DNA of 36,041 bases. Origin: an uncultured Candidatus Saccharibacteria bacterium (GTDB lineage: Bacteria > Patescibacteriota > Minisyncoccia > Minisyncoccales > CG1-02-41-26). Numbering within the stretch: position 1 is the stretch's first letter; the number at the start of each line of letters is the position of its first letter. Positions 1 through 36,041 of the stretch are shown piece by piece. The translations under genes were made by a program, and so were the position numbers. The stretch is taken from positions 79,975-116,015 of the forward strand of contig CAYLHU010000001.1 of assembly GCA_964383715.1 (NCBI GenBank), in the 5' to 3' direction. Below the pieces are notes generated by a model. It was not told the origin of the DNA and did not search any database. It saw nothing but the letters and a program-made list of their open reading frames with translations.

Positions 1-2
1 AA

Positions 3-977
3 AACTTTTTTAGTGTTAAACCAAAATATTCATCTTTCCCCGTGGCTAATGTCCCAATCTCTACCGGCTGTGATAATTTTTGCTCCTATTGCGTTGTCCC
101 TTATACAAGAGGACGAGAAAATTGTCGACCAGCGGAGAAAATTATTTCTGAAGTCAAACATCTTGTCAAAAAGAACTTCAAAGAAATATGGTTATTGGGA
201 GAAAATGTTAATAGTTATAAATCCAAAATCCAAATGCCGAAAGATAAGTTTGGAACAAAACCCGAGTTTCAAGAAATAAATTTCTCTGGGCTCTTATCTT
301 TAATTGGCAATATCCCGGGAGATTTTTGGATTAGATTCACCAGTTCCAATCCCAAGGATTTTTCGGATGAACTTATTAGGATTATGGCAAAATCCAAAAA
401 AATAACCCCCTATTTAAATCTCCCTATCCAATCGGGAAGCAACAAGATTTTAGAAGCAATGAAGAGGAGATATAAAGTGAATGATTATTTGAAATTAGTC
501 AAAAAAATCAAAAGGGCGGTACCCGACATCGCCTTATCCACCGATATAATTGTTGGCTTCCCGGGGGAAACAAAAAGGCATTTTAGAAAAACAGCAAGAT
601 TGTTTAAAAAGGTAAAGTTTGATATGGCTTATATCTCCCAATACTCGCCAAGACCTATGACGGCTGCCTTTAAAATGAAAGATAATATTTCTCAAAAAGA
701 AAAAAGAAGAAGAGATAAGGTCTTAACAAAGATTTTGGCTCAAAACAATCAGAAGAAAAATAATAAATTAGTCGGAAAAGAAATAAAGGTCTTAGCAATA
801 AAGGACAAAGATAATTTTATCCTTGGGAAATCACCTCAATATAAAACGATAAAGTTTAAGGGGGAGAGAGAATTAATTGGCTCGTTTCACCAAGTAAAAA
901 TTATTAAGTCGTATCCTTGGGGATTGGGTGGACTTATTGCCAATTTAGATAAAAATGAAAAAGAAGAAATTAGGTAA
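3..977 (+). CDS. miaB: tRNA methylthiotransferase MiaB (radical SAM plus TRAM), 5'-truncated by the window edge
   Basis: The frame is open from nt 3. It has the radical-SAM cluster motif CDNFCSYCVVPYTRG, GFPGET, and a C-terminal TRAM-like segment. The N-terminal domain lies upstream of the window. Confidence 0.85.
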   Translation, partial: NFFSVKPKYSSFPVANVPISTGCDNFCSYCVVPYTRGRENCRPAEKIISEVKHLVKKNFKEIWLLGENVNSYKSKIQMPKDKFGTKPEFQEINFSGLLSLIGNIPGDFWIRFTSSNPKDFSDELIRIMAKSKKITPYLNLPIQSGSNKILEAMKRRYKVNDYLKLVKKIKRAVPDIALSTDIIVGFPGETKRHFRKTARLFKKVKFDMAYISQYSPRPMTAAFKMKDNISQKEKRRRDKVLTKILAQNNQKKNNKLVGKEIKVLAIKDKDNFILGKSPQYKTIKFKGERELIGSFHQVKIIKSYPWGLGGLIANLDKNEKEEIR

Positions 978-1851
978 AATCATAGTTATCTTAGGCCCGA
1001 CATCTTCGGGAAAAACTGATTTATCAATAAAACTTGCCCAGAAATTTAACGGTGAGGTAGTTTCGGCTGATTCAAGACAAGTTTATAAAAATATGGATAT
1101 CGGAACCGGGAAAATCACCAAAGAAGAAATGGAAGGTATCCCCCATCACCTCTTAGATATTGTCTCCCCTAAAAAAAGATTCTCGGTAGCCGAGTACCAA
1201 AGATTAGCAATTGAAAAGATAAAAAAAATCTTGAAAAAGAAAAAGATTCCTTTTTTAGTTGGTGGCTCCCCTTTTTATATTTATTCAGTAGTTGAAGGAT
1301 GGCAATTCCCAAAACTGAAGCCCGACCAAAAGTTAAGAGAAAAACTTGAAAAAAAATCAACCGGAGAACTTTTTGAAATACTGATAAATATTGACAAAGA
1401 AAGAGCCAAAAATATTGATGGGAGTAATAAAAGAAGATTGATTAGGTCTATTGAAATAGCGAAGAAAATGGGGAAAGTCCCTCTCCTTAAAAAAAATTAC
1501 TTGTTTGATTGCCTTCTCTTGGGAATAAGAAAAACAAAAGAAGAATTGGGTCTTTTAATAGAAAAACGGATACTTAGGCGACTCGAAGGAGGAATGCTTG
1601 AAGAAATAAAAAATCTCCACCAAAAAGAAGGAGTGAAATGGGAACGGCTTGACGAGTTTGGTTTGGAATACAGATGGCTTAGCCGTTATCTTCAAAAAAA
1701 AATCACCTATCCTGATATGGTGAAATTTCTTTTGTCAGATACCAAAAAGTTTTCTAAAAGGCAAATGACTTGGTTTAAGAAAGATAAAAGAATAAATTGG
1801 TTAAAAAACGAAAAAGAAGCCCGGAAATTAATTGTAGATTTTCTTGATTAA
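955..1851 (+). CDS. miaA: tRNA dimethylallyltransferase (isopentenyl transferase)
   Basis: P-loop GPTSSGKTDLSIKLA, SADSRQVYKNMDIGTGK and WFKKD near the C-terminus. It overlaps the miaB 3' end by 23 nt. Confidence 0.9.
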   Translation: MKKKKLGKIIVILGPTSSGKTDLSIKLAQKFNGEVVSADSRQVYKNMDIGTGKITKEEMEGIPHHLLDIVSPKKRFSVAEYQRLAIEKIKKILKKKKIPFLVGGSPFYIYSVVEGWQFPKLKPDQKLREKLEKKSTGELFEILINIDKERAKNIDGSNKRRLIRSIEIAKKMGKVPLLKKNYLFDCLLLGIRKTKEELGLLIEKRILRRLEGGMLEEIKNLHQKEGVKWERLDEFGLEYRWLSRYLQKKITYPDMVKFLLSDTKKFSKRQMTWFKKDKRINWLKNEKEARKLIVDFLD

Positions 1852-2922
1852 ATCGGAAGTATTACAAACATTAAGGGATTTGAAAAAAAACTCAAACCTT
1901 GTCCCTAATTCCTCGCATATCTTGTTAATATTTTTTCGAGGCATTTTAGATATTTCTTTTTTAAATGGGCCTAGCCCATTTTTTCTTAACCGATAAATAA
2001 ATTGAATCTCACTTTCGTTTTTTTTCTTTTCCTCCTTGTATTTTTCCTTTAACCAATTATAAATTCTTTCTCTCAATTTTTCAGGGAAATATTCGCTTTC
2101 AAAGACGACATTTTGAAAAGCAGTCGCTAAATGAATTTCGCAACAGCCAATTTCCGGAAATCTTTTAAAATAGTTATCCGGCAAAGTGGAGGCACCATGT
2201 TGGACAGCACCAGCCATTTTAAATCGGCGGGCTTCTTGAGAAATTGTCGCTAAAATCTCAAAATCTTCTTTTGGTTCTTCTAATTTCCCCGAAGAGAGCA
2301 TTAGTCCGCCATGAGAAGTTCCCGTTTGAATAGCCACCTTAATTAACCCTTTTAAGTCGCCGTATTTTAACAACTCTTGGCGATAACCGCTAATAAAATC
2401 TTCGTATTCAAAAATCTTTGTGTTCTCTCCGCCTATTATCCCAATCTCTCCTCCGATTGAAATAGTTATTCTTTTTGGTTCTATTTTTCTTATAAAAGAA
2501 GTTATTTCAGCCGTTTTTTTATAATTTTCCTTTATAGGAAGATTCGAACCATCAATATCAATATTGTAAAACCCGACTTTTACCGCTTCCTTTATCAATT
2601 TTTTTATTTTTCCCAAATCCTTTCCTATTTTAAAATGGTCTCCTTGTAAAAAAATAGGCCCCTTAAAATTTTCTTTTTTTGCTGCTTTGAATACGACCGA
2701 AGAATATTTTTTGAAGGACTGATTCGTATAATCTATTTCTGATTCCGCCAATTCAATAATAAATGCTCCAACTTTGTTTTTCTTCGCTGTTCGGAAAATA
2801 ACCCTTGCCGTATCGTATGTCAAAGTTCTAATATTAAAAGCCGGAACAGTTAATCCTTTTATCTCTTCTTTTCCTATTTTTTGATACAATTTTTGAGTTG
2901 AGTCAAAAAAAATCTTTCCCAT
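1828..2922 (-). CDS. class II (metal-dependent) fructose/ketose-bisphosphate aldolase family protein
   Basis: 364 aa with LQGDH, TGTSHGG and VQHGASTLPD motifs, typical of class II aldolases. The subfamily is not resolved. It overlaps the miaA 3' end tail-to-tail by 24 nt. Confidence 0.6.
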   Translation of the reverse strand: MGKIFFDSTQKLYQKIGKEEIKGLTVPAFNIRTLTYDTARVIFRTAKKNKVGAFIIELAESEIDYTNQSFKKYSSVVFKAAKKENFKGPIFLQGDHFKIGKDLGKIKKLIKEAVKVGFYNIDIDGSNLPIKENYKKTAEITSFIRKIEPKRITISIGGEIGIIGGENTKIFEYEDFISGYRQELLKYGDLKGLIKVAIQTGTSHGGLMLSSGKLEEPKEDFEILATISQEARRFKMAGAVQHGASTLPDNYFKRFPEIGCCEIHLATAFQNVVFESEYFPEKLRERIYNWLKEKYKEEKKKNESEIQFIYRLRKNGLGPFKKEISKMPRKNINKICEELGTRFEFFFKSLNVCNTSDLIKKIYN

Positions 2923-2938
2923 AGTTAAAACTTAATAA

Positions 2939-4420
2939 TCAAGATAATGTTTTTTTAAAAACATTGATAACCTCTTTCGGGTTCGCTGTCCCCTTTGTTA
3001 TAGCCATAACTTGTCCGACTAAAAATTGGAGAGATGTTTCTTTCCCACCTTTATAATCATCAACTGCTTTCTGATTTTTCTTGATTACATCTCTAACCAC
3101 TTTTTCAATTTGCTTATTGTCAGTTATTAAGTTTAGCCCTTTATCCTCAATAATTTGAGAAGGGTCGCCCCCGGTTTCAAACATTGCTTTCAGAAGTATC
3201 TTGGCAATTTTGCTTGAAATCTCCTCAAAATAAATCATTGAAATAAACTCGGCAAAGTTTTCGGGAGTGATTTTAAAGTTTTCATCACCAACACTCTCCC
3301 CTTCTAAGAAACCTTGAAGGTCGCTTGAAATATAATTAGAAGCAATCTTGATAACTTTTTCAAACTCTTTGTCATCTATTTTTTCAGTTGGTTTCTTTTC
3401 TTTTATCCAATTTTTTAACTCTGAAACCACTTTTTCAAAGTAATCCCCTAAGTTCTTTTGAAATACATATATTTCAACATCTTCATCAGAAAGGAAATAT
3501 TCTTTTTTAAATCTTTCCCTTTTTTGCTGGGGCAATTCTCCGATTTCATTTTTGATTTTTTCTATAAATTTTTCGCTAATATTTAAGGGAGGAAGGTCAG
3601 GTTCGGGGAAATAGTGATAGTCGTGGGATTCCTCCTTCTCTCTTTGGGAAAAAGTTATTTCCTTTTTATTATCCCACCCTCTTGTTTCTTGAACCACTTT
3701 TTTGCCTTTTCTTAAAAGTTCCGATTGTCTTGCTGTTTCATAATTAATAGATTTTTCCACCGCCCGCAAGGAGTTTAGATTTTTAACTTCTACTTTTGTC
3801 CCCAATGAAAAGTCCTTTGAAAGAGAGATATTCACCTCGCATCTCATTTCTCCTTTTTCCATATTGGCTCCGGAAACACCTAAATACCTTAAAATCAACT
3901 GAAACTCCTTGGCAAATTTTCGAGCTTCTTCTCCTGAAGAAATATCCGGTTCGGTGACCAATTCCATTAAAGGCACTCCGGCTCTATTAAAATCAACGAG
4001 GGAATAATTTTCTTTTTCTGGATGAATTAAACGACCGGTGTCCTCTTCCAAATGGATTCTATTGATGCGAACTACTTTGTTTTCTCCTCTTGGGGAAATT
4101 TCCAAAAAACCATTCCGGCTTAAAGGAATCTGGTATTGAGATATTTGATACCCCTTGGGCAAATCGGGATAAAAATAGTTTTTTCTCTCAAAAAAACTAT
4201 GTTTTTCAATTTTACAATTTAAAGCCAAGGCCGTTTTTATCACTAAATCCACGGCCTTCTCGTTAATAACCGGCAAAGTCCCCGGATGAGCAAGGCAAAT
4301 TGGACAGATATTAAAATTGGGTCTTTTTTCTTCGGAATCATTTTTACAAGAACAAAACATCTTGGAATTAGTCCCAAGCTCAATATGAATTTCTAAACCG
4401 ATTGTTGGAGAAAAGGACAT
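2939..4420 (-). CDS. gatB: Asp/Glu-tRNA amidotransferase subunit B
   Basis: N-terminus PTIGLEIHIEL and CPICLAHPGTLP, plus a C-terminal YqeY-like tail (LVGQVMAITKGTANP). Confidence 0.95.
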   Translation of the reverse strand: MSFSPTIGLEIHIELGTNSKMFCSCKNDSEEKRPNFNICPICLAHPGTLPVINEKAVDLVIKTALALNCKIEKHSFFERKNYFYPDLPKGYQISQYQIPLSRNGFLEISPRGENKVVRINRIHLEEDTGRLIHPEKENYSLVDFNRAGVPLMELVTEPDISSGEEARKFAKEFQLILRYLGVSGANMEKGEMRCEVNISLSKDFSLGTKVEVKNLNSLRAVEKSINYETARQSELLRKGKKVVQETRGWDNKKEITFSQREKEESHDYHYFPEPDLPPLNISEKFIEKIKNEIGELPQQKRERFKKEYFLSDEDVEIYVFQKNLGDYFEKVVSELKNWIKEKKPTEKIDDKEFEKVIKIASNYISSDLQGFLEGESVGDENFKITPENFAEFISMIYFEEISSKIAKILLKAMFETGGDPSQIIEDKGLNLITDNKQIEKVVRDVIKKNQKAVDDYKGGKETSLQFLVGQVMAITKGTANPKEVINVFKKTLS

Positions 4421-4660
4421 AACAGATAAATTTCTAATTGACCTAATTTCTAATCAATAACCAATGTCTAATAACTAATTAGAGTTAAAATTCTAAACTC
4501 TAAATTCTAAACCCATTTATAATTTATTATTTATTATTTAGAATTTGTTTGGATTTTGACATTTGGATTTGATTTGACATTTGGATTTTGACATTTAGAT
4601 TTAAACCAAGAAATTAGTCATTGGTCATTGGGATTTCATTAGAAATTAGAAATGATAGGC
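4421..4660. repeat. short-word tandem arrays (TCTAAT / CTAAAC / GACATTTGGATTT words)
   Basis: Seen directly. The segment from about 4487 to 4540 is the inverted homolog of about 8975-9030. Confidence 0.7.
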
Positions 4661-4780
4661 GATGAAGCTAAAGCCTCATCTTGACTCGCTTGCCCGAGCA
4701 ACGGCGAAGGGTGGAAAAGATTTTTGAAAAAATCTTTGATTTACTTCGTAAAAACTCGTTAGAAATTAGGTTAATTTTAT

Positions 4781-5449
4781 TCAGTGTTTTCGTCTCTTGT
4801 ATTGTTTCATTATTTCAACACTGGAACTGCTCCCGACAATATCGGCGCCAGCTTTGACCATCATCTCAAAATCCTTCAATGTTCTTATCCCACCAGAGGC
4901 CTTAATTTTTAAACCCGGAGCCGCCTTTCTCATAATTTTAAGATGGCGCGCCTTTTCTTCCAATTCAATATTCCCTAAGGGGTCTTTATCGGTTGCCGTC
5001 TTAACACAAAATCCCCCTGCTTTTTTAACTACCTCTGATGCTTTTTCTATTTCTTCGTTCGTTAAATAACCAGAGCCAATAATAACTTTCGTAGGCAAAA
5101 TTTTACAAATATCCTTTAAGTCATTTAAAACCTCATCGTATCTTTCATATTTTATATCAATAACATTTAATACTACATCTAATTCATTGGCTCCGTCTTT
5201 CTTGGCTTTCTTACATTCCTCCACCCTTTTAGTATGAGAACTCAACCCCATTGGTGGGTCTATTAGAACAATTGTTTTTATCGTCGTATTTCTTAATTCT
5301 TGATTCACAAACTTTACCCATTTTGGGTTAACACAAACACTTCTAAAAGAATATTTTATCGCTTCCCGACAAGTTTTTTTTATTTCTTTCTCGGTGGCTG
5401 TTCCTTTAATATTTGTGTGGTCAATTATTTTAGCAGGATTTTTTAACAT
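4781..5449 (-). CDS. deoC: deoxyribose-phosphate aldolase
   Basis: IDHTNIKGTATEKEI, VCVNP, CVKTATD and IKASGGIR motifs. I moved the start to the ATG at 5449 (MLKNPAK) because the 11 upstream codons are a translated copy of the shared leader motif. Confidence 0.85.
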   Translation of the reverse strand: MLKNPAKIIDHTNIKGTATEKEIKKTCREAIKYSFRSVCVNPKWVKFVNQELRNTTIKTIVLIDPPMGLSSHTKRVEECKKAKKDGANELDVVLNVIDIKYERYDEVLNDLKDICKILPTKVIIGSGYLTNEEIEKASEVVKKAGGFCVKTATDKDPLGNIELEEKARHLKIMRKAAPGLKIKASGGIRTLKDFEMMVKAGADIVGSSSSVEIMKQYKRRKH

Positions 5450-5509
5450 ATTAGAGATTGTTAATGAGTGAATGCGGAGCATTCACGAATGTTACAATGT
5501 CTTACACCC
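5450..5509 (-). promoter_or_regulatory. shared leader cassette (variant) upstream of deoC
   Basis: Minus strand: GGGTGTAAGACATTGTAA, then the hairpin GTGAATGC..GCATTCAC, then TCATTAACAATCTCTAAT-ATG. Confidence 0.55.
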
Positions 5510-5610
5510 AGCACTTATTTTTACGGAAGTATTAGAAGGGTTTTAATTTTGTAATTCTAAGCGATAATGTTAATGCCTATTTTGTGTTTCTATAGAAATA
5601 AGTGCTGGGT
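5506..5610. mobile_element. MITE-like element, long form (copy 1), TIR ACCCAGCACTTATTT / AAATAAGTGCTGGGT
   Basis: Perfect 15-bp terminal inverted repeats. The interior is homologous to the other five copies. Confidence 0.75.
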
Positions 5611-5654
5611 TAGACGGATAAAAGGGCTTGATTAAGAAAAATTCTCCATTATGG

Positions 5655-6272
5655 TTAGAATTTCTCAACCAAACTTTTTATATCTTCGGAAATTTGACTA
5701 ATAGACCTTTCTCCTTTTATAAAATAAACTTTATTTTCTTGGCTATAATCCTCCAAGATTTCCTTATAATTTTGGTAAACTTCTTTTAATTTTCCAAGTT
5801 TCTCAAAAAGGGTCTTTTCTTTACCCCGACTCTCAACTCTTCCGATGGAAACTTCCGGCGAGGTGTCAATAAAAAACACAATATCCGGTTTTAAAAATTT
5901 TCTGTTAAGACCATAAAGTTTTTTTAATTTTAAGCCATCTGATTTGCCATAACTAAAACTGCTAAAAAAATAACGGTCAGAAATTACGATTTTTCCATTT
6001 TTGAGAGCGGGAATGATTATTTTTTTAAGATGGTGCTTCCTGTCCCGAGAAAATAATTTCTGTAATTTTAGGGGAGAAATCTTTTTTTTCTCCGCTAATA
6101 CTTTTTCAATTATTTTCCCCGCCTTTGAGTCCTTTGTCGGCTCTTTAGTTTTCAAAACCTCTTTTCCTTTTTTTTCCAAAAAGTTAGCCAAAAGTTCCAC
6201 TTGAGTTGATTGGCCAGAACCGTCTAATCCCTCAAAAACAATAAATTGTCCGCGATATTTATTCTTTATCAT
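5655..6272 (-). CDS. tmk: thymidylate kinase
   Basis: FIVFEGLDGSGQSTQ P-loop, DRY motif (SDRYFFSS), about 205 aa. Confidence 0.9.
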   Translation of the reverse strand: MIKNKYRGQFIVFEGLDGSGQSTQVELLANFLEKKGKEVLKTKEPTKDSKAGKIIEKVLAEKKKISPLKLQKLFSRDRKHHLKKIIIPALKNGKIVISDRYFFSSFSYGKSDGLKLKKLYGLNRKFLKPDIVFFIDTSPEVSIGRVESRGKEKTLFEKLGKLKEVYQNYKEILEDYSQENKVYFIKGERSISQISEDIKSLVEKF

Positions 6273-6302
6273 TTATGATTATTTTAACATATTTTGGATA
6301 AA

Positions 6303-6331
6303 CAAAAAGCCCCTCTTGAACAAGAAGGGCT
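6303..6331 (-). terminator. rho-independent terminator after the thyX-like gene
   Basis: Minus strand: AAGCCCTTCTTGttCAAGAGGGGCTT followed by TTTGTTTAT. Confidence 0.6.
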
Positions 6332-6357
6332 TATCTTTAAAAGACCGAAATTACTTC

Positions 6358-7458
6358 TCAAATCAGCTCATTGCCGGTATAAATCGCATATTCGGAACCG
6401 TCTTTCTTTACTCCGAACTCAAAGTCATCAAAAATACCAGGAATACGGCGTTGAACCTCTTTGAGAAGATTTACTGCCGACCACCTGATTTCTGGATGAG
6501 CAGCTTGACCGGTTCGCAAATAAAACCAGTGAAGCCACTCTCTCAAATTATATGTTTGGACAATTTGGGATTCTATGCCAATTGGAAGCCATTGTCTGGC
6601 CTCTTCTGGCCTAAGTCCCCTTGCTCGTAAAGCTCGATACCATCCCTCGACTAAATCAACGAACTCTTGAGCAGTAAAAGAATAATTCATCCCTTTAACC
6701 TCAAGATTGACTTTCTGATTAAAATCAAAAATGTTGTTATAGGGAAGAATAAATTTAATTTGGAATTTTTCCAAATCTACTTGACCCTTAGCAAAGTCAA
6801 CATACCTGGTTGATGCTTGAGTATACGAAGTTATTTTTTCATCTCCATTTCTGCTTCGAACATCCTCGTGAGTGAATCCTCGGGAATGATTATTGAACTC
6901 CACCGTCATTGCTCGGTGGGTGAGAATGTCATCTCGTTTGATGATTAACGGACTTCTCGTTAATCTATGGCGATAAAACTTAAAAGAATTGGACTCTTCA
7001 AATCCTATTTCGGGTTGATGAAAAAGAACAGGATTTTCTTTGTGAAGCTCATATAAAAGAGTTTCAATCAGTCCTCTCCCTTCCATTTTTTTGCGAATGA
7101 CCTTTGAATAGGCCTCGTTAAAAATACGAGCATTACCAGAAATCAATAAGAAATCCTGCTCAGCAGTAACCTGAAAAAGCCCATTGGCTTTCAGCAAATC
7201 AAAACCTATTCTTTTTAAGGTGGTTTGGGAAAATGGGGAAAGGAAAAAACTGAACCAACTATGTTCCAGGACAGAATAATGCTTTATTTCCCAAATCATT
7301 TCAATAAACTCTTCCGGCGTTTTTTTGGTTTTTTCTCGTGTTTGGTGTGAAGTACAACCAGCCATCTTGATAAGTTCGTTCATTTCTTGGGGTAATAATC
7401 CTCCAACATCGTCAGATAAAATTCGAAAGCTTCCTTCTTTGAATAGTAATCTTGCCAT
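6358..7458 (-). CDS. thyX: ThyX-family (flavin-dependent thymidylate synthase-like) protein, atypically long and divergent
   Basis: HYSVLEH near the N-terminus. SRGFTHEDVRSR...TSYTQASTRYV stands in place of the canonical SR..HQ.VRHR..S..QQSQRY. The C-terminal part reads ARQWLP...NLREWLHWFYLRTGQAAHPEIR. One of the few genes here with a GGAGG Shine-Dalgarno site. Confidence 0.7.
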   Translation of the reverse strand: MARLLFKEGSFRILSDDVGGLLPQEMNELIKMAGCTSHQTREKTKKTPEEFIEMIWEIKHYSVLEHSWFSFFLSPFSQTTLKRIGFDLLKANGLFQVTAEQDFLLISGNARIFNEAYSKVIRKKMEGRGLIETLLYELHKENPVLFHQPEIGFEESNSFKFYRHRLTRSPLIIKRDDILTHRAMTVEFNNHSRGFTHEDVRSRNGDEKITSYTQASTRYVDFAKGQVDLEKFQIKFILPYNNIFDFNQKVNLEVKGMNYSFTAQEFVDLVEGWYRALRARGLRPEEARQWLPIGIESQIVQTYNLREWLHWFYLRTGQAAHPEIRWSAVNLLKEVQRRIPGIFDDFEFGVKKDGSEYAIYTGNELI

Positions 7459-7516
7459 TTCAATTCCTCCTGTGATTAAATTATTTATTTTTTAAAGTAC
7501 TTTAACAATTTTTTAT

Positions 7517-7936
7517 TTATTCTACCTCAATTCCCATACTCTTGGCTGTTCCTTCAATGATTTTAACTGCTTCATTAATATCTTTAGTGTTAAGGTCAGC
7601 CATTTTCTTTTGAGCAATTTCTTCTAACTGCTTTCTGTTGATTTTGGCAACTTTTTTCCGATTAGGGACTCCCGAGCCCTTTTCTATCCCAGCTGCCTTT
7701 TTTAATAATTCCGAAGTTAAAACGGTCTTTAATTTAAAATCAAACGAACCATTTTCGTAAGCCGTGATTTCAACAGGAATAGTAAAACCTTCCTGCTCAC
7801 TAGTAGCATCATTAAACTTTTGACAAAACTCGCTAATGTTTATGCCGTGTTGAGCCAAGCTGGGCCCCACTGGAGGAGCTGGGCTCGCTTTGCCGGCTTT
7901 AATATGTAATTTTACTATTGCTTTAATTTTCGCCAT
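7517..7936 (-). CDS. rplK: 50S ribosomal protein L11
   Basis: [26 protein letters not shown], 139 aa, downstream of nusG. Confidence 0.95.
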
Positions 7937-7995
7937 ACTTGTTAAGATTTATAAAAATAACGGAATAAATTTTATTATAAATATAATATCTTCTT

Positions 7996-8541
7996 TTATA
8001 ACTTCTTTACCTGTAATGAATCAACCTCAATCGGCGTATCCCGTCCAAAAACATTAACCAATACTTTTAATTTTCCTTTCGCTGTGTCAATTTCAGAAAC
8101 ATTCCCCTCAAATGTCTTAAATGGACCATCGGTAATTTTCACTAAACTTCCGATACTAACATCAATTTTATATTGGGGAGATTCTACTCCAATTCTTTTT
8201 TTCAATATTTCAATTTCCTTATCGGAAACAGCGATAGGCGTTGTTCCGGCTCCAATAAATCCAGTAACCCTTGGCGTATTTCTGACAACATACCATGACT
8301 CGTCAGTTACAATCATTTCAATGAAAACATATCCGGGGTAAATCCTTTCCTCGACCACCTTTCTTTTCCCATTTCTGATTTTAATCTTTTTTTCCTTAGG
8401 AACAATAACATTGAAAACCTCGTCGTCCATATCTAAGTTTTCTATTCTTTGTTTTAAGTTTCTAGCCACCGCCTCTTCTTCTCCCGGATAAGTATGAATA
8501 ACATACCAATTCTTTCCTTGTTGTACTTTTTGTTTTGACAT
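7996..8541 (-). CDS. nusG: transcription termination/antitermination factor NusG
   Basis: WYVIHTYPGEEE NGN domain, C-terminal KOW (VKITDGPF..FEG.V), in secE-nusG-rplK order. Confidence 0.95.
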   Translation of the reverse strand: MSKQKVQQGKNWYVIHTYPGEEEAVARNLKQRIENLDMDDEVFNVIVPKEKKIKIRNGKRKVVEERIYPGYVFIEMIVTDESWYVVRNTPRVTGFIGAGTTPIAVSDKEIEILKKRIGVESPQYKIDVSIGSLVKITDGPFKTFEGNVSEIDTAKGKLKVLVNVFGRDTPIEVDSLQVKKL

Positions 8542-8551
8542 AATGTTAAAA

Positions 8552-8743
8552 CTAAAACACTATCTTACTTAAAATTTTTATAAAAATAAAATCTAAAGCT
8601 CCTAAGAAAAAAGCTACTCCTAATGTTATCCCAACCACTATCAGGGTATGATTGATTGTTTCGTTTCGGGTAGGCCAATCAACTCTTTTAGCTTCAGTCC
8701 AAACTTCTTTAAAAAAAAGTTTTATTTTTTCCAAAATCATCAT
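8552..8743 (-). CDS. secE: preprotein translocase subunit SecE
   Basis: 63 aa, E.KRV.WPTR motif followed by a single TM helix, immediately upstream of nusG. Confidence 0.85.
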   Translation of the reverse strand: MMILEKIKLFFKEVWTEAKRVDWPTRNETINHTLIVVGITLGVAFFLGALDFIFIKILSKIVF

Positions 8744-8761
8744 ATTAGAAATTGTTTCCGC
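8744..8761 (-). promoter_or_regulatory. shared leader motif upstream of secE
   Basis: Minus strand: GCGGAAACAATTTCTAAT-ATG. Confidence 0.55.
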
Positions 8762-8779
8762 TCAAATTTATGAAGTAAA

Positions 8780-8808
8780 ATTGTAGCAGGTTAAAGTTTT
8801 GTTATTAA
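8780..8808 (-). promoter_or_regulatory. candidate promoter of secE-nusG-rplK: TTAATA-17 nt-TGcTACAAT
   Basis: It has the same extended -10 (TGcTACAAT) as the promoter at 12266-12293 and lies about 35 nt upstream of the secE ATG. Confidence 0.45.
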
Positions 8809-8851
8809 ATTTTCATCGTATTTCACACTCGAAAATTTATACAAAACTTTT

Positions 8852-8870
8852 AAAAAAGCCCCAAAGGGGC
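8852..8870 (-). terminator. rho-independent terminator between gyrB and the secE promoter
   Basis: Minus strand: GCCCC-TTT-GGGGC followed by TTTTTTAAAAG. Confidence 0.6.
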
Positions 8871-8940
8871 TATAATTTAATACTACGCCCCACAGATAGT
8901 TTGTCAAGGTGTTCTCCCCCCTCGCAGTTATCGGAGCAAA

Positions 8941-9075
8941 TTCCAAAAAACAAATCACAAATAACAAACAAGCTCTAAATAATAAATTATAAATTATAAA
9001 TGGGTTTAGGGTTTAGAATTTTGGGTTTATTATTTGGGATTTGTTTGGGTTTTGTTATTTGTTATTTGTTATTTT
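8941..9075. repeat. short-word tandem arrays (AAATAACAA / GGGTTTAG / TTGTTATT words)
   Basis: Seen directly. It shares an inverted core of about 50 bp (..TAAATGGGTTTAGGGTTTAGAATTTT) with 4487-4540. Confidence 0.7.
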
Positions 9076-9111
9076 TCCATCAACTGCGGGAGCAATGTCG
9101 GCAGCGGGATA

Positions 9112-11559
9112 TTAAATATCCAAATTCTTGACTTTCTTGGCGTAAAGCTGAATAAATTTCTTTCGGGGCATAACCTCTTTCCCCATTAATATGTCAAAAA
9201 TATGGTCAGCTTCTTTGGCGTCCTCAATAACCACTTTTAGCAATATCCTGTTTTGAGGGTCCATTGTCGTAGTCCAAAGTTCCAAAGGGTTCATCTCTCC
9301 CAAGCCCTTATATCGTTGGATATTTGGCTCTGTTTTTTTCTCTTTTTTAAAAGTGGTTAAAATCTCTTCTTTATCGGCATCCGTATAGGCATACTCTACG
9401 CTTTTCCCGCTTTGAATCTTATAAAGGGGTGGCTGGGCTATGTAAAGATATCCTTTATTAATTATCTCCCGAAAATATCTGTAAAACAGAGTTAAAAGTA
9501 ATGTTCGAATATGCGCCCCATCAACATCTGCATCGGTCATTATTATAATTCTTTGGTATCTTAGGCGACTTATATCAAAGTCCTGGGCGATGGCTGTTCC
9601 TAAAGCAATAATTAACGCCTTAACTTCGTTGAAAGTTAATATCTTATCAAGGCGTGCTCTTTCTACATTTAAAATTTTTCCTTTAAGGGGCAATATCGCT
9701 TGAAATCTCCTGTCTCTCGCCATTTTCCCACTATTATGGACAAAGACACCAGAAGCCAAAGCAAAATTATGAGTCCTCTCTACTTCTATATCGTAAACAT
9801 CTATTTTTTGAGAAACTTTGACTATTTTTTTGATACGATGATTATAATTTAACACAGCACTTTTTAATTTTTCTTTATCACTATCAAAAAATCTATGGCA
9901 AATTGTCTCATATTTTAAAATGCTCTTGTCATTTCTTAATTCCCGCTCTTGTTTTTTACGATAGAGTGGCATCAATGAATCTTTTACAGTAAGGTCTTCT
10001 GCTTTTTTATACCCCCCATTTCTTAACATAAACTTATGGTCGGGAGTACAGGTTATTTCTTCATCATTGTCCAATATCAATTTAACAACTTTCACCTTTT
10101 TCTTGGTTTTCCGAGCATTTTTTATTAATTCAACTCCAATCTCTCCATTTTCTTTTATGGTATAACAATAATTTTTCTTGCCTTCTTTTTCTTCCTTAAT
10201 TAACTCCTTAAAAGAAACATCTTTGCCATTTACTAAACTAATTTTCGTATCGCCGGCAAAACACCCTCCGGCGCTGTCTCCCTCAACTATATAAATTTCC
10301 GATTCGGACGGGTCCTTTGAGGAACAATCGGCTAATTTACCCGGTAAAGTCAACCCCTCTAAAATCCCTTTTCGCAAAACGGTTGTCCTCGCCACTTTGG
10401 CGGCTCTTCTTGCCCGAGCTGCCAAAAAACAATTTTCAATTATGGACTTGGCGTCTTGAGGGTTTTTCTCCAAGAATTCAGATAGGCCTTCTAAAACAAC
10501 GGCTTCAACAACGGACTTTGCTTCAGGATTCCCTAATTTAGCTTTCGTTTGCCCCTCAAATTGAGGTTCTTTTATTTTAACGGAAACGACCGAAGTCAAC
10601 CCTTCCCGAACATCATTCCCCGTGAGATTTTCATCCTTCTCTTTCAAGAAACCATTTTTCCGAGCATAATCATTCAAGGTTCTAGTCAACGCCCCTCTAA
10701 AACCGGTGAGATGGGTTCCCCCTTCGCCAGTAAAAATATTATTGGCAAAACTTTCCTCAAAACACTCCATCTCTTTTGTATATTGAAAAGCGGCTTCTAC
10801 CAAAATTTCATCTTTTTTCTTACAGGTATAAAAAATATGTTCGTGGCGAGGTTCGGAATCGTTAATTAGGTATTTAACATAGGAAGTCAAACCACCTTCA
10901 AAGTAAAAATTATAATCAAAATTAGGAAAAGTTCTTTCGTCGCGAACTTTTAATTTGACACCAAAACTTAAATAGGCCTGTTGACGAATATGATTTACAA
11001 TCTTTTTAAAATCAAATTTTACATTTTTAAATATGGTAGAATCGGGCTCAAAAATTATCGTTGTTCCCCTTTTATTACAACTTCCTATTTTTTTTATTTT
11101 CGTCTTTACTTTGCCTCGAGAATATTCTTGAGCATATTTCGCTCCATCCCGACAAACTTCAGCTCTCAAGTAATTACTTAAAGCACAAACAACAGAGACC
11201 CCAACTCCATGCAATCCCCCGGCTACCTGATAGGCCTTCCCACCGAACTTAGCCCCGGCATGCAAAGTCGTCATAACCGTTTCCAACGCCGATTTTCCGG
11301 TTTGAGGGTGCCTATCAACCGGTATCCCCCGGCCATTATCCTCGCATTTAATTCTGTTATCTGATAAAAGAGTGATTTCTATTTCGTTGGCAAAACCGGC
11401 CATCGCTTCATCAATACCATTATCTAAAACTTCCCAAACCAAATGGTGAAGTCCCTCGGGGCCCGTGGAACCAATATACATCCCCGGTCTTTTTCTGACC
11501 GGCTCAAGCCCTTTAAGGACATAAATATCTTTGGCACTATATTCTTCTTCTTTAATCAT
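9112..11559 (-). CDS. gyrB: DNA gyrase subunit B, interrupted by an in-frame mini-intein
   Basis: GHKL ATPase (HHLVWEVLDNGIDEA, GLHGVG), Toprim EGDSAGG ... IMTDADVDGAHI, and a QRYKGLGEM tail. It is 815 aa with the intein and 638 aa without it. Confidence 0.95.
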   Translation of the reverse strand: MIKEEEYSAKDIYVLKGLEPVRKRPGMYIGSTGPEGLHHLVWEVLDNGIDEAMAGFANEIEITLLSDNRIKCEDNGRGIPVDRHPQTGKSALETVMTTLHAGAKFGGKAYQVAGGLHGVGVSVVCALSNYLRAEVCRDGAKYAQEYSRGKVKTKIKKIGSCNKRGTTIIFEPDSTIFKNVKFDFKKIVNHIRQQAYLSFGVKLKVRDERTFPNFDYNFYFEGGLTSYVKYLINDSEPRHEHIFYTCKKKDEILVEAAFQYTKEMECFEESFANNIFTGEGGTHLTGFRGALTRTLNDYARKNGFLKEKDENLTGNDVREGLTSVVSVKIKEPQFEGQTKAKLGNPEAKSVVEAVVLEGLSEFLEKNPQDAKSIIENCFLAARARRAAKVARTTVLRKGILEGLTLPGKLADCSSKDPSESEIYIVEGDSAGGCFAGDTKISLVNGKDVSFKELIKEEKEGKKNYCYTIKENGEIGVELIKNARKTKKKVKVVKLILDNDEEITCTPDHKFMLRNGGYKKAEDLTVKDSLMPLYRKKQERELRNDKSILKYETICHRFFDSDKEKLKSAVLNYNHRIKKIVKVSQKIDVYDIEVERTHNFALASGVFVHNSGKMARDRRFQAILPLKGKILNVERARLDKILTFNEVKALIIALGTAIAQDFDISRLRYQRIIIMTDADVDGAHIRTLLLTLFYRYFREIINKGYLYIAQPPLYKIQSGKSVEYAYTDADKEEILTTFKKEKKTEPNIQRYKGLGEMNPLELWTTTMDPQNRILLKVVIEDAKEADHIFDILMGKEVMPRKKFIQLYAKKVKNLDI
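9733..10263 (-). mobile_element. 177-aa mini-intein within GyrB (residues 433-609), no homing-endonuclease domain
   Basis: It is inserted in the Toprim motif: EGDSAGG|CFAGDTKISL ... (TCTPDHKF, block B) ... VYDIEVERTHNFA ... GVFVHN|SGKMARD. It shows Cys1, the TxxH block, a terminal HN and a Ser +1. Confidence 0.9.
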
Positions 11560-11663
11560 TTTTTTATTATTTATTAATTTCAGTAGAGCAATTAAACAAT
11601 CTTCATTATTAATTTTAACAAAATATCGCCAAAAAACAAGAAAGAAATCTATTTTTAATCTAA

Positions 11664-11726
11664 CAAAAAAGGGAGGGTAACTGTCGTTGACTAAAAATGT
11701 CGTTGACCAAACCTGTTACCCTCCCC
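11664..11726 (-). terminator. rho-independent terminator
   Basis: On the minus strand, GGGAGGGTAAC-loop-GTTACCCTCCC is followed by TTTTTTG. The loop contains a direct repeat of GTCAACGAC. Confidence 0.7.
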
Positions 11727-12259
11727 TTACGCTTCTTCTCTCTGAAGAAACGGATCGATCGTATGAAGATGGCGAACTAGCAAATCAGCCAATTCGTCCC
11801 TCCTTCTGGGAGTTCGCTCACCCGACTTTCTAGGTAGGATAACCCCCTGAATCGCAGGTGCCGAACTTTTCTTGAGTTCGTTTCAATATGACAGAAATAT
11901 TTTTTCCGAGCCAGATTAGTCCTTGTGGCTTGAGTTTTTGACTCGCTGAATCCACCGTTAGACCTCGACTCGATTTCCGAAACATTGAACGAACTTCTTT
12001 TCGAATTCGCTCTTTGAAAATGGCAGAAAATGCTTTCTCTTGATACCGGACCTTTCTAATCCGGGACTGCGCATTTCACGCCGGCGAAATAATAATTTTC
12101 AAAAGCGAACTCTAAGATAAAATTTACTCTTTGAGGAAGATTTTTTGGTGGCTTATACCCAGTAAGGTCCTGGCGTACTTGCACATCCTTGACTAAACGT
12201 CGTGTTTTTTCCTCCTTAAGCAAACTTATTCTTTTTTGTTTTCAAAGAACTTCAATTAT
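11664..12259 (-). ncRNA. candidate large (about 600 nt) structured non-coding RNA, class unknown
   Basis: ORF-free and visibly more G+C-rich than other spacers. It is bracketed by a near-consensus promoter and an intrinsic terminator on the minus strand and contains recurrent CGAACT/AGTTCG helices. Confidence 0.45.
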
Positions 12260-12265
12260 ATTTAC

Positions 12266-12293
12266 ATTGTAGCATAACCATTTTATTTGTCAA
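12266..12293 (-). promoter_or_regulatory. sigma70-like promoter TTGACA-16 nt-TGcTACAAT (extended -10)
   Basis: On the minus strand it reads gTTGACAaataaaatggttaTGcTACAAT. The -35 overlaps the last pheT codons and its stop. Confidence 0.55.
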
Positions 12294-14355
12294 CCCCTCT
12301 GACTTTCCAATCTGCTTTTTTCTCCAATTCATTGACAATTCTTTGATGGATATTGTCAACTTCTTCGGATGTTAATGTTTTCTTCCCCGATTGATAAATT
12401 ATATGAAAGGCAAGATTCTTTTTGCCTTTGGGAATTTCTTTTCCTTCATAAATATCAAAAAGTTCAACATCTTTAACTAAACCTTTTCCGATGTTGTTTA
12501 TTTTATCCAAGATATCAACTATCTTTGTATTATGAGAAACCAAAATGGCTAAATCCCTAACCGCTGGCGGATAAGGAGATATTGGATTATATTCTTGTTC
12601 TTCGGAAGCAATTTTAGAAATTTTTTCAAAATTAAGATTGAAAAGAAAAATTTTTTCCTTAATATCTATTTTTTTCAGTATAGCCGAATTAATTTCTCCC
12701 AAGAAACCAATCCCCTCCTTCCCAGCTTTTATTTCGGCGCATTTTTGAATATTCCAAAAGTTTGGACTGGAGAACTCTGAAGTTGATTGGAAATCGTCAT
12801 AAAGAATATTGCTGATGGCCAACTTATTGAGAAGAAAGTCCACGACACCTTTTAATTCATAAAAATCTTCAGAATTTGTTTTTTTTCTGGCGATTAACCC
12901 GCTAAGCATTTTTCTTTCTTTTATTTCTTCTTTTTTATTTTTTAATTGTCTTTTTTCAAAGACATCGCCTAATTCAAAAATCTTTATTTCTTCAAAGTTT
13001 TTTAGATTTTCTTCAACATTTTTTACCAGCTTAATCAATAAATTAGGACGAAGATACCTATTAAGAGAACTAATCGGATTTTCCAATTCTACCAATTTTT
13101 TCTCATCTAATTCGAAAACCTCTTTTTCTTTCTCCCCAATAAAGGAATAATTATAGACCTCAAAAAAACCTAATTCTTTTAAAATATCCTGACAAATTTT
13201 TTGCCAGAATATTTCTTTATTTTTTGAAGGAGAAAATAATGGTGAATAAGGATAACTCGGAATAATATTCTGATAATCCAAAATCCTTCCTATTTCCTCA
13301 ATTAAATCCTCTTGGAGAGAGACATCTAATCTTCGGGTGGGAACTTTTATCTCTATTTCCTCAGATAATTTCCCCTTAACTTCAAACCCTAATTTTTCAA
13401 GAGCGTTTTTTATTTCTTTCCCGAGAACTTTTCGCCCTAATAATTTTTCAACATAATTCAAATTTAGTTTAATTTTTCTTTCAGTCGTTTTTTTAGGATA
13501 AAAATCTATAGTCTTCCGAGAAACATCTCCTCCGCTTATTCCCTGAACTAGCGAGGAAACTCTTTCTTGGGTCCAATCGGCCAAATTAGGGTCAATCCCA
13601 TTTTCAAAGCGCCAAGAGGCGTCTGTTTTTAGTTTTATTTTTTTAGAGGTTCTTCTAATGAGTTTAGGATTAAAATTGGCCGCTTCTATAAGTATTCTTT
13701 TTGTTTGGGAGTCAATCTCCGCTTTCTCCCCTCCCTTGATTCCGGCAATAGCTAATGGCTCTTTTTCATCGGCTATTACTAAAATATCCTCGTCTAATTT
13801 ATAAACCTCTCCCCCAAGAGCTTTTATTTCTTCCCCCTTCCTCGCCCTCCTAACAATTATTTCTTGTCCCATTTTATCAAGGTCAAAAGCGTGAAGGGGC
13901 TGGCCAGTTTCTAACATCACATAATTTGTAATATCAACAATACTATTTATAGGTTGAAGCCCGCAGGACTTTAATCTTTTTTGAATCCAAAAAGGAGAGT
14001 CCTTAACTTTGATATTGGAAATTACCCTCCCAGTATAACGGGGGCAATCATTTTTATCCTCTACCTTCAATTTAATTTCGTTTTTTACTCTCTCTTCCTT
14101 ATTCTTTTTTATCGGACAAAGAGGAAGACAAAATTTCTGACCGGAAACAATAGCGGATTCTCTGGCTACGCCGATATGAGACAAACAATCACAAGCACGA
14201 TTTGGTAAAACATCAATATCCATAACCCAGTCCTCATTTCTTTTTTCAATTTTCTCTACCTCAAAACTATGCCCACTTAAAAGCTCGGCTAATCTTTTGG
14301 GAATTGGTAATTCTCCCTTGATATAATCCTTTAACCAATTGTAAGAAAACAACAT
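12283..14355 (-). CDS. pheT: phenylalanine--tRNA ligase beta subunit
   Basis: MLFSYNWLKDYI N-terminus, B3/4 and B5 regions, C-terminal anticodon-binding FDIYEGK...K..LAF. No pheS is adjacent. Confidence 0.9.
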   Translation of the reverse strand: MLFSYNWLKDYIKGELPIPKRLAELLSGHSFEVEKIEKRNEDWVMDIDVLPNRACDCLSHIGVARESAIVSGQKFCLPLCPIKKNKEERVKNEIKLKVEDKNDCPRYTGRVISNIKVKDSPFWIQKRLKSCGLQPINSIVDITNYVMLETGQPLHAFDLDKMGQEIIVRRARKGEEIKALGGEVYKLDEDILVIADEKEPLAIAGIKGGEKAEIDSQTKRILIEAANFNPKLIRRTSKKIKLKTDASWRFENGIDPNLADWTQERVSSLVQGISGGDVSRKTIDFYPKKTTERKIKLNLNYVEKLLGRKVLGKEIKNALEKLGFEVKGKLSEEIEIKVPTRRLDVSLQEDLIEEIGRILDYQNIIPSYPYSPLFSPSKNKEIFWQKICQDILKELGFFEVYNYSFIGEKEKEVFELDEKKLVELENPISSLNRYLRPNLLIKLVKNVEENLKNFEEIKIFELGDVFEKRQLKNKKEEIKERKMLSGLIARKKTNSEDFYELKGVVDFLLNKLAISNILYDDFQSTSEFSSPNFWNIQKCAEIKAGKEGIGFLGEINSAILKKIDIKEKIFLFNLNFEKISKIASEEQEYNPISPYPPAVRDLAILVSHNTKIVDILDKINNIGKGLVKDVELFDIYEGKEIPKGKKNLAFHIIYQSGKKTLTSEEVDNIHQRIVNELEKKADWKVRGVDK

Positions 14356-14394
14356 ACATTTTTATTTTAACAAAATCCTTCCGAAAAACAACAC

Positions 14395-14515
14395 AAAGGA
14401 AGGAAGGAAAAAGTGTAAAAGTGTAAAAGTGAGTAAGTGGACAAGTGAGTAAGTGGACAAGTGGATAAGTGAGTAAGTGGGTAAGTGAGTAAGTGTTGGA
14501 ATGTTGGAATGTTAG
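14395..14515. repeat. period-8 word array (GTGTAAAA, GTGAGTAA, GTGGACAA, GTTGGAAT)
   Basis: Seen directly, immediately upstream of the pheT start. Confidence 0.75.
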
Positions 14516-14558
14516 AGCAGATAAGTGGAATAAATAAAAAATAATAGAAAAAGAAAAA

Positions 14559-14874
14559 AGGTGCGTTTTGAAGGCGATGAGGGATTACCCTCATCTTTGC
14601 TCCTCGCTATGCTTGTCGCAGGCGATGAGGGATTACCCTCATCTGTGAGTCCACAAAGTGGGCGAATAAAGATGAGAGCAAAGCTCTCATCGCTTAACTC
14701 GCTCACTTTGTTCGTTTGGTGCGATCGTCCAGAAACGCACCTGTTTTTTACACGAAGAAAAGAAAATATAAAAGGTTCATTCTGGGACGATCGTCCAGAA
14801 ACGAACCTGTTTTTTTACACGAAGAAAAGAAAATATAAAAGGTTCATTCTAGGACGATCGTCCAGAAACGAACC
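14559..14874. repeat. composite hairpin repeat (unit X with internal duplications)
   Basis: It contains 2 copies of GATGAGGGATTACCCTCATC, the hairpin GATGAGAGCAAAGCTCTCATC, the hairpin GGTGCG..CGCACC followed by a T-run, and 2 copies of a module of about 63 bp with GGACGATCGTCC. Confidence 0.85.
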
Positions 14875-15015
14875 CAAACATAAAGACGGACAGGATAAGG
14901 CAAAAGAAACATTTTATAACAAATATCGCCGATCGTCAGGATTTGTTATAAAATAAATAAATAGATAAATATAGGCAAAAAAGGGAAAAAAAGGGGGAAA
15001 AGAATAAAAGAAAAA

Positions 15016-15216
15016 AGGTGCGTTTTGAAGGCGATGAGGGATTACCCTCATCTGTGAGTCCACAAAGTGGGCGAATAAAGATGAGAGCAAAGCTCTCATC
15101 GCTTAACTCGCTCACTTTGTTCGTTTGGTGCGATCGTCCAGAAACGCACCTGTTTTTTACACGAAGAAAAGAAAATATAAAAGGTTCATTCTGGGACGAT
15201 CGTCCAGAAACGAACC
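15016..15216. repeat. composite hairpin repeat (unit X, second copy, about 200 bp)
   Basis: Near-identical to 14559-14874 minus its internal duplications, in the same orientation. Confidence 0.85.
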
Positions 15217-15277
15217 CGATTGATAAAATGGAAAAAAGAAAAAAGGGAAAGAGGAAATAAAAAAAATAATAAAAAAG

Positions 15278-15352
15278 CGCAGCCGATGGGATTTGAACCC
15301 ACGATCTCCGCCGTGACAGGGCGGCGCTTTGAACCAGCTAAGCTACGACTGC
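15278..15352 (-). tRNA. tRNA-Asp (GUC)
   Basis: The minus strand folds as a cloverleaf: acceptor GCAGTCG/CGGCTGC, anticodon arm CCGCC-CTGTCAC-GGCGG, T arm GTGGG-TTCAAAT-CCCAT. No CCA is encoded. Confidence 0.9.
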
Positions 15353-15405
15353 ATTAGAACGACTTAATGAACAATTTGAATTTAGTCGTTCTTATGTGCC
15401 GGTGT

Positions 15406-15573
15406 TCAAAGATTTTTTTTAAAAAATCTTTTCTATCAATCTTCGTGAAGCGAAGAGATGGTCAAAGATTTTTTTTAAAAAATCTTTTCTATCAATCTTC
15501 GTGAAGCGAAGAGATGGTCAAAGATTTTTTTTCAAAAAATCTTTTCTATCAATCTTCGTGAAGCGAAGATTGA
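15406..15573. repeat. 3 x 56-bp tandem repeat inside the insertion downstream of tRNA-CAU
   Basis: The unit is TCAAAGATTTTTTTTAAAAAATCTTTTCTATCAATCTTCGTGAAGCGAAGAGATGG. It contains the AAAGATTTT..AAAATCTTT palindrome also seen at about 4714 and about 25439. Confidence 0.8.
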
Positions 15574-15640
15574 TGAGGGAGTTGAACATCGCGTTACCAA
15601 CCCCCCTACCAGCGATTAACTAAGTTATCCTAATCTTTTG

Positions 15641-15713
15641 TGCCGGTGGAGGGATTCGGACCCCCGACACGTGGATTATGATTCCACTGCTCTAACCCCT
15701 GAGCTACACCGGC
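15641..15713 (-). tRNA. tRNA with CAU anticodon, elongator Met or Ile2 (lysidine) type
   Basis: Acceptor GCCGGTG/CACCGGC with a paired 1-72, anticodon arm GTGGA-ATCATAA-TCCAC, T loop TCCGAAT. It lacks initiator features. Confidence 0.85.
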
Positions 15714-15849
15714 GTTAGAACAAGTTAATGAGCTACAGCAAATTTACTTGTTCTTACGCCCGCCTAAATTTTGCTCTGCAAAATTTAGGCAGGCATTGAT
15801 TTTTTACCTAAATCATAGATTTAGATAAAATCAATGTTGCGGGGGCTGG

Positions 15850-15940
15850 TGTACTTCGCTAAAGCTTCGTATCACTTTAATATACTTTACTAAAACCCCG
15901 TATCACTTTGCTTGCTATTCCGTAGCTTTAGCGAAGGATA
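15850..15940. mobile_element. 91-bp miniature insertion with 13-bp TIRs, flanked by a duplicated tRNA-fMet 3' end
   Basis: The TIRs are CTTCGCTAAAGCT / AGCTTTAGCGAAG. The flanking 14-bp direct repeats GTTGCGGGGGCTGG lie at 15836-15849 and 15941-15954, and the latter forms part of the tRNA. Confidence 0.65.
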
Positions 15941-15941
15941 G

Positions 15942-16013
15942 TTGCGGGGGCTGGAATCGAACCAGCGATTTCCAGGTTATGGGCCTGGCGAGATACCTCT
16001 TCTCTACCCCGCG
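15942..16013 (-). tRNA. initiator tRNA-fMet (CAU)
   Basis: C1:A72 mismatch at the end of the acceptor stem (CGCGGGG/CCCCGCA), anticodon arm CCAGG-CCCATAA-CCTGG, T arm GCTGG-TTCGATT-CCAGC. Confidence 0.85.
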
Positions 16014-16047
16014 ATAATTTTCTATTCTATATCAACTCCTCTCAAAA

Positions 16048-16281
16048 TCAACTCTTTTTCTTTGTTTTTTTAACAGGTCTAACTGGACTAATCCAATATA
16101 ATAAACTACTCTTGCAAAGAAAATAAATAATTAAAAATAAAAAAGAGGCGGAAATAATAATAAAAACTATTTTCAAAGGAAAAACGCTTTTCTGTAATTG
16201 AGGAGAAATTAAATAATTAAAAATCTCTTTAATCTTGCCCCAAAGTTCCGAATATTCATTTACTTCCGGATAATAATTCAT
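16048..16281 (-). CDS. small hypothetical membrane protein
   Basis: 77 aa with one clear hydrophobic helix (LKIVFIIISASFLFLIIYFLC). It starts 7 nt after the gatA stop. No recognisable family. Confidence 0.4.
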   Translation of the reverse strand: MNYYPEVNEYSELWGKIKEIFNYLISPQLQKSVFPLKIVFIIISASFLFLIIYFLCKSSLLYWISPVRPVKKTKKKS

Positions 16282-16287
16282 TTAGTT

Positions 16288-17715
16288 TTATCTTACTAAA
16301 CTTTCAACTATTTTTCCAGCCCTGAAAATTTCTGATTCCCGAAAAGGCCTGCCGATAATTTGAAGCCCAACAGGCAAGTTATCAACCTCGCCACAAGGTA
16401 AAGAAAGAGCCGGCAATCCAGCCAAATTGACCGAGACCGTTAAAATATCAGAAAGATACATCTCAAGAGGGTCTTTTACTTTTTCTCCCATTTTAAAGGG
16501 CAAAACAGGAGAAACCGGCGTAAAAATAAGGTCAACCTTTTGAAAGACCTCTTCAAAATCCTTTTTGATTAAATCTTTTGCTTTTTGAGCCTTCAAATAA
16601 TAAGCGTCATAATAACCTGATGACAAAGAATATGTCCCTAACATAATTCTTCTTTTGACTTCCGAGCCAAAACCCTCGTTTCTTGTTTCCAAATAATCAT
16701 CTAAAAGAACTGAATTATCAGATTTAATTTTTTTTAACCCATATTTTATCCCATCATATCGTGCCAAATTAGCACTTGCCTCCGATGTAGCAATAATATA
16801 ATAACAAGCAATGGCATATTTGGTATGAGGCAAAGAAACTTCTTCAATTTTTACTCCTTCTTTTTCTATTTTTTTAATTACCTTTTCTACTTCCACTTTG
16901 ACTTCTTTACTTATCCCCTTCCCAAAATATTCTTTAGGAATACCAATCCTCAACTTTGAAAGTTGAAAATTAGGAATTGGAAACTTCGATTCAACCGAAG
17001 TTGAGTCGAGTGGGTCTTTTCCTTTAATAACATCAAAAATAATTTCGCAATCTTCCACATTTTTGGCAAGAGGACCTATTTGGTCTAAGGAAGAAGCAAA
17101 AGCGATTAAACCATAGCGAGAAACCGCCCCGTAAGTCGGTTTTAAACCAACCACACCGCAAAAAGAAGCCGGCTGACGGATTGAACCACCCGTATCAGAC
17201 CCGAGAGCGCAACAGCATTCATCGGAAGCGACCGCCGCCGCCGAGCCACCAGAGGAGCCACCAGGAACCCGGTTTAAATCATGAGGATTAAATGTTTTTT
17301 GAAAAGCGGAGTTCTCCGTTGAAGACCCCATAGCGAACTCATCTAAATTCGTTTTTCCTAAAAATAAAACCTTGCTTTTTTTTAGTTTTTTAATACAGGT
17401 AGCGTCAAAAACCGCTTTATAATTTTCTAATATCTTTGAACCGGCTGTGCATTTCAACCCCTCTATTAAGATATTATCCTTTATCGCCATCGGCACGCCA
17501 CCTATTAAAGGAATCTCTTCCCCTTTTGAAATTAAATCGTCCACTTCTTTAGCTTGAGATAAAGCTAAATCCCGGGAGATATTTAAAAAGGCCCCTATCT
17601 TTTTATCTTCGGATTTTATTTTCCCCAAATACTTTTCGGCTAACTCAACAGCAGAAAACTTTTTTTCCTTTAGTCCTCTTTGAATATCTTTGATTGTTAA
17701 GCCCTGTATTTTCAT
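16288..17715 (-). CDS. gatA: Glu/Asp-tRNA amidotransferase subunit A
   Basis: Amidase signature GGSSGGSAAAVA and GSDTGGSIRQPA, 475 aa, directly downstream of gatC. Confidence 0.95.
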   Translation of the reverse strand: MKIQGLTIKDIQRGLKEKKFSAVELAEKYLGKIKSEDKKIGAFLNISRDLALSQAKEVDDLISKGEEIPLIGGVPMAIKDNILIEGLKCTAGSKILENYKAVFDATCIKKLKKSKVLFLGKTNLDEFAMGSSTENSAFQKTFNPHDLNRVPGGSSGGSAAAVASDECCCALGSDTGGSIRQPASFCGVVGLKPTYGAVSRYGLIAFASSLDQIGPLAKNVEDCEIIFDVIKGKDPLDSTSVESKFPIPNFQLSKLRIGIPKEYFGKGISKEVKVEVEKVIKKIEKEGVKIEEVSLPHTKYAIACYYIIATSEASANLARYDGIKYGLKKIKSDNSVLLDDYLETRNEGFGSEVKRRIMLGTYSLSSGYYDAYYLKAQKAKDLIKKDFEEVFQKVDLIFTPVSPVLPFKMGEKVKDPLEMYLSDILTVSVNLAGLPALSLPCGEVDNLPVGLQIIGRPFRESEIFRAGKIVESLVR

Positions 17716-17733
17716 TTTTAAGATAAAATTAAA

Positions 17734-18018
17734 TTAGTTCAATATCTCTTTTACTTTGGCAAAATCCCCTTTTTTCTCTGGGAACTGTTCAATTATCTTT
17801 TTGGGGTCGCCCCCCTTTCCAGTTTTATCTTCTCTCATTATATTATTTAAACTGTTGGGTTCAAAAACCGATTCGGTTTCAGAAACATCTAATTCATCTA
17901 ATAAATTAACATAATCCAAAATCTGGGACAATTCTTTGCCCATTTTCTCTATTTCTTTTTCTGATAACCCAAGCCGAGCCAATTTGGCAATATGTTTTAC
18001 TTCTTCTTTTGAAACCAT
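17734..18018 (-). CDS. gatC: Glu/Asp-tRNA amidotransferase subunit C
   Basis: 94 aa, V.HIAKLARL.LSE.E motif, upstream of gatA. Confidence 0.9.
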   Translation of the reverse strand: MVSKEEVKHIAKLARLGLSEKEIEKMGKELSQILDYVNLLDELDVSETESVFEPNSLNNIMREDKTGKGGDPKKIIEQFPEKKGDFAKVKEILN

Positions 18019-18184
18019 AAGAATAAAATTGACCTAATCGACCTAATCTCTAATAAACTCAACCTCTGATAAACTCAATCATAGTTTAACTTAAAATAGC
18101 CCTTCAATCAAGAAAAAACCTTTTAGAAAATATAATTTTGTATTGATAACAAACACTCCAAAATAATATTTTATTTTGTATCGT

Positions 18185-18204
18185 TTTAGGACGATCGTCC
18201 TAAA
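18185..18204. promoter_or_regulatory. perfect 20-bp palindrome TTTAGGACGATCGTCCTAAA
   Basis: Seen directly in the mreB1-gatC spacer. The core GGACGATCGTCC recurs inside the composite repeats. Confidence 0.4.
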
Positions 18205-18242
18205 GTGTAATATTTCCCCTTACTTTTTAAAATTAAACCAAT

Positions 18243-18274
18243 AAAAAATCCGCGACATCCTTATATTGTCACGG
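18243..18274 (-). terminator. rho-independent terminator after mreB copy 1
   Basis: Minus strand: CCGTGAC-aatataaggat-GTCGCGG followed by ATTTTTTATT. Confidence 0.55.
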
Positions 18275-18321
18275 CAAAAAATCAAACTATGAAAATTAAA
18301 CTTTCGTGGCTGAAAACTATT

Positions 18322-19374
18322 TTACTTAATAATTTCTCCCGTGCTGGTGTCGGTTAAAACACCTCTTAATTCATCAAGCCCTTCCAAGACAATCCCCCCG
18401 CCCCTGACAACCGCTGTCAAAGGGTCTTCAATAATTCTCACCGCCATTCCTGTCGCTTGACTGATTAATTTATCCATTCCTTTTAAGAGAGAACCTCCTC
18501 CGACAAAATAAATTCCATCCTGCATTATGTCAGCTAAAAGTTCGGGCGGAGTCTCTTCTATCGTCAACTTTATGGCTTCAATTATCTGATTTAAGGACTT
18601 TGCCATCGCTTTCCGAATATCTTCGGAAGTTACTTGAATTTCTTCAGGAAGACCGGTTATTAAATTTCTCCCTCTTAAAGAAATTATTTTTTTTTCTTTT
18701 GAGGGTACTGCTTGGCCAATAATAATTTTCGCTTCCTCGGCAGACCTCTCGCCGATTAGAAGTTTATAATTCTCCTGAACATAATTAATAATATCCTGAT
18801 TAAGCTGGTCGCCGGCAATTTTTAAGCTTTTTGAACAAACCACTCCCCCAAGAGATATAACCGCAATTTCCGATGTCCCTCCACCAATATCAATTATAAA
18901 GTTCCCCCTCGCCTCTTGAATAGGAAGTCGGGCGCCAATAGCGGCCGCTACCGGCTCGTCTATCAAATAAACCTCTCTGGCTCCGGCTCCTTTAGCCGCG
19001 TCTTCAACCGCTTTTTTTTCAACTTCGGTTACTCCGGAAGGAACACCAATAATTACTCTTGGCCAGGACAAAGAAATAAATTTATTTTTATGGGCCTTAT
19101 CAATAAAATATTTTATCATTTGTTCGGTTACTTCAAAGTCCGAAACCACTCCTCGCTGAAGAGGTCTAATCGCTTTAATATAAGAGGGGGTCTTGCCAAC
19201 CATTTTTTTTGCCTCTTCTCCCACTGCCAAAATCTGACCTGTCTTTTCATTAATAGCCACTACCGATGGTTCGTTTATGACAATTCCCCTCCCCCGAACA
19301 TAAATCAAAGAGTAGGCCGTTCCCAAATCGATGGCAATATCTTCGCTAAAATATGATAAAAGTTTGTTAAACAT
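18322..19374 (-). CDS. mreB: rod-shape-determining actin homolog MreB (copy 1)
   Basis: DIAIDLGTA, IDIGGGTSEIAVISLGG and GGGSLL motifs, 350 aa. Confidence 0.9.
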   Translation of the reverse strand: MFNKLLSYFSEDIAIDLGTAYSLIYVRGRGIVINEPSVVAINEKTGQILAVGEEAKKMVGKTPSYIKAIRPLQRGVVSDFEVTEQMIKYFIDKAHKNKFISLSWPRVIIGVPSGVTEVEKKAVEDAAKGAGAREVYLIDEPVAAAIGARLPIQEARGNFIIDIGGGTSEIAVISLGGVVCSKSLKIAGDQLNQDIINYVQENYKLLIGERSAEEAKIIIGQAVPSKEKKIISLRGRNLITGLPEEIQVTSEDIRKAMAKSLNQIIEAIKLTIEETPPELLADIMQDGIYFVGGGSLLKGMDKLISQATGMAVRIIEDPLTAVVRGGGIVLEGLDELRGVLTDTSTGEIIK

Positions 19375-19406
19375 TGTTAATTAGATTATATTCTCCTTTT
19401 AATGAC

Positions 19407-20852
19407 TTAATAGGCCTGACCAAAAATCCATTTCTCTCGAGATTTTTTCCGACAGAAAACACATTCCCCATTTTCTTCCGGCGCGTCAAACGGCAGACAC
19501 CTAATCGTTGCTTTTGTTTCCTTTTTTATTTTTGATTCACATTCAGCCCCCCCACACCAAAAGGCCTTTATAAAACCTTTTTCCTCTTTCATTATTTTCT
19601 TAAAGGTTTTATAATCTGAAACCTCTTTAATTTGCCTTTGAAGATTCTGTCTGCTTTTCTCGAATAAATTATCTTGAATAGATTCTAACTCTTTCCCGAC
19701 TTCGAGAGCCAATTCTCTAAAGGCAACCTCTCTCTTCTCCCCATTATCCCTTCTGACAAAAGTGGCTTTATTTTTTTTGATTTCTTTTTCGCCGATTTCT
19801 ATTCGTAAAGGAACACCTTTCAATTCCCACTCGTTAAACTTCCACCCCACAGAATACTCTTTTCTCTTATCAATCTCAACCTTAAAATCGCCTAAATCTC
19901 TTTTGATTTCCTCCACCTTTTTAATCAAACTTTCATTACTATTATCCTTCCCCTGAAAAATAGGGATTATGACAACTTGGATAGGAGCCAACTTAGGAGG
20001 GATAATAAGACCTGAATCGTCACCATGGGCCATTATAAATGCCCCTATGCTTCTAGTGGACAACCCCCAGCTTGTTTGCCAAGGTATTTGCTCTTTCCCG
20101 TTTCGGTCTTGAAACTTAATTCCAAAGACCTTAGAGAAATTTTGCCCTAAATCATGGGAAGTACATCCTTGAAGAGCAATGCCTGAAGGCATCAACATTT
20201 CATAAGTATATGTTGCTTGAGCTCCGGGAAATTTTTCCGATTCGCTTTTTATTCCCCAAATCCCGTCAATAGCAAAAAATTCCCGATAAAGCTTAACATA
20301 ATCCCTAAGAGCTCGCTTCGCTTCCTCTATCGCTTCTTCGTGGGTCTCATGAACCGTATGCCCCTCCTGCCATAAAAATTCAGTTGTTCTTAAAAATAAT
20401 CGGGGCCTTTTTTCCCACCTGACAACATTGGCCCATTGATTAATTAAAACTGGCAAGTCCCTCCATGACTTTATCCATTTGCTATACATATCGTAGATAA
20501 TCGTTTCGGAGGTAGGTCTCACAATAAGTTTTTCTTCCAATTCTTTCCCTCCCCCAATTGTCACCACCGCTAATTCAGGCGAAAAACCCTTAATATGTTC
20601 TTTCTCTTTTTTTAAAAACTTTTCGGGAATAAAGAGAGGGAAATAAGCGTTTTTTACCCCGGCATCCTTAATCATCTTGTCTAAAACATTTTTAATATTT
20701 TCCCAAATAGCGTAGCCATAAGGTCTTATAACTTGGCACCCCTTAACTGGAGCATAATCAGCAAGCCCCGACCGAAGTATTACCTCGGTGTACCATTTAG
20801 GAAAATCCTCTGATTTTTTAACAAGTTGTTCTTTTTCAAAATTTTTCTCCAT
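19407..20852 (-). CDS. proS: proline--tRNA ligase, archaeal/eukaryote-like type
   Basis: FPKWYTEV, class II motifs (RPTSET, FLRTTEFLWQEGHT), a C-terminal Zn-type Cys cluster and a terminal ...GQAY. I placed the start at MEKNF because the upstream 34 codons (TTG start) overlap the rseP-like 3' end. Confidence 0.9.
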   Translation of the reverse strand: MEKNFEKEQLVKKSEDFPKWYTEVILRSGLADYAPVKGCQVIRPYGYAIWENIKNVLDKMIKDAGVKNAYFPLFIPEKFLKKEKEHIKGFSPELAVVTIGGGKELEEKLIVRPTSETIIYDMYSKWIKSWRDLPVLINQWANVVRWEKRPRLFLRTTEFLWQEGHTVHETHEEAIEEAKRALRDYVKLYREFFAIDGIWGIKSESEKFPGAQATYTYEMLMPSGIALQGCTSHDLGQNFSKVFGIKFQDRNGKEQIPWQTSWGLSTRSIGAFIMAHGDDSGLIIPPKLAPIQVVIIPIFQGKDNSNESLIKKVEEIKRDLGDFKVEIDKRKEYSVGWKFNEWELKGVPLRIEIGEKEIKKNKATFVRRDNGEKREVAFRELALEVGKELESIQDNLFEKSRQNLQRQIKEVSDYKTFKKIMKEEKGFIKAFWCGGAECESKIKKETKATIRCLPFDAPEENGECVFCRKKSREKWIFGQAY

Positions 20853-20887
20853 AGACCAAGAAATAAATAAAATATTTTTATAGAATA

Positions 20888-21964
20888 TTATAACAGGTTT
20901 AAAACATCTTTTATTGTTACGACAAACATCAAAACAAGCAAACAGACAAAACAAAAAATGGTAATGCCCTGTTCTATTTTTTGAGAAATAGGTTTCTTGC
21001 GTATCCCTTCAATAATTAAGAATAGAAGTTTCCCTCCGTCTAAAGCTGGAATCGGTAAAATATTAAATAAAGCCAGCCAAACGGCAATCATCGCCACTAA
21101 AATCAAGAAACTATCCACCCCCGTATTTAGCGCCTGCCCCATTACATCAACTACTCCTATTGGACCCATAAGCTCTACTCCTTCGGTCTTTTCTCCTTTT
21201 AAAAAGTTTCGAAAAACACCGCCTAAAACAATTGGGATTTGAATCGTTTTCTGATAAGTTACTACCGCTCCTATATATAATGACTTAGACCAAGAGTATT
21301 TAACCTTACTCACTCTAACCAAAGCAACCCCAATCGCCCCTTCATCTTCTGGCGAAGAAACTCGCGGGATTAAAGAAACTTCGGAAATTTCCCCTCCCCT
21401 TTGAATAGTTAGAACGATTTCCTCTCCTTTATGGGTCTCGCTAAACTCCTGAATTTCTTTGATTTTGCTTATTCCCAATTTTTCATTTTCAATTTTTAAT
21501 TCTCTGATAATATCCCCCATTTTTAAATCAGCTTTTAAGGCAGGAGAGTCCTTTGATACTCCAACAATTTGAACATTTGATTCTCCGGGAAAATCATCAG
21601 AAACGGCAGTTGGTAACCCCCAAACCCCGGAAATCAAACTGAAAATAATAAAAGCCACGATCCAAAAGGAAACGACTCCCCCCAAAACTATCAGGGCCCT
21701 TTGCCAAATCGGTTTTTCGGGGAAACTTCTTGAATCTTCAATTTGACCTTCTTCTCCCTTTATCTTGACAAAAGCGCCAAATGGAAGAAGATTTAGTGAA
21801 TAAAAGGTCTCTCCAATTTTCTTCCCGAAAAGACGAGGAGGGTAACCAATGCCAAACTCTTCTACCTCCACGCCAAACTTTTTAGCAAGAATAAAATGAC
21901 CAAACTCATGAATAGTTAGTAATAAAACCAAAGATATAATAACGATTAAAATTGTTAAAAACAT
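20888..21964 (-). CDS. rseP: RseP-like site-2 (M50) zinc metalloprotease with PDZ domain
   Basis: HEFGHFILAKKFG (HExxH), a central PDZ-like segment, NILPIPALDGGKL, multiple TM helices. Confidence 0.85.
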   Translation of the reverse strand: MFLTILIVIISLVLLLTIHEFGHFILAKKFGVEVEEFGIGYPPRLFGKKIGETFYSLNLLPFGAFVKIKGEEGQIEDSRSFPEKPIWQRALIVLGGVVSFWIVAFIIFSLISGVWGLPTAVSDDFPGESNVQIVGVSKDSPALKADLKMGDIIRELKIENEKLGISKIKEIQEFSETHKGEEIVLTIQRGGEISEVSLIPRVSSPEDEGAIGVALVRVSKVKYSWSKSLYIGAVVTYQKTIQIPIVLGGVFRNFLKGEKTEGVELMGPIGVVDVMGQALNTGVDSFLILVAMIAVWLALFNILPIPALDGGKLLFLIIEGIRKKPISQKIEQGITIFCFVCLLVLMFVVTIKDVLNLL

Positions 21965-22028
21965 ATTAGAAGATGTTTCCGCTTAAGTTTTTACTCCGTA
22001 AAAAGTTAAGCGGATTACAGATTCTTAT
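21965..22028 (-). promoter_or_regulatory. shared leader cassette (full form) upstream of the rseP-like gene
   Basis: Minus strand: GGGTATAAGAATCTGTAA, then the hairpin CCGCTTAA..TTAAGCGG, then GCGGAAACATCTTCTAAT-ATG. Confidence 0.6.
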
Positions 22029-22133
22029 ACCCAGCACTTATTTATATGAAAATATTACAAGGGTTTTAACTTTATAAAACTAAATGATAATGTTAACCCC
22101 TATTTTGTTTTTCTGTATAAATAAGTGCTGGGT
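22029..22133. mobile_element. MITE-like element, long form (copy 2)
   Basis: Same TIRs, about 105 bp, same orientation as copy 1. Confidence 0.75.
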
Positions 22134-22151
22134 TAGACAGAGCAAAGCTTT

Positions 22152-22709
22152 TTACCCCGCTATTTCTTTTTCTTTATTTTCAACTAAGTTTTTTATTTTA
22201 TCCTTATAGTCCTTAATTAAGTCCTCTAATTTCTCTTTCCCCCGAAACTTATCGTCTTCACTAATCTCTTTTTTTTGAAAACCGTCTTGCATATCCTTCC
22301 ATGCCTTATCACGCAATCTTCTAATAACTTGAAAAATATTTTCTTTCTTTTCGTTCAAAATTTTAATTAAGTTCTTTTTAGAGTCCTCTGTTAGAGAGGG
22401 TGCCGAAAGATAAATAGTATTTCCTTCTATCCTAATCCCCATTCCCAATTTTCTCTCTTCAATGGACTTAATAACCCCCTCAACATAGCTTTTATCCCAA
22501 AGTTGAATTGACATTCCCCTTAAGGGAGAAACTGAAACAATCCCTAATTGTTTCAAGGGTAAAACCGAACCAAAACAATCTACCTTAATTTCTTCTAACA
22601 AGGCAACTGGTGGCTTCCCGACTCTTATTTCTAATAATTGCCCCTTAAAAAAATCTAAGGATTTCTCAATTTGAGGTTTTATATTGTCAATAATTTCTTG
22701 ATAAGACAT
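22152..22709 (-). CDS. frr: ribosome recycling factor
   Basis: Typical RRF layout (...IRVGK..P.LLE.I.V..YG...PL.Q...) and 185 aa from MSYQEII. The 10 upstream codons (..AETSSN) are the translated shared leader. Confidence 0.9.
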   Translation of the reverse strand: MSYQEIIDNIKPQIEKSLDFFKGQLLEIRVGKPPVALLEEIKVDCFGSVLPLKQLGIVSVSPLRGMSIQLWDKSYVEGVIKSIEERKLGMGIRIEGNTIYLSAPSLTEDSKKNLIKILNEKKENIFQVIRRLRDKAWKDMQDGFQKKEISEDDKFRGKEKLEDLIKDYKDKIKNLVENKEKEIAG

Positions 22710-22730
22710 ATTAGAAGATGTTTCCGCCGA
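22710..22730 (-). promoter_or_regulatory. shared leader motif upstream of frr
   Basis: Minus strand: GGCGGAAACATCTTCTAAT-ATG, abutting a MITE-like TIR. Confidence 0.6.
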
Positions 22731-22810
22731 ACCCAGCACTTATTTGTACAGAAAAACAAATTTATAAAGTTAAAACATTTGTAATACTTTTATAGAAATA
22801 AGTGCTGGGT
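22731..22810. mobile_element. MITE-like element, short form (copy 3)
   Basis: Same TIRs, 80 bp, opposite internal orientation. It lacks the internal segment of about 25 bp. Confidence 0.75.
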
Positions 22811-22832
22811 TTGGCAGATTACAGATTCTTAT

Positions 22833-22912
22833 ACCCAGCACTTATTTATACAGAAAAACAAATTTATAAAATTAAAATCTTTGTAATACTTCCGTATAAA
22901 TAAGTGCTGGGT
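22833..22912. mobile_element. MITE-like element, short form (copy 4), tandem with copy 3
   Basis: Same TIRs, 80 bp, 22 bp after copy 3. Confidence 0.75.
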
Positions 22913-22963
22913 TTGGCGGAGTTAACATTAATTAGCCAATCGGGCTTTGGCTTCGCCTCACCC

Positions 22964-23809
22964 TCACGAGCAGATATTAACCATCAAGTTTTCTAATGCC
23001 AATTTTTGATTGACATTGGTAGTGTTAATCAAAACCCTTAATTCCTCCACCATATTGATTGTCTTGGTAATGTCGGAAAAAGAATAGTTCTCCACTATTT
23101 CTAAAGATAAGAAATTCAAAAGTTCATTATCCATTTTTATTTTTTTCATAATAACCCCCCGAAAATAATTTTCAAAAGTAACCAAGAATTCATCTACCCC
23201 CTCAAAAGAGTTTTTTTCATCAAAAAAGTTTTTACAAAAAGAAATTTTTTGTTCAATTTCCAAATTAACCACCCTCTCTATCTCTTGGAGTTTTTCCTTA
23301 TCACCCAAAGAAAATACGGTTGGATAAAATCTTAGAACTTGGCATCTCGAACGAACCGTATCTAATAAACTTTTCAGACAAGATGTTATGAAAATCAAAA
23401 GAACTTTTCCTTTTGGTTCCTCCAATATTTTTAAAAGACAATTCTGGGACTGCTTGTTCAATCTTTCCGCTTTATCAATAATAACCGCTTTAAAATTGGA
23501 TAGTTGTGGAGTAATATTTAGATTTGATTGCAAATCCCTTATTTGAGAAATCTGGATATCTCCCTTATTCGGAGTTATCAAAATAAAATCAGGATAATTT
23601 TCTTTTTCAATTAATTTACAAGGCAAACATTTCTGACAAGGTCTTTTAGAAAAATCTTTTTCTTGGCAATTTAAAAGTTTTACAAAGTCCAAGGCCATTT
23701 TTTTCTTTCCTAAAAATTTCTCACCGGAAAAAATTATGCCTTGAGGAATCGTTCCCCTTTGAGCTAAGTTTTTCAAAATATCCCATTGCTTTATATTCTC
23801 CATTTTCAT
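22964..23809 (-). CDS. holB: DNA polymerase III delta-prime subunit (clamp-loader AAA+)
   Basis: GIIFSGEKFLGKKK degenerate P-loop, Zn module CQKCLPC, IIDKAERL..QSQNCLLKILEEP, and SRCQVLRF sensor. Confidence 0.75.
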   Translation of the reverse strand: MKMENIKQWDILKNLAQRGTIPQGIIFSGEKFLGKKKMALDFVKLLNCQEKDFSKRPCQKCLPCKLIEKENYPDFILITPNKGDIQISQIRDLQSNLNITPQLSNFKAVIIDKAERLNKQSQNCLLKILEEPKGKVLLIFITSCLKSLLDTVRSRCQVLRFYPTVFSLGDKEKLQEIERVVNLEIEQKISFCKNFFDEKNSFEGVDEFLVTFENYFRGVIMKKIKMDNELLNFLSLEIVENYSFSDITKTINMVEELRVLINTTNVNQKLALENLMVNICS

Positions 23810-23811
23810 AA

Positions 23812-23937
23812 TTACGAATAGTATGATACAAATCTACGAATCTAATGCTAATCTACAAATCTACGAATTTGGTATCGTGTTAATTCGTAGCATTCGTAAT
23901 TCGTAGATTCGTGTTTATTCGTAGATTAGTATCGCTA
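23812..23937. repeat. about 125-bp imperfect-palindrome element rich in ATTCGTAG / CTACGAAT words (copy 1)
   Basis: It fills the mreB2-holB spacer. Over its whole length it is the reverse complement of the copy at 27931-28060. Confidence 0.75.
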
Positions 23938-24945
23938 TTATTTTTTAGTTGTTAAGCTTTTCTTATAGAAATCCAAGTTTTCCAAGACCACCCCTACCCC
24001 CTTAATAACACAAAATAAAGGGGCCTCCCCGATAAAACAAGGAACAGCAATTGTTTTAGATATCAATTGTTCAATATTCCTTAATAAAGAGCCACCACCG
24101 GTCATAATCATCCCCTTGTCCATAATATCAGCTGCAAGTTCCGGTGGGGTTTTTCTTAGAACTTGCTTGATTGCCTCTATAATTTCTTCTAAGACCTCTT
24201 TCAGGGCTCCGACTAATTCGTTAGAATAAATTTTGACACTTCTGGGTAATCCGGAAATTATATCTCTTCCCTTCACTTCAATAAAATTTTCCTTTTTTTG
24301 AGGGATAGCTGTCCCAATCTTTATTTTTATCTCTTCGGCTGATTGAGTGCCGATAACTAAATTATATTTCTTCTTAACATATTCGGAAATAGCTGTATCC
24401 ATTTTATCCCCACCTACTCTAACCGAAGAAGATGTTACAATCCCCCCTAAAGAAATAACCGCAATTTCCGATGTCCCCCCGCCGATATCAATAACCATAT
24501 TTCCTTGGCTGGAATGAATAGGTATCCCCGCTCCTATAGCCGCCAATATCGGCTCTTTGGCCACGAAAGCCCTTTTGGCTCCCGAAGTTAAGGCCGCCTC
24601 AATAACCGCCCTTCTTTCAGTTGATGTTGCTCCGGCCGGCACGGAGATGACTAAATCAGGCTTAAATGGATTAAATCCCTTTTGGGCTTTAGTAATAAAA
24701 TGCTTAATCATTGCTTGAGTAACTCGGTAATCGGCTATAACCCCATCTTTCAAAGGACGATAAACTTTTATCGTTTCCGGTGTTCTCCCAATCATTAATT
24801 TGGCCTCTTCTCCAACAGCCAAAATCTTCTTTTCCGGTTCAGACAAGGCAACTACAGATGGCTCTTGTAAAATTATCCCTTTTTTGGGAATAAAAACCAG
24901 CGAGTTACATGTCCCCAGATCTATGGCAATTTTTGTGACAAACAT
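23938..24945 (-). CDS. mreB: MreB paralog (copy 2)
   Basis: KIAIDLGTCNS, IDIGGGTSEIAVISLGG and GGGSLL motifs, 335 aa. Clearly related to the copy at 18322-19374 but diverged from it. Confidence 0.85.
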   Translation of the reverse strand: MFVTKIAIDLGTCNSLVFIPKKGIILQEPSVVALSEPEKKILAVGEEAKLMIGRTPETIKVYRPLKDGVIADYRVTQAMIKHFITKAQKGFNPFKPDLVISVPAGATSTERRAVIEAALTSGAKRAFVAKEPILAAIGAGIPIHSSQGNMVIDIGGGTSEIAVISLGGIVTSSSVRVGGDKMDTAISEYVKKKYNLVIGTQSAEEIKIKIGTAIPQKKENFIEVKGRDIISGLPRSVKIYSNELVGALKEVLEEIIEAIKQVLRKTPPELAADIMDKGMIMTGGGSLLRNIEQLISKTIAVPCFIGEAPLFCVIKGVGVVLENLDFYKKSLTTKK

Positions 24946-25039
24946 ATTTAAAATTAAAAACTAAAAGCTAATTATCTATCTTTTTCTTAAATCCATTATT
25001 ACCATACTTTAACCCAAAAATAAACTATTATCAAGAATC

Positions 25040-25500
25040 GAGTTTTTGCTTTACAAAGGCAAAGATAAGGCGATGAGGGATTACCCTCATCTTTACAAGC
25101 TCACTTCATTCGCTTGTAGATGAAGCGAAGCATTCATCGCCATCAATCCTTTGCTTTACAAAGGCAAAGATAAGGCGATGAGGGATTACCCTCATCTATG
25201 AGCCCACAAAGTGGGCGAATAAAGATGAGAGCAAAACTCTCATCGCTTAACTCGCTCACTTCATTCGCTTGTAGATGAAGCGAAGCATTCATCGCCTGCT
25301 CAAGTGAGGCGAAGCCGAATGTAGAGCTAAGATGAAAACATAGTTTTCATCGCGAAACATCAAGTTTTTGCTTTACGCTCAATGAACACTTCGTGTTCAT
25401 TTCCACTCGCCTGCTCACTTTGTTCGCAGACTTCGTAATCAAAGATTTTTGAAAAAAATCTTTTCTACTCACCTTCGCTCTGCGAAGGTTCGTAAGCTAA
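25040..25500. repeat. mosaic array of GATGA...TCATC-type hairpins
   Basis: It contains two copies of TTTGCTTTACAAAGGCAAAGATAAGGCGATGAGGGATTACCCTCATC and two copies of CTCACTTCATTCGCTTGTAGATGAAGCGAAGCATTCATCGCC. It also has the GATGAGAGCAAAACTCTCATC, GATGAAAACATAGTTTTCATC and AATGAACACTTCGTGTTCATT hairpins and an AAAGATTTTTGAAAAAAATCTTTT palindrome. Confidence 0.8.
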
Positions 25501-25573
25501 GATAAAAAAGGAAATAAAAACAAAAAATTATGCTCACAAAAAGCATAATAATATTTTATTTTTACTTTTTATT

Positions 25574-26254
25574 TTAATCTTCTTTTTTTATTTTCTCTTT
25601 AAAATCCTGCCACTTCATTTCTTTTTTCCCAGCTATTTTGCAAATAGAACGAAAAGGACAATACCGGCACTGCCAATTACGAGGATAATCGGAAATAATA
25701 GAGGGAATAATATTAGAATTAATTTTATTTTGGAGGGACTTGAAATTAATTAAAAGTTTTTTACAAAGATTCAAATTATATTTTATTACGAATTCCCTTA
25801 ATTCTTGTCTGTCCTTGTCCACATATAAAAGAATCCCTTTTTTAATATTAAAATAATGAAGATAAAGTTGAATTTGATAAATATTCTCTTCTTTTGGCTG
25901 TTCTAACTTCCGAAAAGACATACTATTTATACTTTTAATGTCTAAAACAAAAAGCTCACTATCGATACTTAAAATAGCATCGGCTCTTCCCGAAATCATT
26001 TCTTGGGGAGGGATTTTTATTTCGGCTGCTACCACAATCCCCAACCTAATCAAGGTATTAGTGAGAGTCCGATGGAAATAATCCCCCTGCTCAAAAACTC
26101 TTAATATTCGTGCGTCTAATCTTTTCTCGGGAAGATTTTTAAATTTAAAAAAAACCGCCCGCTCACATTTGCCGGCATCGGTAACATAAAAATGAAACCT
26201 TTCTCTATTTCTTTCCTGTTCCAAATAAAATTTATCAATAAGCTCCCTTAACAT
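25574..26254 (-). CDS. Cas4/RecB-like PD-(D/E)XK nuclease with 4-Cys (Fe-S type) cluster, orphan
   Basis: N-terminal Cys (DAGKCERAVFF), GDYFH, GRADAIL, VLDIKS (D-x-K), QIQLYLHY (QxxxY) and C-terminal CRYCPFRSIC. I placed the start at MLRELID because the upstream codons (..AKTSSN) are the shared leader. Confidence 0.7.
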   Translation of the reverse strand: MLRELIDKFYLEQERNRERFHFYVTDAGKCERAVFFKFKNLPEKRLDARILRVFEQGDYFHRTLTNTLIRLGIVVAAEIKIPPQEMISGRADAILSIDSELFVLDIKSINSMSFRKLEQPKEENIYQIQLYLHYFNIKKGILLYVDKDRQELREFVIKYNLNLCKKLLINFKSLQNKINSNIIPSIISDYPRNWQCRYCPFRSICKIAGKKEMKWQDFKEKIKKED

Positions 26255-26282
26255 ATTAGAAGATGTTTTCGCCGAACCCAAG
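26255..26282 (-). promoter_or_regulatory. shared leader motif upstream of the Cas4-like gene
   Basis: Minus strand: GGGTTCGGCGAAAACATCTTCTAAT-ATG. Confidence 0.6.
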
Positions 26283-26316
26283 TTTCCCCTTCTACTCACA
26301 TCGTTAGTATGCATTA

Positions 26317-26464
26317 GTAGATTGGTATCGTGTAATTCGTAACATTCGTAGCATTCGTAGCATTCGTAATTCGTAGATTCGTGTTTATTCGTAGATTGGT
26401 ATCGTGTTGATTCGTAGCATTCGTAATTCGTAGATTCGTATTCATTCGTAGATTGGTATCACAC
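26317..26464. repeat. ATTCGTAG-word element, two tandem partial units
   Basis: GTAGATTGGTATCGTGT..ATTCGTAGCATTCGTAATTCGTAGATTCGT..TTCATTC is repeated twice. It fills the spacer between rpsI and the Cas4-like gene. Confidence 0.75.
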
Positions 26465-27115
26465 TTACCTCTTTGACCATTGTGGGGCTTTTCTTGCTCT
26501 CTTAAGACCGAATTTCTTTCTTTCTCTCATTCGAGGATCTCTGGTCAAAAAACCAGCTTTTTTTATTTTTTTTCTAAAATAAGGATTAACCAAAACTAAG
26601 ACCCTAGAAATACCGTGTCGGCAAGCCCCAGCTTGAGAAGACAATCCCCCTCCTTTGACTAAAATAGAAACTGTAAACTTATCAGAGCAATTTAGTATTC
26701 TTAAAGGGGCTTCTATTTCTTTTTGAAAAGCAATATCCGGGAAATAGGATTTATAAGGTTTTTTGTTAACCAAGATATCTTTCTTCACTTGAACGGTCTC
26801 TTCGCCATCTTTTGAAGAAAGTGGCGCGCTGGTAAAAAGACGAACTCTCGCTGTTGAAGTTTTTCTTCTCCCCACCGCCTCAAAATACTTTGAAATGGTT
26901 TTTTTCTTCTTATCTTCCCCCTTCTCCCCCTTTTCTGTCTTTTTTTCTTTTATCCCCCCTTCAATCTTTTTCTTTGGATTAATTGACTTAACCCCTTTTT
27001 TAATTACTTGCTTATCCCTTGAACTCACAGAAGAAATGGGTGAAGATGACAACTCCGTTGCTGTTGCCTGTTCTTTTTTTATTTCGTCTTTAATTTTGGT
27101 TTTTTTTTCAATCAT
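26465..27115 (-). CDS. rpsI: 30S ribosomal protein S9 with an N-terminal K/E-rich extension of about 80 aa
   Basis: The core GRRKTSTARVRL ... GGGLSSQAGACRHGISRVL ... TRDPRMRERKK.G...ARK..Q.SKR starts near residue 80. The ATG lies 5 nt after the rplM stop. Confidence 0.9.
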   Translation of the reverse strand: MIEKKTKIKDEIKKEQATATELSSSPISSVSSRDKQVIKKGVKSINPKKKIEGGIKEKKTEKGEKGEDKKKKTISKYFEAVGRRKTSTARVRLFTSAPLSSKDGEETVQVKKDILVNKKPYKSYFPDIAFQKEIEAPLRILNCSDKFTVSILVKGGGLSSQAGACRHGISRVLVLVNPYFRKKIKKAGFLTRDPRMRERKKFGLKRARKAPQWSKR

Positions 27116-27120
27116 AAAAT

Positions 27121-27468
27121 CTAACTTATTTTTAATCTTTTAATTCTTTTAGCCCGAAGTTTATTCTTGGGCAACATCCCCCAAACTGCTTTTTTAAGAA
27201 TTTCTCCGGGATTTCTTTTAAAAATCTTTTCCATAGTAGTTTCTTTAAGTCCTCCGGGATATCCGCTGTGATGGTAATAGATTTTCTCTTTCATTTTCTT
27301 ACCAGTCACTTTTATATTTTTGATATTTTTAACCGAAACAAAATCACTCCCCTCTTTATAGGGCTCGTAGTCCGGTTTGTTTTTGCCTTGTAATATTATA
27401 GCAATATCACTGGCTAATCTCCCTAATGGTTTATCGGTCGCGTCAATTGTGTGTGTTTTTGACTCCAT
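27121..27468 (-). CDS. rplM: 50S ribosomal protein L13 (short form)
   Basis: IDATDKPLGRLASDIAIILQGKNKP, HSGYPGGLK and MLPKN motifs, 115 aa. Confidence 0.9.
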   Translation of the reverse strand: MESKTHTIDATDKPLGRLASDIAIILQGKNKPDYEPYKEGSDFVSVKNIKNIKVTGKKMKEKIYYHHSGYPGGLKETTMEKIFKRNPGEILKKAVWGMLPKNKLRAKRIKRLKIS

Positions 27469-27474
27469 AAACGA

Positions 27475-27570
27475 AAAATATTATTTAAAATTAATGTTGT
27501 CCGTTACATGCTACATGTTACATGTTACATGTTACACATTACATGTTACATGTTACATGCTAAACGCCCT
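27475..27570. repeat. period-7 word array (TTACATG about 8 times)
   Basis: Seen directly. It fills the rplQ-rplM spacer. Confidence 0.75.
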
Positions 27571-27916
27571 AAACCAATTCTATTATCGCCATTTTGGCTC
27601 CATCTGATTTTCGAGGACCCAATTTAATAACCCGGGTATATCCACCATTTCTACCCTTATAGCGAGGGGCAATCTCATCAATAAGTTTCTTGGTTAATGT
27701 CTTAGAAAAGAATTTCAATAAATATCGAGTTGAAGCCAAGTCTCCTTTTCGAGCCCTAGTTAAAATTTTCTCGGCTCGGCTTTTCAACTCCTTCGCTTTT
27801 ACTTCGGTTGTTTTAATTTTTTCGTGTAAAAAAAGTTGAGCGCTCAAACTTCTAAACAGCGCCTTCCTTTGGTCAGCTTTTCGAGAAAACTTTTTTTTAT
27901 TTATCATTTTCCGCAT
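27569..27916 (-). CDS. rplQ: 50S ribosomal protein L17
   Basis: Reads ..L.RK.DQRKALFRSL...L..HEKI.TT..KAKEL, with GGYTRVIKLGPRKSDGA, 115 aa. Confidence 0.95.
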   Translation of the reverse strand: MRKMINKKKFSRKADQRKALFRSLSAQLFLHEKIKTTEVKAKELKSRAEKILTRARKGDLASTRYLLKFFSKTLTKKLIDEIAPRYKGRNGGYTRVIKLGPRKSDGAKMAIIELV

Positions 27917-27930
27917 ACAACAAATTGTCC

Positions 27931-28060
27931 CGATACTAATCTACGAATAAACACGAATCTACGAATTACGAATGTTACGAATCACGAATAATTTATTTGT
28001 AGATTTGTAGATTAGCATTAAATTTGTAGATTTGTATCATATTATTTGCAGATTTGCATC
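27931..28060. repeat. ATTCGTAG-word element (inverted copy)
   Basis: CGATACTAATCTACGAATAAACACGAATCTACGAATTACGAATG... is the reverse complement of 23871-23934. It fills the rpoA-rplQ spacer. Confidence 0.75.
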
Positions 28061-28063
28061 ACT

Positions 28064-29038
28064 TTATTTTAATTCCAGCTTCACCTTTTTTAAAATCTTT
28101 TTTATTTCCTTTACTCCCTTTTCTCCCATCCCTTCAAGTCCTAAAATATCCTTTTCCGATTTTTTGACAATCCCTCCCAATGTTTTTAACTTACCATTTT
28201 CTAACGTCTTTTTAACCCTTTCCGAAATTTTTAGGTCATCTACTTTAATCTTTTTAGGATCATCTTCCCCGCTCTTTTTCTCTTGGTCATCTTTTTTGGT
28301 CTTTTCCTTTTTTTCAGGTTCCGGAATTATTTTCTTCTTGTTAAAACTCTTAAAAAAGGAAATGTGCTCTAATAAGATATCTGTGGACTGAGAAAACGCT
28401 TCTTCCGGAGAAATAGTCCCATCAGTTTCAATTTCTAAATTTAGTTTTTCAAAATCGGTTTTCTTACCAACCCTAACATTTTCCACCTTAAAATTAACTT
28501 TCCTTACAGGAGAAAAAATAGCGTCAATTAAAATTGCTCCCACTTCGGCCTTCCCTTTTTCCATTTCTTCAACTGAAACATAACCAATTCCTTCTTCTAT
28601 CTTAACCTCCAACTGAAGTTCCGCCTTCTTGCTTGTTAAGGTAGCGATATAGCTATCAGGGTTAGATATCTCTACTTGAGGATTTAGCTTAAAGTCCTTG
28701 GCCTTCACTTCCTTTTCCCCTTTAATATGGAGAAGAACGGTCTGGGGACCTTCTCCCCAATTTTTAAATCTGATTTTCTTCAGGTTAAGAAGAATCATAA
28801 AAACATCTTCCATAACACCAGGAATAGTTGAAAATTCATGATTAACGCCTTTAATTTTAACTTGAGTAATCGCCGCCCCTTTAAGGGAAGATAAAAGGAT
28901 TCGGCGATAACTATTTCCCATAGTAACTCCGTAGCCAGGGTAAAGTGGCTTTATTTCAACTATTGCCTTATTTTTTTCTTTTTGGACAATTTTTGGTAAA
29001 TCTGGTAAAGGTATCATATATTTATTTGTGTAAAACAT
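28064..29038 (-). CDS. rpoA: DNA-directed RNA polymerase alpha subunit
   Basis: The NTD reads GYGVTMGNSYRRILLSSL.GAAIT. A lysine-rich linker leads to a CTD with a helix-hairpin-helix (LGLEGMGEKGVKEI). A start at the second Met (MIPLPD) is also possible. Confidence 0.9.
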   Translation of the reverse strand: MFYTNKYMIPLPDLPKIVQKEKNKAIVEIKPLYPGYGVTMGNSYRRILLSSLKGAAITQVKIKGVNHEFSTIPGVMEDVFMILLNLKKIRFKNWGEGPQTVLLHIKGEKEVKAKDFKLNPQVEISNPDSYIATLTSKKAELQLEVKIEEGIGYVSVEEMEKGKAEVGAILIDAIFSPVRKVNFKVENVRVGKKTDFEKLNLEIETDGTISPEEAFSQSTDILLEHISFFKSFNKKKIIPEPEKKEKTKKDDQEKKSGEDDPKKIKVDDLKISERVKKTLENGKLKTLGGIVKKSEKDILGLEGMGEKGVKEIKKILKKVKLELK

Positions 29039-29130
29039 GTAGCGTGTAGTGTGTAGCGTAAAACGTAGAAATTAAATTTTACAAGTTACAAGTTACAGGT
29101 TACAAGTTTTAAGTTACAAGTTATAAGGTT
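29039..29130. repeat. word arrays (GTAGCGT/GTAGTGT, then period-7 ACAAGTT about 6 times)
   Basis: Seen directly. It fills the rpsD-rpoA spacer. Confidence 0.75.
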
Positions 29131-29760
29131 CTAACGTGAATAAAATTCAAAAACAGAAGAAATTTTTACCGGGATTTCGGAATCATTTAAAGATGGTTCG
29201 CCTATAACTTTAGCCGTTACTTTTTCTTTATCAATCTCAAGCCAAGATGGCAAATTAACTTTTTTCATCGTCAAAAGAACTTTTTTGAAAAACTCTTTTT
29301 TTCTTTTTCCCTCTTTTAAGGAAATTATATCCCCTTTTTTAACTTGATAAGATGGGATATTAACCGTTCTCCCGTTAACCAAAAAATGGCTGTGGCTAAT
29401 AATTTGACGGCCTTGAGTTGTCGAAGAAGCAAACCCAAGCCTAAAAACGACATTATCTAATCTCTTCTCGAGTTTTTGAATAAGGTCTAAAGAAGCGTCC
29501 TCTACCTTCCCTTTTTTAGATAAAATATCTTTAATGTATTTCTTGAATTGTCTTTCGGAAACACCATACCAGTTTCTTATTTTTTGCTTTTCCATCAATT
29601 CTTTCCCGTATTCGGAAAAACTCCGTCCTTTTTTCTTTTTCTTTTGACCGGGCGGATAAGGTTTTCTTATTAAAGGACATTTGGCAGAATAACATTTCTC
29701 TCCTTTGAGAAAAAGTTTTTGCCCTGTCCTTCGACAAATTTTACAAGTATTGGTTTTCAT
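29131..29760 (-). CDS. rpsD: 30S ribosomal protein S4
   Basis: N-terminal Zn-ribbon-like CKICRR.G.KLFLKGEKC, a LEKRLDNVVFRLGF.S S4 domain, 209 aa. Confidence 0.95.
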   Translation of the reverse strand: MKTNTCKICRRTGQKLFLKGEKCYSAKCPLIRKPYPPGQKKKKKGRSFSEYGKELMEKQKIRNWYGVSERQFKKYIKDILSKKGKVEDASLDLIQKLEKRLDNVVFRLGFASSTTQGRQIISHSHFLVNGRTVNIPSYQVKKGDIISLKEGKRKKEFFKKVLLTMKKVNLPSWLEIDKEKVTAKVIGEPSLNDSEIPVKISSVFEFYSR

Positions 29761-29830
29761 GTTAGAAAATGTTAGTCTGCCGAAGTTTTGCGGAGCAAAA
29801 GTTTGGCAGGTGTTACAGATTCTTACACCC
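29761..29830 (-). promoter_or_regulatory. shared leader cassette (variant) upstream of rpsD
   Basis: Minus strand: GGGTGTAAGAATCTGTAA, then the hairpin CTGCCAAACTTTTGC..GCAAAACTTCGGCAG, then ACTAACATTTTCTAAC-ATG. Confidence 0.55.
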
Positions 29831-29922
29831 GTCTAAGTTTTGCCTTCGGCAAAATTTGGGCGGGTAAAGGTTTGGTTACTAAAAACTCTTCGGCTTCGCC
29901 TCGCATTTTTAGACCAAACACT

Positions 29923-30375
29923 TTATACTCTCCTTGGTTTTTTGGGACGGCAACCATTATGAGGGATTGGCGTTATATCTTGAATACTCTCAATCTCTAA
30001 CCCCTGGCTCACCAACGATTTCAAGGCGGTATTTCTCCCCCCTCCAACTCCTTTAATAAAAATACTAATTTTTTTTATTCTCAATTTTTCACAAATAAGA
30101 GCTACCGCTTGGGCAACTTTTGACGCCGCATAAGATGTCCCTTTTTTTGTTCCCTTAAACCCAATAGCGCCAGCACTTCTTGAAGCCAAAACATCTCCAC
30201 TTTCATTAGTTAAAGTGATAATAGTATTGTTATAAGTTGAAGAAATATAAACCCTCCCACCCCTAAATTTTTGGGTTGGAGAAATAGAAATTTCTTTTCG
30301 GAAACTTTTATCTACTTTTTCCCTTTCAGATAAAATCTCCTTTTCTGTTTTTTTAACAACTCTTTTCTTCCCCAT
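29923..30375 (-). CDS. rpsK: 30S ribosomal protein S11
   Basis: NNTIITLT...G.....SAG..GFKG.KK.T.YAA and TPIPHNGCRPKK.RRV, 150 aa. Confidence 0.95.
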   Translation of the reverse strand: MGKKRVVKKTEKEILSEREKVDKSFRKEISISPTQKFRGGRVYISSTYNNTIITLTNESGDVLASRSAGAIGFKGTKKGTSYAASKVAQAVALICEKLRIKKISIFIKGVGGGRNTALKSLVSQGLEIESIQDITPIPHNGCRPKKPRRV

Positions 30376-30396
30376 ATTAGAAGATGTTTTCGCCTA
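30376..30396 (-). promoter_or_regulatory. shared leader motif upstream of rpsK
   Basis: Minus strand: GGCGAAAACATCTTCTAAT-ATG, abutting a MITE-like TIR. Confidence 0.6.
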
Positions 30397-30476
30397 ACCC
30401 AGCACTTATTTCTATAAAAGTATTACAAATGTTTTAACTTTATAAATTTGTTTTTCTGTACAAATAAGTGCTGGGT
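30397..30476. mobile_element. MITE-like element, short form (copy 5)
   Basis: Same TIRs, 80 bp. It starts 21 nt upstream of the rpsK ATG. Confidence 0.75.
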
Positions 30477-30498
30477 TAGACGGGTTACAGATTCTTAT

Positions 30499-30600
30499 AC
30501 CCAGCACTTATTTCTGAAACACAAGATAGAGATTAACATTATCGTTCAGATTTATAAAGTTAAAACCCTTGTAATATTTCCATAGAAATAAGTGCTGGGT
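30499..30600. mobile_element. MITE-like element, long form (copy 6), inverted relative to copy 5
   Basis: Same TIRs, about 102 bp. Confidence 0.75.
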
Positions 30601-30664
30601 AAAGTTCTGCCAACCAATCGCGCTACGTCTCGTTACACTCGGCTTGCGCTCTTGGGGCATCATT

Positions 30665-31054
30665 TTACTTTGGTGCTGGAGCCGCTTTTCGCCCAGACCC
30701 TACTGTTCTTCTTACATTCCCCCTCACTGTCCTAGAATTCTTTTTCGTTTTCTGCCCCCTAACCGGAAGTTTTTTTATATGCCTTATTCCTCGCCAGCAT
30801 TTTATTTCTTTCAACCGCTTTATATTACCCATAATATCCCTCCTCAAATCACCTTCTATCTTGTGGTCTTTTTCAATAATTTTTCTCAAGTCGGTTATCT
30901 CTTTCTCTGTTAAGTCCTTACTTCTCTTATTGGGGTCTACACCAGCTTCTTTCAAACTTTTCAAAGCCAAAGAATCTCCTATTCCAAAAATATAAGTTAG
31001 CCCTACTTTAATTTGTTTTTTTTCAGGTATATCTATACCAGCGATTCTTGGCAT
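30665..31054 (-). CDS. rpsM: 30S ribosomal protein S13
   Basis: MPRIAGIDIP..K.....LTYIFGIG and RGQKTKKNSRT motifs, 129 aa. Confidence 0.95.
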   Translation of the reverse strand: MPRIAGIDIPEKKQIKVGLTYIFGIGDSLALKSLKEAGVDPNKRSKDLTEKEITDLRKIIEKDHKIEGDLRRDIMGNIKRLKEIKCWRGIRHIKKLPVRGQKTKKNSRTVRGNVRRTVGSGRKAAPAPK

Positions 31055-31055
31055 A

Positions 31056-31200
31056 TAATTTTAAAATTTCTAATTTCTAATTAAACTAATTTCTAATTAA
31101 TGTCTAATATCAGAATGTCTAATTTCTAAAATTTTGGTCACTTTTTCATTAGCTTCTGTTCTTAATTAGATATTAGATATTAGAAATTAGTAATTAGTTA
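31056..31200. repeat. word arrays (TTCTAAT / TGTCTAAT / ATTAGAT)
   Basis: Seen directly. It fills the rpmJ-rpsM spacer, with the two halves partly inverted relative to each other. Confidence 0.7.
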
Positions 31201-31220
31201 TTGCTTTTGCGAAGCAAAAG

Positions 31221-31337
31221 CTATTTCCCCTGTCTTTGTTTATGCTTAGGATTTTCGCAAATAACATAAACCCGACCCTTTCTTCGAACGATCTTACAAT
31301 CTTTACAAATTTTTTTAACTGATGGTCTAACTTTCAT
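31221..31337 (-). CDS. rpmJ: 50S ribosomal protein L36 (absent from the supplied ORF track because it is under 60 aa)
   Basis: My translation of the minus strand gives [38 protein letters not shown], 38 aa, between infA and rpsM as in the canonical operon. Confidence 0.9.
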
Positions 31338-31347
31338 CGTATTTAAC

Positions 31348-31563
31348 CTATTTTAACCTATAAACAATCCTTCCTCTCTTCTTATCATAAGCGCTCACTT
31401 CAACTAAAACTTTATCCCCGGGTAAAATTTTTATTCGGTAAATCTTCAGCTTTCCTGCCAAATGAGCCAATACTTCGTCCCCTGTCTCTAATTTAACTTT
31501 AAACAAAAGACTAGGTAGGGACTCTATAACCTGGCCTTTTATTTTTTCTTTAGTGTCTTTCAT
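31348..31563 (-). CDS. infA: translation initiation factor IF-1
   Basis: 71 aa S1-like fold, reading G.V.E.LP...F.V.L..G......LAGK...YRI.ILPGD.V.VE.S.YD..RGRI.YR. Confidence 0.95.
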
Positions 31564-31594
31564 CTACTATGAAACCTAACTTAGCAAATCTTGA

Positions 31595-32848
31595 TTAAAA
31601 TGTCAATTTAACTTTTATTTTCTTAATGTCCTTTGGGGCTTTTCTAACCCAAAAAGGTTTGAACGAAAGATTAGCTTCCTTCACTTGAGAATAATTTTCA
31701 AGAATAAAATCTCTAATTTCTTTTTCTAACAATCCCCTAATATTCAAAGCGATGGATTCCACCGGTATTTTTTTATATAAATCAAAATTTATTTTAGCAT
31801 TGAGAACTACCTTCCCTGAAGAAGAAAGAAGGTTTTTGGAAAAAAATTCTATTTTTAAATTTTCAATATTGAAATCTTCCTCTTCCGATATGTTCCCTCT
31901 AATATAATTAACTGCAATTTCCTTTACATCTGAAAAAATAAAAGCTAACCCTTTGACTTTTATCCTCCCCTCACAATTAATTTCCGAAACATTTTCTCCG
32001 ACATCTTCAGAACAAGAACTTTCAAATTCTTCCACCAACAAGGAATCCTCATTTAAGGAGAAACCTTCGGGAAGGTCATTTTTCATAGATTCTTTGACTA
32101 AATCCAGCAAGTCGCCTCTTAGCCCCTCTTTAGACAAATCTATATCTTCTCGACTGACTACCTCTATCTCATTTTTGGAGCCCCCAGTTATTGCCTCTTC
32201 CGATTCGGCCCAAACGCTGTAATAAAGAGAGTTCCCAACTAAGCCCGGAACTGAAAATCTTGAAGGACTGATATTGTAATCATCCCCCTCTTCCTGGGCC
32301 ACAACCCTCACATCTTTATAACTGGGAATAACTTTGCCATTAACAATTTGAGCTGCCGGCAAATATATTTTATTGGGACAATGAAAAATTTTCCCGCCAT
32401 CTGAAGAAAGGAACCTCGTGGAAGCCCTCAATGTGATTTCCCGAACTGGATTGGTAGAATTATAAACTCTGATAATCCCTTCGCTTTTTGCCCCCGTAAT
32501 TTCTCGACCGGTTGTTTTAAATGTTCCTTTTTTTGTTTCTTCTTTTTCAAAAAATCTTCCCGGAATAATTTTATTTTGAATATCCGAAGAAGATTGGGCA
32601 ATATTAACCTCTATATCTTGTTCAAAAGTCCTATTCTCTAACAATGGAGAAATTTCCAATTCCAATTTTGCATAGAGAGGAGAAGCAAGCCAAATTATAA
32701 AAAACAAAAAAACTACTGAAACTGATATTATTAAGAGAATAAAAGAAAACTTCTTTTTAAAATGTTTTTTCTTGGATTTTTCAAAAAAAATCTTCTCCGG
32801 TTCACTTCTTCTCCCAGGCGGAGTTATGTCAATTATTTTTTCCCTCAT
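31595..32848 (-). CDS. hypothetical N-terminally membrane-anchored protein (possibly of the family often annotated baseplate J-like in CPR genomes)
   Basis: One TM helix (FSFILLIISVSVVFLFFIIWL) is followed by about 340 aa of presumably extracytoplasmic sequence. The segment GAKSEGIIRVYN...TLRASTRF.S..G..F...V.V.A.EEGDDYNI resembles that family from memory only. I placed the start at the first ATG (MREKII); the longer ORF uses TTG. Confidence 0.5.
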   Translation of the reverse strand: MREKIIDITPPGRRSEPEKIFFEKSKKKHFKKKFSFILLIISVSVVFLFFIIWLASPLYAKLELEISPLLENRTFEQDIEVNIAQSSSDIQNKIIPGRFFEKEETKKGTFKTTGREITGAKSEGIIRVYNSTNPVREITLRASTRFLSSDGGKIFHCPNKIYLPAAQIVNGKVIPSYKDVRVVAQEEGDDYNISPSRFSVPGLVGNSLYYSVWAESEEAITGGSKNEIEVVSREDIDLSKEGLRGDLLDLVKESMKNDLPEGFSLNEDSLLVEEFESSCSEDVGENVSEINCEGRIKVKGLAFIFSDVKEIAVNYIRGNISEEEDFNIENLKIEFFSKNLLSSSGKVVLNAKINFDLYKKIPVESIALNIRGLLEKEIRDFILENYSQVKEANLSFKPFWVRKAPKDIKKIKVKLTF

Positions 32849-32905
32849 AAATATTTGTTTTATTAATTTTATTTTACCCCTTAAGTTCCTATAATACAAC
32901 TTATC

Positions 32906-33256
32906 TTAAACACCGCCAAAATAAATATTTTTTATTTTTTCATTTTCCAAAATTTCTTTTCCCTCTTCTAAAATAATTTCACCGTTTTTTAAAATACAAA
33001 CCCTATCGGCAATTCCAACTGCTTTTTTAACATTTTGCTCAACAATAATAATACTCGCTCCCTCTTTTTTGTTAATTTCCTGAATTTTTTCAAAGACCTC
33101 TTTCATCGCTTTTGGCGCCAAACCAAGAGAGGGTTCGTCAAACAAAAGCAACTTTGGACTTTGTATCAAGGCCCGGCCAATGGCCAACATCTGCTGTTCT
33201 CCGCCTGAAAGATTAGAAGCTAACTCTTTTTCTCTTTCCTTTAAAACTGGAAAAAC
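32906..33256 (-). pseudogene. 3' remnant of a LivF/LivG-type ABC transporter ATPase (C-terminal half only)
   Basis: The frame reads VFPVLKEREKELASNLSGGEQQMLAIGRAL.....LLLFDEPSLGLAP ... IIIVEQN, so the signature, Walker B and H-loop are present. An in-frame stop lies directly upstream and alaS ends 10 nt beyond it. The Walker A and Q-loop half is therefore missing. Confidence 0.7.
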
Positions 33257-33265
33257 TTAAATTTA

Positions 33266-35161
33266 CTAAATAAGAATTGCTTTTATTCGTCTCACTCCGG
33301 CACTTGATGATTCTTCTTTTTTAATCTTGAATTCTCCCAATTCAGATGTTCGCTGAATATGAGGACCGGCGCAAATCTCCCGACTAAAAGGAGGTTCTGA
33401 GCTTGTCGAAGAATTGCCTCCAATTGTATAAACGGAAACCTTTTCGGGATATTTTTCTTTAAAAAATGCCAAAACGCCTGATTTTAAGGCATCTTTAAGC
33501 AACATCTCTTCTCGTTTAACCTCCAAATCCGCTTTAATTTTTTGATTAACCAATAATTCAACTTTCTCAATTTCTTCAGAACTCATTTTTCTCTCAAAGG
33601 AAAAATCAAATCTTAATCTATCAGGATTAACATTTGACCCCATCTGTTGAACTTTCTCCCCCAAGACAATTCTTAGAGCACCCTGAAGTAAATGAGTAGC
33701 TGTGTGTAATTTAGTGGCTTTCAATTTCTCCTCCTCTGTTTTTAATTCTTCTATCCCCACTCCCCCAAATTTTTTCTCCGCTCCTACTCGAGATACCTCC
33801 TGATGTTTTTTTAATTTTTTTCTAAAATAATCCCAGTATTCTTTTTCGTTTATCTTTTTATTTACTTTTGGATATTTCCTTAATTCCTCTAATGTTAAAT
33901 CTGGAGGAAACCCGTAGGTTTCATACATATAAAAAGCAAACCCACCCTTAAATGGTAATTGCTGATCTTTTTCTTTTATTAAAGTTTTATTAAATAACTC
34001 AAAACTCTCAATATTTTTTTGTAAAAATTTTAATCCGCTATCTAATGTTTTCCCAAATTTTTCTTCCTCGTCTTTAATAACCTTTAAAATATTATCCTGT
34101 TCAGATTTTAATTCCGGATACACTTCCTCGTAAATACCTATCACTTTCTTAGACAAAGAAACAAGAAAATTTTGAGGTAGCCCCAATATCCTACCATATC
34201 GAATAGCCCTTCTTAAAATCCTTCTTAGGGTGTAACCTCTTCCGATATTTGAGGGTTCAATACCTTCTGCCCCTAAAAAAACAACCGATTTAATATGGTC
34301 AGCAACAATCCTCTCCCCCCTCAAATCTCCACAGGGCTGCCCTGTGTATTTTTCTTTTAAATCTCCACAGGGCAACCCTGTGTATTTTCTTAAATCTTTT
34401 AATATTAGCTCAAATATATCCGTTTCAAAAACCGAGGGCTTATTTTGAATGACAGCAACCAGTCGCTCAAGCCCCATTCCGGTATCAACTCCTTTTTGTT
34501 CCAATAACGAAAACTCCCTATTTTTATCTTGATAATATTCATTAAAGACCAAGTTCCAAATCTCAATAAATCTTCCGCATTGGCAATTGGGCAAACATTT
34601 TTCTCCTAACGAACAAGGGTTGCCAGTCAAATCGTAGTGAATTTCAGTCGTTGGACCACAGGGACCTTCTTCCCCCGTCGGCCCCCAAAAATTATCTTCC
34701 CGTCCAAAAGGATAAATTTTGTTTTTATCAATGCCTAATTTTTGCCAAATCTTCCCCGATTCCTCGTCTTTTGAAATCCTACTATCACCCTTAAAAATAG
34801 TGAACCATAATCTATCCTTGTCTAAATTACAAATCTCGGTTAAAAATTGAAAAGACAATTTAATGGCTTCTTCTTTAAAATAGTCCCCAAAACTAAAATT
34901 ACCTAACATTTCTAAAAATGTTAGGTGGGAAATATCACCAACATTATCAATGTCCGAAGTTCGGAGACATTTTTGACAAGAGGAGACCTTATTACCAAAG
35001 GGACTTTTTTGACCTAAAAAATATTTTTTAAACTGTTGCATCCCAGCCGTCGTAAAAAGAACTGTTGGGTCGTCAGAAATTAAAGGACTTGAAGGAATAA
35101 TCTTGTGTCCCCTTTTTTCAAAAAAATCTAAAAACTTTTGACGAATTTCTTGAGAGAGCAT
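33266..35161 (-). CDS. alaS: alanine--tRNA ligase, short form lacking the C-Ala domain
   Basis: FLDFF..RGH, FTTAGM, and editing-domain HTATHLL and CAGPH motifs. The protein ends shortly after GVRRIKAI. It is 631 aa, whereas full-length bacterial AlaRS is usually substantially longer. Confidence 0.9.
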   Translation of the reverse strand: MLSQEIRQKFLDFFEKRGHKIIPSSPLISDDPTVLFTTAGMQQFKKYFLGQKSPFGNKVSSCQKCLRTSDIDNVGDISHLTFLEMLGNFSFGDYFKEEAIKLSFQFLTEICNLDKDRLWFTIFKGDSRISKDEESGKIWQKLGIDKNKIYPFGREDNFWGPTGEEGPCGPTTEIHYDLTGNPCSLGEKCLPNCQCGRFIEIWNLVFNEYYQDKNREFSLLEQKGVDTGMGLERLVAVIQNKPSVFETDIFELILKDLRKYTGLPCGDLKEKYTGQPCGDLRGERIVADHIKSVVFLGAEGIEPSNIGRGYTLRRILRRAIRYGRILGLPQNFLVSLSKKVIGIYEEVYPELKSEQDNILKVIKDEEEKFGKTLDSGLKFLQKNIESFELFNKTLIKEKDQQLPFKGGFAFYMYETYGFPPDLTLEELRKYPKVNKKINEKEYWDYFRKKLKKHQEVSRVGAEKKFGGVGIEELKTEEEKLKATKLHTATHLLQGALRIVLGEKVQQMGSNVNPDRLRFDFSFERKMSSEEIEKVELLVNQKIKADLEVKREEMLLKDALKSGVLAFFKEKYPEKVSVYTIGGNSSTSSEPPFSREICAGPHIQRTSELGEFKIKKEESSSAGVRRIKAILI

Positions 35162-35166
35162 ATTCT

Positions 35167-35688
35167 TTAAGTAAACCTGTCGGCTATTATTGAGGCGGCA
35201 AAGGACTCCGGCTTTATTTTCGCCTCAAACCCGTTGCTTTTTATCAAACCAACAACCTCTTTTATCATATCTTTAGTCGGCCCATTTTGGCCAACATCAG
35301 CATGAACATATTGAAATTGATAGTTCAATTTAAGAGGAGATTTCCCAACTCTCTCCTTGATAGAATCCCTAAACCCCAAAGCCATTTCGCAGGAAAGATA
35401 AACTTCTTCCAAAATTCTTTGGCGAAATGTAAAAAATCTTTTCTTGCTATCTTCAGGATACCTGATTTTGGTAAGAAAAAATCTCCCCCCTCGTCCTTTT
35501 CTTAGAATAACTAAAACAACCGGGAAAGACGGCCTCTCATTAGAGTCCGAATCACACCCTATGACAATTTCGTAAAACTCACTGGGCTGGTCTGTCATAT
35601 AATCAAATACTTTTTCAACCACTCCTTGAAAGCTAACATTTTCACAATTTGGATTAAAAAAAAGAAAATCTTGATATTTATTAGACAT
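35167..35688 (-). CDS. YkuK/DUF458-like RNase H-fold protein (assignment from memory)
   Basis: 173 aa with IVIGCDSDS near the N-terminus, HADVGQNGPT, and a C-terminal AASIIADRFT, which resembles the YkuK family. Confidence 0.5.
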   Translation of the reverse strand: MSNKYQDFLFFNPNCENVSFQGVVEKVFDYMTDQPSEFYEIVIGCDSDSNERPSFPVVLVILRKGRGGRFFLTKIRYPEDSKKRFFTFRQRILEEVYLSCEMALGFRDSIKERVGKSPLKLNYQFQYVHADVGQNGPTKDMIKEVVGLIKSNGFEAKIKPESFAASIIADRFT

Positions 35689-35755
35689 ATATGAAATAAA
35701 TCTATTTATTATTCTATCATAAATCCTAAATTTTGAAAGACACTAAACTAAAAAA

Positions 35756-36041
35756 GGTTCGTTTGTGTGCGATGAGGGATTACCCTCATCTTTACAAACT
35801 CACTTCGTTCGTTTGTGGACGATCGTCTTAGAATGCACCCTTTTTCTTTTTCTTTCCTTCGTGCAAAAAAAGGTTCGTTTGTGTGCGATGAGGGATTACC
35901 CTCATCTTTACAAACTCACTTCGTTCGTTTGTGGACGATCGTCTTAGAATGCACCCTTTTTCTTTTTCTTTCCTTCGTGCAAAAAAAGGTTCGTTTGTGT
36001 GCGATGAGGGATTACCCTCATCTTTACAAACTCACTTCGTT
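35756..36041. repeat. tandem repeat, 116-bp period, about 2.5 identical units, running off the window
   Basis: The unit contains GCGATGAGGGATTACCCTCATC and GGACGATCGTCT. GGTTCGTTTGTGTGCGATGAGGG recurs at about 35756, 35872 and 35988. Confidence 0.85.

Follow-up and report, generated by a model that had tools for sequence, protein, structure and literature searches.

A candidate stand-alone structured RNA of about 595 nt between pheT and gyrB in a patescibacterial genome

The pheT-gyrB spacer and its transcription signals

The DNA analyzed here, referred to as the window, is a 36,041-nt stretch from an uncultured member of the Patescibacteria whose named best matches are Nealsonbacteria- and Paceibacterota-like and whose nearest PheT, in a search of 5.8 billion proteins, shares only 65% identity. 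Two minus-strand genes, pheT (12283-14355) and gyrB (9112-11559), flank a spacer of 723 nt (11560-12282 in window coordinates), in line with the distance of about 720 nt that a first-pass annotation of the same DNA had read between the pheT stop (12283) and the gyrB start (11559). The gyrB gene encodes an 815-aa protein that carries an intein (Pfam Intein_splicing), and the size of GyrB in relatives extends from about 650 aa in intein-free proteins up to 1082-1184 aa. The pheS gene is absent from the window and does not adjoin pheT; the interval 14356-16287 contains three tRNA genes and repeat arrays in its stead, while one relative (L027) displays the order gatCA-x-pheS-pheT-gyrB.

Inspection of the minus strand reveals a sigma-70-type promoter for the candidate RNA at 12266-12293, composed of TTGACA (12293-12288), 16 nt and the extended -10 element TGcTACAAT (12274-12266). 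The match to the consensus is 11/12 plus the extended -10 TG, the -35 element overlaps the final pheT codons, and transcription is predicted to start near 12259. This is the only site of at least 11/12 plus TG on either strand of the 36-kb window, for which a first-order Markov model gives a chance expectation of 0.07 such sites, and it bears out the earlier description of a near-consensus promoter overlapping the pheT stop. A different extended -10 sequence, TGnTAAAAT, is located about 8 nt before the ATG of several genes, for example pheT and the gene at 5655-6272, and this proximity to the start codon suggests leaderless mRNAs.

At a promoter-to-terminator distance of about 595 nt, the same strand contains an intrinsic-terminator-like hairpin (11665-11728; z = -5.6) with a G/C stem of 11-14 bp, a 33-nt loop and a U6 tract (11670-11665). 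The stem is formed by GGGAGGGTAAC (11725-11715) paired with GTTACCCTCCC (11681-11671), and the resulting duplex has an energy of -25.3 kcal/mol. The 11-bp G/C stem and following T run that the first-pass annotation had placed at this distance are thus confirmed, with the stem extendable to 14 bp and the run consisting of T6. The loop is atypically long and contains two direct GUCAACGACA repeats, and it is because of these 33 nt that a consensus terminator scan did not list the candidate's terminator. On sequence evidence, a sigma-70-type promoter and an intrinsic terminator therefore bracket the element, as would be expected of an independent transcription unit.

The base composition of the interval had previously been judged by eye to be enriched in G+C. 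The enrichment is real, since G+C reaches 41.9% in the core of the candidate, whereas the window as a whole has 35.3% and other spacers have 25-38%, but it is modest, and one further spacer of 162 nt reaches 43%. The recurring CGAACT/AGTTCG arms that had been described are also present: the window has 12 CGAACT sites, and the 600 nt of the candidate account for 4 of them.

Domain anatomy and strand asymmetry of the fold

For the transcript strand, the predicted fold comprises five or six well-defined hairpin domains and relies on many G.U pairs; all domains are given here in minus-strand orientation. D1 (12118-12262; z = -4.2, 0 of 200 shuffles as good) comprises a 5' hairpin (12250-12228) and a long irregular hairpin (12227-12120), and its segment AAGGAGGAA is paired with UUCCUC. 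D2 (11996-12117; z = -4.4) is a rod-like hairpin of 122 nt closed by GAGUUCGC/GCGAAUUC with the apex CCGGAUU-AGAAA-GGUCCGG, and D3 (11875-11995; z = -5.0) is a rod-like hairpin of 121 nt closed by AGUUCGUU/AACGAACU; the 3' arms of these two domains are alike. D4 (11811-11867) is a 57-nt hairpin closed by AGUUCG/CGAACU, and D5 (11765-11806) is a 42-nt hairpin with the inner stem CGAAUUGGC/GCUAGUUCG. D6 (11730-11752) is a perfect 9-bp hairpin, CGUUUCUUC-AGAGA-GAAGAAGCG, with a pair probability of 0.99, and is preceded by the single-stranded palindrome GAUCGAUC; CGAAUUCG is another palindromic segment of the candidate RNA. An AGUUCG/CGAAYU closing helix is common to D2, D3 and D4, which are joined by purine-rich linkers of 7-8 nt, and the inner stem of D5 is built from the same arms. 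Short motifs recur as well, with GAUUCAG in D3 and D4, GGAUUAG in D2, and UAGAAAG in D2 and D4. The RNA looks partly modular, possibly as a result of internal duplication.

The minus strand between 11664 and 12262 folds at -201.3 kcal/mol, compared with -149.1 ± 6.2 kcal/mol for dinucleotide shuffles (z = -8.36; 0 of 100 shuffles as good). Pairs of the minimum free energy (MFE) structure have a mean probability of 0.90, with 95% above 0.5, and five sub-domains folded singly give z-scores from -3.7 to -5.6, with no shuffle out of 200 matching any of them. Strong folding is, however, common in this genome: in a scan of the window from end to end, z lay between -7 and -20 for many spacers, and wherever else a spacer of the window folds strongly it is made up of palindromic repeats, dispersed or in tandem. 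With DNA palindromes in most spacers, the z-score of a fold, however negative, cannot discriminate here by itself. The general rule invoked by the first-pass annotation, that GC-rich, ORF-free islands are structured RNAs, calls for caution in this genome, where most spacers are likewise strongly structured, in their case as dispersed DNA palindromes.

How, then, is an RNA candidate to be separated from repeat debris in such a genome? The answer, a point of method, lies in comparing the two strands. As a control, 14 spacer segments from elsewhere in the window were folded on each strand, and the repeat-based spacers were all strand-symmetric, with minus/plus excess stabilities of, for example, -64/-71, -51/-53, -37/-43, -50/-46 and -34/-36 kcal/mol. 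Among the spacers folded, the candidate is the exception to this symmetry. Its plus strand folds at -150.8 kcal/mol against -136.9 kcal/mol for shuffles (z = -1.88), which puts the candidate's minus/plus excess stabilities at -52/-14 kcal/mol. Moreover, the minus-strand MFE structure contains 25 G.U pairs versus 2 A.C mismatches in symmetric loops, counts that are biased towards the folded strand because they are taken from its MFE. The strand asymmetry and the G.U excess point to structure at the RNA level, and a wobble-dependent structure confined to one strand is the look of a selected RNA fold and not that of a DNA inverted repeat.

The repeats of the window can be described as follows. 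A palindromic family of about 100-130 nt (ACCCAGCACTTATTT...AAATAAGTGCTGGGT) is found in at least four spacers (5492-5624, 22015-22147, 22731-22929 and 30391-30600), folds equally on both strands and has a MITE-like look. A second family, containing GATGAGGGATTACCCTCATC, is found at 14555-14718, 15012-15127, 25051-25271 and 35750-36041; it includes a perfect 116-nt tandem triplet, which continues past the window's right end, and, at 14610-14833 and 15019-15242, two copies of a 224-nt duplication with 94% identity. Three tandem 56-nt units, each with the perfect palindrome AAAGATTTTTTTTAAAAAATCTTT, lie between tRNA-Asp and tRNA-Met (15403-15571), where z is about -11 on both strands. The spacer between the genes for ribosomal proteins S11 and S4 (29761-29922), which apart from the candidate is the only one with raised G+C (43%), contains three strand-symmetric palindromic hairpins (z = -4.4 and -6.0), and its fold does not look RNA-specific. 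Short-period arrays, ATTCGTAG-like or ATGTTAC/AAGTTAC-like, are located directly upstream of several genes (23869-23940, 26339-26467, 27494-27562 and 29076-29123). Just upstream of pheT (14395-14506) is an AAGTGnnn array with an 8-nt period, and similar GAAAAGT-type arrays follow pheT in one relative (L008, 6100-6500).

Distribution of the element and rival explanations

The gap from pheT to gyrB is 0-210 nt in 13 of 14 genome loci of relatives and in the three closest metagenome contigs, and the relatives in which the two genes directly adjoin have PheT identities of 50-65%. The exception is L008, in which pheT is followed by about 4 kb of repeat-rich, ORF-poor DNA with no ORF above 98 aa. 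Since pheT and gyrB are adjacent in relatives, the 600 nt represent a lineage-specific insertion that splits a conserved gene pair, and the element, which the closest relatives do not have, is not essential to the clade. Within its own population, the element is present on contigs from many samples and always between pheT and gyrB. The 741-nt spacer is the same, base for base, in all 19 contigs checked, and among the nine contigs compared over 2.8 kb the only difference is one mismatch, carried by one of them. The element is therefore real and not an assembly artifact, and this same identity means that population variation gives nothing to exploit. A look-up for short transcript-like contigs returned none, only the DNA context pheT-RNA-gyrB.

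The first-pass annotation had also proposed blastn and nhmmer searches for kin in related genomes. Neither method found a homolog in the pheT loci of the 14 relatives or in the three closest PheT relatives, where the gyrB promoter segment alone matched, namely to pheT promoters. A covariance model of D3-D5 matched only itself in 236 kb of relatives' and flanking DNA, and blastn against phage and plasmid collections returned nothing. Pattern scans were equally negative: an exact 22-mer had 0 matches in JGI metagenomes, a junction-motif pattern had 10 matches in IMG/VR, about the number estimated for a pattern of such specificity and none of them RNA-like by nhmmer, and six degenerate patterns, searched in metagenomes and IMG/VR via a pseudo-protein of the 92-codon frame, yielded 0 confirmed matches. 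Exact-pattern scans of this kind detect only near-identical or motif-conserving copies, and distant homologs are beyond their reach.

A rival possibility is that the element is non-functional insertion debris, that is, decayed nested or tandem MITE-like palindromes behind a promoter-like sequence, with the structure arising as a by-product of DNA inverted repeats. The palindromic and MITE-like repeats of this genome do resemble the candidate, in that they also lie in spacers, are insertions relative to the relatives and have very negative z-scores, and the spacers are full of such palindromic and dispersed insertions. Moreover, D2, D3 and D4 start with AGTTCG and finish with CGAAYT in the manner of short terminal inverted repeats, the element is missing from relatives, and the searches gave no sign of conservation. 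However, the genome's repeats are multi-copy and strand-symmetric, whereas the candidate is single-copy within 56 kb (the 36-kb window plus 20 kb of flanks) and asymmetric, and a dispersed DNA palindrome or MITE was rejected on both counts. The wobble pairs described above likewise argue against a DNA-level origin, the putative terminal repeats share 6 nt only, and the element is delimited exactly by the best promoter match of the window and the terminator. Debris is for these reasons an unlikely explanation. It should be kept in mind that many spacers of this genome are long, structured and apparently selfish, yet tolerated, and that being retained is therefore no proof of function in itself.

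Could the structure instead act in cis, either as a long structured 3' UTR of pheT or as a leader or attenuator for read-through into gyrB? No terminator of pheT itself precedes the element, which pheT transcripts must therefore enter, and the candidate's terminator precedes the start codon of gyrB by about 105 nt. A segment of D4, GUUAUCCUACCU, is similar to the terminator's 3' arm and could form a helix of -14.7 kcal/mol with the 5' arm. At -25.3 kcal/mol, the terminator stem is far stronger than this alternative, and the idea of an antiterminator is weak on these energies. Furthermore, gyrB has its own separate promoter (11612-11639, minus strand; TTGTTT, 16 nt, TGtTAAAAT), which lies 3' of the candidate's terminator, is of a conserved type and is similar to the promoters upstream of pheT both here and in the two relatives closest to this genome. 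The element matched no family of riboswitches or leaders, and a 3' UTR would have no need of a near-consensus promoter of its own. A cis-acting role is accordingly held to be quite improbable.

Coding potential was evaluated across the spacer. The longest start-to-stop ORF is 55 aa (TTG start, 12223-12056), in keeping with the prior statement that no ORF of at least 60 aa is present, and the longest stop-free run of 92 codons is ordinary relative to dinucleotide shuffles (P = 0.32). One frame, interrupted by TAG codons only, has no more than 3 stops over 199 codons (P = 0.054 relative to shuffles), gene callers annotate a 51-aa ORF on many contigs, and the codon-usage score of the 5' 55/61-aa stretch, 0.17-0.20, is within about 1 sd of real genes, with other frames negative. 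However, 18% of non-coding open runs reach that score, and no reading frame of the spacer has a match in Pfam or PHROGs. When the 92-aa open run was searched exhaustively with HMMER against 1.84 billion representatives, the sole match was a repeat-driven artifact, and word-indexed searches of 5.8 billion proteins found no relative of the 51-aa ORF except itself and none of the 61-aa 5' frame. The search with tblastn, using the neighboring proteins of a relative, revealed no remnants of neighbor genes, and the region is heavily base-paired. A Shine-Dalgarno motif precedes only 2 of the 31 genes of the window, so that little about translation can be read from the AGGAGG-like segments of the RNA. 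With no homology, no neighbor remnants and codon usage within the non-coding range, the protein-homology check proposed earlier gives no sign of a decayed gene, and a small protein encoded by the 55-aa ORF or a decayed gene in the frame broken by TAG only, with a dual-function RNA as a sub-variant, is a very remote prospect.

Possible function and comparison with known RNAs

Taken together, the promoter, terminator, fold and strand asymmetry suggest that the element is probably a stand-alone gene on the minus strand for a structured non-coding RNA of about 595 nt, one that would be strongly transcribed and whose function is not deduced from its sequence. The earlier proposal of an ORF-free, independently transcribed structured RNA is upheld by these four lines of evidence (z = -8.4 for the fold), all of which are derived from one sequence. 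The candidate is a credible lead, and a good lead rather than a discovery, because the conclusion is drawn from a single sequence.

What might such an RNA do? We hypothesize that it would be made abundantly and would act in trans as a folded RNA and not as a message. The most likely specific mechanism, to which we attach low confidence, is that of a multivalent scaffold or decoy: D2-D4, with the same closing helix and the common GAUUCAG/UAGAAAG motifs, could show one module repeatedly to one protein partner. A duplexfold scan for trans-targets performed no better than the null. The 22-27 bp basal stems of D2-D4 would also be plausible RNase III substrates, and an RNase III gene is located about 10 kb beyond the left end of the window (locus L039); given this enzyme and the long stems, processing into hairpin RNAs can be considered a sub-variant of the scaffold. 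More tentatively than the gene itself, we raise the possibility that the candidate is the founding member of a new class of large structured RNAs in Patescibacteria (CPR), abundant, about 595 nt in length and built from reiterated rod-like modules that serve as a multivalent scaffold or give rise to processed hairpin RNAs.

To our knowledge, the RNA repertoire of the CPR/Patescibacteria is almost unexplored, and the literature searched contained no work on structured non-coding RNAs in this group. If genuine and strongly expressed, a 600-nt non-coding RNA of one lineage would join the short list of large bacterial RNAs without known function, and it would lend itself to structure determination or pull-down experiments. 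If it were a transcribed insertion remnant, it would be of local interest only.

Known families were considered in turn. No Rfam 15 family passed its gathering threshold in the spacer, and relaxing the cut-off to E <= 10 (11500-12400, both strands) added only noise, of which the best match (E = 0.24, ncr1175) was driven by the terminator hairpin. The suggestion that the element might be a ROOL, GOLLD, OLE or raiA-like RNA is not borne out, as none of these families matched at gathering thresholds or even at E <= 10. RNase P, SRP RNA, 6S RNA and T-box or riboswitch leaders are excluded as far as covariance models reach, and ARAGORN finds no tRNA or tmRNA in the spacer (the window has three tRNAs only), in accord with the previous failure to fit the sequence to RNase P, tmRNA, SRP RNA or a T-box. 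Group I and group II introns (RF00028, RF00029 and the D1-D4 models) had no match at E <= 10, and the element is intergenic. Reading of the sequence led to rejection of a tRNA or anticodon mimic, of a type I toxin (no hydrophobic ORF) and of an oriC (no DnaA boxes). A CsrB-like sponge was likewise rejected, as GGA is not enriched, with about 12 occurrences counted by eye versus about 11 expected from base composition.

Several systems nevertheless offer points of comparison. TIGR arrays, which have been reported from phage and parasitic bacteria, consist of strictly regular 36-nt units with two alternating repeats of 8-12 nt and 9-nt spacers, and adjoin a Tas gene with a Nop domain (PMC12045711). 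The candidate resembles them as a non-coding, array-like transcript with reiterated short repeats and a terminator at its end; it was rejected as a TIGR array because it has no regular period, its modules span 57-122 nt, and its neighbors are pheT and gyrB. OLE (RF01071), ROOL (RF03087) and GOLLD (RF01998) share with it a size of about 600 nt, a stand-alone position in an AT-rich genome, a very stable multi-domain fold and a function that cannot be deduced from context. However, those families are widely conserved and have intricate multi-way junctions and pseudoknots, whereas the candidate is a string of rod-like hairpins found in one clonal population of a different phylum (Patescibacteria).

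S. aureus RNAIII and CsrB/RsmZ are multi-hairpin regulatory or sponge RNAs of several hundred nucleotides with their own promoter and terminator, in which independent hairpins carry a reiterated partner-binding module. Their size, their bead-on-a-string hairpins and a reiterated module that could bind one partner repeatedly are shared by the candidate, although it has neither sequence or model similarity to them nor a convincing small ORF. The candidate is thus a member of none of these groups, and it is similar to the large ornate RNAs in size and autonomy and to the multi-hairpin sponge RNAs in architecture.

Follow-up and report, generated by a model that had tools for sequence, protein, structure and literature searches.

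Genomes of CPR/Patescibacteria are small and usually described as streamlined. The locus considered here, a 36,041-nt stretch of DNA from one such genome (hereafter the window), raises the question of why a non-coding region between pheT and a tRNA-Asp gene (14,355-15,277) should hold hairpins that share one stem base and differ in the stem above it, and why the same hairpins recur in other spacers. A structured repeat family is dispersed here to non-homologous sites: the spacers of essential operons, the tips of other palindromes and, in frame, the coding sequence of thrS. With a probability of roughly 0.6, the unit of this family is a selfish, non-autonomous mobile repeat in a Paceibacteria-type CPR lineage.

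The window has a GC content of 34%, carries nearly all of its genes on the minus strand and encodes lysine-rich proteins of the minimal-genome housekeeping type, from miaB, miaA, gatB, thyX, nusG, gyrB (with an intein), pheT and gatA to two mreB genes, proS, frr and a ribosomal-protein operon. The closest relatives of its PheT and ThrRS all come from CPR/Patescibacteria MAGs, labelled Paceibacterota, Nealsonbacteria or 'Pacebacteria'. Contigs from a metagenome series, 99.9-100% identical to the window, extend the readable locus to ~55 kb. Heptamer/octamer tandem arrays and CGATCG-centred palindromes surround the units; such repeats look cyanobacterial, but a cyanobacterial origin is rejected on the evidence of the proteins and of the PheT and ThrRS relatives, every one of them CPR.

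The original prediction described a family of hairpins with a GATGA...TCATC base, and a pattern search finds every hairpin that it listed. The GATGAGGGATTACCCTCATC hairpin occurs eight times (14576, 14624, 15033, 25072, 25177, 35771, 35887 and 36003); the GATGAGAGCAAAGCTCTCATC hairpin lies at 14671 and 15080 (two coordinates in need of correction, having been placed ~10 nt away at 14680 and 15070), with a variant carrying CAAAACTC at 25224; the GATGAAGCGAAGCATTCATC hairpin lies at 25119 and 25274, the GATGAAAACATAGTTTTCATC hairpin at 25331 and the GATGAAGCTAAAGCCTCATC hairpin at 4661. GATGA hairpins are 20-21 nt long. Their shared base goes well beyond chance: GATGA-N8-16-TCATC matches the window 15 times, against 0.16 +/- 0.39 in 100 dinucleotide shuffles (maximum 2). 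All 15 matches are written on the + strand, and four spacers hold them all (4.66 kb, 14.5-15.1 kb, 25.0-25.4 kb, and 35.75 kb to the window end). Across the 55-kb extended locus, the GATGA foot is present in 13 of the ~37 perfect hairpins (stem of at least 7 bp, with at least three G/C per stem arm). The copies, once oriented, bear the one-sided GC flank that had been claimed, GC-GATGA...TCATC-T, and bear it in both orientations.

Above this foot the stem changes in a pair-preserving way. Among 16 distinct variants of the hairpin, all three upper pairs are altered on both sides (GGG/CCC, GAG/CTC, AGC/GCT, AAA/TTT and AGA/TCT are seen), 96.9% of cells are paired compared with 38-66% in slid registers, and double changes number 16 versus 6.3 +/- 2.5 in shuffles (0/500 shuffles reaching the observed value). 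That the five foot pairs never vary follows from the pattern used in the search; a relaxed search recovers a foot variant, AATGA...TCATT at 25381, which had been overlooked and amounts to a compensatory change of the outermost foot pair. A constant foot beneath a co-varying top is consistent with some factor recognising both foot and fold. The earlier step from this pattern to selection on structure goes further than the data: the covariation is real, but it is no proof of such selection by itself, because template switching in quasi-palindromes, or insertion at a hairpin tip, also gives paired changes.

Aligning the copies with GC to the left reveals that the GATGA hairpin is only the first half of a unit, with a second conserved module directly downstream, an architecture that had escaped the original prediction. 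The full unit is ~50 nt long, (TAR)GC-GATGA[top1]TCATC-TTSAC-TC[top2]TC-GT-AW, and occurs in this canonical form in the window, in metagenome loci L016-L022 and in L005. Each of its two hairpins joins a constant foot to a variable top whose changes preserve pairing: in hairpin 2, a constant 2-bp base (AC/GT) and a constant TC/TC internal loop support a variable top of 5-6 bp. Taking both hairpins of 10 canonical full units together, double changes affect 10 of 16 pairs, against 3.7 in shuffles (0/500), and 96% of cells are paired (33-54% in slid registers), so that the constant base with a co-varying top is statistically real for both halves. The flanks are (R)GC on the 5' side of GATGA and T(T) on the 3' side of TCATC, and the two ends of the unit (TAGGC... 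and ...TCGTAA) do not form an inverted repeat. A covariance model built from the unit (R1), run over 376 kb of sequence, identifies ~14 units in the window at E < 1e-4, all of them intergenic. The copies and the modules associated with them are as follows.

4658..4701, + strand: solitary unit in the gatB-deoC spacer (R1 27.9 bits, E 4e-6).
4661-4680, + strand: hairpin 1 of the solitary unit, GATGAAGC-taaa-GCCTCATC, followed by a degenerate hairpin 2.
14549..14760, + strand: composite X1, an outer terminator-like palindrome AAAAAAGGTGCGTTT...AAACGCACCTGTTTTTT around three units.
14573-14620 (+), 14621-14669 (+) and 14643-14694 (-): units of X1, R1 matches.
14744..14886, + strand: two 67-nt repeats (repeat family D9), each with an 'empty' P palindrome GGTTCATTCTGGGACGATCGTCCAGAAACGAACC.
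14905..14955, no strand: separate AT-rich palindrome TTTTATAACAAAT-(..CGATCG..)-ATTTGTTATAAAA.
15006..15217, + strand: composite X2, equal to X1 minus one 48-nt unit plus one P repeat.
15030-15078 (+) and 15052-15103 (-): units of X2, R1 matches.
25045..25440, no strand: mosaic array downstream of a PD-(D/E)XK nuclease gene.
25069-25119 (+), 25196-25247 (-), 25307-25354 (-) and 25378-25438 (+, AATGA/TCATT foot): units of the 25-kb array.
25119, 25177 and 25274: hairpin-only copies in the 25-kb array.
35750..36041, + strand: tandem array of a 116-nt composite (repeat families D2 and D11).
35768-35818, 35884-35934 and 36000-36041 (the last cut by the window end): units of the 116-nt array, R1 matches.

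Beyond the window, R1 finds many units in L016, L017, L020 and L022, CPR contigs of the same sample series; as these share only repeats with the window, they either come from elsewhere in the same genome or belong to close neighbours. Four tandem units lie between rpoB and rpoC in L022, and among the metagenome loci units are also found between pilin-like genes and downstream of dnaJ. L005 (a MAG with 54% PheT identity to the window) and L044 each have one unit and L042 has two; R1 detects no unit in L043 or in any of 12 other CPR relatives. The nearest relative (ThrRS 78-80% identity, same gene order) has one unit in ~36 kb, and its orthologous spacers are mostly without units, a comparison hampered by an assembly gap and high divergence. 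Exact searches give a narrower picture: the exact 22-mer has no match among 185,579 GTDB representative genomes, nor in viral contigs, and a 20-mer is confined to one metagenome sample series. From the R1 census and these exact k-mer searches together, the family is therefore old enough for several CPR lineages to share it, patchy in its distribution and strongly expanded in this one.

The copies inside thrS, likewise overlooked at first, bear most directly on what the unit is. Just left of the window, thrS contains a 57-nt unit in frame, whose 19 codons encode GDEAKASSSPLANARLAQQ. The insert is missing from the two closest ThrRS homologues (78-80% identity) and from most others, and it is doubled in assembly L026, where the two tandem in-frame copies differ at two bases. 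An NCBI record for ThrRS of the window organism gives 431 aa, versus 599 aa here. In L042, whose ThrRS is 67-70% identical, a homologous unit lies elsewhere in the protein (VDELRSSSPFVNARV; GTCGATGAACTTCGTTCATCTTCACCC...AACGCTCGG), and a weaker R1 match (E 0.0014) forms the C-terminus. The two clear inserts are read in the same element frame, which avoids the TGA of GATGA; by inspection, the C-terminal stretch in L042 follows that frame too. Palindromic in-frame inserts of unrelated sequence are present in the thrS of L043. With in-frame copies at different sites of one gene in two species, selfish mobile DNA is a better reading than an RNA or protein-binding site kept by selection.

How such a unit might move can be outlined only as a model. 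A single strand would fold, either as DNA during replication or, less likely, as RNA, and a trans-acting enzyme would read the constant feet together with the unpaired tags (GC, TT-AC, the TC/TC internal loop and GTAA). The tops would need only to pair, and would consequently be free to drift in a pair-preserving manner. Such an enzyme would most likely be a single-strand transposase of the HUH/Y1 class (RAYT or IS200/IS605 type) whose gene lies in another part of the genome. Folded single strands are handled in this way when RAYT acts on REPs and TnpA on IS200/IS605 ends (PMC3733652, PMC6006769). Naming an HUH enzyme as the mobiliser is a guess by analogy, possible though doubtful. A gene and domain search bears out the earlier statement that no RAYT/IS200-like transposase is visible in the window: there is no Y1/HUH transposase in its 36 kb, no Y1_Tnp domain among the genes of the ~55 kb and a few other contigs, and no transposase of any kind in the ~55 kb of readable genome or at the other loci. 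Two ORFs of unknown function, antisense in the ribosomal-protein operon, are membrane proteins. Arrays have nuclease-like neighbours, namely the PD-(D/E)XK_1 nuclease, a PF04308 RNase H-like protein and a PDDEXK_3 protein; considered as partner candidates, the neighbouring genes include no HUH transposase, and no link between them and the units is demonstrable.

It is also conceivable, if unlikely, that the unit represents a new class of mobile element in CPR bacteria, ultra-small and moved by no RAYT/IS200-type enzyme, for example by host nuclease, repair or replication activity at hairpin tips, with 'Russian-doll' nesting as the outcome. Were insertion at tips the correct reading, the constant foot and variable top would be a record of repeated insertion into hairpin apices, the unrelated palindromic inserts in the L043 thrS would be the same phenomenon, and the element would contribute significantly to variation in protein length and to the growth of spacers in minimal genomes.

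Foremost among the alternatives to mobile DNA is a host-selected RNA structure in mRNA spacers, acting as a processing site, stabiliser or attenuator, with an RNA-binding protein reading the feet. Several observations speak for this: units sit between co-transcribed genes (rpoB-rpoC in L022, gatB-deoC in the window), both hairpins covary strongly and UUCG-type loops are frequent. Composite X1 folds into nested hairpins within its outer stem both as ssDNA (-49.6 kcal/mol, z -8.6) and as RNA (z -8.1), and on the reverse strand the TC/TC loop would become a tandem G.A, a stable RNA motif. Mismatches of G.T and A.C type number 7 and 13 respectively, but the covariance-model alignment forces poor hairpin-2 variants, and these counts give no guide to which strand folds. 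Against an RNA role, units lie in both orientations relative to genes, even within one spacer; thrS copies are in frame and at different sites in two species; and the orthologous spacers of the nearest relative mostly do without units, subject to the assembly gap and divergence noted above. Hairpin 1 lacks a T-run, and terminator-like matches are two weak ones against 1.2 expected. Rfam yields only three tRNAs above the gathering score and, under permissive settings, only sub-threshold miRNA-hairpin noise, with no match to the unit. Taken together, these points make a selected RNA improbable. Two narrower RNA readings were considered and set aside: hairpin 1 as an intrinsic terminator, ruled out by the missing T-run, the outer P palindrome alone being terminator-like; and GCGAUGA as part of a k-turn, box C/D or hammerhead motif, rejected on inspection since every base of GATGA has its Watson-Crick partner in TCATC and neither GAAA nor CUGA is there as a partner motif.

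The second alternative dispenses with transposition altogether: minisatellite-like palindromes would have spread from a few sites by local duplication and recombination between feet, with tops arising by template switching or nested duplication at the tip. The arrays have indeed grown by tandem duplication and inverted pairing. The modules named in the original prediction (a GGTGCG/CGCACC stem, a GGTTC/GAACC stem and the GGACGATCGTCC palindrome) are all present in the window. The P palindrome, AAAAGGTTC...GGACGATCGTCC...GAACC, has a terminator-like look; a T-run follows one of its three empty copies (14744-14808), so that the first of the two 67-nt repeats has one and the second (14811-14875) has none. 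Empty P palindromes lie at 14772-14897 and 15181-15239, and filled ones, with a unit ahead of the CGATCG core, occur in X1/X2 and in the 116-nt repeat at 35750, the latter being a reverse-orientation P palindrome with the unit inserted ahead of its GACGATCGTC core; this nesting counts among the evidence that the unit moves. An 11-nt direct repeat flanks the unit in this 116-nt composite, though it may simply reflect similarity by descent to the 3' half of hairpin 2. The duplication of the larger composite was called correctly: 14549-14760 and 15006-15169 align as two copies, identical but for the indel of one 48-nt unit. Inverted unit pairs with a common central hairpin occur at 14621-14694, 15030-15103 and 25174-25247, that of X1 (14621-14669 with 14643-14694) being centred on CCAC-aaa-GTGG, and tandem arrays with a 48-50-nt period occur in L016 and L020. 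The AT-rich palindrome at 14905..14955 is also dispersed in L015 and L017 (blastn).

Copy number varies among assemblies: one to three copies of the 116-nt unit, one or three of the 63-nt unit at 25375-25438 (three in L032), one or two of the 409-nt X copy (some sister assemblies being without X2) and one or two of the thrS unit. These differences are partly doubtful, as short-read assemblers collapse such repeats; the thrS difference alone is safe, being shorter than a read and involving two copies that differ. Within the population all polymorphism is of this tandem kind, with no fresh transposition event among the differences, and many copies belong to larger duplicated composites, as growth without transposition would have it. 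A 'topless' hairpin 2 (ACTCAC-TTC-GTTCGT) sits next to filled versions, which hints at growth at the hairpin tip, and template switching in quasi-palindromes is an established mutational route. Local processes do not, however, explain homologous units at unrelated sites and in different genes of at least four CPR lineages (ThrRS 67-80% or PheT 54% identity), nor two thrS insertions at different codons, and as the whole account they are quite unlikely.

A third possibility, that a host protein (a gyrase/IHF-like factor or a nucleoid protein, for instance) binds the units as double-stranded DNA, or that they are a HIP1-like methylation-linked motif, draws on the constant feet and flanking tags and on the enrichment of CGATCG (10 occurrences against 2.9 expected) in the associated palindromes, and it has a precedent in the BIMEs of E. 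coli, which bind IHF and gyrase. It gives the tops no reason to stay complementary, CGATCG belongs to the P module and not to the hairpin unit, and copies in coding sequence together with patchiness among relatives sit poorly with a conserved host function; such sites are very unlikely to be the explanation. CRISPR-like arrays, or type III toxin-antitoxin (ToxI-like) RNA arrays, suggested by the regular 48-50-nt and 116-nt periods and by a Cas4-like PD-(D/E)XK nuclease gene adjoining the 25-kb array, can be dismissed as practically negligible: the 'spacers' are the conserved second hairpin rather than unique sequence, that lone nuclease aside, there is neither a cas nor a toxN-like gene, and elsewhere the unit stands alone or lies within thrS.

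If the selfish-repeat reading is right, selfish palindromic DNA is able to invade and expand even in ultra-reduced, symbiont-like genomes. Several repeat families swell the spacers of one CPR lineage, and its in-frame thrS insert would place selfish DNA within the gene of an essential aminoacyl-tRNA synthetase; the searchable literature yielded no account of REP-, RPE- or MITE-like repeats in CPR bacteria. At ~50 nt, with two feet and two free tops, the unit may also serve as a compact model for what a mobilising enzyme recognises. There are practical consequences too: the repeats break metagenome assemblies, most sister contigs ending at arrays, and they can create spurious ORFs and mis-called gene starts.

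It remains to place the unit among known repeats. REPs are short imperfect palindromes of 20-40 nt, present in many copies and mainly outside genes (PMC3116915, PMC3733652, PMC6006769), whose stem is accompanied at one end by an unpaired tetranucleotide, GTAG or CGTC, that is conserved (PMC3733652). REPs, BIMEs and REPINs are mobilised by RAYT (TnpA-REP) in Proteobacteria and others, and the RAYT gene is typically flanked by REPs, forming a REPtron (PMC3116915, PMC3733652, PMC6006769). The earlier label 'REP/BIME-type' holds for behaviour, but membership of the REP family itself is doubtful, most units lacking the tag and no RAYT being found in the sequence searched. In the window, the unit is a short repeated palindrome, mainly extragenic, arranged in inverted pairs at short spacing or in mosaics. 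Like REPs, BIMEs and REPINs, it consists of imperfect palindromes with a conserved unpaired tag on one side, is numerous in spacers, in both orientations and in mosaic spacer arrays, has occasional genic copies and differs greatly in abundance between related genomes. Unlike a REP, it bears the tag GC...T(T) and joins two different hairpins instead of one. GTAG, the tag cleaved by the E. coli RAYT, is absent from most units, overlapping the foot only in the 25119/25274 and L016-6901 variants, and CGTC is absent. Neither RAYT nor REPtron is seen in the ~55 kb, and CPR bacteria are not among the reported host phyla.

The IS200/IS605-derived palindrome-associated elements (PATEs), like MITEs, are short and non-autonomous (PMC6006769, PMC10969869). 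A pair of subterminal hairpins would parallel those that a Y1 transposase reads on ssDNA at the left and right ends; here, however, the two hairpins have different feet and no parent IS was found in the sequence searched. A classical MITE is ruled out, there being neither terminal inverted repeats nor a clear target-site duplication. A CRISPR array is ruled out as well, because the segments between successive hairpins are themselves conserved.

PMC4390886 and PMC5861425 describe SDR4-6 of the Nostocaceae, within the families SDR1-8 reported by Elhai et al. in 2008, as hairpin-forming repeats of 21-27 nt, nested in other repeats and without a known transposase, which lie beside tandem STRR heptamer repeats and show HIP1 nesting; SDR5 is associated there with a GCGATCGC palindrome, and SDRs are reported as confined to Nostocaceae (PMC5861425). 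The likeness, by description only, lies in the nesting, the neighbouring heptamer/octamer arrays and the CGATCG-centred palindromes; the difference lies in the host, here a CPR bacterium and not a cyanobacterium.

Rickettsia palindromic elements (RPE) are mentioned in PMC1779305 and PMC10969869. As in RPEs, palindromic repeats of a reduced genome occupy spacers and are inserted in frame into essential genes, adding a short peptide in a tolerated loop; in-frame insertion into protein-coding sequence is found here for thrS in two species. RPEs, reportedly described by Ogata et al. in 2000, are 100-150 bp long and specific to Rickettsia. The present unit is set apart from them by its length of ~50 nt and its CPR host, and is mostly intergenic, with thrS as the only genic case. 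In its behaviour, the unit combines traits of the REP/BIME/REPIN repeats, the RPEs of Rickettsia and the SDRs of the Nostocaceae.

In-frame insertion of palindromic sequence affects two aminoacyl-tRNA synthetase genes of the organism. In thrS, at L023 7149-7206 in the locus reaching left of the window and some 1.9 kb from window position 1, one hairpin unit (the ~50-nt double-hairpin repeat) lies in frame and adds 19 codons; the sister assembly L026 carries two tandem copies (21-134). An NCBI ThrRS record, at only 431 aa, covers 72% of the organism's 599-aa ThrRS (P0003) with 100% identity. The minus-strand alaS (window 34276-34396) holds a 36-nt in-frame tandem duplication, AlaRS ...KYTGLPCGDLKE/KYTGQPCGDLRG..., and in each copy CACAGGG-nnn-CCCTGTG makes a perfect hairpin (34330-34346 and 34366-34382). 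A second aminoacyl-tRNA synthetase gene thus named therefore holds a palindromic insert, one unrelated to the thrS hairpin unit. Two GC-rich in-frame inserts (10124-10231 and 10328-10432; ...GPLRPRSEASEPRPFG... and ...RPPLRPLPPTRPRTTS...) also occur in the thrS of another CPR MAG (L043), the first containing a palindrome visible by eye; one of the two falls in the same loop as the thrS insert of the window organism and is unrelated to it in sequence. Core genes across this CPR clade may commonly carry such in-frame inserts. In gyrB (window 9112-11559, minus strand) the precomputed annotation places an intein (Pfam Intein_splicing), as is likewise found in the gyrB of the relative L043.

A second dispersed repeat family, of about 80-100 nt, is bounded by 15-bp terminal inverted repeats, ACCCAGCACTTATTT...AAATAAGTGCTGGGT, with copies both within the window and in the loci that extend it to either side:

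5492-5650, window copy
21962-22170, window copy
22707-22950, window copy
26252-26298, window copy
30373-30605, window copy
L023 1250-1380, copy left of the window
L032 2247-2482, copy right of the window

The flank of this family provides no fewer than four genes (rseP-like, frr, the PD-(D/E)XK nuclease and rpsK) with a near-identical 21-nt leader, GGCGRAAACATCTTCTAAT-ATG, leading into their start codons, and further copies in the flanking loci lie close to the starts of nusB and rplO. A mobile cassette carrying a 5'-UTR or promoter is one possible reading of the family.

Three small nuclease-like genes, encoding a PD-(D/E)XK_1 protein with a C-terminal Cys cluster, a PF04308 RNase H-like protein and a PDDEXK_3 protein, each sit no farther than about 1.5 kb from hairpin arrays (window 25574-26314 and 35167-35688; L032 8285-8671); no link between these three genes and the repeats could be demonstrated. 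To the right of the window, two predicted membrane-protein genes lacking a family match (L032 1123-1533 and 4727-5545) run antisense in the rplR/rpsE and secY/adk gaps of an otherwise conserved ribosomal-protein operon, both flanked by heptamer arrays.

The tRNA-Asp/tRNA-Met spacer contains three tandem repeats of 56-57 nt (window 15403-15571), in each of which a AAAGATTTTTT..AAAAAATCTTT palindrome is accompanied by the hairpin TCTTCG-tgaag-CGAAGA, and related copies flank the hairpin units at 4.7 kb (4715-4740) and 25.4 kb (25435-25490). CGATCG, the core of the HIP1 palindrome of cyanobacteria, is in excess (10 observed against 2.9 expected), and in the arrays at 14.5-15.2 kb and 35.8 kb, eight of the ten copies are centrally placed within repeat palindromes. 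The window copies include:

14788-14793, CGATCG
14855-14860, CGATCG
14930-14935, CGATCG
15197-15202, CGATCG
35820-35825, CGATCG

Many spacers are occupied by heptamer or octamer tandem repeats, among them AAGTGAGT, ATTCGTAG, ATGTTAC and CGTGTAA:

4426-4660, window array
14395-14520, window array
23869-23940, window array
26339-26467, window array
27494-27562, window array
29076-29123, window array
L032 960-1040, array right of the window
L032 4325-4460, array right of the window

Heptamer runs adjoin hairpins in the relatives L002, L005 and L009 too, and the heptamer and octamer spacer arrays closely resemble the STRR repeats of cyanobacteria.

Follow-up and report, generated by a model that had tools for sequence, protein, structure and literature searches.

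In the window analysed here, a whole stretch of 36,041 nucleotides, a G-free leader of 14 bases adjoins the start codons of many unrelated housekeeping genes. The sequence GCGRAAACAWYTTCTAAT-ATG occurs five times against an expectation of zero, together with two variants, and GCGRAAACAWYTTCTAATATG is matched exactly at five sites, none of them on the plus strand (8741, 21962, 22707, 26252, and 30373), each of which terminates in the ATG of a long open reading frame. The variants precede deoC (5449, TTAACAATCTCTAAT-ATG) and rpsD (29760, CTAACATTTTCTAAC-ATG). Every site named in an earlier sequence-only reading, five genes with the identical sequence and two with variants, is thereby recovered, and 100 dinucleotide-preserving shuffles contain no match at all. 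Together with 7 leaders in flanking or related contigs, the 7 of the window make up a set of 14, in all of which the leader points toward the downstream ATG. The gap between leader and ATG is 0 nt in 13 of the 14 copies and 2 nt in one (the second copy of contig L007), and downstream of the ATG no base is common to the copies.

Where checked, the start codons themselves are native: the starts of frr, rseP, rpsK, rpsD, and the gene for a PD-(D/E)XK ("Cas4-like") protein coincide with the N-termini of orthologues (5 of 5 checked). Gene callers are nonetheless misled into false N-terminal extensions, as had been predicted from the sequence. The public protein collection holds frr as a 195-aa product (P0001) that begins at the GTG at 22739, whereas its orthologues begin MSYQEI. 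For secE, the gene caller picked the second ATG (8740), 3 nt downstream.

The leader forms the 3' end of a larger cassette. Read on the minus strand, the upstream stop codon is followed by a variable 5' part, hairpin A, the linker M1 (RTAAGAATCTGTAA), hairpin B, the tail AAACATCTTCTAAT, and finally the ATG. This order is common to 12 full cassettes, and 2 further copies are truncated. The 5' part contains recurring small modules (e.g., a GGC-GAA-GCC mini-hairpin) that differ among cassettes (GAGGCGAAGCC, GCGATTGG, and others) and ranges from 16 to 64 nt, so that the 5' edge of the cassettes varies whereas the 3' edge lies precisely at the ATG. Hairpin A always starts with ACCC and ends with GGGT, and is either a small palindrome (ACCCGCCCAAATTTTGCC-GAA-GGCAAAACTTAGACGGGT before rpsD, with a similar form before nusB) or a MITE of 80-105 nt. 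The linker module GGGTRTAAGAATCTGTAA is present in 5 copies (at most 3 mismatches) against 0.1 expected, with a hairpin and, after it, the leader downstream of every copy, in the arrangement that the sequence-only reading had proposed. In its simple form, hairpin B is a palindrome of about 37 nt, TCCGCCAAAC-TTTTTAC-loop-GTAAAAA-CTTTGGCGGA and variants thereof. In its nested form, found before frr, rpsK, nusB, rplO, ftsZ, and ileS, the basal arms YCYGYCWA and TWGGCRG are retained and a whole MITE replaces the apex.

The cassette of rseP exemplifies the simple form. Its leader AACATCTTCTAAT (21965-21977, on the minus strand like all features that follow; the preceding A is at 21978) abuts the rseP ATG at 21964-21962. 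Hairpin B, TCCGCTTAAC-TTTTTAC-GGA-GTAAAAA-CTTAAGCGGA, occupies 21978-22014, and is preceded by M1 (ATAAGAATCTGTAA, 22015-22028), whose AGAA..TGT is able to pair with the leader's ACA..TTCT. Slot A is occupied by a MITE of 105 nt (22029-22133) whose TIRs are perfect over 15 nt (ACCCAGCACTTATTT), and an 18-nt 5' part reaches up to the frr stop codon (22152-22154). The frr cassette (22710-22963) fills the holB-frr spacer and consists of the leader (22710-22722), the 3' arm (22724-22730), a nested MITE (22731-22810), the 5' arm (22811-22818), M1 (22819-22832), a slot-A MITE (22833-22912), and a 5' part with the GAGGCGAAGCC mini-hairpin (22913-22963). Likewise, the cassette of rpsK (30376-30664) fills the rpsM-rpsK spacer, with the leader at 30376-30388, the 3' arm at 30390-30396, a nested MITE at 30397-30476, the 5' arm at 30477-30484, M1 at 30485-30498, a slot-A MITE at 30499-30600, and the 5' part at 30601-30664.

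The rpsD cassette (29761-29922), which fills the rpsK-rpsD spacer, lacks a MITE. It comprises the leader AACATTTTCTAAC (29761-29773), hairpin B (29777-29809), M1 (29813-29826), the small hairpin A (29827-29865), and a 5' hairpin with a GAGGCGAAGCC apex (29866-29922). The deoC cassette (5450-5654) has a variant leader (AACAATCTCTAAT, 5450-5462), hairpin B at 5468-5486, a variant M1 (GTAAGACATTGTAA, 5492-5505), a MITE at 5506-5610, and a 5' part at 5611-5654. The two remaining copies in the window qualify the earlier description of a full module, since both lack the linker. The copy before the PD-(D/E)XK gene (26255-26280) is truncated to a remnant of the MITE end (TGGGT), the 3' arm (TCGGCGA), and the leader. 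The secE copy (8744-8790) is decayed, with the leader AACAATTTCTAAT (8744-8756), an arm remnant (GAGCGG), weak CUGCU/AGCGG pairing, and no recognisable M1. Both retain exactly the leader end. Tandem repeats of 8 nt lie upstream of the truncated PD-(D/E)XK cassette.

The hairpin in front of the leader had been described as gene-specific in sequence yet always able to pair. The second half of this description is sound: across 11 aligned copies, 15 of the 17 pairs of hairpin B have changed on both sides, and 89% of the cells are paired, compared with 36-46% when the partners are slid, values that none of 500 shuffles reaches. Hairpin B is maintained by compensatory changes. The first half fails, because the hairpins are homologous palindromic units with a common base (YCYGYCWA / TWGGCRG) and a variable apex, and the supposedly gene-specific hairpins are therefore diverged members of one family; before frr and rpsK, what had been taken for a plain hairpin is a pair of arms around a whole nested MITE. 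Both G·U and A·C mismatches are present in the stems of hairpin B, a mixture that does not distinguish selection on RNA from selection on DNA. The units are near-perfect palindromes whose loop triplets (TCC, GGA, TTC, AAA, and GAA) define no orientation, and in every copy hairpin B is directly preceded by GTAA.

Hairpin B and the small hairpin A measure about 37-39 nt each and are homologous to one another, and like REP/BIME units they are short imperfect palindromes repeated in extragenic DNA. Small hairpin A plus M1 can be aligned to hairpin B plus leader with about 63% identity, above most shuffles, so that the cassette looks like two tandem units, each a palindrome with a 13-nt tail. As in a REP/BIME cluster, the two units are separated by an invariant linker (M1) and arranged as a mosaic. 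The two tails are also complementary to one another: M1 and the leader can form 7 bp that are nearly invariant and 98.7% paired (AGAA-UC-UGU with ACA-UC-UUCU). In predicted RNA folds, hairpin B is extended through M1 and the leader, and only AAU-AUG is left free. The deoC variants keep this pairing by coordinated changes (AGA-C-ATTGT / ACAAT-C-TCT).

The MITE is a separate layer, a secondary invader of the palindromic repeat. Its TIR AAATAAGTGCTGGGT has 12 matches in the window, which correspond to 6 elements of 80-105 nt and bear out the reported link between the module and a MITE-like TIR. The ACCCAGCAC element has the properties of a TIR-MITE, with 15-nt perfect TIRs, a length below 300 nt, no coding capacity, and multiple copies (6 in the window, more in contigs L004, L005, L032, and L053). 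It is situated either within slot A or within hairpin B, and about 100 kb of sequence contain no copy other than those in cassettes. No target-site duplication accompanies it; the flanks read CWA...RTAAG or CWA...TWGG, without a direct repeat. Relative to the gene, 4 copies are oriented one way and 2 the other (an assignment that covers the 102-105-nt copies and leaves the 80-nt copies unassigned). Unlike this long form of the MITE, M1 and the leader never flip.

In all 14 copies, the neighbouring genes are co-directional. At the same junctions in syntenic relatives (64-78% frr identity), the genes overlap or are 1-47 nt apart, save for one exception of 233 nt. In relatives with 64-67% frr identity, the rpsM-rpsK spacer is 11 nt and the rpsK-rpsD spacer 33 nt, holB and frr are separated by 25 nt or overlap, and frr-rseP measures 47 or 6 nt, in each case with no cassette. 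A relative with 78% frr identity reads TAA-T-ATG between frr and rseP, and has the exceptional, cassette-free 233-nt spacer before frr. Since syntenic relatives have tight junctions and no cassette, the cassettes are lineage-specific insertions, and in one narrow lineage of Parcubacteria they have widened junctions between genes of conserved operons that used to be tight. Strains of the species differ in the spacer downstream of rpoA (rpoA-rplQ): most have tandem repeats there, and L018/L019 have a cassette. The other junction of the L018/L019 cassette allele was not recovered, and 7 of 7 rplQ contigs carry the tandem-repeat allele. Because no transposase, target-site duplication, or pair of empty and filled alleles was found, we infer mobility rather than observe it. 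The intergenic regions of this genome are repeat-rich in general. The window contains at least 60 families of direct repeats, among them further palindromes and arrays of 7-8-nt tandem repeats whose copy number differs between strains; the cassette is thus one element among many in spacers that repeats have generally invaded.

These observations bear on the possibility that the cassette is a selfish, hairpin-ended element without target-site duplication (e.g., HUH/Y1, RAYT, or IS200/IS605-like) that inserts next to ATG (CAT on the other strand), that survives only where it lands just 5' of a start, and that has no host function. Such an element would account for the missing duplication, the subterminal hairpins, and the asymmetric ends (precise at the ATG, variable by 16-64 nt at the opposite side). 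The GTAA directly 5' of hairpin B also seems to recall the GTAG of REP elements, and in L005 orientation follows the target strand, with two cassettes in opposite directions that each face their own gene. We nevertheless regard this origin as quite improbable. Beyond the ATG there is no common base, and a 3-nt target is shorter than the 4-5-nt targets known. Other intergenic ATGs, such as those in CATGTAA arrays, have no cassette, no Y1 transposase is among the Pfam hits in about 55 kb of the genome, and the compensatory changes in the stems speak for constraint over a long time. Two kinds of target duplication were also considered and discarded. A duplicated TAA, shared by the upstream stop codon and the leader, does not fit upstream stops that are TAA, TGA, or TAG, and a duplicated TA or ATG at the 5' edge does not fit either, as an ATG lies near some edges and is absent in the rseP, ftsZ, and L007 copies.

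The cassette, with 14 copies in about 100 kb, has a narrow distribution. A scan of metagenomes recovered only 4 true contigs, with cassettes at ftsZ (L004/L006), at ileS and rplT (L005), and at a gene for a membrane protein (L007); extension of the window's own genome added cassettes at nusB (L032) and rplO (L053). Contigs L004, L005, and L007 have no genes in common with the organism of the window. Species-representative genomes (596 Gb) gave only 2 chance matches. In viral contigs the linker is absent and the leader has only chance matches, namely 19 matches to an 18-mer that lack hairpins and are mostly not followed by an open reading frame. The closest named frr homologues belong to CPR bacteria of the Patescibacteria/Parcubacteria group. 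The portable, repeat-associated cassette fused to unrelated starts that the sequence-only reading envisaged is real, in 14 copies and linked to a MITE. That the resemblance among copies might be a product of chance or of misassembly can be dismissed for practical purposes. Contigs L014, L016, L018, and L019 do all end inside cassettes, and metagenome contigs often break at these repeats; yet not one of the 100 shuffles has even a single match, the window species has been assembled almost base-for-base from more than 10 metagenomes, and the cassette loci are identical in these independent datasets, which were processed with different pipelines.

M1 contains TATAAG and TGTAAGAAT, which look like a -10 or an extended -10 box, and the sequence-only reading took them for one. 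On this view the cassette would be a portable promoter with a 5' stabiliser: M1 (TRTAAGAAT) would act as the -10 element, transcription would begin at the base of hairpin B, this hairpin would protect the 5' end of the message, and the 14-mer would be the whole leader. The strong conservation of M1 agrees with this scheme, as does the fact that hairpins at the 5' terminus stabilise bacterial mRNAs (e.g., the ompA leader). The surrounding sequence speaks against this scheme. No TTGAC[AT] lies 16-18 nt upstream of any M1, and a sigma-70 scan flags no M1, whereas canonical TTGACA-N16-17-TAnnnT promoter-like sites are present elsewhere in the genome. All 14 cassettes lie inside co-directional strings of genes (e.g., rpsM-rpsK-rpsD-rpoA) and none in a divergent promoter region, and the two truncated copies do without M1. 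The complementarity of M1 to the leader suggests that both are part of one transcript, which argues against a promoter in M1. With neither a -35 partner nor a copy outside an operon, a sigma-70 promoter in M1 was rejected, and the promoter scheme as a whole is rather doubtful.

In general, translation in this genome appears to begin with little help from a Shine-Dalgarno (SD) sequence. Few genes of the window have one, and the same is true of cassette-free relatives. About half of the Parcubacteria have been reported to lack the anti-SD motif, overlapping the group that lacks uL1, and in this uL1-lacking subgroup the motif CCTCCT is often absent (PMC9297842). In the window genome, rplK is followed by thyX, with no rplA after rplK, which matches the uL1-lacking, anti-SD-poor subgroup (PMC9297842). 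None of the loci covered contains an rRNA gene. The absence of GGAGG noted by the sequence-only reading does apply to all cassettes, as no copy has a G between positions -14 and -1, but it is no peculiarity of theirs. The scarcity of SD sequences in the window and in relatives, together with the fit to the uL1-lacking subgroup, makes the lack of SD a trait of the genome and not of the cassette. In the same way, positions -14..-1 contain at most one G in 22 of the 28 start regions examined, all 7 cassette leaders among them, so the composition of the leader is typical of this genome. Two further candidates were rejected. An SD sequence exposed in a hairpin loop is suggested by the GGAG in the rseP loop, where other copies have TCC, TTC, or AAA; and termination-reinitiation through an upstream open reading frame ending at the TAA of CTAAT lacks a start codon in that frame in 9 of 13 copies.

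The leader could still be a dedicated signal that the ribosome, bS1, or a protein or RNA acting in trans recognises specifically (AAACAUCUUCUAAU, possibly with the similar M1 tail and the hairpin next to it), and that sets or co-regulates the translation of a group of housekeeping genes, the repeat being merely its vehicle. The exact junction with the ATG (13 of 14), the constant orientation with the gene, and the retention of the leader in both truncated copies are what such a signal would require. M1 and the leader are far better conserved than the stems: they stay nearly invariant among copies and in the L007 organism, and the stems accumulate compensated changes. The predicted probability that the start codon (-3..+3) is unpaired is also somewhat higher in cassette genes (mean about 0.62) than in others (about 0.42). 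Across positions -4 to -13, the predicted accessibility of the cassette leaders is that of an average start region in this genome. Of roughly 58 genes read in the window genome (about 55 kb), only about 9 carry the leader, with no functional theme, and the orthologous genes of relatives with 64-78% frr identity do without it. The leader's composition is that of ordinary start regions, there is no conserved upstream open reading frame, and Rfam 15 at gathering scores finds only tRNAs (relaxed scans add only sub-threshold matches of the generic long-hairpin kind that resemble miRNA precursors). Conserved ends, moreover, are equally typical of transposition or recombination signals. We consider a dedicated signal possible and on balance unlikely.

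That the leader is an independent signal is not supported. It never occurs apart from the repeat, and even the copies without a linker keep remnants of the MITE end or of an arm, so that, under the refuting condition set in the sequence-only reading, it is a terminus of the repeat. What the data establish is a lineage-specific, mosaic palindromic repeat with a REP/BIME-like organisation, whose conserved 3' tail constitutes the whole leader of the downstream gene. The repeat is an unusual variant of the REP/BIME/MITE type, and its leader is not a demonstrated translation signal. Overall, we think it probable that the motif is the 3'-terminal module of such a repeat, intercistronic in the manner of REP/BIME, with a tail that acts as a generic, SD-independent leader. 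The basic unit would be a palindromic unit of about 37 nt with a 13-14-nt tail of A, U, and C, and the cassette would comprise two such units in tandem, hairpin A with the tail M1 and hairpin B with the leader tail, preceded by the variable 5' part. Cassettes would be co-transcribed with the flanking genes and would fold into two long hairpins in the mRNA, plausible substrates of RNase III or elements of mRNA stability. RNase III (rnc) is encoded 9 kb to the left of the window, which makes cleavage of these long hairpins plausible. The G-free tail would be the only leader left before the native AUG, and it may act as an ordinary AU-rich, SD-independent initiation region rather than as a specific rRNA-pairing signal.

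Against this account, the retention of the leader end and the conservation of M1 and the leader are equally expected of a functional signal. The predicted pairing between M1 and the leader would also partly occlude positions -4 to -13, a poor fit with a simple role as an unstructured leader, and from a repeat that is purely selfish one would not expect zero-gap junctions in 13 of 14 copies beside a 5' edge that varies from 16 to 64 nt. The exact, orientation-locked fusion to the ATG is not accounted for by this reading and points to either insertion specificity or strong selection for copies with a working initiation region, and the fused 3' edge, next to a variable 5' edge, leaves room for a specific function of the leader or for insertion adjacent to start codons. 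Less probably, then, the cassette may be a mobile, structured "plug-in" intercistronic region that provides an SD-independent initiation site at native starts, and possibly an RNA-processing hairpin, and is kept by selection in a lineage that has largely given up SD/anti-SD pairing, with the conserved AAsAUCUsUAAU tails behind each hairpin as the element that the ribosome, bS1, or a processing factor would recognise. If that were true, it would give a first concrete handle on start-codon choice in such CPR bacteria, whose lineage is reported to be poor in anti-SD motifs. A fusion that reflects function would make the cassette a natural portable 5' UTR and point to features of initiation in SD-less Parcubacteria or of the processing of polycistronic mRNA, whereas a fusion that reflects insertion specificity would reveal a mobile element with start codons as its targets. 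Cassette loci already have practical consequences, as they break metagenome assemblies in addition to distorting predicted N-termini.

Several known systems resemble the cassette in part. Integron attC sites, too, lie directly 5' of the next open reading frame, and are imperfect palindromes whose ends are conserved and whose centre varies. An attC origin was rejected, since the opposite strand mostly reads ATTAGAA and not GTTRRRY; most copies lack RYYYAAC/GTTRRRY, no integrase was identified, and the genes on either side are housekeeping genes syntenic with those of relatives. The SD-independent initiation regions of Bacteroidota, cyanobacteria, plastids, and anti-SD-lacking Parcubacteria share with the leader the absence of GGAGG, a sequence rich in A/U and poor in G, and an accessible start. 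In those systems, each gene has a leader of its own, whereas here one repeat delivers an identical 14-mer to many genes.

Among mobile elements, the Correia (CREE/NEMIS) elements of Neisseria and the ERIC elements of Enterobacteria are TIR-MITEs of 80-150 nt that are transcribed from intergenic regions and form long hairpins in the mRNA, as the cassettes would. Correia elements are known substrates of RNase III and affect the expression of neighbouring genes. The inner MITE likewise has TIRs, which are perfect over 15 nt, and its long form occurs in both orientations. With Correia elements, insertion duplicates a TA target and can give rise to promoters, and copies lie in either orientation at variable distances from genes; the inner MITE has no target-site duplication and occurs only inside cassettes, which are locked in orientation at the ATG.

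The closest parallel is with the REP/BIME elements (REPINs/RAYTs) of Enterobacteria and Pseudomonas. Like the cassettes, these are paired, short, imperfect palindromes with a conserved linker between them; they enter into mosaic combinations with other small motifs, are extragenic yet lie inside operons, and have stems that are kept by compensatory change. Both have a conserved tetranucleotide at the 5' foot of the hairpin (GTAA in cassettes, GTAG in REPs), and in both other mobile elements are nested in the palindromic units (the MITE in cassettes, IS1397 in the loops of REP/BIME units). No RAYT was identified with the cassettes in the roughly 55 kb read, and unlike REP/BIME the cassettes are AT-rich and always oriented with the downstream gene. 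To our knowledge, ordinary REP/BIME or MITE copies are neither locked in orientation nor fused to start codons. REP/BIME, Correia, and ERIC are thus well-known families, whereas a family that is oriented with the gene and has the start codon as its 3' edge in 13 of 14 copies is not; REP/BIME elements usually lie near the 3' end of the upstream gene, and the cassette ends where the downstream gene begins.

The same genome carries two more cassettes (mosaic palindromic intergenic repeats) outside the window, on contigs that extend it: one lies between rpsE and rplO (L053 2236-2479) and the other between rpmF and nusB (L032 1254-1469). The rpsE-rplO junction holds uL30 in non-CPR bacteria. In two same-species metagenome contigs, L018 (4187-4392) and L019 (2925-3113), a cassette follows the rpoA stop codon, whereas the window has a tandem-repeat spacer at this location (27917-28063). 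This rpoA-downstream cassette shows the 5' part (CCCAAGAGCGCAAGCCGA...), the terminal-inverted-repeat element (MITE), and the linker M1. The spacer downstream of rpoA is an allele difference at strain level; the cassette allele was recovered in two independent assemblies, and both contigs terminate within the cassette.

Tandem-repeat arrays of 7-8-nt units (e.g., CATGTAA, TTCGTAGA, TTAGAAAT) occupy many further intercistronic spacers, including, on the minus strand of the window, 4421-4780, 14395-14506, 23810-23937, 26281-26464, 27469-27568, 29039-29130, and 31055-31347, in addition to the rpoA spacer on the same strand. Copy number in the rplQ-rplM array varies among strains, giving a spacer of 73, 101, or 115 nt. 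The closest cassette-free relative, L020, also has an array (TGAAAAT) upstream of frr. A second palindromic repeat family, defined by GATGAGGGTAATCCCTCATC and flanking modules, is found at window positions 14555-15242, 25051-25271, and 35750-36041; at the window's right edge a 116-nt unit of this family stands in three tandem copies, and the family also includes a 224-nt duplication surrounding the tRNA genes. Additional palindromes in the window are GGACGATCGTCC and AAAGATTTTTTTTAAAAAATCTTT.

The leader, the part of the cassette that abuts the start codon, also bears on gene annotation. The frr product in the public protein collection (P0001) begins at a GTG (22739) and carries a false 10-residue N-terminal extension (window 22710-22739), which is the translation of the leader and the MITE end. 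For deoC and the PD-(D/E)XK gene, the reading frames in the window ORF list are longer, yet gene callers picked the ATG adjoining the leader. The gyrB product (9112-11559) has an intein-splicing domain match (PF14890) between its GyrB domains.

Upstream of secE (8860-8910, minus strand) is a canonical promoter-like site, TTGACA-16-TAGTAT, and a GC-rich hairpin bearing a U-tract (GCCCCTTTGGGGCTTTTTT) comes immediately after it; the two could specify a short transcript or an attenuator. Two hypothetical genes on the opposite strand of L053 (1123-1533 and 4727-5545) are reversed insertions within the ribosomal-protein/secY string. In contrast to the surrounding housekeeping genes, both have putative canonical promoters (TTGACA...TAnnnT) and GGAG/AGGAG Shine-Dalgarno-like sequences.

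At window 6358-7936, thyX (identified by a Pfam Thy1 match in L032) directly follows rplK in place of rplA, and uL1 is therefore absent from its canonical place. A subgroup of Parcubacteria lacks uL1 and is poor in anti-Shine-Dalgarno sequences (PMC9297842), and the rplK-thyX arrangement matches that subgroup.

Follow-up and report, generated by a model that had tools for sequence, protein, structure and literature searches.

The window, a 36,041-nt stretch of DNA from an uncultured Candidatus Saccharibacteria bacterium, contains six elements of 80-105 bp, each delimited by a ACCCAGCACTTATTT...AAATAAGTGCTGGGT pair. The 15-mer end and its reverse complement occurred 12 times in the window, every time exactly, compared with a mean of 0.08 and a maximum of 1 in the shuffled window, and the 12 ends paired into the six copies with 15-bp terminal inverted repeats that the initial annotation had described. 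A gene-less long element of 105 bp with exact 15-bp ends lies at 5506-5610 in the tmk–deoC-like spacer, and another of 105 bp lies at 22029-22133 in the frr–rseP spacer. The holB–frr spacer carries two short elements of 80 bp in the same orientation, the proximal copy at 22731-22810 and the distal copy at 22833-22912. The former is one of 7 genome-wide copies with 100% identity at different loci. The rpsM–rpsK spacer carries a short element of 80 bp at 30397-30476 and a long element of 102 bp at 30499-30600, which is inverted relative to its neighbour. The gene context was assigned by Pfam, which agreed with the spacer positions given in the initial annotation except for the last pair, which is located between rpsM and rpsK rather than on the rpsD side. 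The two size classes, said to be separated by an internal insertion of about 25 bp, differ by a single 25-nt internal block. The interiors are 50-75 nt long, contain no ORF, and are present in both orientations; the direct pair at 22731/22833 and the inverted pair at 30397/30499 were both reproduced.

Each element forms part of a stereotyped cassette of three hairpins, which takes up the interval between one gene's stop codon and the ATG of the following gene. At every locus the polarity of the cassette is strict: hairpin H1 occupies the stop-codon side and the A linker the ATG side. In the frr–rseP spacer, the element at 22029-22133 is the cassette hairpin H2, and hairpin H3, delineated from the sequence, motif tables, and fold, occupies positions 21965-22028 on the minus strand, upstream of the rseP ATG (21962-21964). 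The parts of H3, all on the minus strand, are the A linker (21965-21983), a small apical hairpin (21984-22008), and the B linker (22009-22028). Between holB and frr, the A linker at 22710-22730 (minus strand; GGCGGAAACATCTTCTAAT on the gene strand) directly adjoins the frr ATG (22707-22709), and the B linker at 22811-22832 (minus strand; ATAAGAATCTGTAATCTGCCAA on the gene strand) connects the two elements. The rpsM–rpsK spacer has an A linker at 30376-30396 adjoining the rpsK ATG (30373-30375) and a B linker at 30477-30498 between its two elements, both on the minus strand. Because a solo A linker belonging to repeat family D12 (GGCGAAAACATCTTCTAAT on the gene strand) stands element-free at 26255-26273 (C1:106229-106247, minus strand) before the ATG at 26252-26254, the linker is a separate module. 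Identical interiors are found in either orientation, with the distance to the start codon unchanged at 21 nt. The frr–rseP spacer folded with z = -9.05 against shuffles and the whole rpsM–rpsK spacer with z = -11.74, and UCUAAUAUG was left unpaired in both folds. Every copy has co-directional core-operon genes on either side (rpsM–rpsK, rpsS–rplV–rpsC, rplO, frr, ftsZ, nusB, and mraZ), and some genes, namely frr and rplV/rpsS, have elements on both sides. The cassette as a larger polar unit was absent from the initial annotation.

The 582-kb assembly (0.58 Mb) contains 25 elements, all intergenic, distributed over 19 spacers and 9 contigs, so the family is not confined to one contig region. 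Among the 50 arms, 47 were exact and 3 had one mismatch, and no further decayed paired copies were found in the genome at up to 3 mismatches. The ends differed at 0.3% of positions, compared with 10.4% of the interiors in the long form (Fisher p = 2e-13) and 4.9% in the short form (p = 4e-5), and they remain perfect even in the old, diverged copies C8 and C20. These results indicate strong constraint on the ends and drift in the interiors. The initial annotation had suggested looking for target-site duplications, and none was present: direct flanking repeats of k = 3-9 were found at 0 of 25 copies, and a repeat of k = 2 at one of 25. The flank junctions read ...CTTT/ACCC, ...CCGCCWA/ACCC, and GGGT/ATAAGAAT. 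The interiors folded no better than shuffles (mean z = -0.5), and no promoter or terminator signal beyond chance was detected at the elements. At the Rfam gathering score, only tRNAs were matched in the window, and at permissive settings the window and the Omnitrophota and Planctomycetales copies gave generic miRNA-hairpin noise far under threshold.

Orthologous spacers in related genomes were compared for presence or absence. None of the 60 nearest relatives had the element, and, within the same class, 149 of another 150 genomes lacked it, the remaining one having a single copy. In the syntenic relative L118, with the order mreB-holB-frr-rseP, the holB–frr and frr–rseP spacers are empty. Apart from that single copy, the elements are absent from the 210 related genomes. 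The same ends were found in at least 7 phylum-level groups, where the interiors are unrelated and about 9-230 nt long. In species-representative genomes, the number of loci exceeded 111, spread over Omnitrophota, Planctomycetota, Patescibacteria, WOR-3, Aerophobetes, and Clostridia, against a chance expectation for such end matches that we ourselves estimate at 0.13. The distribution of the elements among genomes is patchy and crosses phyla. ORF clustering of 110 repeat-bearing loci showed no gene family recurring beside the repeats, and a search of viral contigs gave no match. The literature on the end sequence returned unrelated primers only, and that on MITEs in CPR bacteria held nothing specific to these elements.

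The same ends enclose a complete nuclease gene in WOR-3, Fidelibacterota, Staskawiczbacteria, and groundwater contigs. This complete form is 259-292 bp long and consists of two 15-bp inverted ends and a single gene for a GIY-YIG nuclease of 76-80 aa, the TAA stop of which sits within the 3' end of the element. The gene at the WOR-3 locus L143 matched Pfam PF01541 with E = 5e-13. Other gene-bearing loci are L187 (Staskawiczbacteria), L189 (Fidelibacterota), L179, L190-193 between ssb and rpsR, L194-197, and L200. When nine nuclease homologues were examined, seven had the same ends, one had the variant ACCCAGCACTTAG, and the most distant had different ends; homologues at 35-48% identity had other ends around them (ACCCCGTTAGAGAT and ACCCCGCACCTTTTGTG, for example). 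The ends and the nuclease protein therefore co-vary. Catalytic-type residues were invariant among 42 homologues, and the nuclease is under selection. The predicted structure (pLDDT 90.8) has a GIY-YIG fold, and its best structural matches were UPF0213, Slx1, and I-TevI, with the UPF0213 protein 1ZG2 at the top; sequence searches of NCBIfam and PDB gave no useful match. In the WOR-3 genome, an 86-bp gene-less element corresponds to the 259-bp gene-bearing one minus 173 internal bases, with 83 of 86 positions identical, and the gene-less copy arose from the gene-carrying one by internal deletion. Since gene-less copies retain the ends, it is unlikely that the ends are conserved through coding or expression needs of an enclosed gene.

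The ends of the window elements are identical to those of the gene-carrying elements elsewhere. The longer copy with the same terminal repeats, which the initial annotation had proposed to search for, is thus present in other phyla and not in this genome. Among 401 sampled genomes of the same phylum (Patescibacteria), none had ends at the gene-carrying spacing of 225-255 nt. Searches of this genome for a cognate GIY-YIG gene by tblastn and with a profile of 85 homologues gave a best E of about 1, and PF01541 gave one weak match near a contig end. Because the assembly has no GIY-YIG gene of the nuclease family, mobilisation in trans would have to be proposed here for an enzyme that is not visible. 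The main interiors of this genome had no significant similarity to four gene-bearing interiors, and we dropped the descent of these interiors from the nuclease ORF. Copy C20 aligned with the gene-bearing L179 over 87 columns, with 7 mismatch or gap columns (about 92%), in an alignment that runs from the H1 hairpin through the end into the first bases of the interior, and the right flank of C8 aligned with the gene-bearing L190 for about 70 nt past the end. Descent by deletion is shown in WOR-3 only and is weakly indicated for C20 of this genome. A GTATTAC motif ('Y-Y' codon) near one end is at most suggestive of a remnant of the nuclease gene.

The closest described system is that of the Ssn nucleases with the NTS/SRM hairpin repeats (Chenal 2025, PMC11893778). 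SsnA is a single-domain GIY-YIG nuclease of 94 aa that cleaves single-stranded DNA by NTS hairpins (PMC11893778). Both systems have a single-domain GIY-YIG nuclease of less than 100 aa, a gene bracketed by hairpin-forming inverted repeats, many dispersed intergenic copies of the same repeat, a repeat and an enzyme that co-vary between lineages, and a gene-plus-repeat layout that resembles an insertion sequence. In contrast, the Ssn gene lies between two complete small hairpins, whereas the gene here lies between the two arms of one hairpin; the stem sequences are unrelated, the Ssn protein has 94 aa against 76-80 aa in the gene-bearing relatives, and the present genome has repeats without the gene. 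The published SRM consensus, HGTCWYN(0-2)YYVSBRHN(0-5)WNVSBRGN(0-2)RNCYNB (PMC11893778), matched neither the 25 elements, taken with 30 nt of flank at either end, nor any site in the whole assembly.

We believe, with a probability of about 0.7, that the window elements are gene-less, MITE-like members of a cross-phylum family of hairpin-ended elements with a GIY-YIG gene, and that they spread in trans. They are regarded as MITE-like and nuclease-less because the same ends enclose a nuclease gene elsewhere and because of the deletion derivative in WOR-3. The view of the initial annotation that the family is non-autonomous and derived from a mobile element was borne out by the spread over the genome, the absence in relatives, the empty spacers, and the gene-carrying copies elsewhere, with two departures from a classical element: there are no target-site duplications, and the partner is a GIY-YIG nuclease rather than a classical transposase. 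GIY-YIG nucleases form no covalent intermediates, which counts against this reading. For the movement, we infer the following mechanism. When DNA becomes single-stranded, in replication or on uptake, the two ends would base-pair to form a stem. Since this stem is constant and the loop varies from about 9 to 230 nt, the folded stem, and not two double-stranded half-sites, is probably recognised. By analogy with SsnA at NTS hairpins, the nuclease probably binds the stem and nicks beside it, and host repair or copying may then spread the element. A nuclease acting in trans probably spread the 25 copies in this genome; it may since have been lost or may lie within the unassembled 7% or so of the genome. 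We propose that the copies persist because they are placed exactly between the stop codon and the next start codon, embedded in the three-hairpin cassette, where the A/T-rich translation start region would stay free.

A broader reading is possible but rather doubtful. It holds that a 13-15 bp stem and a 77-aa GIY-YIG gene, 259 bp in all, make a complete self-propagating element that moves across phyla (CPR, Omnitrophota, Planctomycetota, WOR-3, and Fidelibacterota) via a single-stranded hairpin and without target duplication, that the element and its flanking hairpins make up a portable stop-to-start operon-junction cassette, and that its gene-less derivatives colonise even ribosomal-protein operons of minimal genomes. 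If self-propagation is assumed, we know of no smaller autonomous prokaryotic transposon than 259 bp.

The fixed cassette polarity and the perfect ends in the diverged C8 and C20 would fit a role selected by the host equally well. The repeats, which would be transcribed within operons as parts of the cassette, may be kept as RNA hairpins whatever their origin, that is, as mRNA processing sites (e.g., for RNase III), transcript-stabilising barriers, or controls of the downstream start region. The placement from stop codon to ATG between co-directional core-operon genes agrees with this, as do the spacer folds far beyond shuffles with UCUAAUAUG unpaired, and a perfect inverted repeat would give an identical stem from either transcribed strand. 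However, we consider such an RNA role unlikely. The elements are missing from all close relatives and from orthologous spacers, which means that the flanked genes manage without them. The interiors are no more structured than shuffles and are randomly oriented relative to transcription, neither an Rfam family nor a promoter or terminator signal was found, and the nuclease gene between the same ends elsewhere would be left unexplained. A recombinase that crosses over at the 15-bp repeats and flips the interior to switch the downstream gene would account for the occurrence of identical interiors in both orientations with an unchanged 21-nt distance to the start codon. This is very improbable: to our knowledge, no invertible segment is nearly as short as 50-75 bp, the interior shrinks to about 9 nt in other genomes, there is no promoter signal beyond chance and no associated recombinase, and the targets would be essential operon-internal genes.

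Two further explanations assign the repeats to known partner enzymes. In REP/BIME/REPIN systems, as here, short many-copy intergenic palindromes lie in composite arrays of alternating orientation without target-site duplication, are presumably recognised as single-stranded hairpins, and flank their own partner gene, RAYT (TnpA-REP). Four genes of this genome, coding for about 250 aa, match PF01797, and each is flanked by palindromes that recur elsewhere in the genome; one of these RAYT-like Y1 (IS200-type) transposases might mobilise or maintain the hairpins. Against this, the cognate palindrome of each Y1 gene is its own and different, none of the four is flanked by ACCCAGCACTTATTT, no such ends occur near Y1 genes of other repeat-carrying genomes, the GTAG/CGTC tag beside the stem is lacking, and the gene that recurs between precisely these ends is a different one, encoding a GIY-YIG nuclease rather than an HUH Y1 enzyme. 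The possibility is therefore slight, and the Y1/RAYT genes were rejected as the partner because they have palindromes of their own. We give just as little credence to a host function like that of Ssn/NTS, in which the nuclease cuts incoming single-stranded DNA at the hairpins and so modulates transformation of the flanked genes. It has a precedent in Neisseria (PMC11893778), PilM and PilN are encoded in this genome, and frr and rplV/rpsS are bracketed by elements, but the nuclease gene is absent from the assembly, the ends do not match the SRM consensus, and the flanked genes are core housekeeping genes rather than variable surface genes. CIRCE, attC, dif, and DNA-uptake sequences were dropped on sequence or architecture.

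Twenty-five foreign repeat copies are tolerated inside the most conserved operons of a reduced genome of about 0.6 Mb, a finding relevant to the true degree of streamlining in CPR genomes and to the extent of their DNA exchange with unrelated neighbours. An orphan repeat family now has a concrete candidate for its enzyme. Should the 77-aa nuclease recognise the ACCCAGCACTTATTT stem, the Ssn class would be extended to a gene-inside-hairpin architecture and to new phyla, and the pair would be a new sequence-specific single-strand DNA nuclease with its site, a possible tool. Whether a nuclease without ligation activity can produce transposition-like spread becomes a testable question.

Members of the family also resemble other small elements. 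Like the Correia elements (CREE/NEMIS) of Neisseria and other bacterial MITEs, they are about 100 bp long with terminal inverted repeats, fall into two size classes set apart by an internal block, and are intergenic, present in both orientations, presumably co-transcribed with their neighbours, and without coding capacity. In keeping with a MITE, they are non-coding, shorter than 500 bp, and bounded by terminal inverted repeats, with a coding relative sharing the same ends found in other genomes only; the target-site duplication of a MITE, TA or other, is absent. Unlike Correia elements, the coding relative encodes a nuclease rather than a DDE transposase, and the ends are common to several phyla. 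With GIY-YIG homing endonucleases such as I-TevI and the T4 Seg enzymes, the gene-bearing form has in common the catalytic fold and the character of a selfish gene that may spread via DNA cutting and repair copying. It differs from them in that there is no separate DNA-binding domain and no intron or intein context, its bounds are its own inverted repeats, and gene-less derivatives exist.

The 15-bp end ACCCAGCACTTATTT and its complement occurred 12 times in the window, 12 of 12 exact, whereas dinucleotide-preserving shuffles gave a mean of 0.08 for a 15-mer. These ends paired into six elements, three of 80 bp and three of 102-105 bp, as placed by the initial annotation. Alignment bore out its two size classes, separated by one 25-nt internal block, and its homologous interiors in both orientations. 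Pfam assignments agreed that the spacers lie between minus-strand genes: one element is between tmk and a DeoC-family gene, one between frr and rseP, two between holB and frr, and two between rpsM and rpsK. The sole correction concerns this last pair, which was assigned to the rpsD side of rpsK and is on the rpsM side. The observation was confirmed and its MITE-like reading supported. They belong to a cross-phylum hairpin-plus-mini-GIY-YIG family as members that lack the nuclease; once acquired by this lineage, they multiplied in it and are now the central hairpin of stop-to-start cassettes. Their mode of movement is inferred, and so would be any continuing movement in this genome or any host use of the hairpins on mRNAs.

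In the whole assembly GCA_964383715.1 (582,530 bp, 46 contigs, 35% G+C, 93% complete), 25 elements, 11 short and 14 long, were found in 19 spacers on 9 contigs, all 25 intergenic, and the family is not confined to the region where it was noticed. The arms were exact in 47 of 50 cases and had a single mismatch in the other three; no further decayed paired copies were found with up to 3 mismatches allowed. Compared with the family consensus, 0.3% of end positions differed, against 10.4% and 4.9% of interior positions in the long and short forms, respectively (Fisher p = 2e-13 and 4e-5). Seven short copies were identical, each at another locus. The long-sized copies on contigs C8 and C20 had perfect or near-perfect ends and barely recognisable interiors.

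Conservation at orthologous positions would have pointed to a conserved regulatory RNA. The ends were found in 0 of the 60 nearest relatives; among another 150 genomes of the same class, one had them, as a single copy. The closest metagenomic relative, found via Frr (63% identity), keeps the order mreB-holB-frr-rseP, and its holB/frr (201 nt) and frr/rseP (64 nt) spacers contain no elements. Rfam returned no matching RNA family for the elements, and promoter-like and terminator-like matches at them were not above chance. Together, these results argue against a conserved regulatory RNA.

The longer copy with the same ends, suggested as a check on the mobile-element reading, was found in other phyla with a GIY-YIG gene inside. 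In one WOR-3 MAG, two ends 255 bp apart enclosed a 77-aa GIY-YIG ORF (PF01541, E = 5e-13) that exactly filled the space. The 86-bp gene-less copies in the same genome equal the 259-bp element minus 173 internal bases (83/86 identical), which is the classical relation of a MITE to its autonomous parent. A collection of 5.8 billion proteins held 85 homologues of 74-124 aa, and the DNA context was inspected for nine. Seven of these genes, from WOR-3, Fidelibacterota, Staskawiczbacteria and several groundwater contigs, had ACCCAGCACTTATTT/AAATAAGTGCTGGGT ends; one homologue at 57% identity had the variant end ACCCAGCACTTAG, and the most distant of the nine (52% identity) had other ends. The neighbours are ssb and rpsR for one gene-bearing element, and clpP and a trmO-like gene for another; the TAA stop is within the 3' end and the ATG is 0-25 nt after the 5' end. 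Small GIY-YIG genes at 35-48% identity in the same genomes lie in elements of 278-356 bp with other ends of similar style, e.g., ACCCCGTTAGAGAT, ACCCCGCACCTTTTGTG and TCCAGCACTTAATTTT. Because the more distant genes have other ends, ends and enzyme co-vary. The catalytic-type residues were invariant across 42 homologues, and the nuclease fold was confidently predicted (pLDDT 90.8), with UPF0213 protein BH0048, Slx1 and the I-TevI catalytic domain as best PDB matches. A profile search gave 640 clusters (50% identity) at E <= 1e-10 and 6,367 at E <= 1e-3.

The Saccharibacteria assembly showed no mini-GIY-YIG gene by tblastn of the 77-aa protein (best E ~1) or by a profile of the 85 homologues against its six-frame translation (best E ~1); PF01541 had one weak match (E = 0.0016) near a contig end. 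Its main interiors were not significantly similar to the interiors of four gene-bearing elements. On C20, hairpin H1, the end and the first interior bases aligned with a gene-bearing contig (L179) over 87 columns with 7 mismatch or gap columns (~92%), and the right flank of the C8 copy aligned with another (L190) for ~70 nt past the end. Both are pairs of non-orthologous loci, since the neighbouring genes differ. The flanks common to both indicate that the cassette with a gene-less centre and that with a nuclease centre are versions of one repeat unit.

Species-representative genomes were scanned for CCAGCACTTATT-N(52-82)-AATAAGTGCTGG, and at least 111 loci matched, against our own chance estimate of 0.13. 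Among the matches listed were at least 14 Omnitrophota MAGs, Phycisphaerae and Planctomycetales, ~11 Patescibacteria of several classes, WOR-3, Aerophobetes and one Clostridia MAG. Interiors were unrelated between lineages and formed multi-copy subfamilies within one genome; they folded no better than shuffles (mean z = -0.5), and the loop ranged from ~9 nt to ~230 nt. Because the stem is constant and arm spacing free, the unit that functions is likely the stem in its folded state, and not a pair of double-stranded half-sites. The cassettes of Omnitrophota and Planctomycetales likewise have three hairpins with this one in the middle, and they end in the host's own ...AAGGAGG ribosome-binding site. 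At loci L136-L148 from these groups, two inverted 'M' hairpins (nnnAACTTAYGG...CRTAAGTTnnn) with co-varying outer stems flank the stem, and the cassette ends in CTCATTGAAGGAGG, the ribosome-binding site for the next gene. A Phycisphaerae MAG carried ~64 copies and no small GIY-YIG gene; assemblies may undercount copies, because many of its contigs end exactly at an element.

In the Saccharibacteria genome, the order on the gene strand was constant at every locus: TAA of the upstream gene, hairpin H1 (AAAGRGYTTGG...loop...CCAAACCTTT), the element, the B linker ATAAGAATCTGTAATCCGCCAA, a small apical hairpin ACTTTTTACTTCGTAAAAACTT or else a second element, the A linker T.GGCGGAAACATCTTCTAAT, and ATG of the downstream gene. 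In the fold, the B and A linkers pair as hairpin H3. Cassette similarity ends exactly at the stop and start codons. Polarity relative to transcription is fixed, and the orientation of the element interior inside the cassette is random (~6:5 for long copies, 4:7 for short copies). Besides those in the window, the genes downstream include the core genes mraZ, nusB, rplO, rpsC, rplV, rpsS, ftsZ, pilM and pilN and a gene for a 968-aa protein. The 19-nt A linker directly precedes the ATG of ~17 unrelated genes, some without an element; it lies at 21965-21983, 22710-22730, 26255-26273 and 30376-30396 in the window and at ~13 more sites across the genome. GGAGG was found ahead of just 7 of the 398 genes, so Shine-Dalgarno is almost unused. 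The sequence before starts is rich in A/T and has T at -1, a context that the linker's ...TTCTAAT-ATG matches. The A linker acts as a common, repeat-borne 5' leader in a genome without Shine-Dalgarno use.

Among described systems, Ssn/NTS comes closest. Its enzyme SsnA, a single-domain GIY-YIG protein of 94 aa, is encoded between hairpin repeats that also occur elsewhere, dispersed in hundreds of copies; SsnA binds this hairpin and cleaves adjoining DNA only if single-stranded. The authors pointed out that the layout is IS-like and that there are thousands of homologues, whose repeats co-vary with them (PMC11893778). The present family would resemble this system on paper. However, its gene is inside the hairpin, its nuclease is shorter than SsnA, and its stem had 0 matches to the published SRM consensus. 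From a classical MITE the elements differ in the nature of the partner enzyme and in target duplication: the target-site duplications proposed for checking were absent, with no direct repeats of 3-9 nt flanking any copy in the assembly. The other analogue is REP/RAYT. Four RAYT-like Y1 genes (~250 aa, PF01797) lie outside the window at C2:7747-8514, C2:17876-18664, C2:28031-28771 and C3:26976-27743, each with its own palindrome on both sides that recurs at several other loci of the assembly. With these, the 0.58-Mb genome appears to carry several coexisting systems of REP/RAYT type.

Other repeats were seen. Next to one element, DnaA-box-like words (TGTGGATAA and variants) cluster at C1:49930-50226, upstream of mraZ and beyond the window; this may be an origin-type region. 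In the window, ~14 tandem 8-nt units (AAGTGnnn) lie at 14395-14506, within or beside small ORFs. A separate hairpin family, GATGAGGGATTACCCTCATC, at 14575, 15032, 25071, 35770, 35886 and 36002 forms composite arrays with GGACGATCGTCC palindromes and is unrelated to the elements. Short tandem-word arrays of ATTCGTAG type and ATGTTAC heptamers (23817-23946, 26339-26467 and 27909-28046; 27494-27562 and 29076-29123) fill spacers near mreB, rplQ and rpoA, some mutually inverted.
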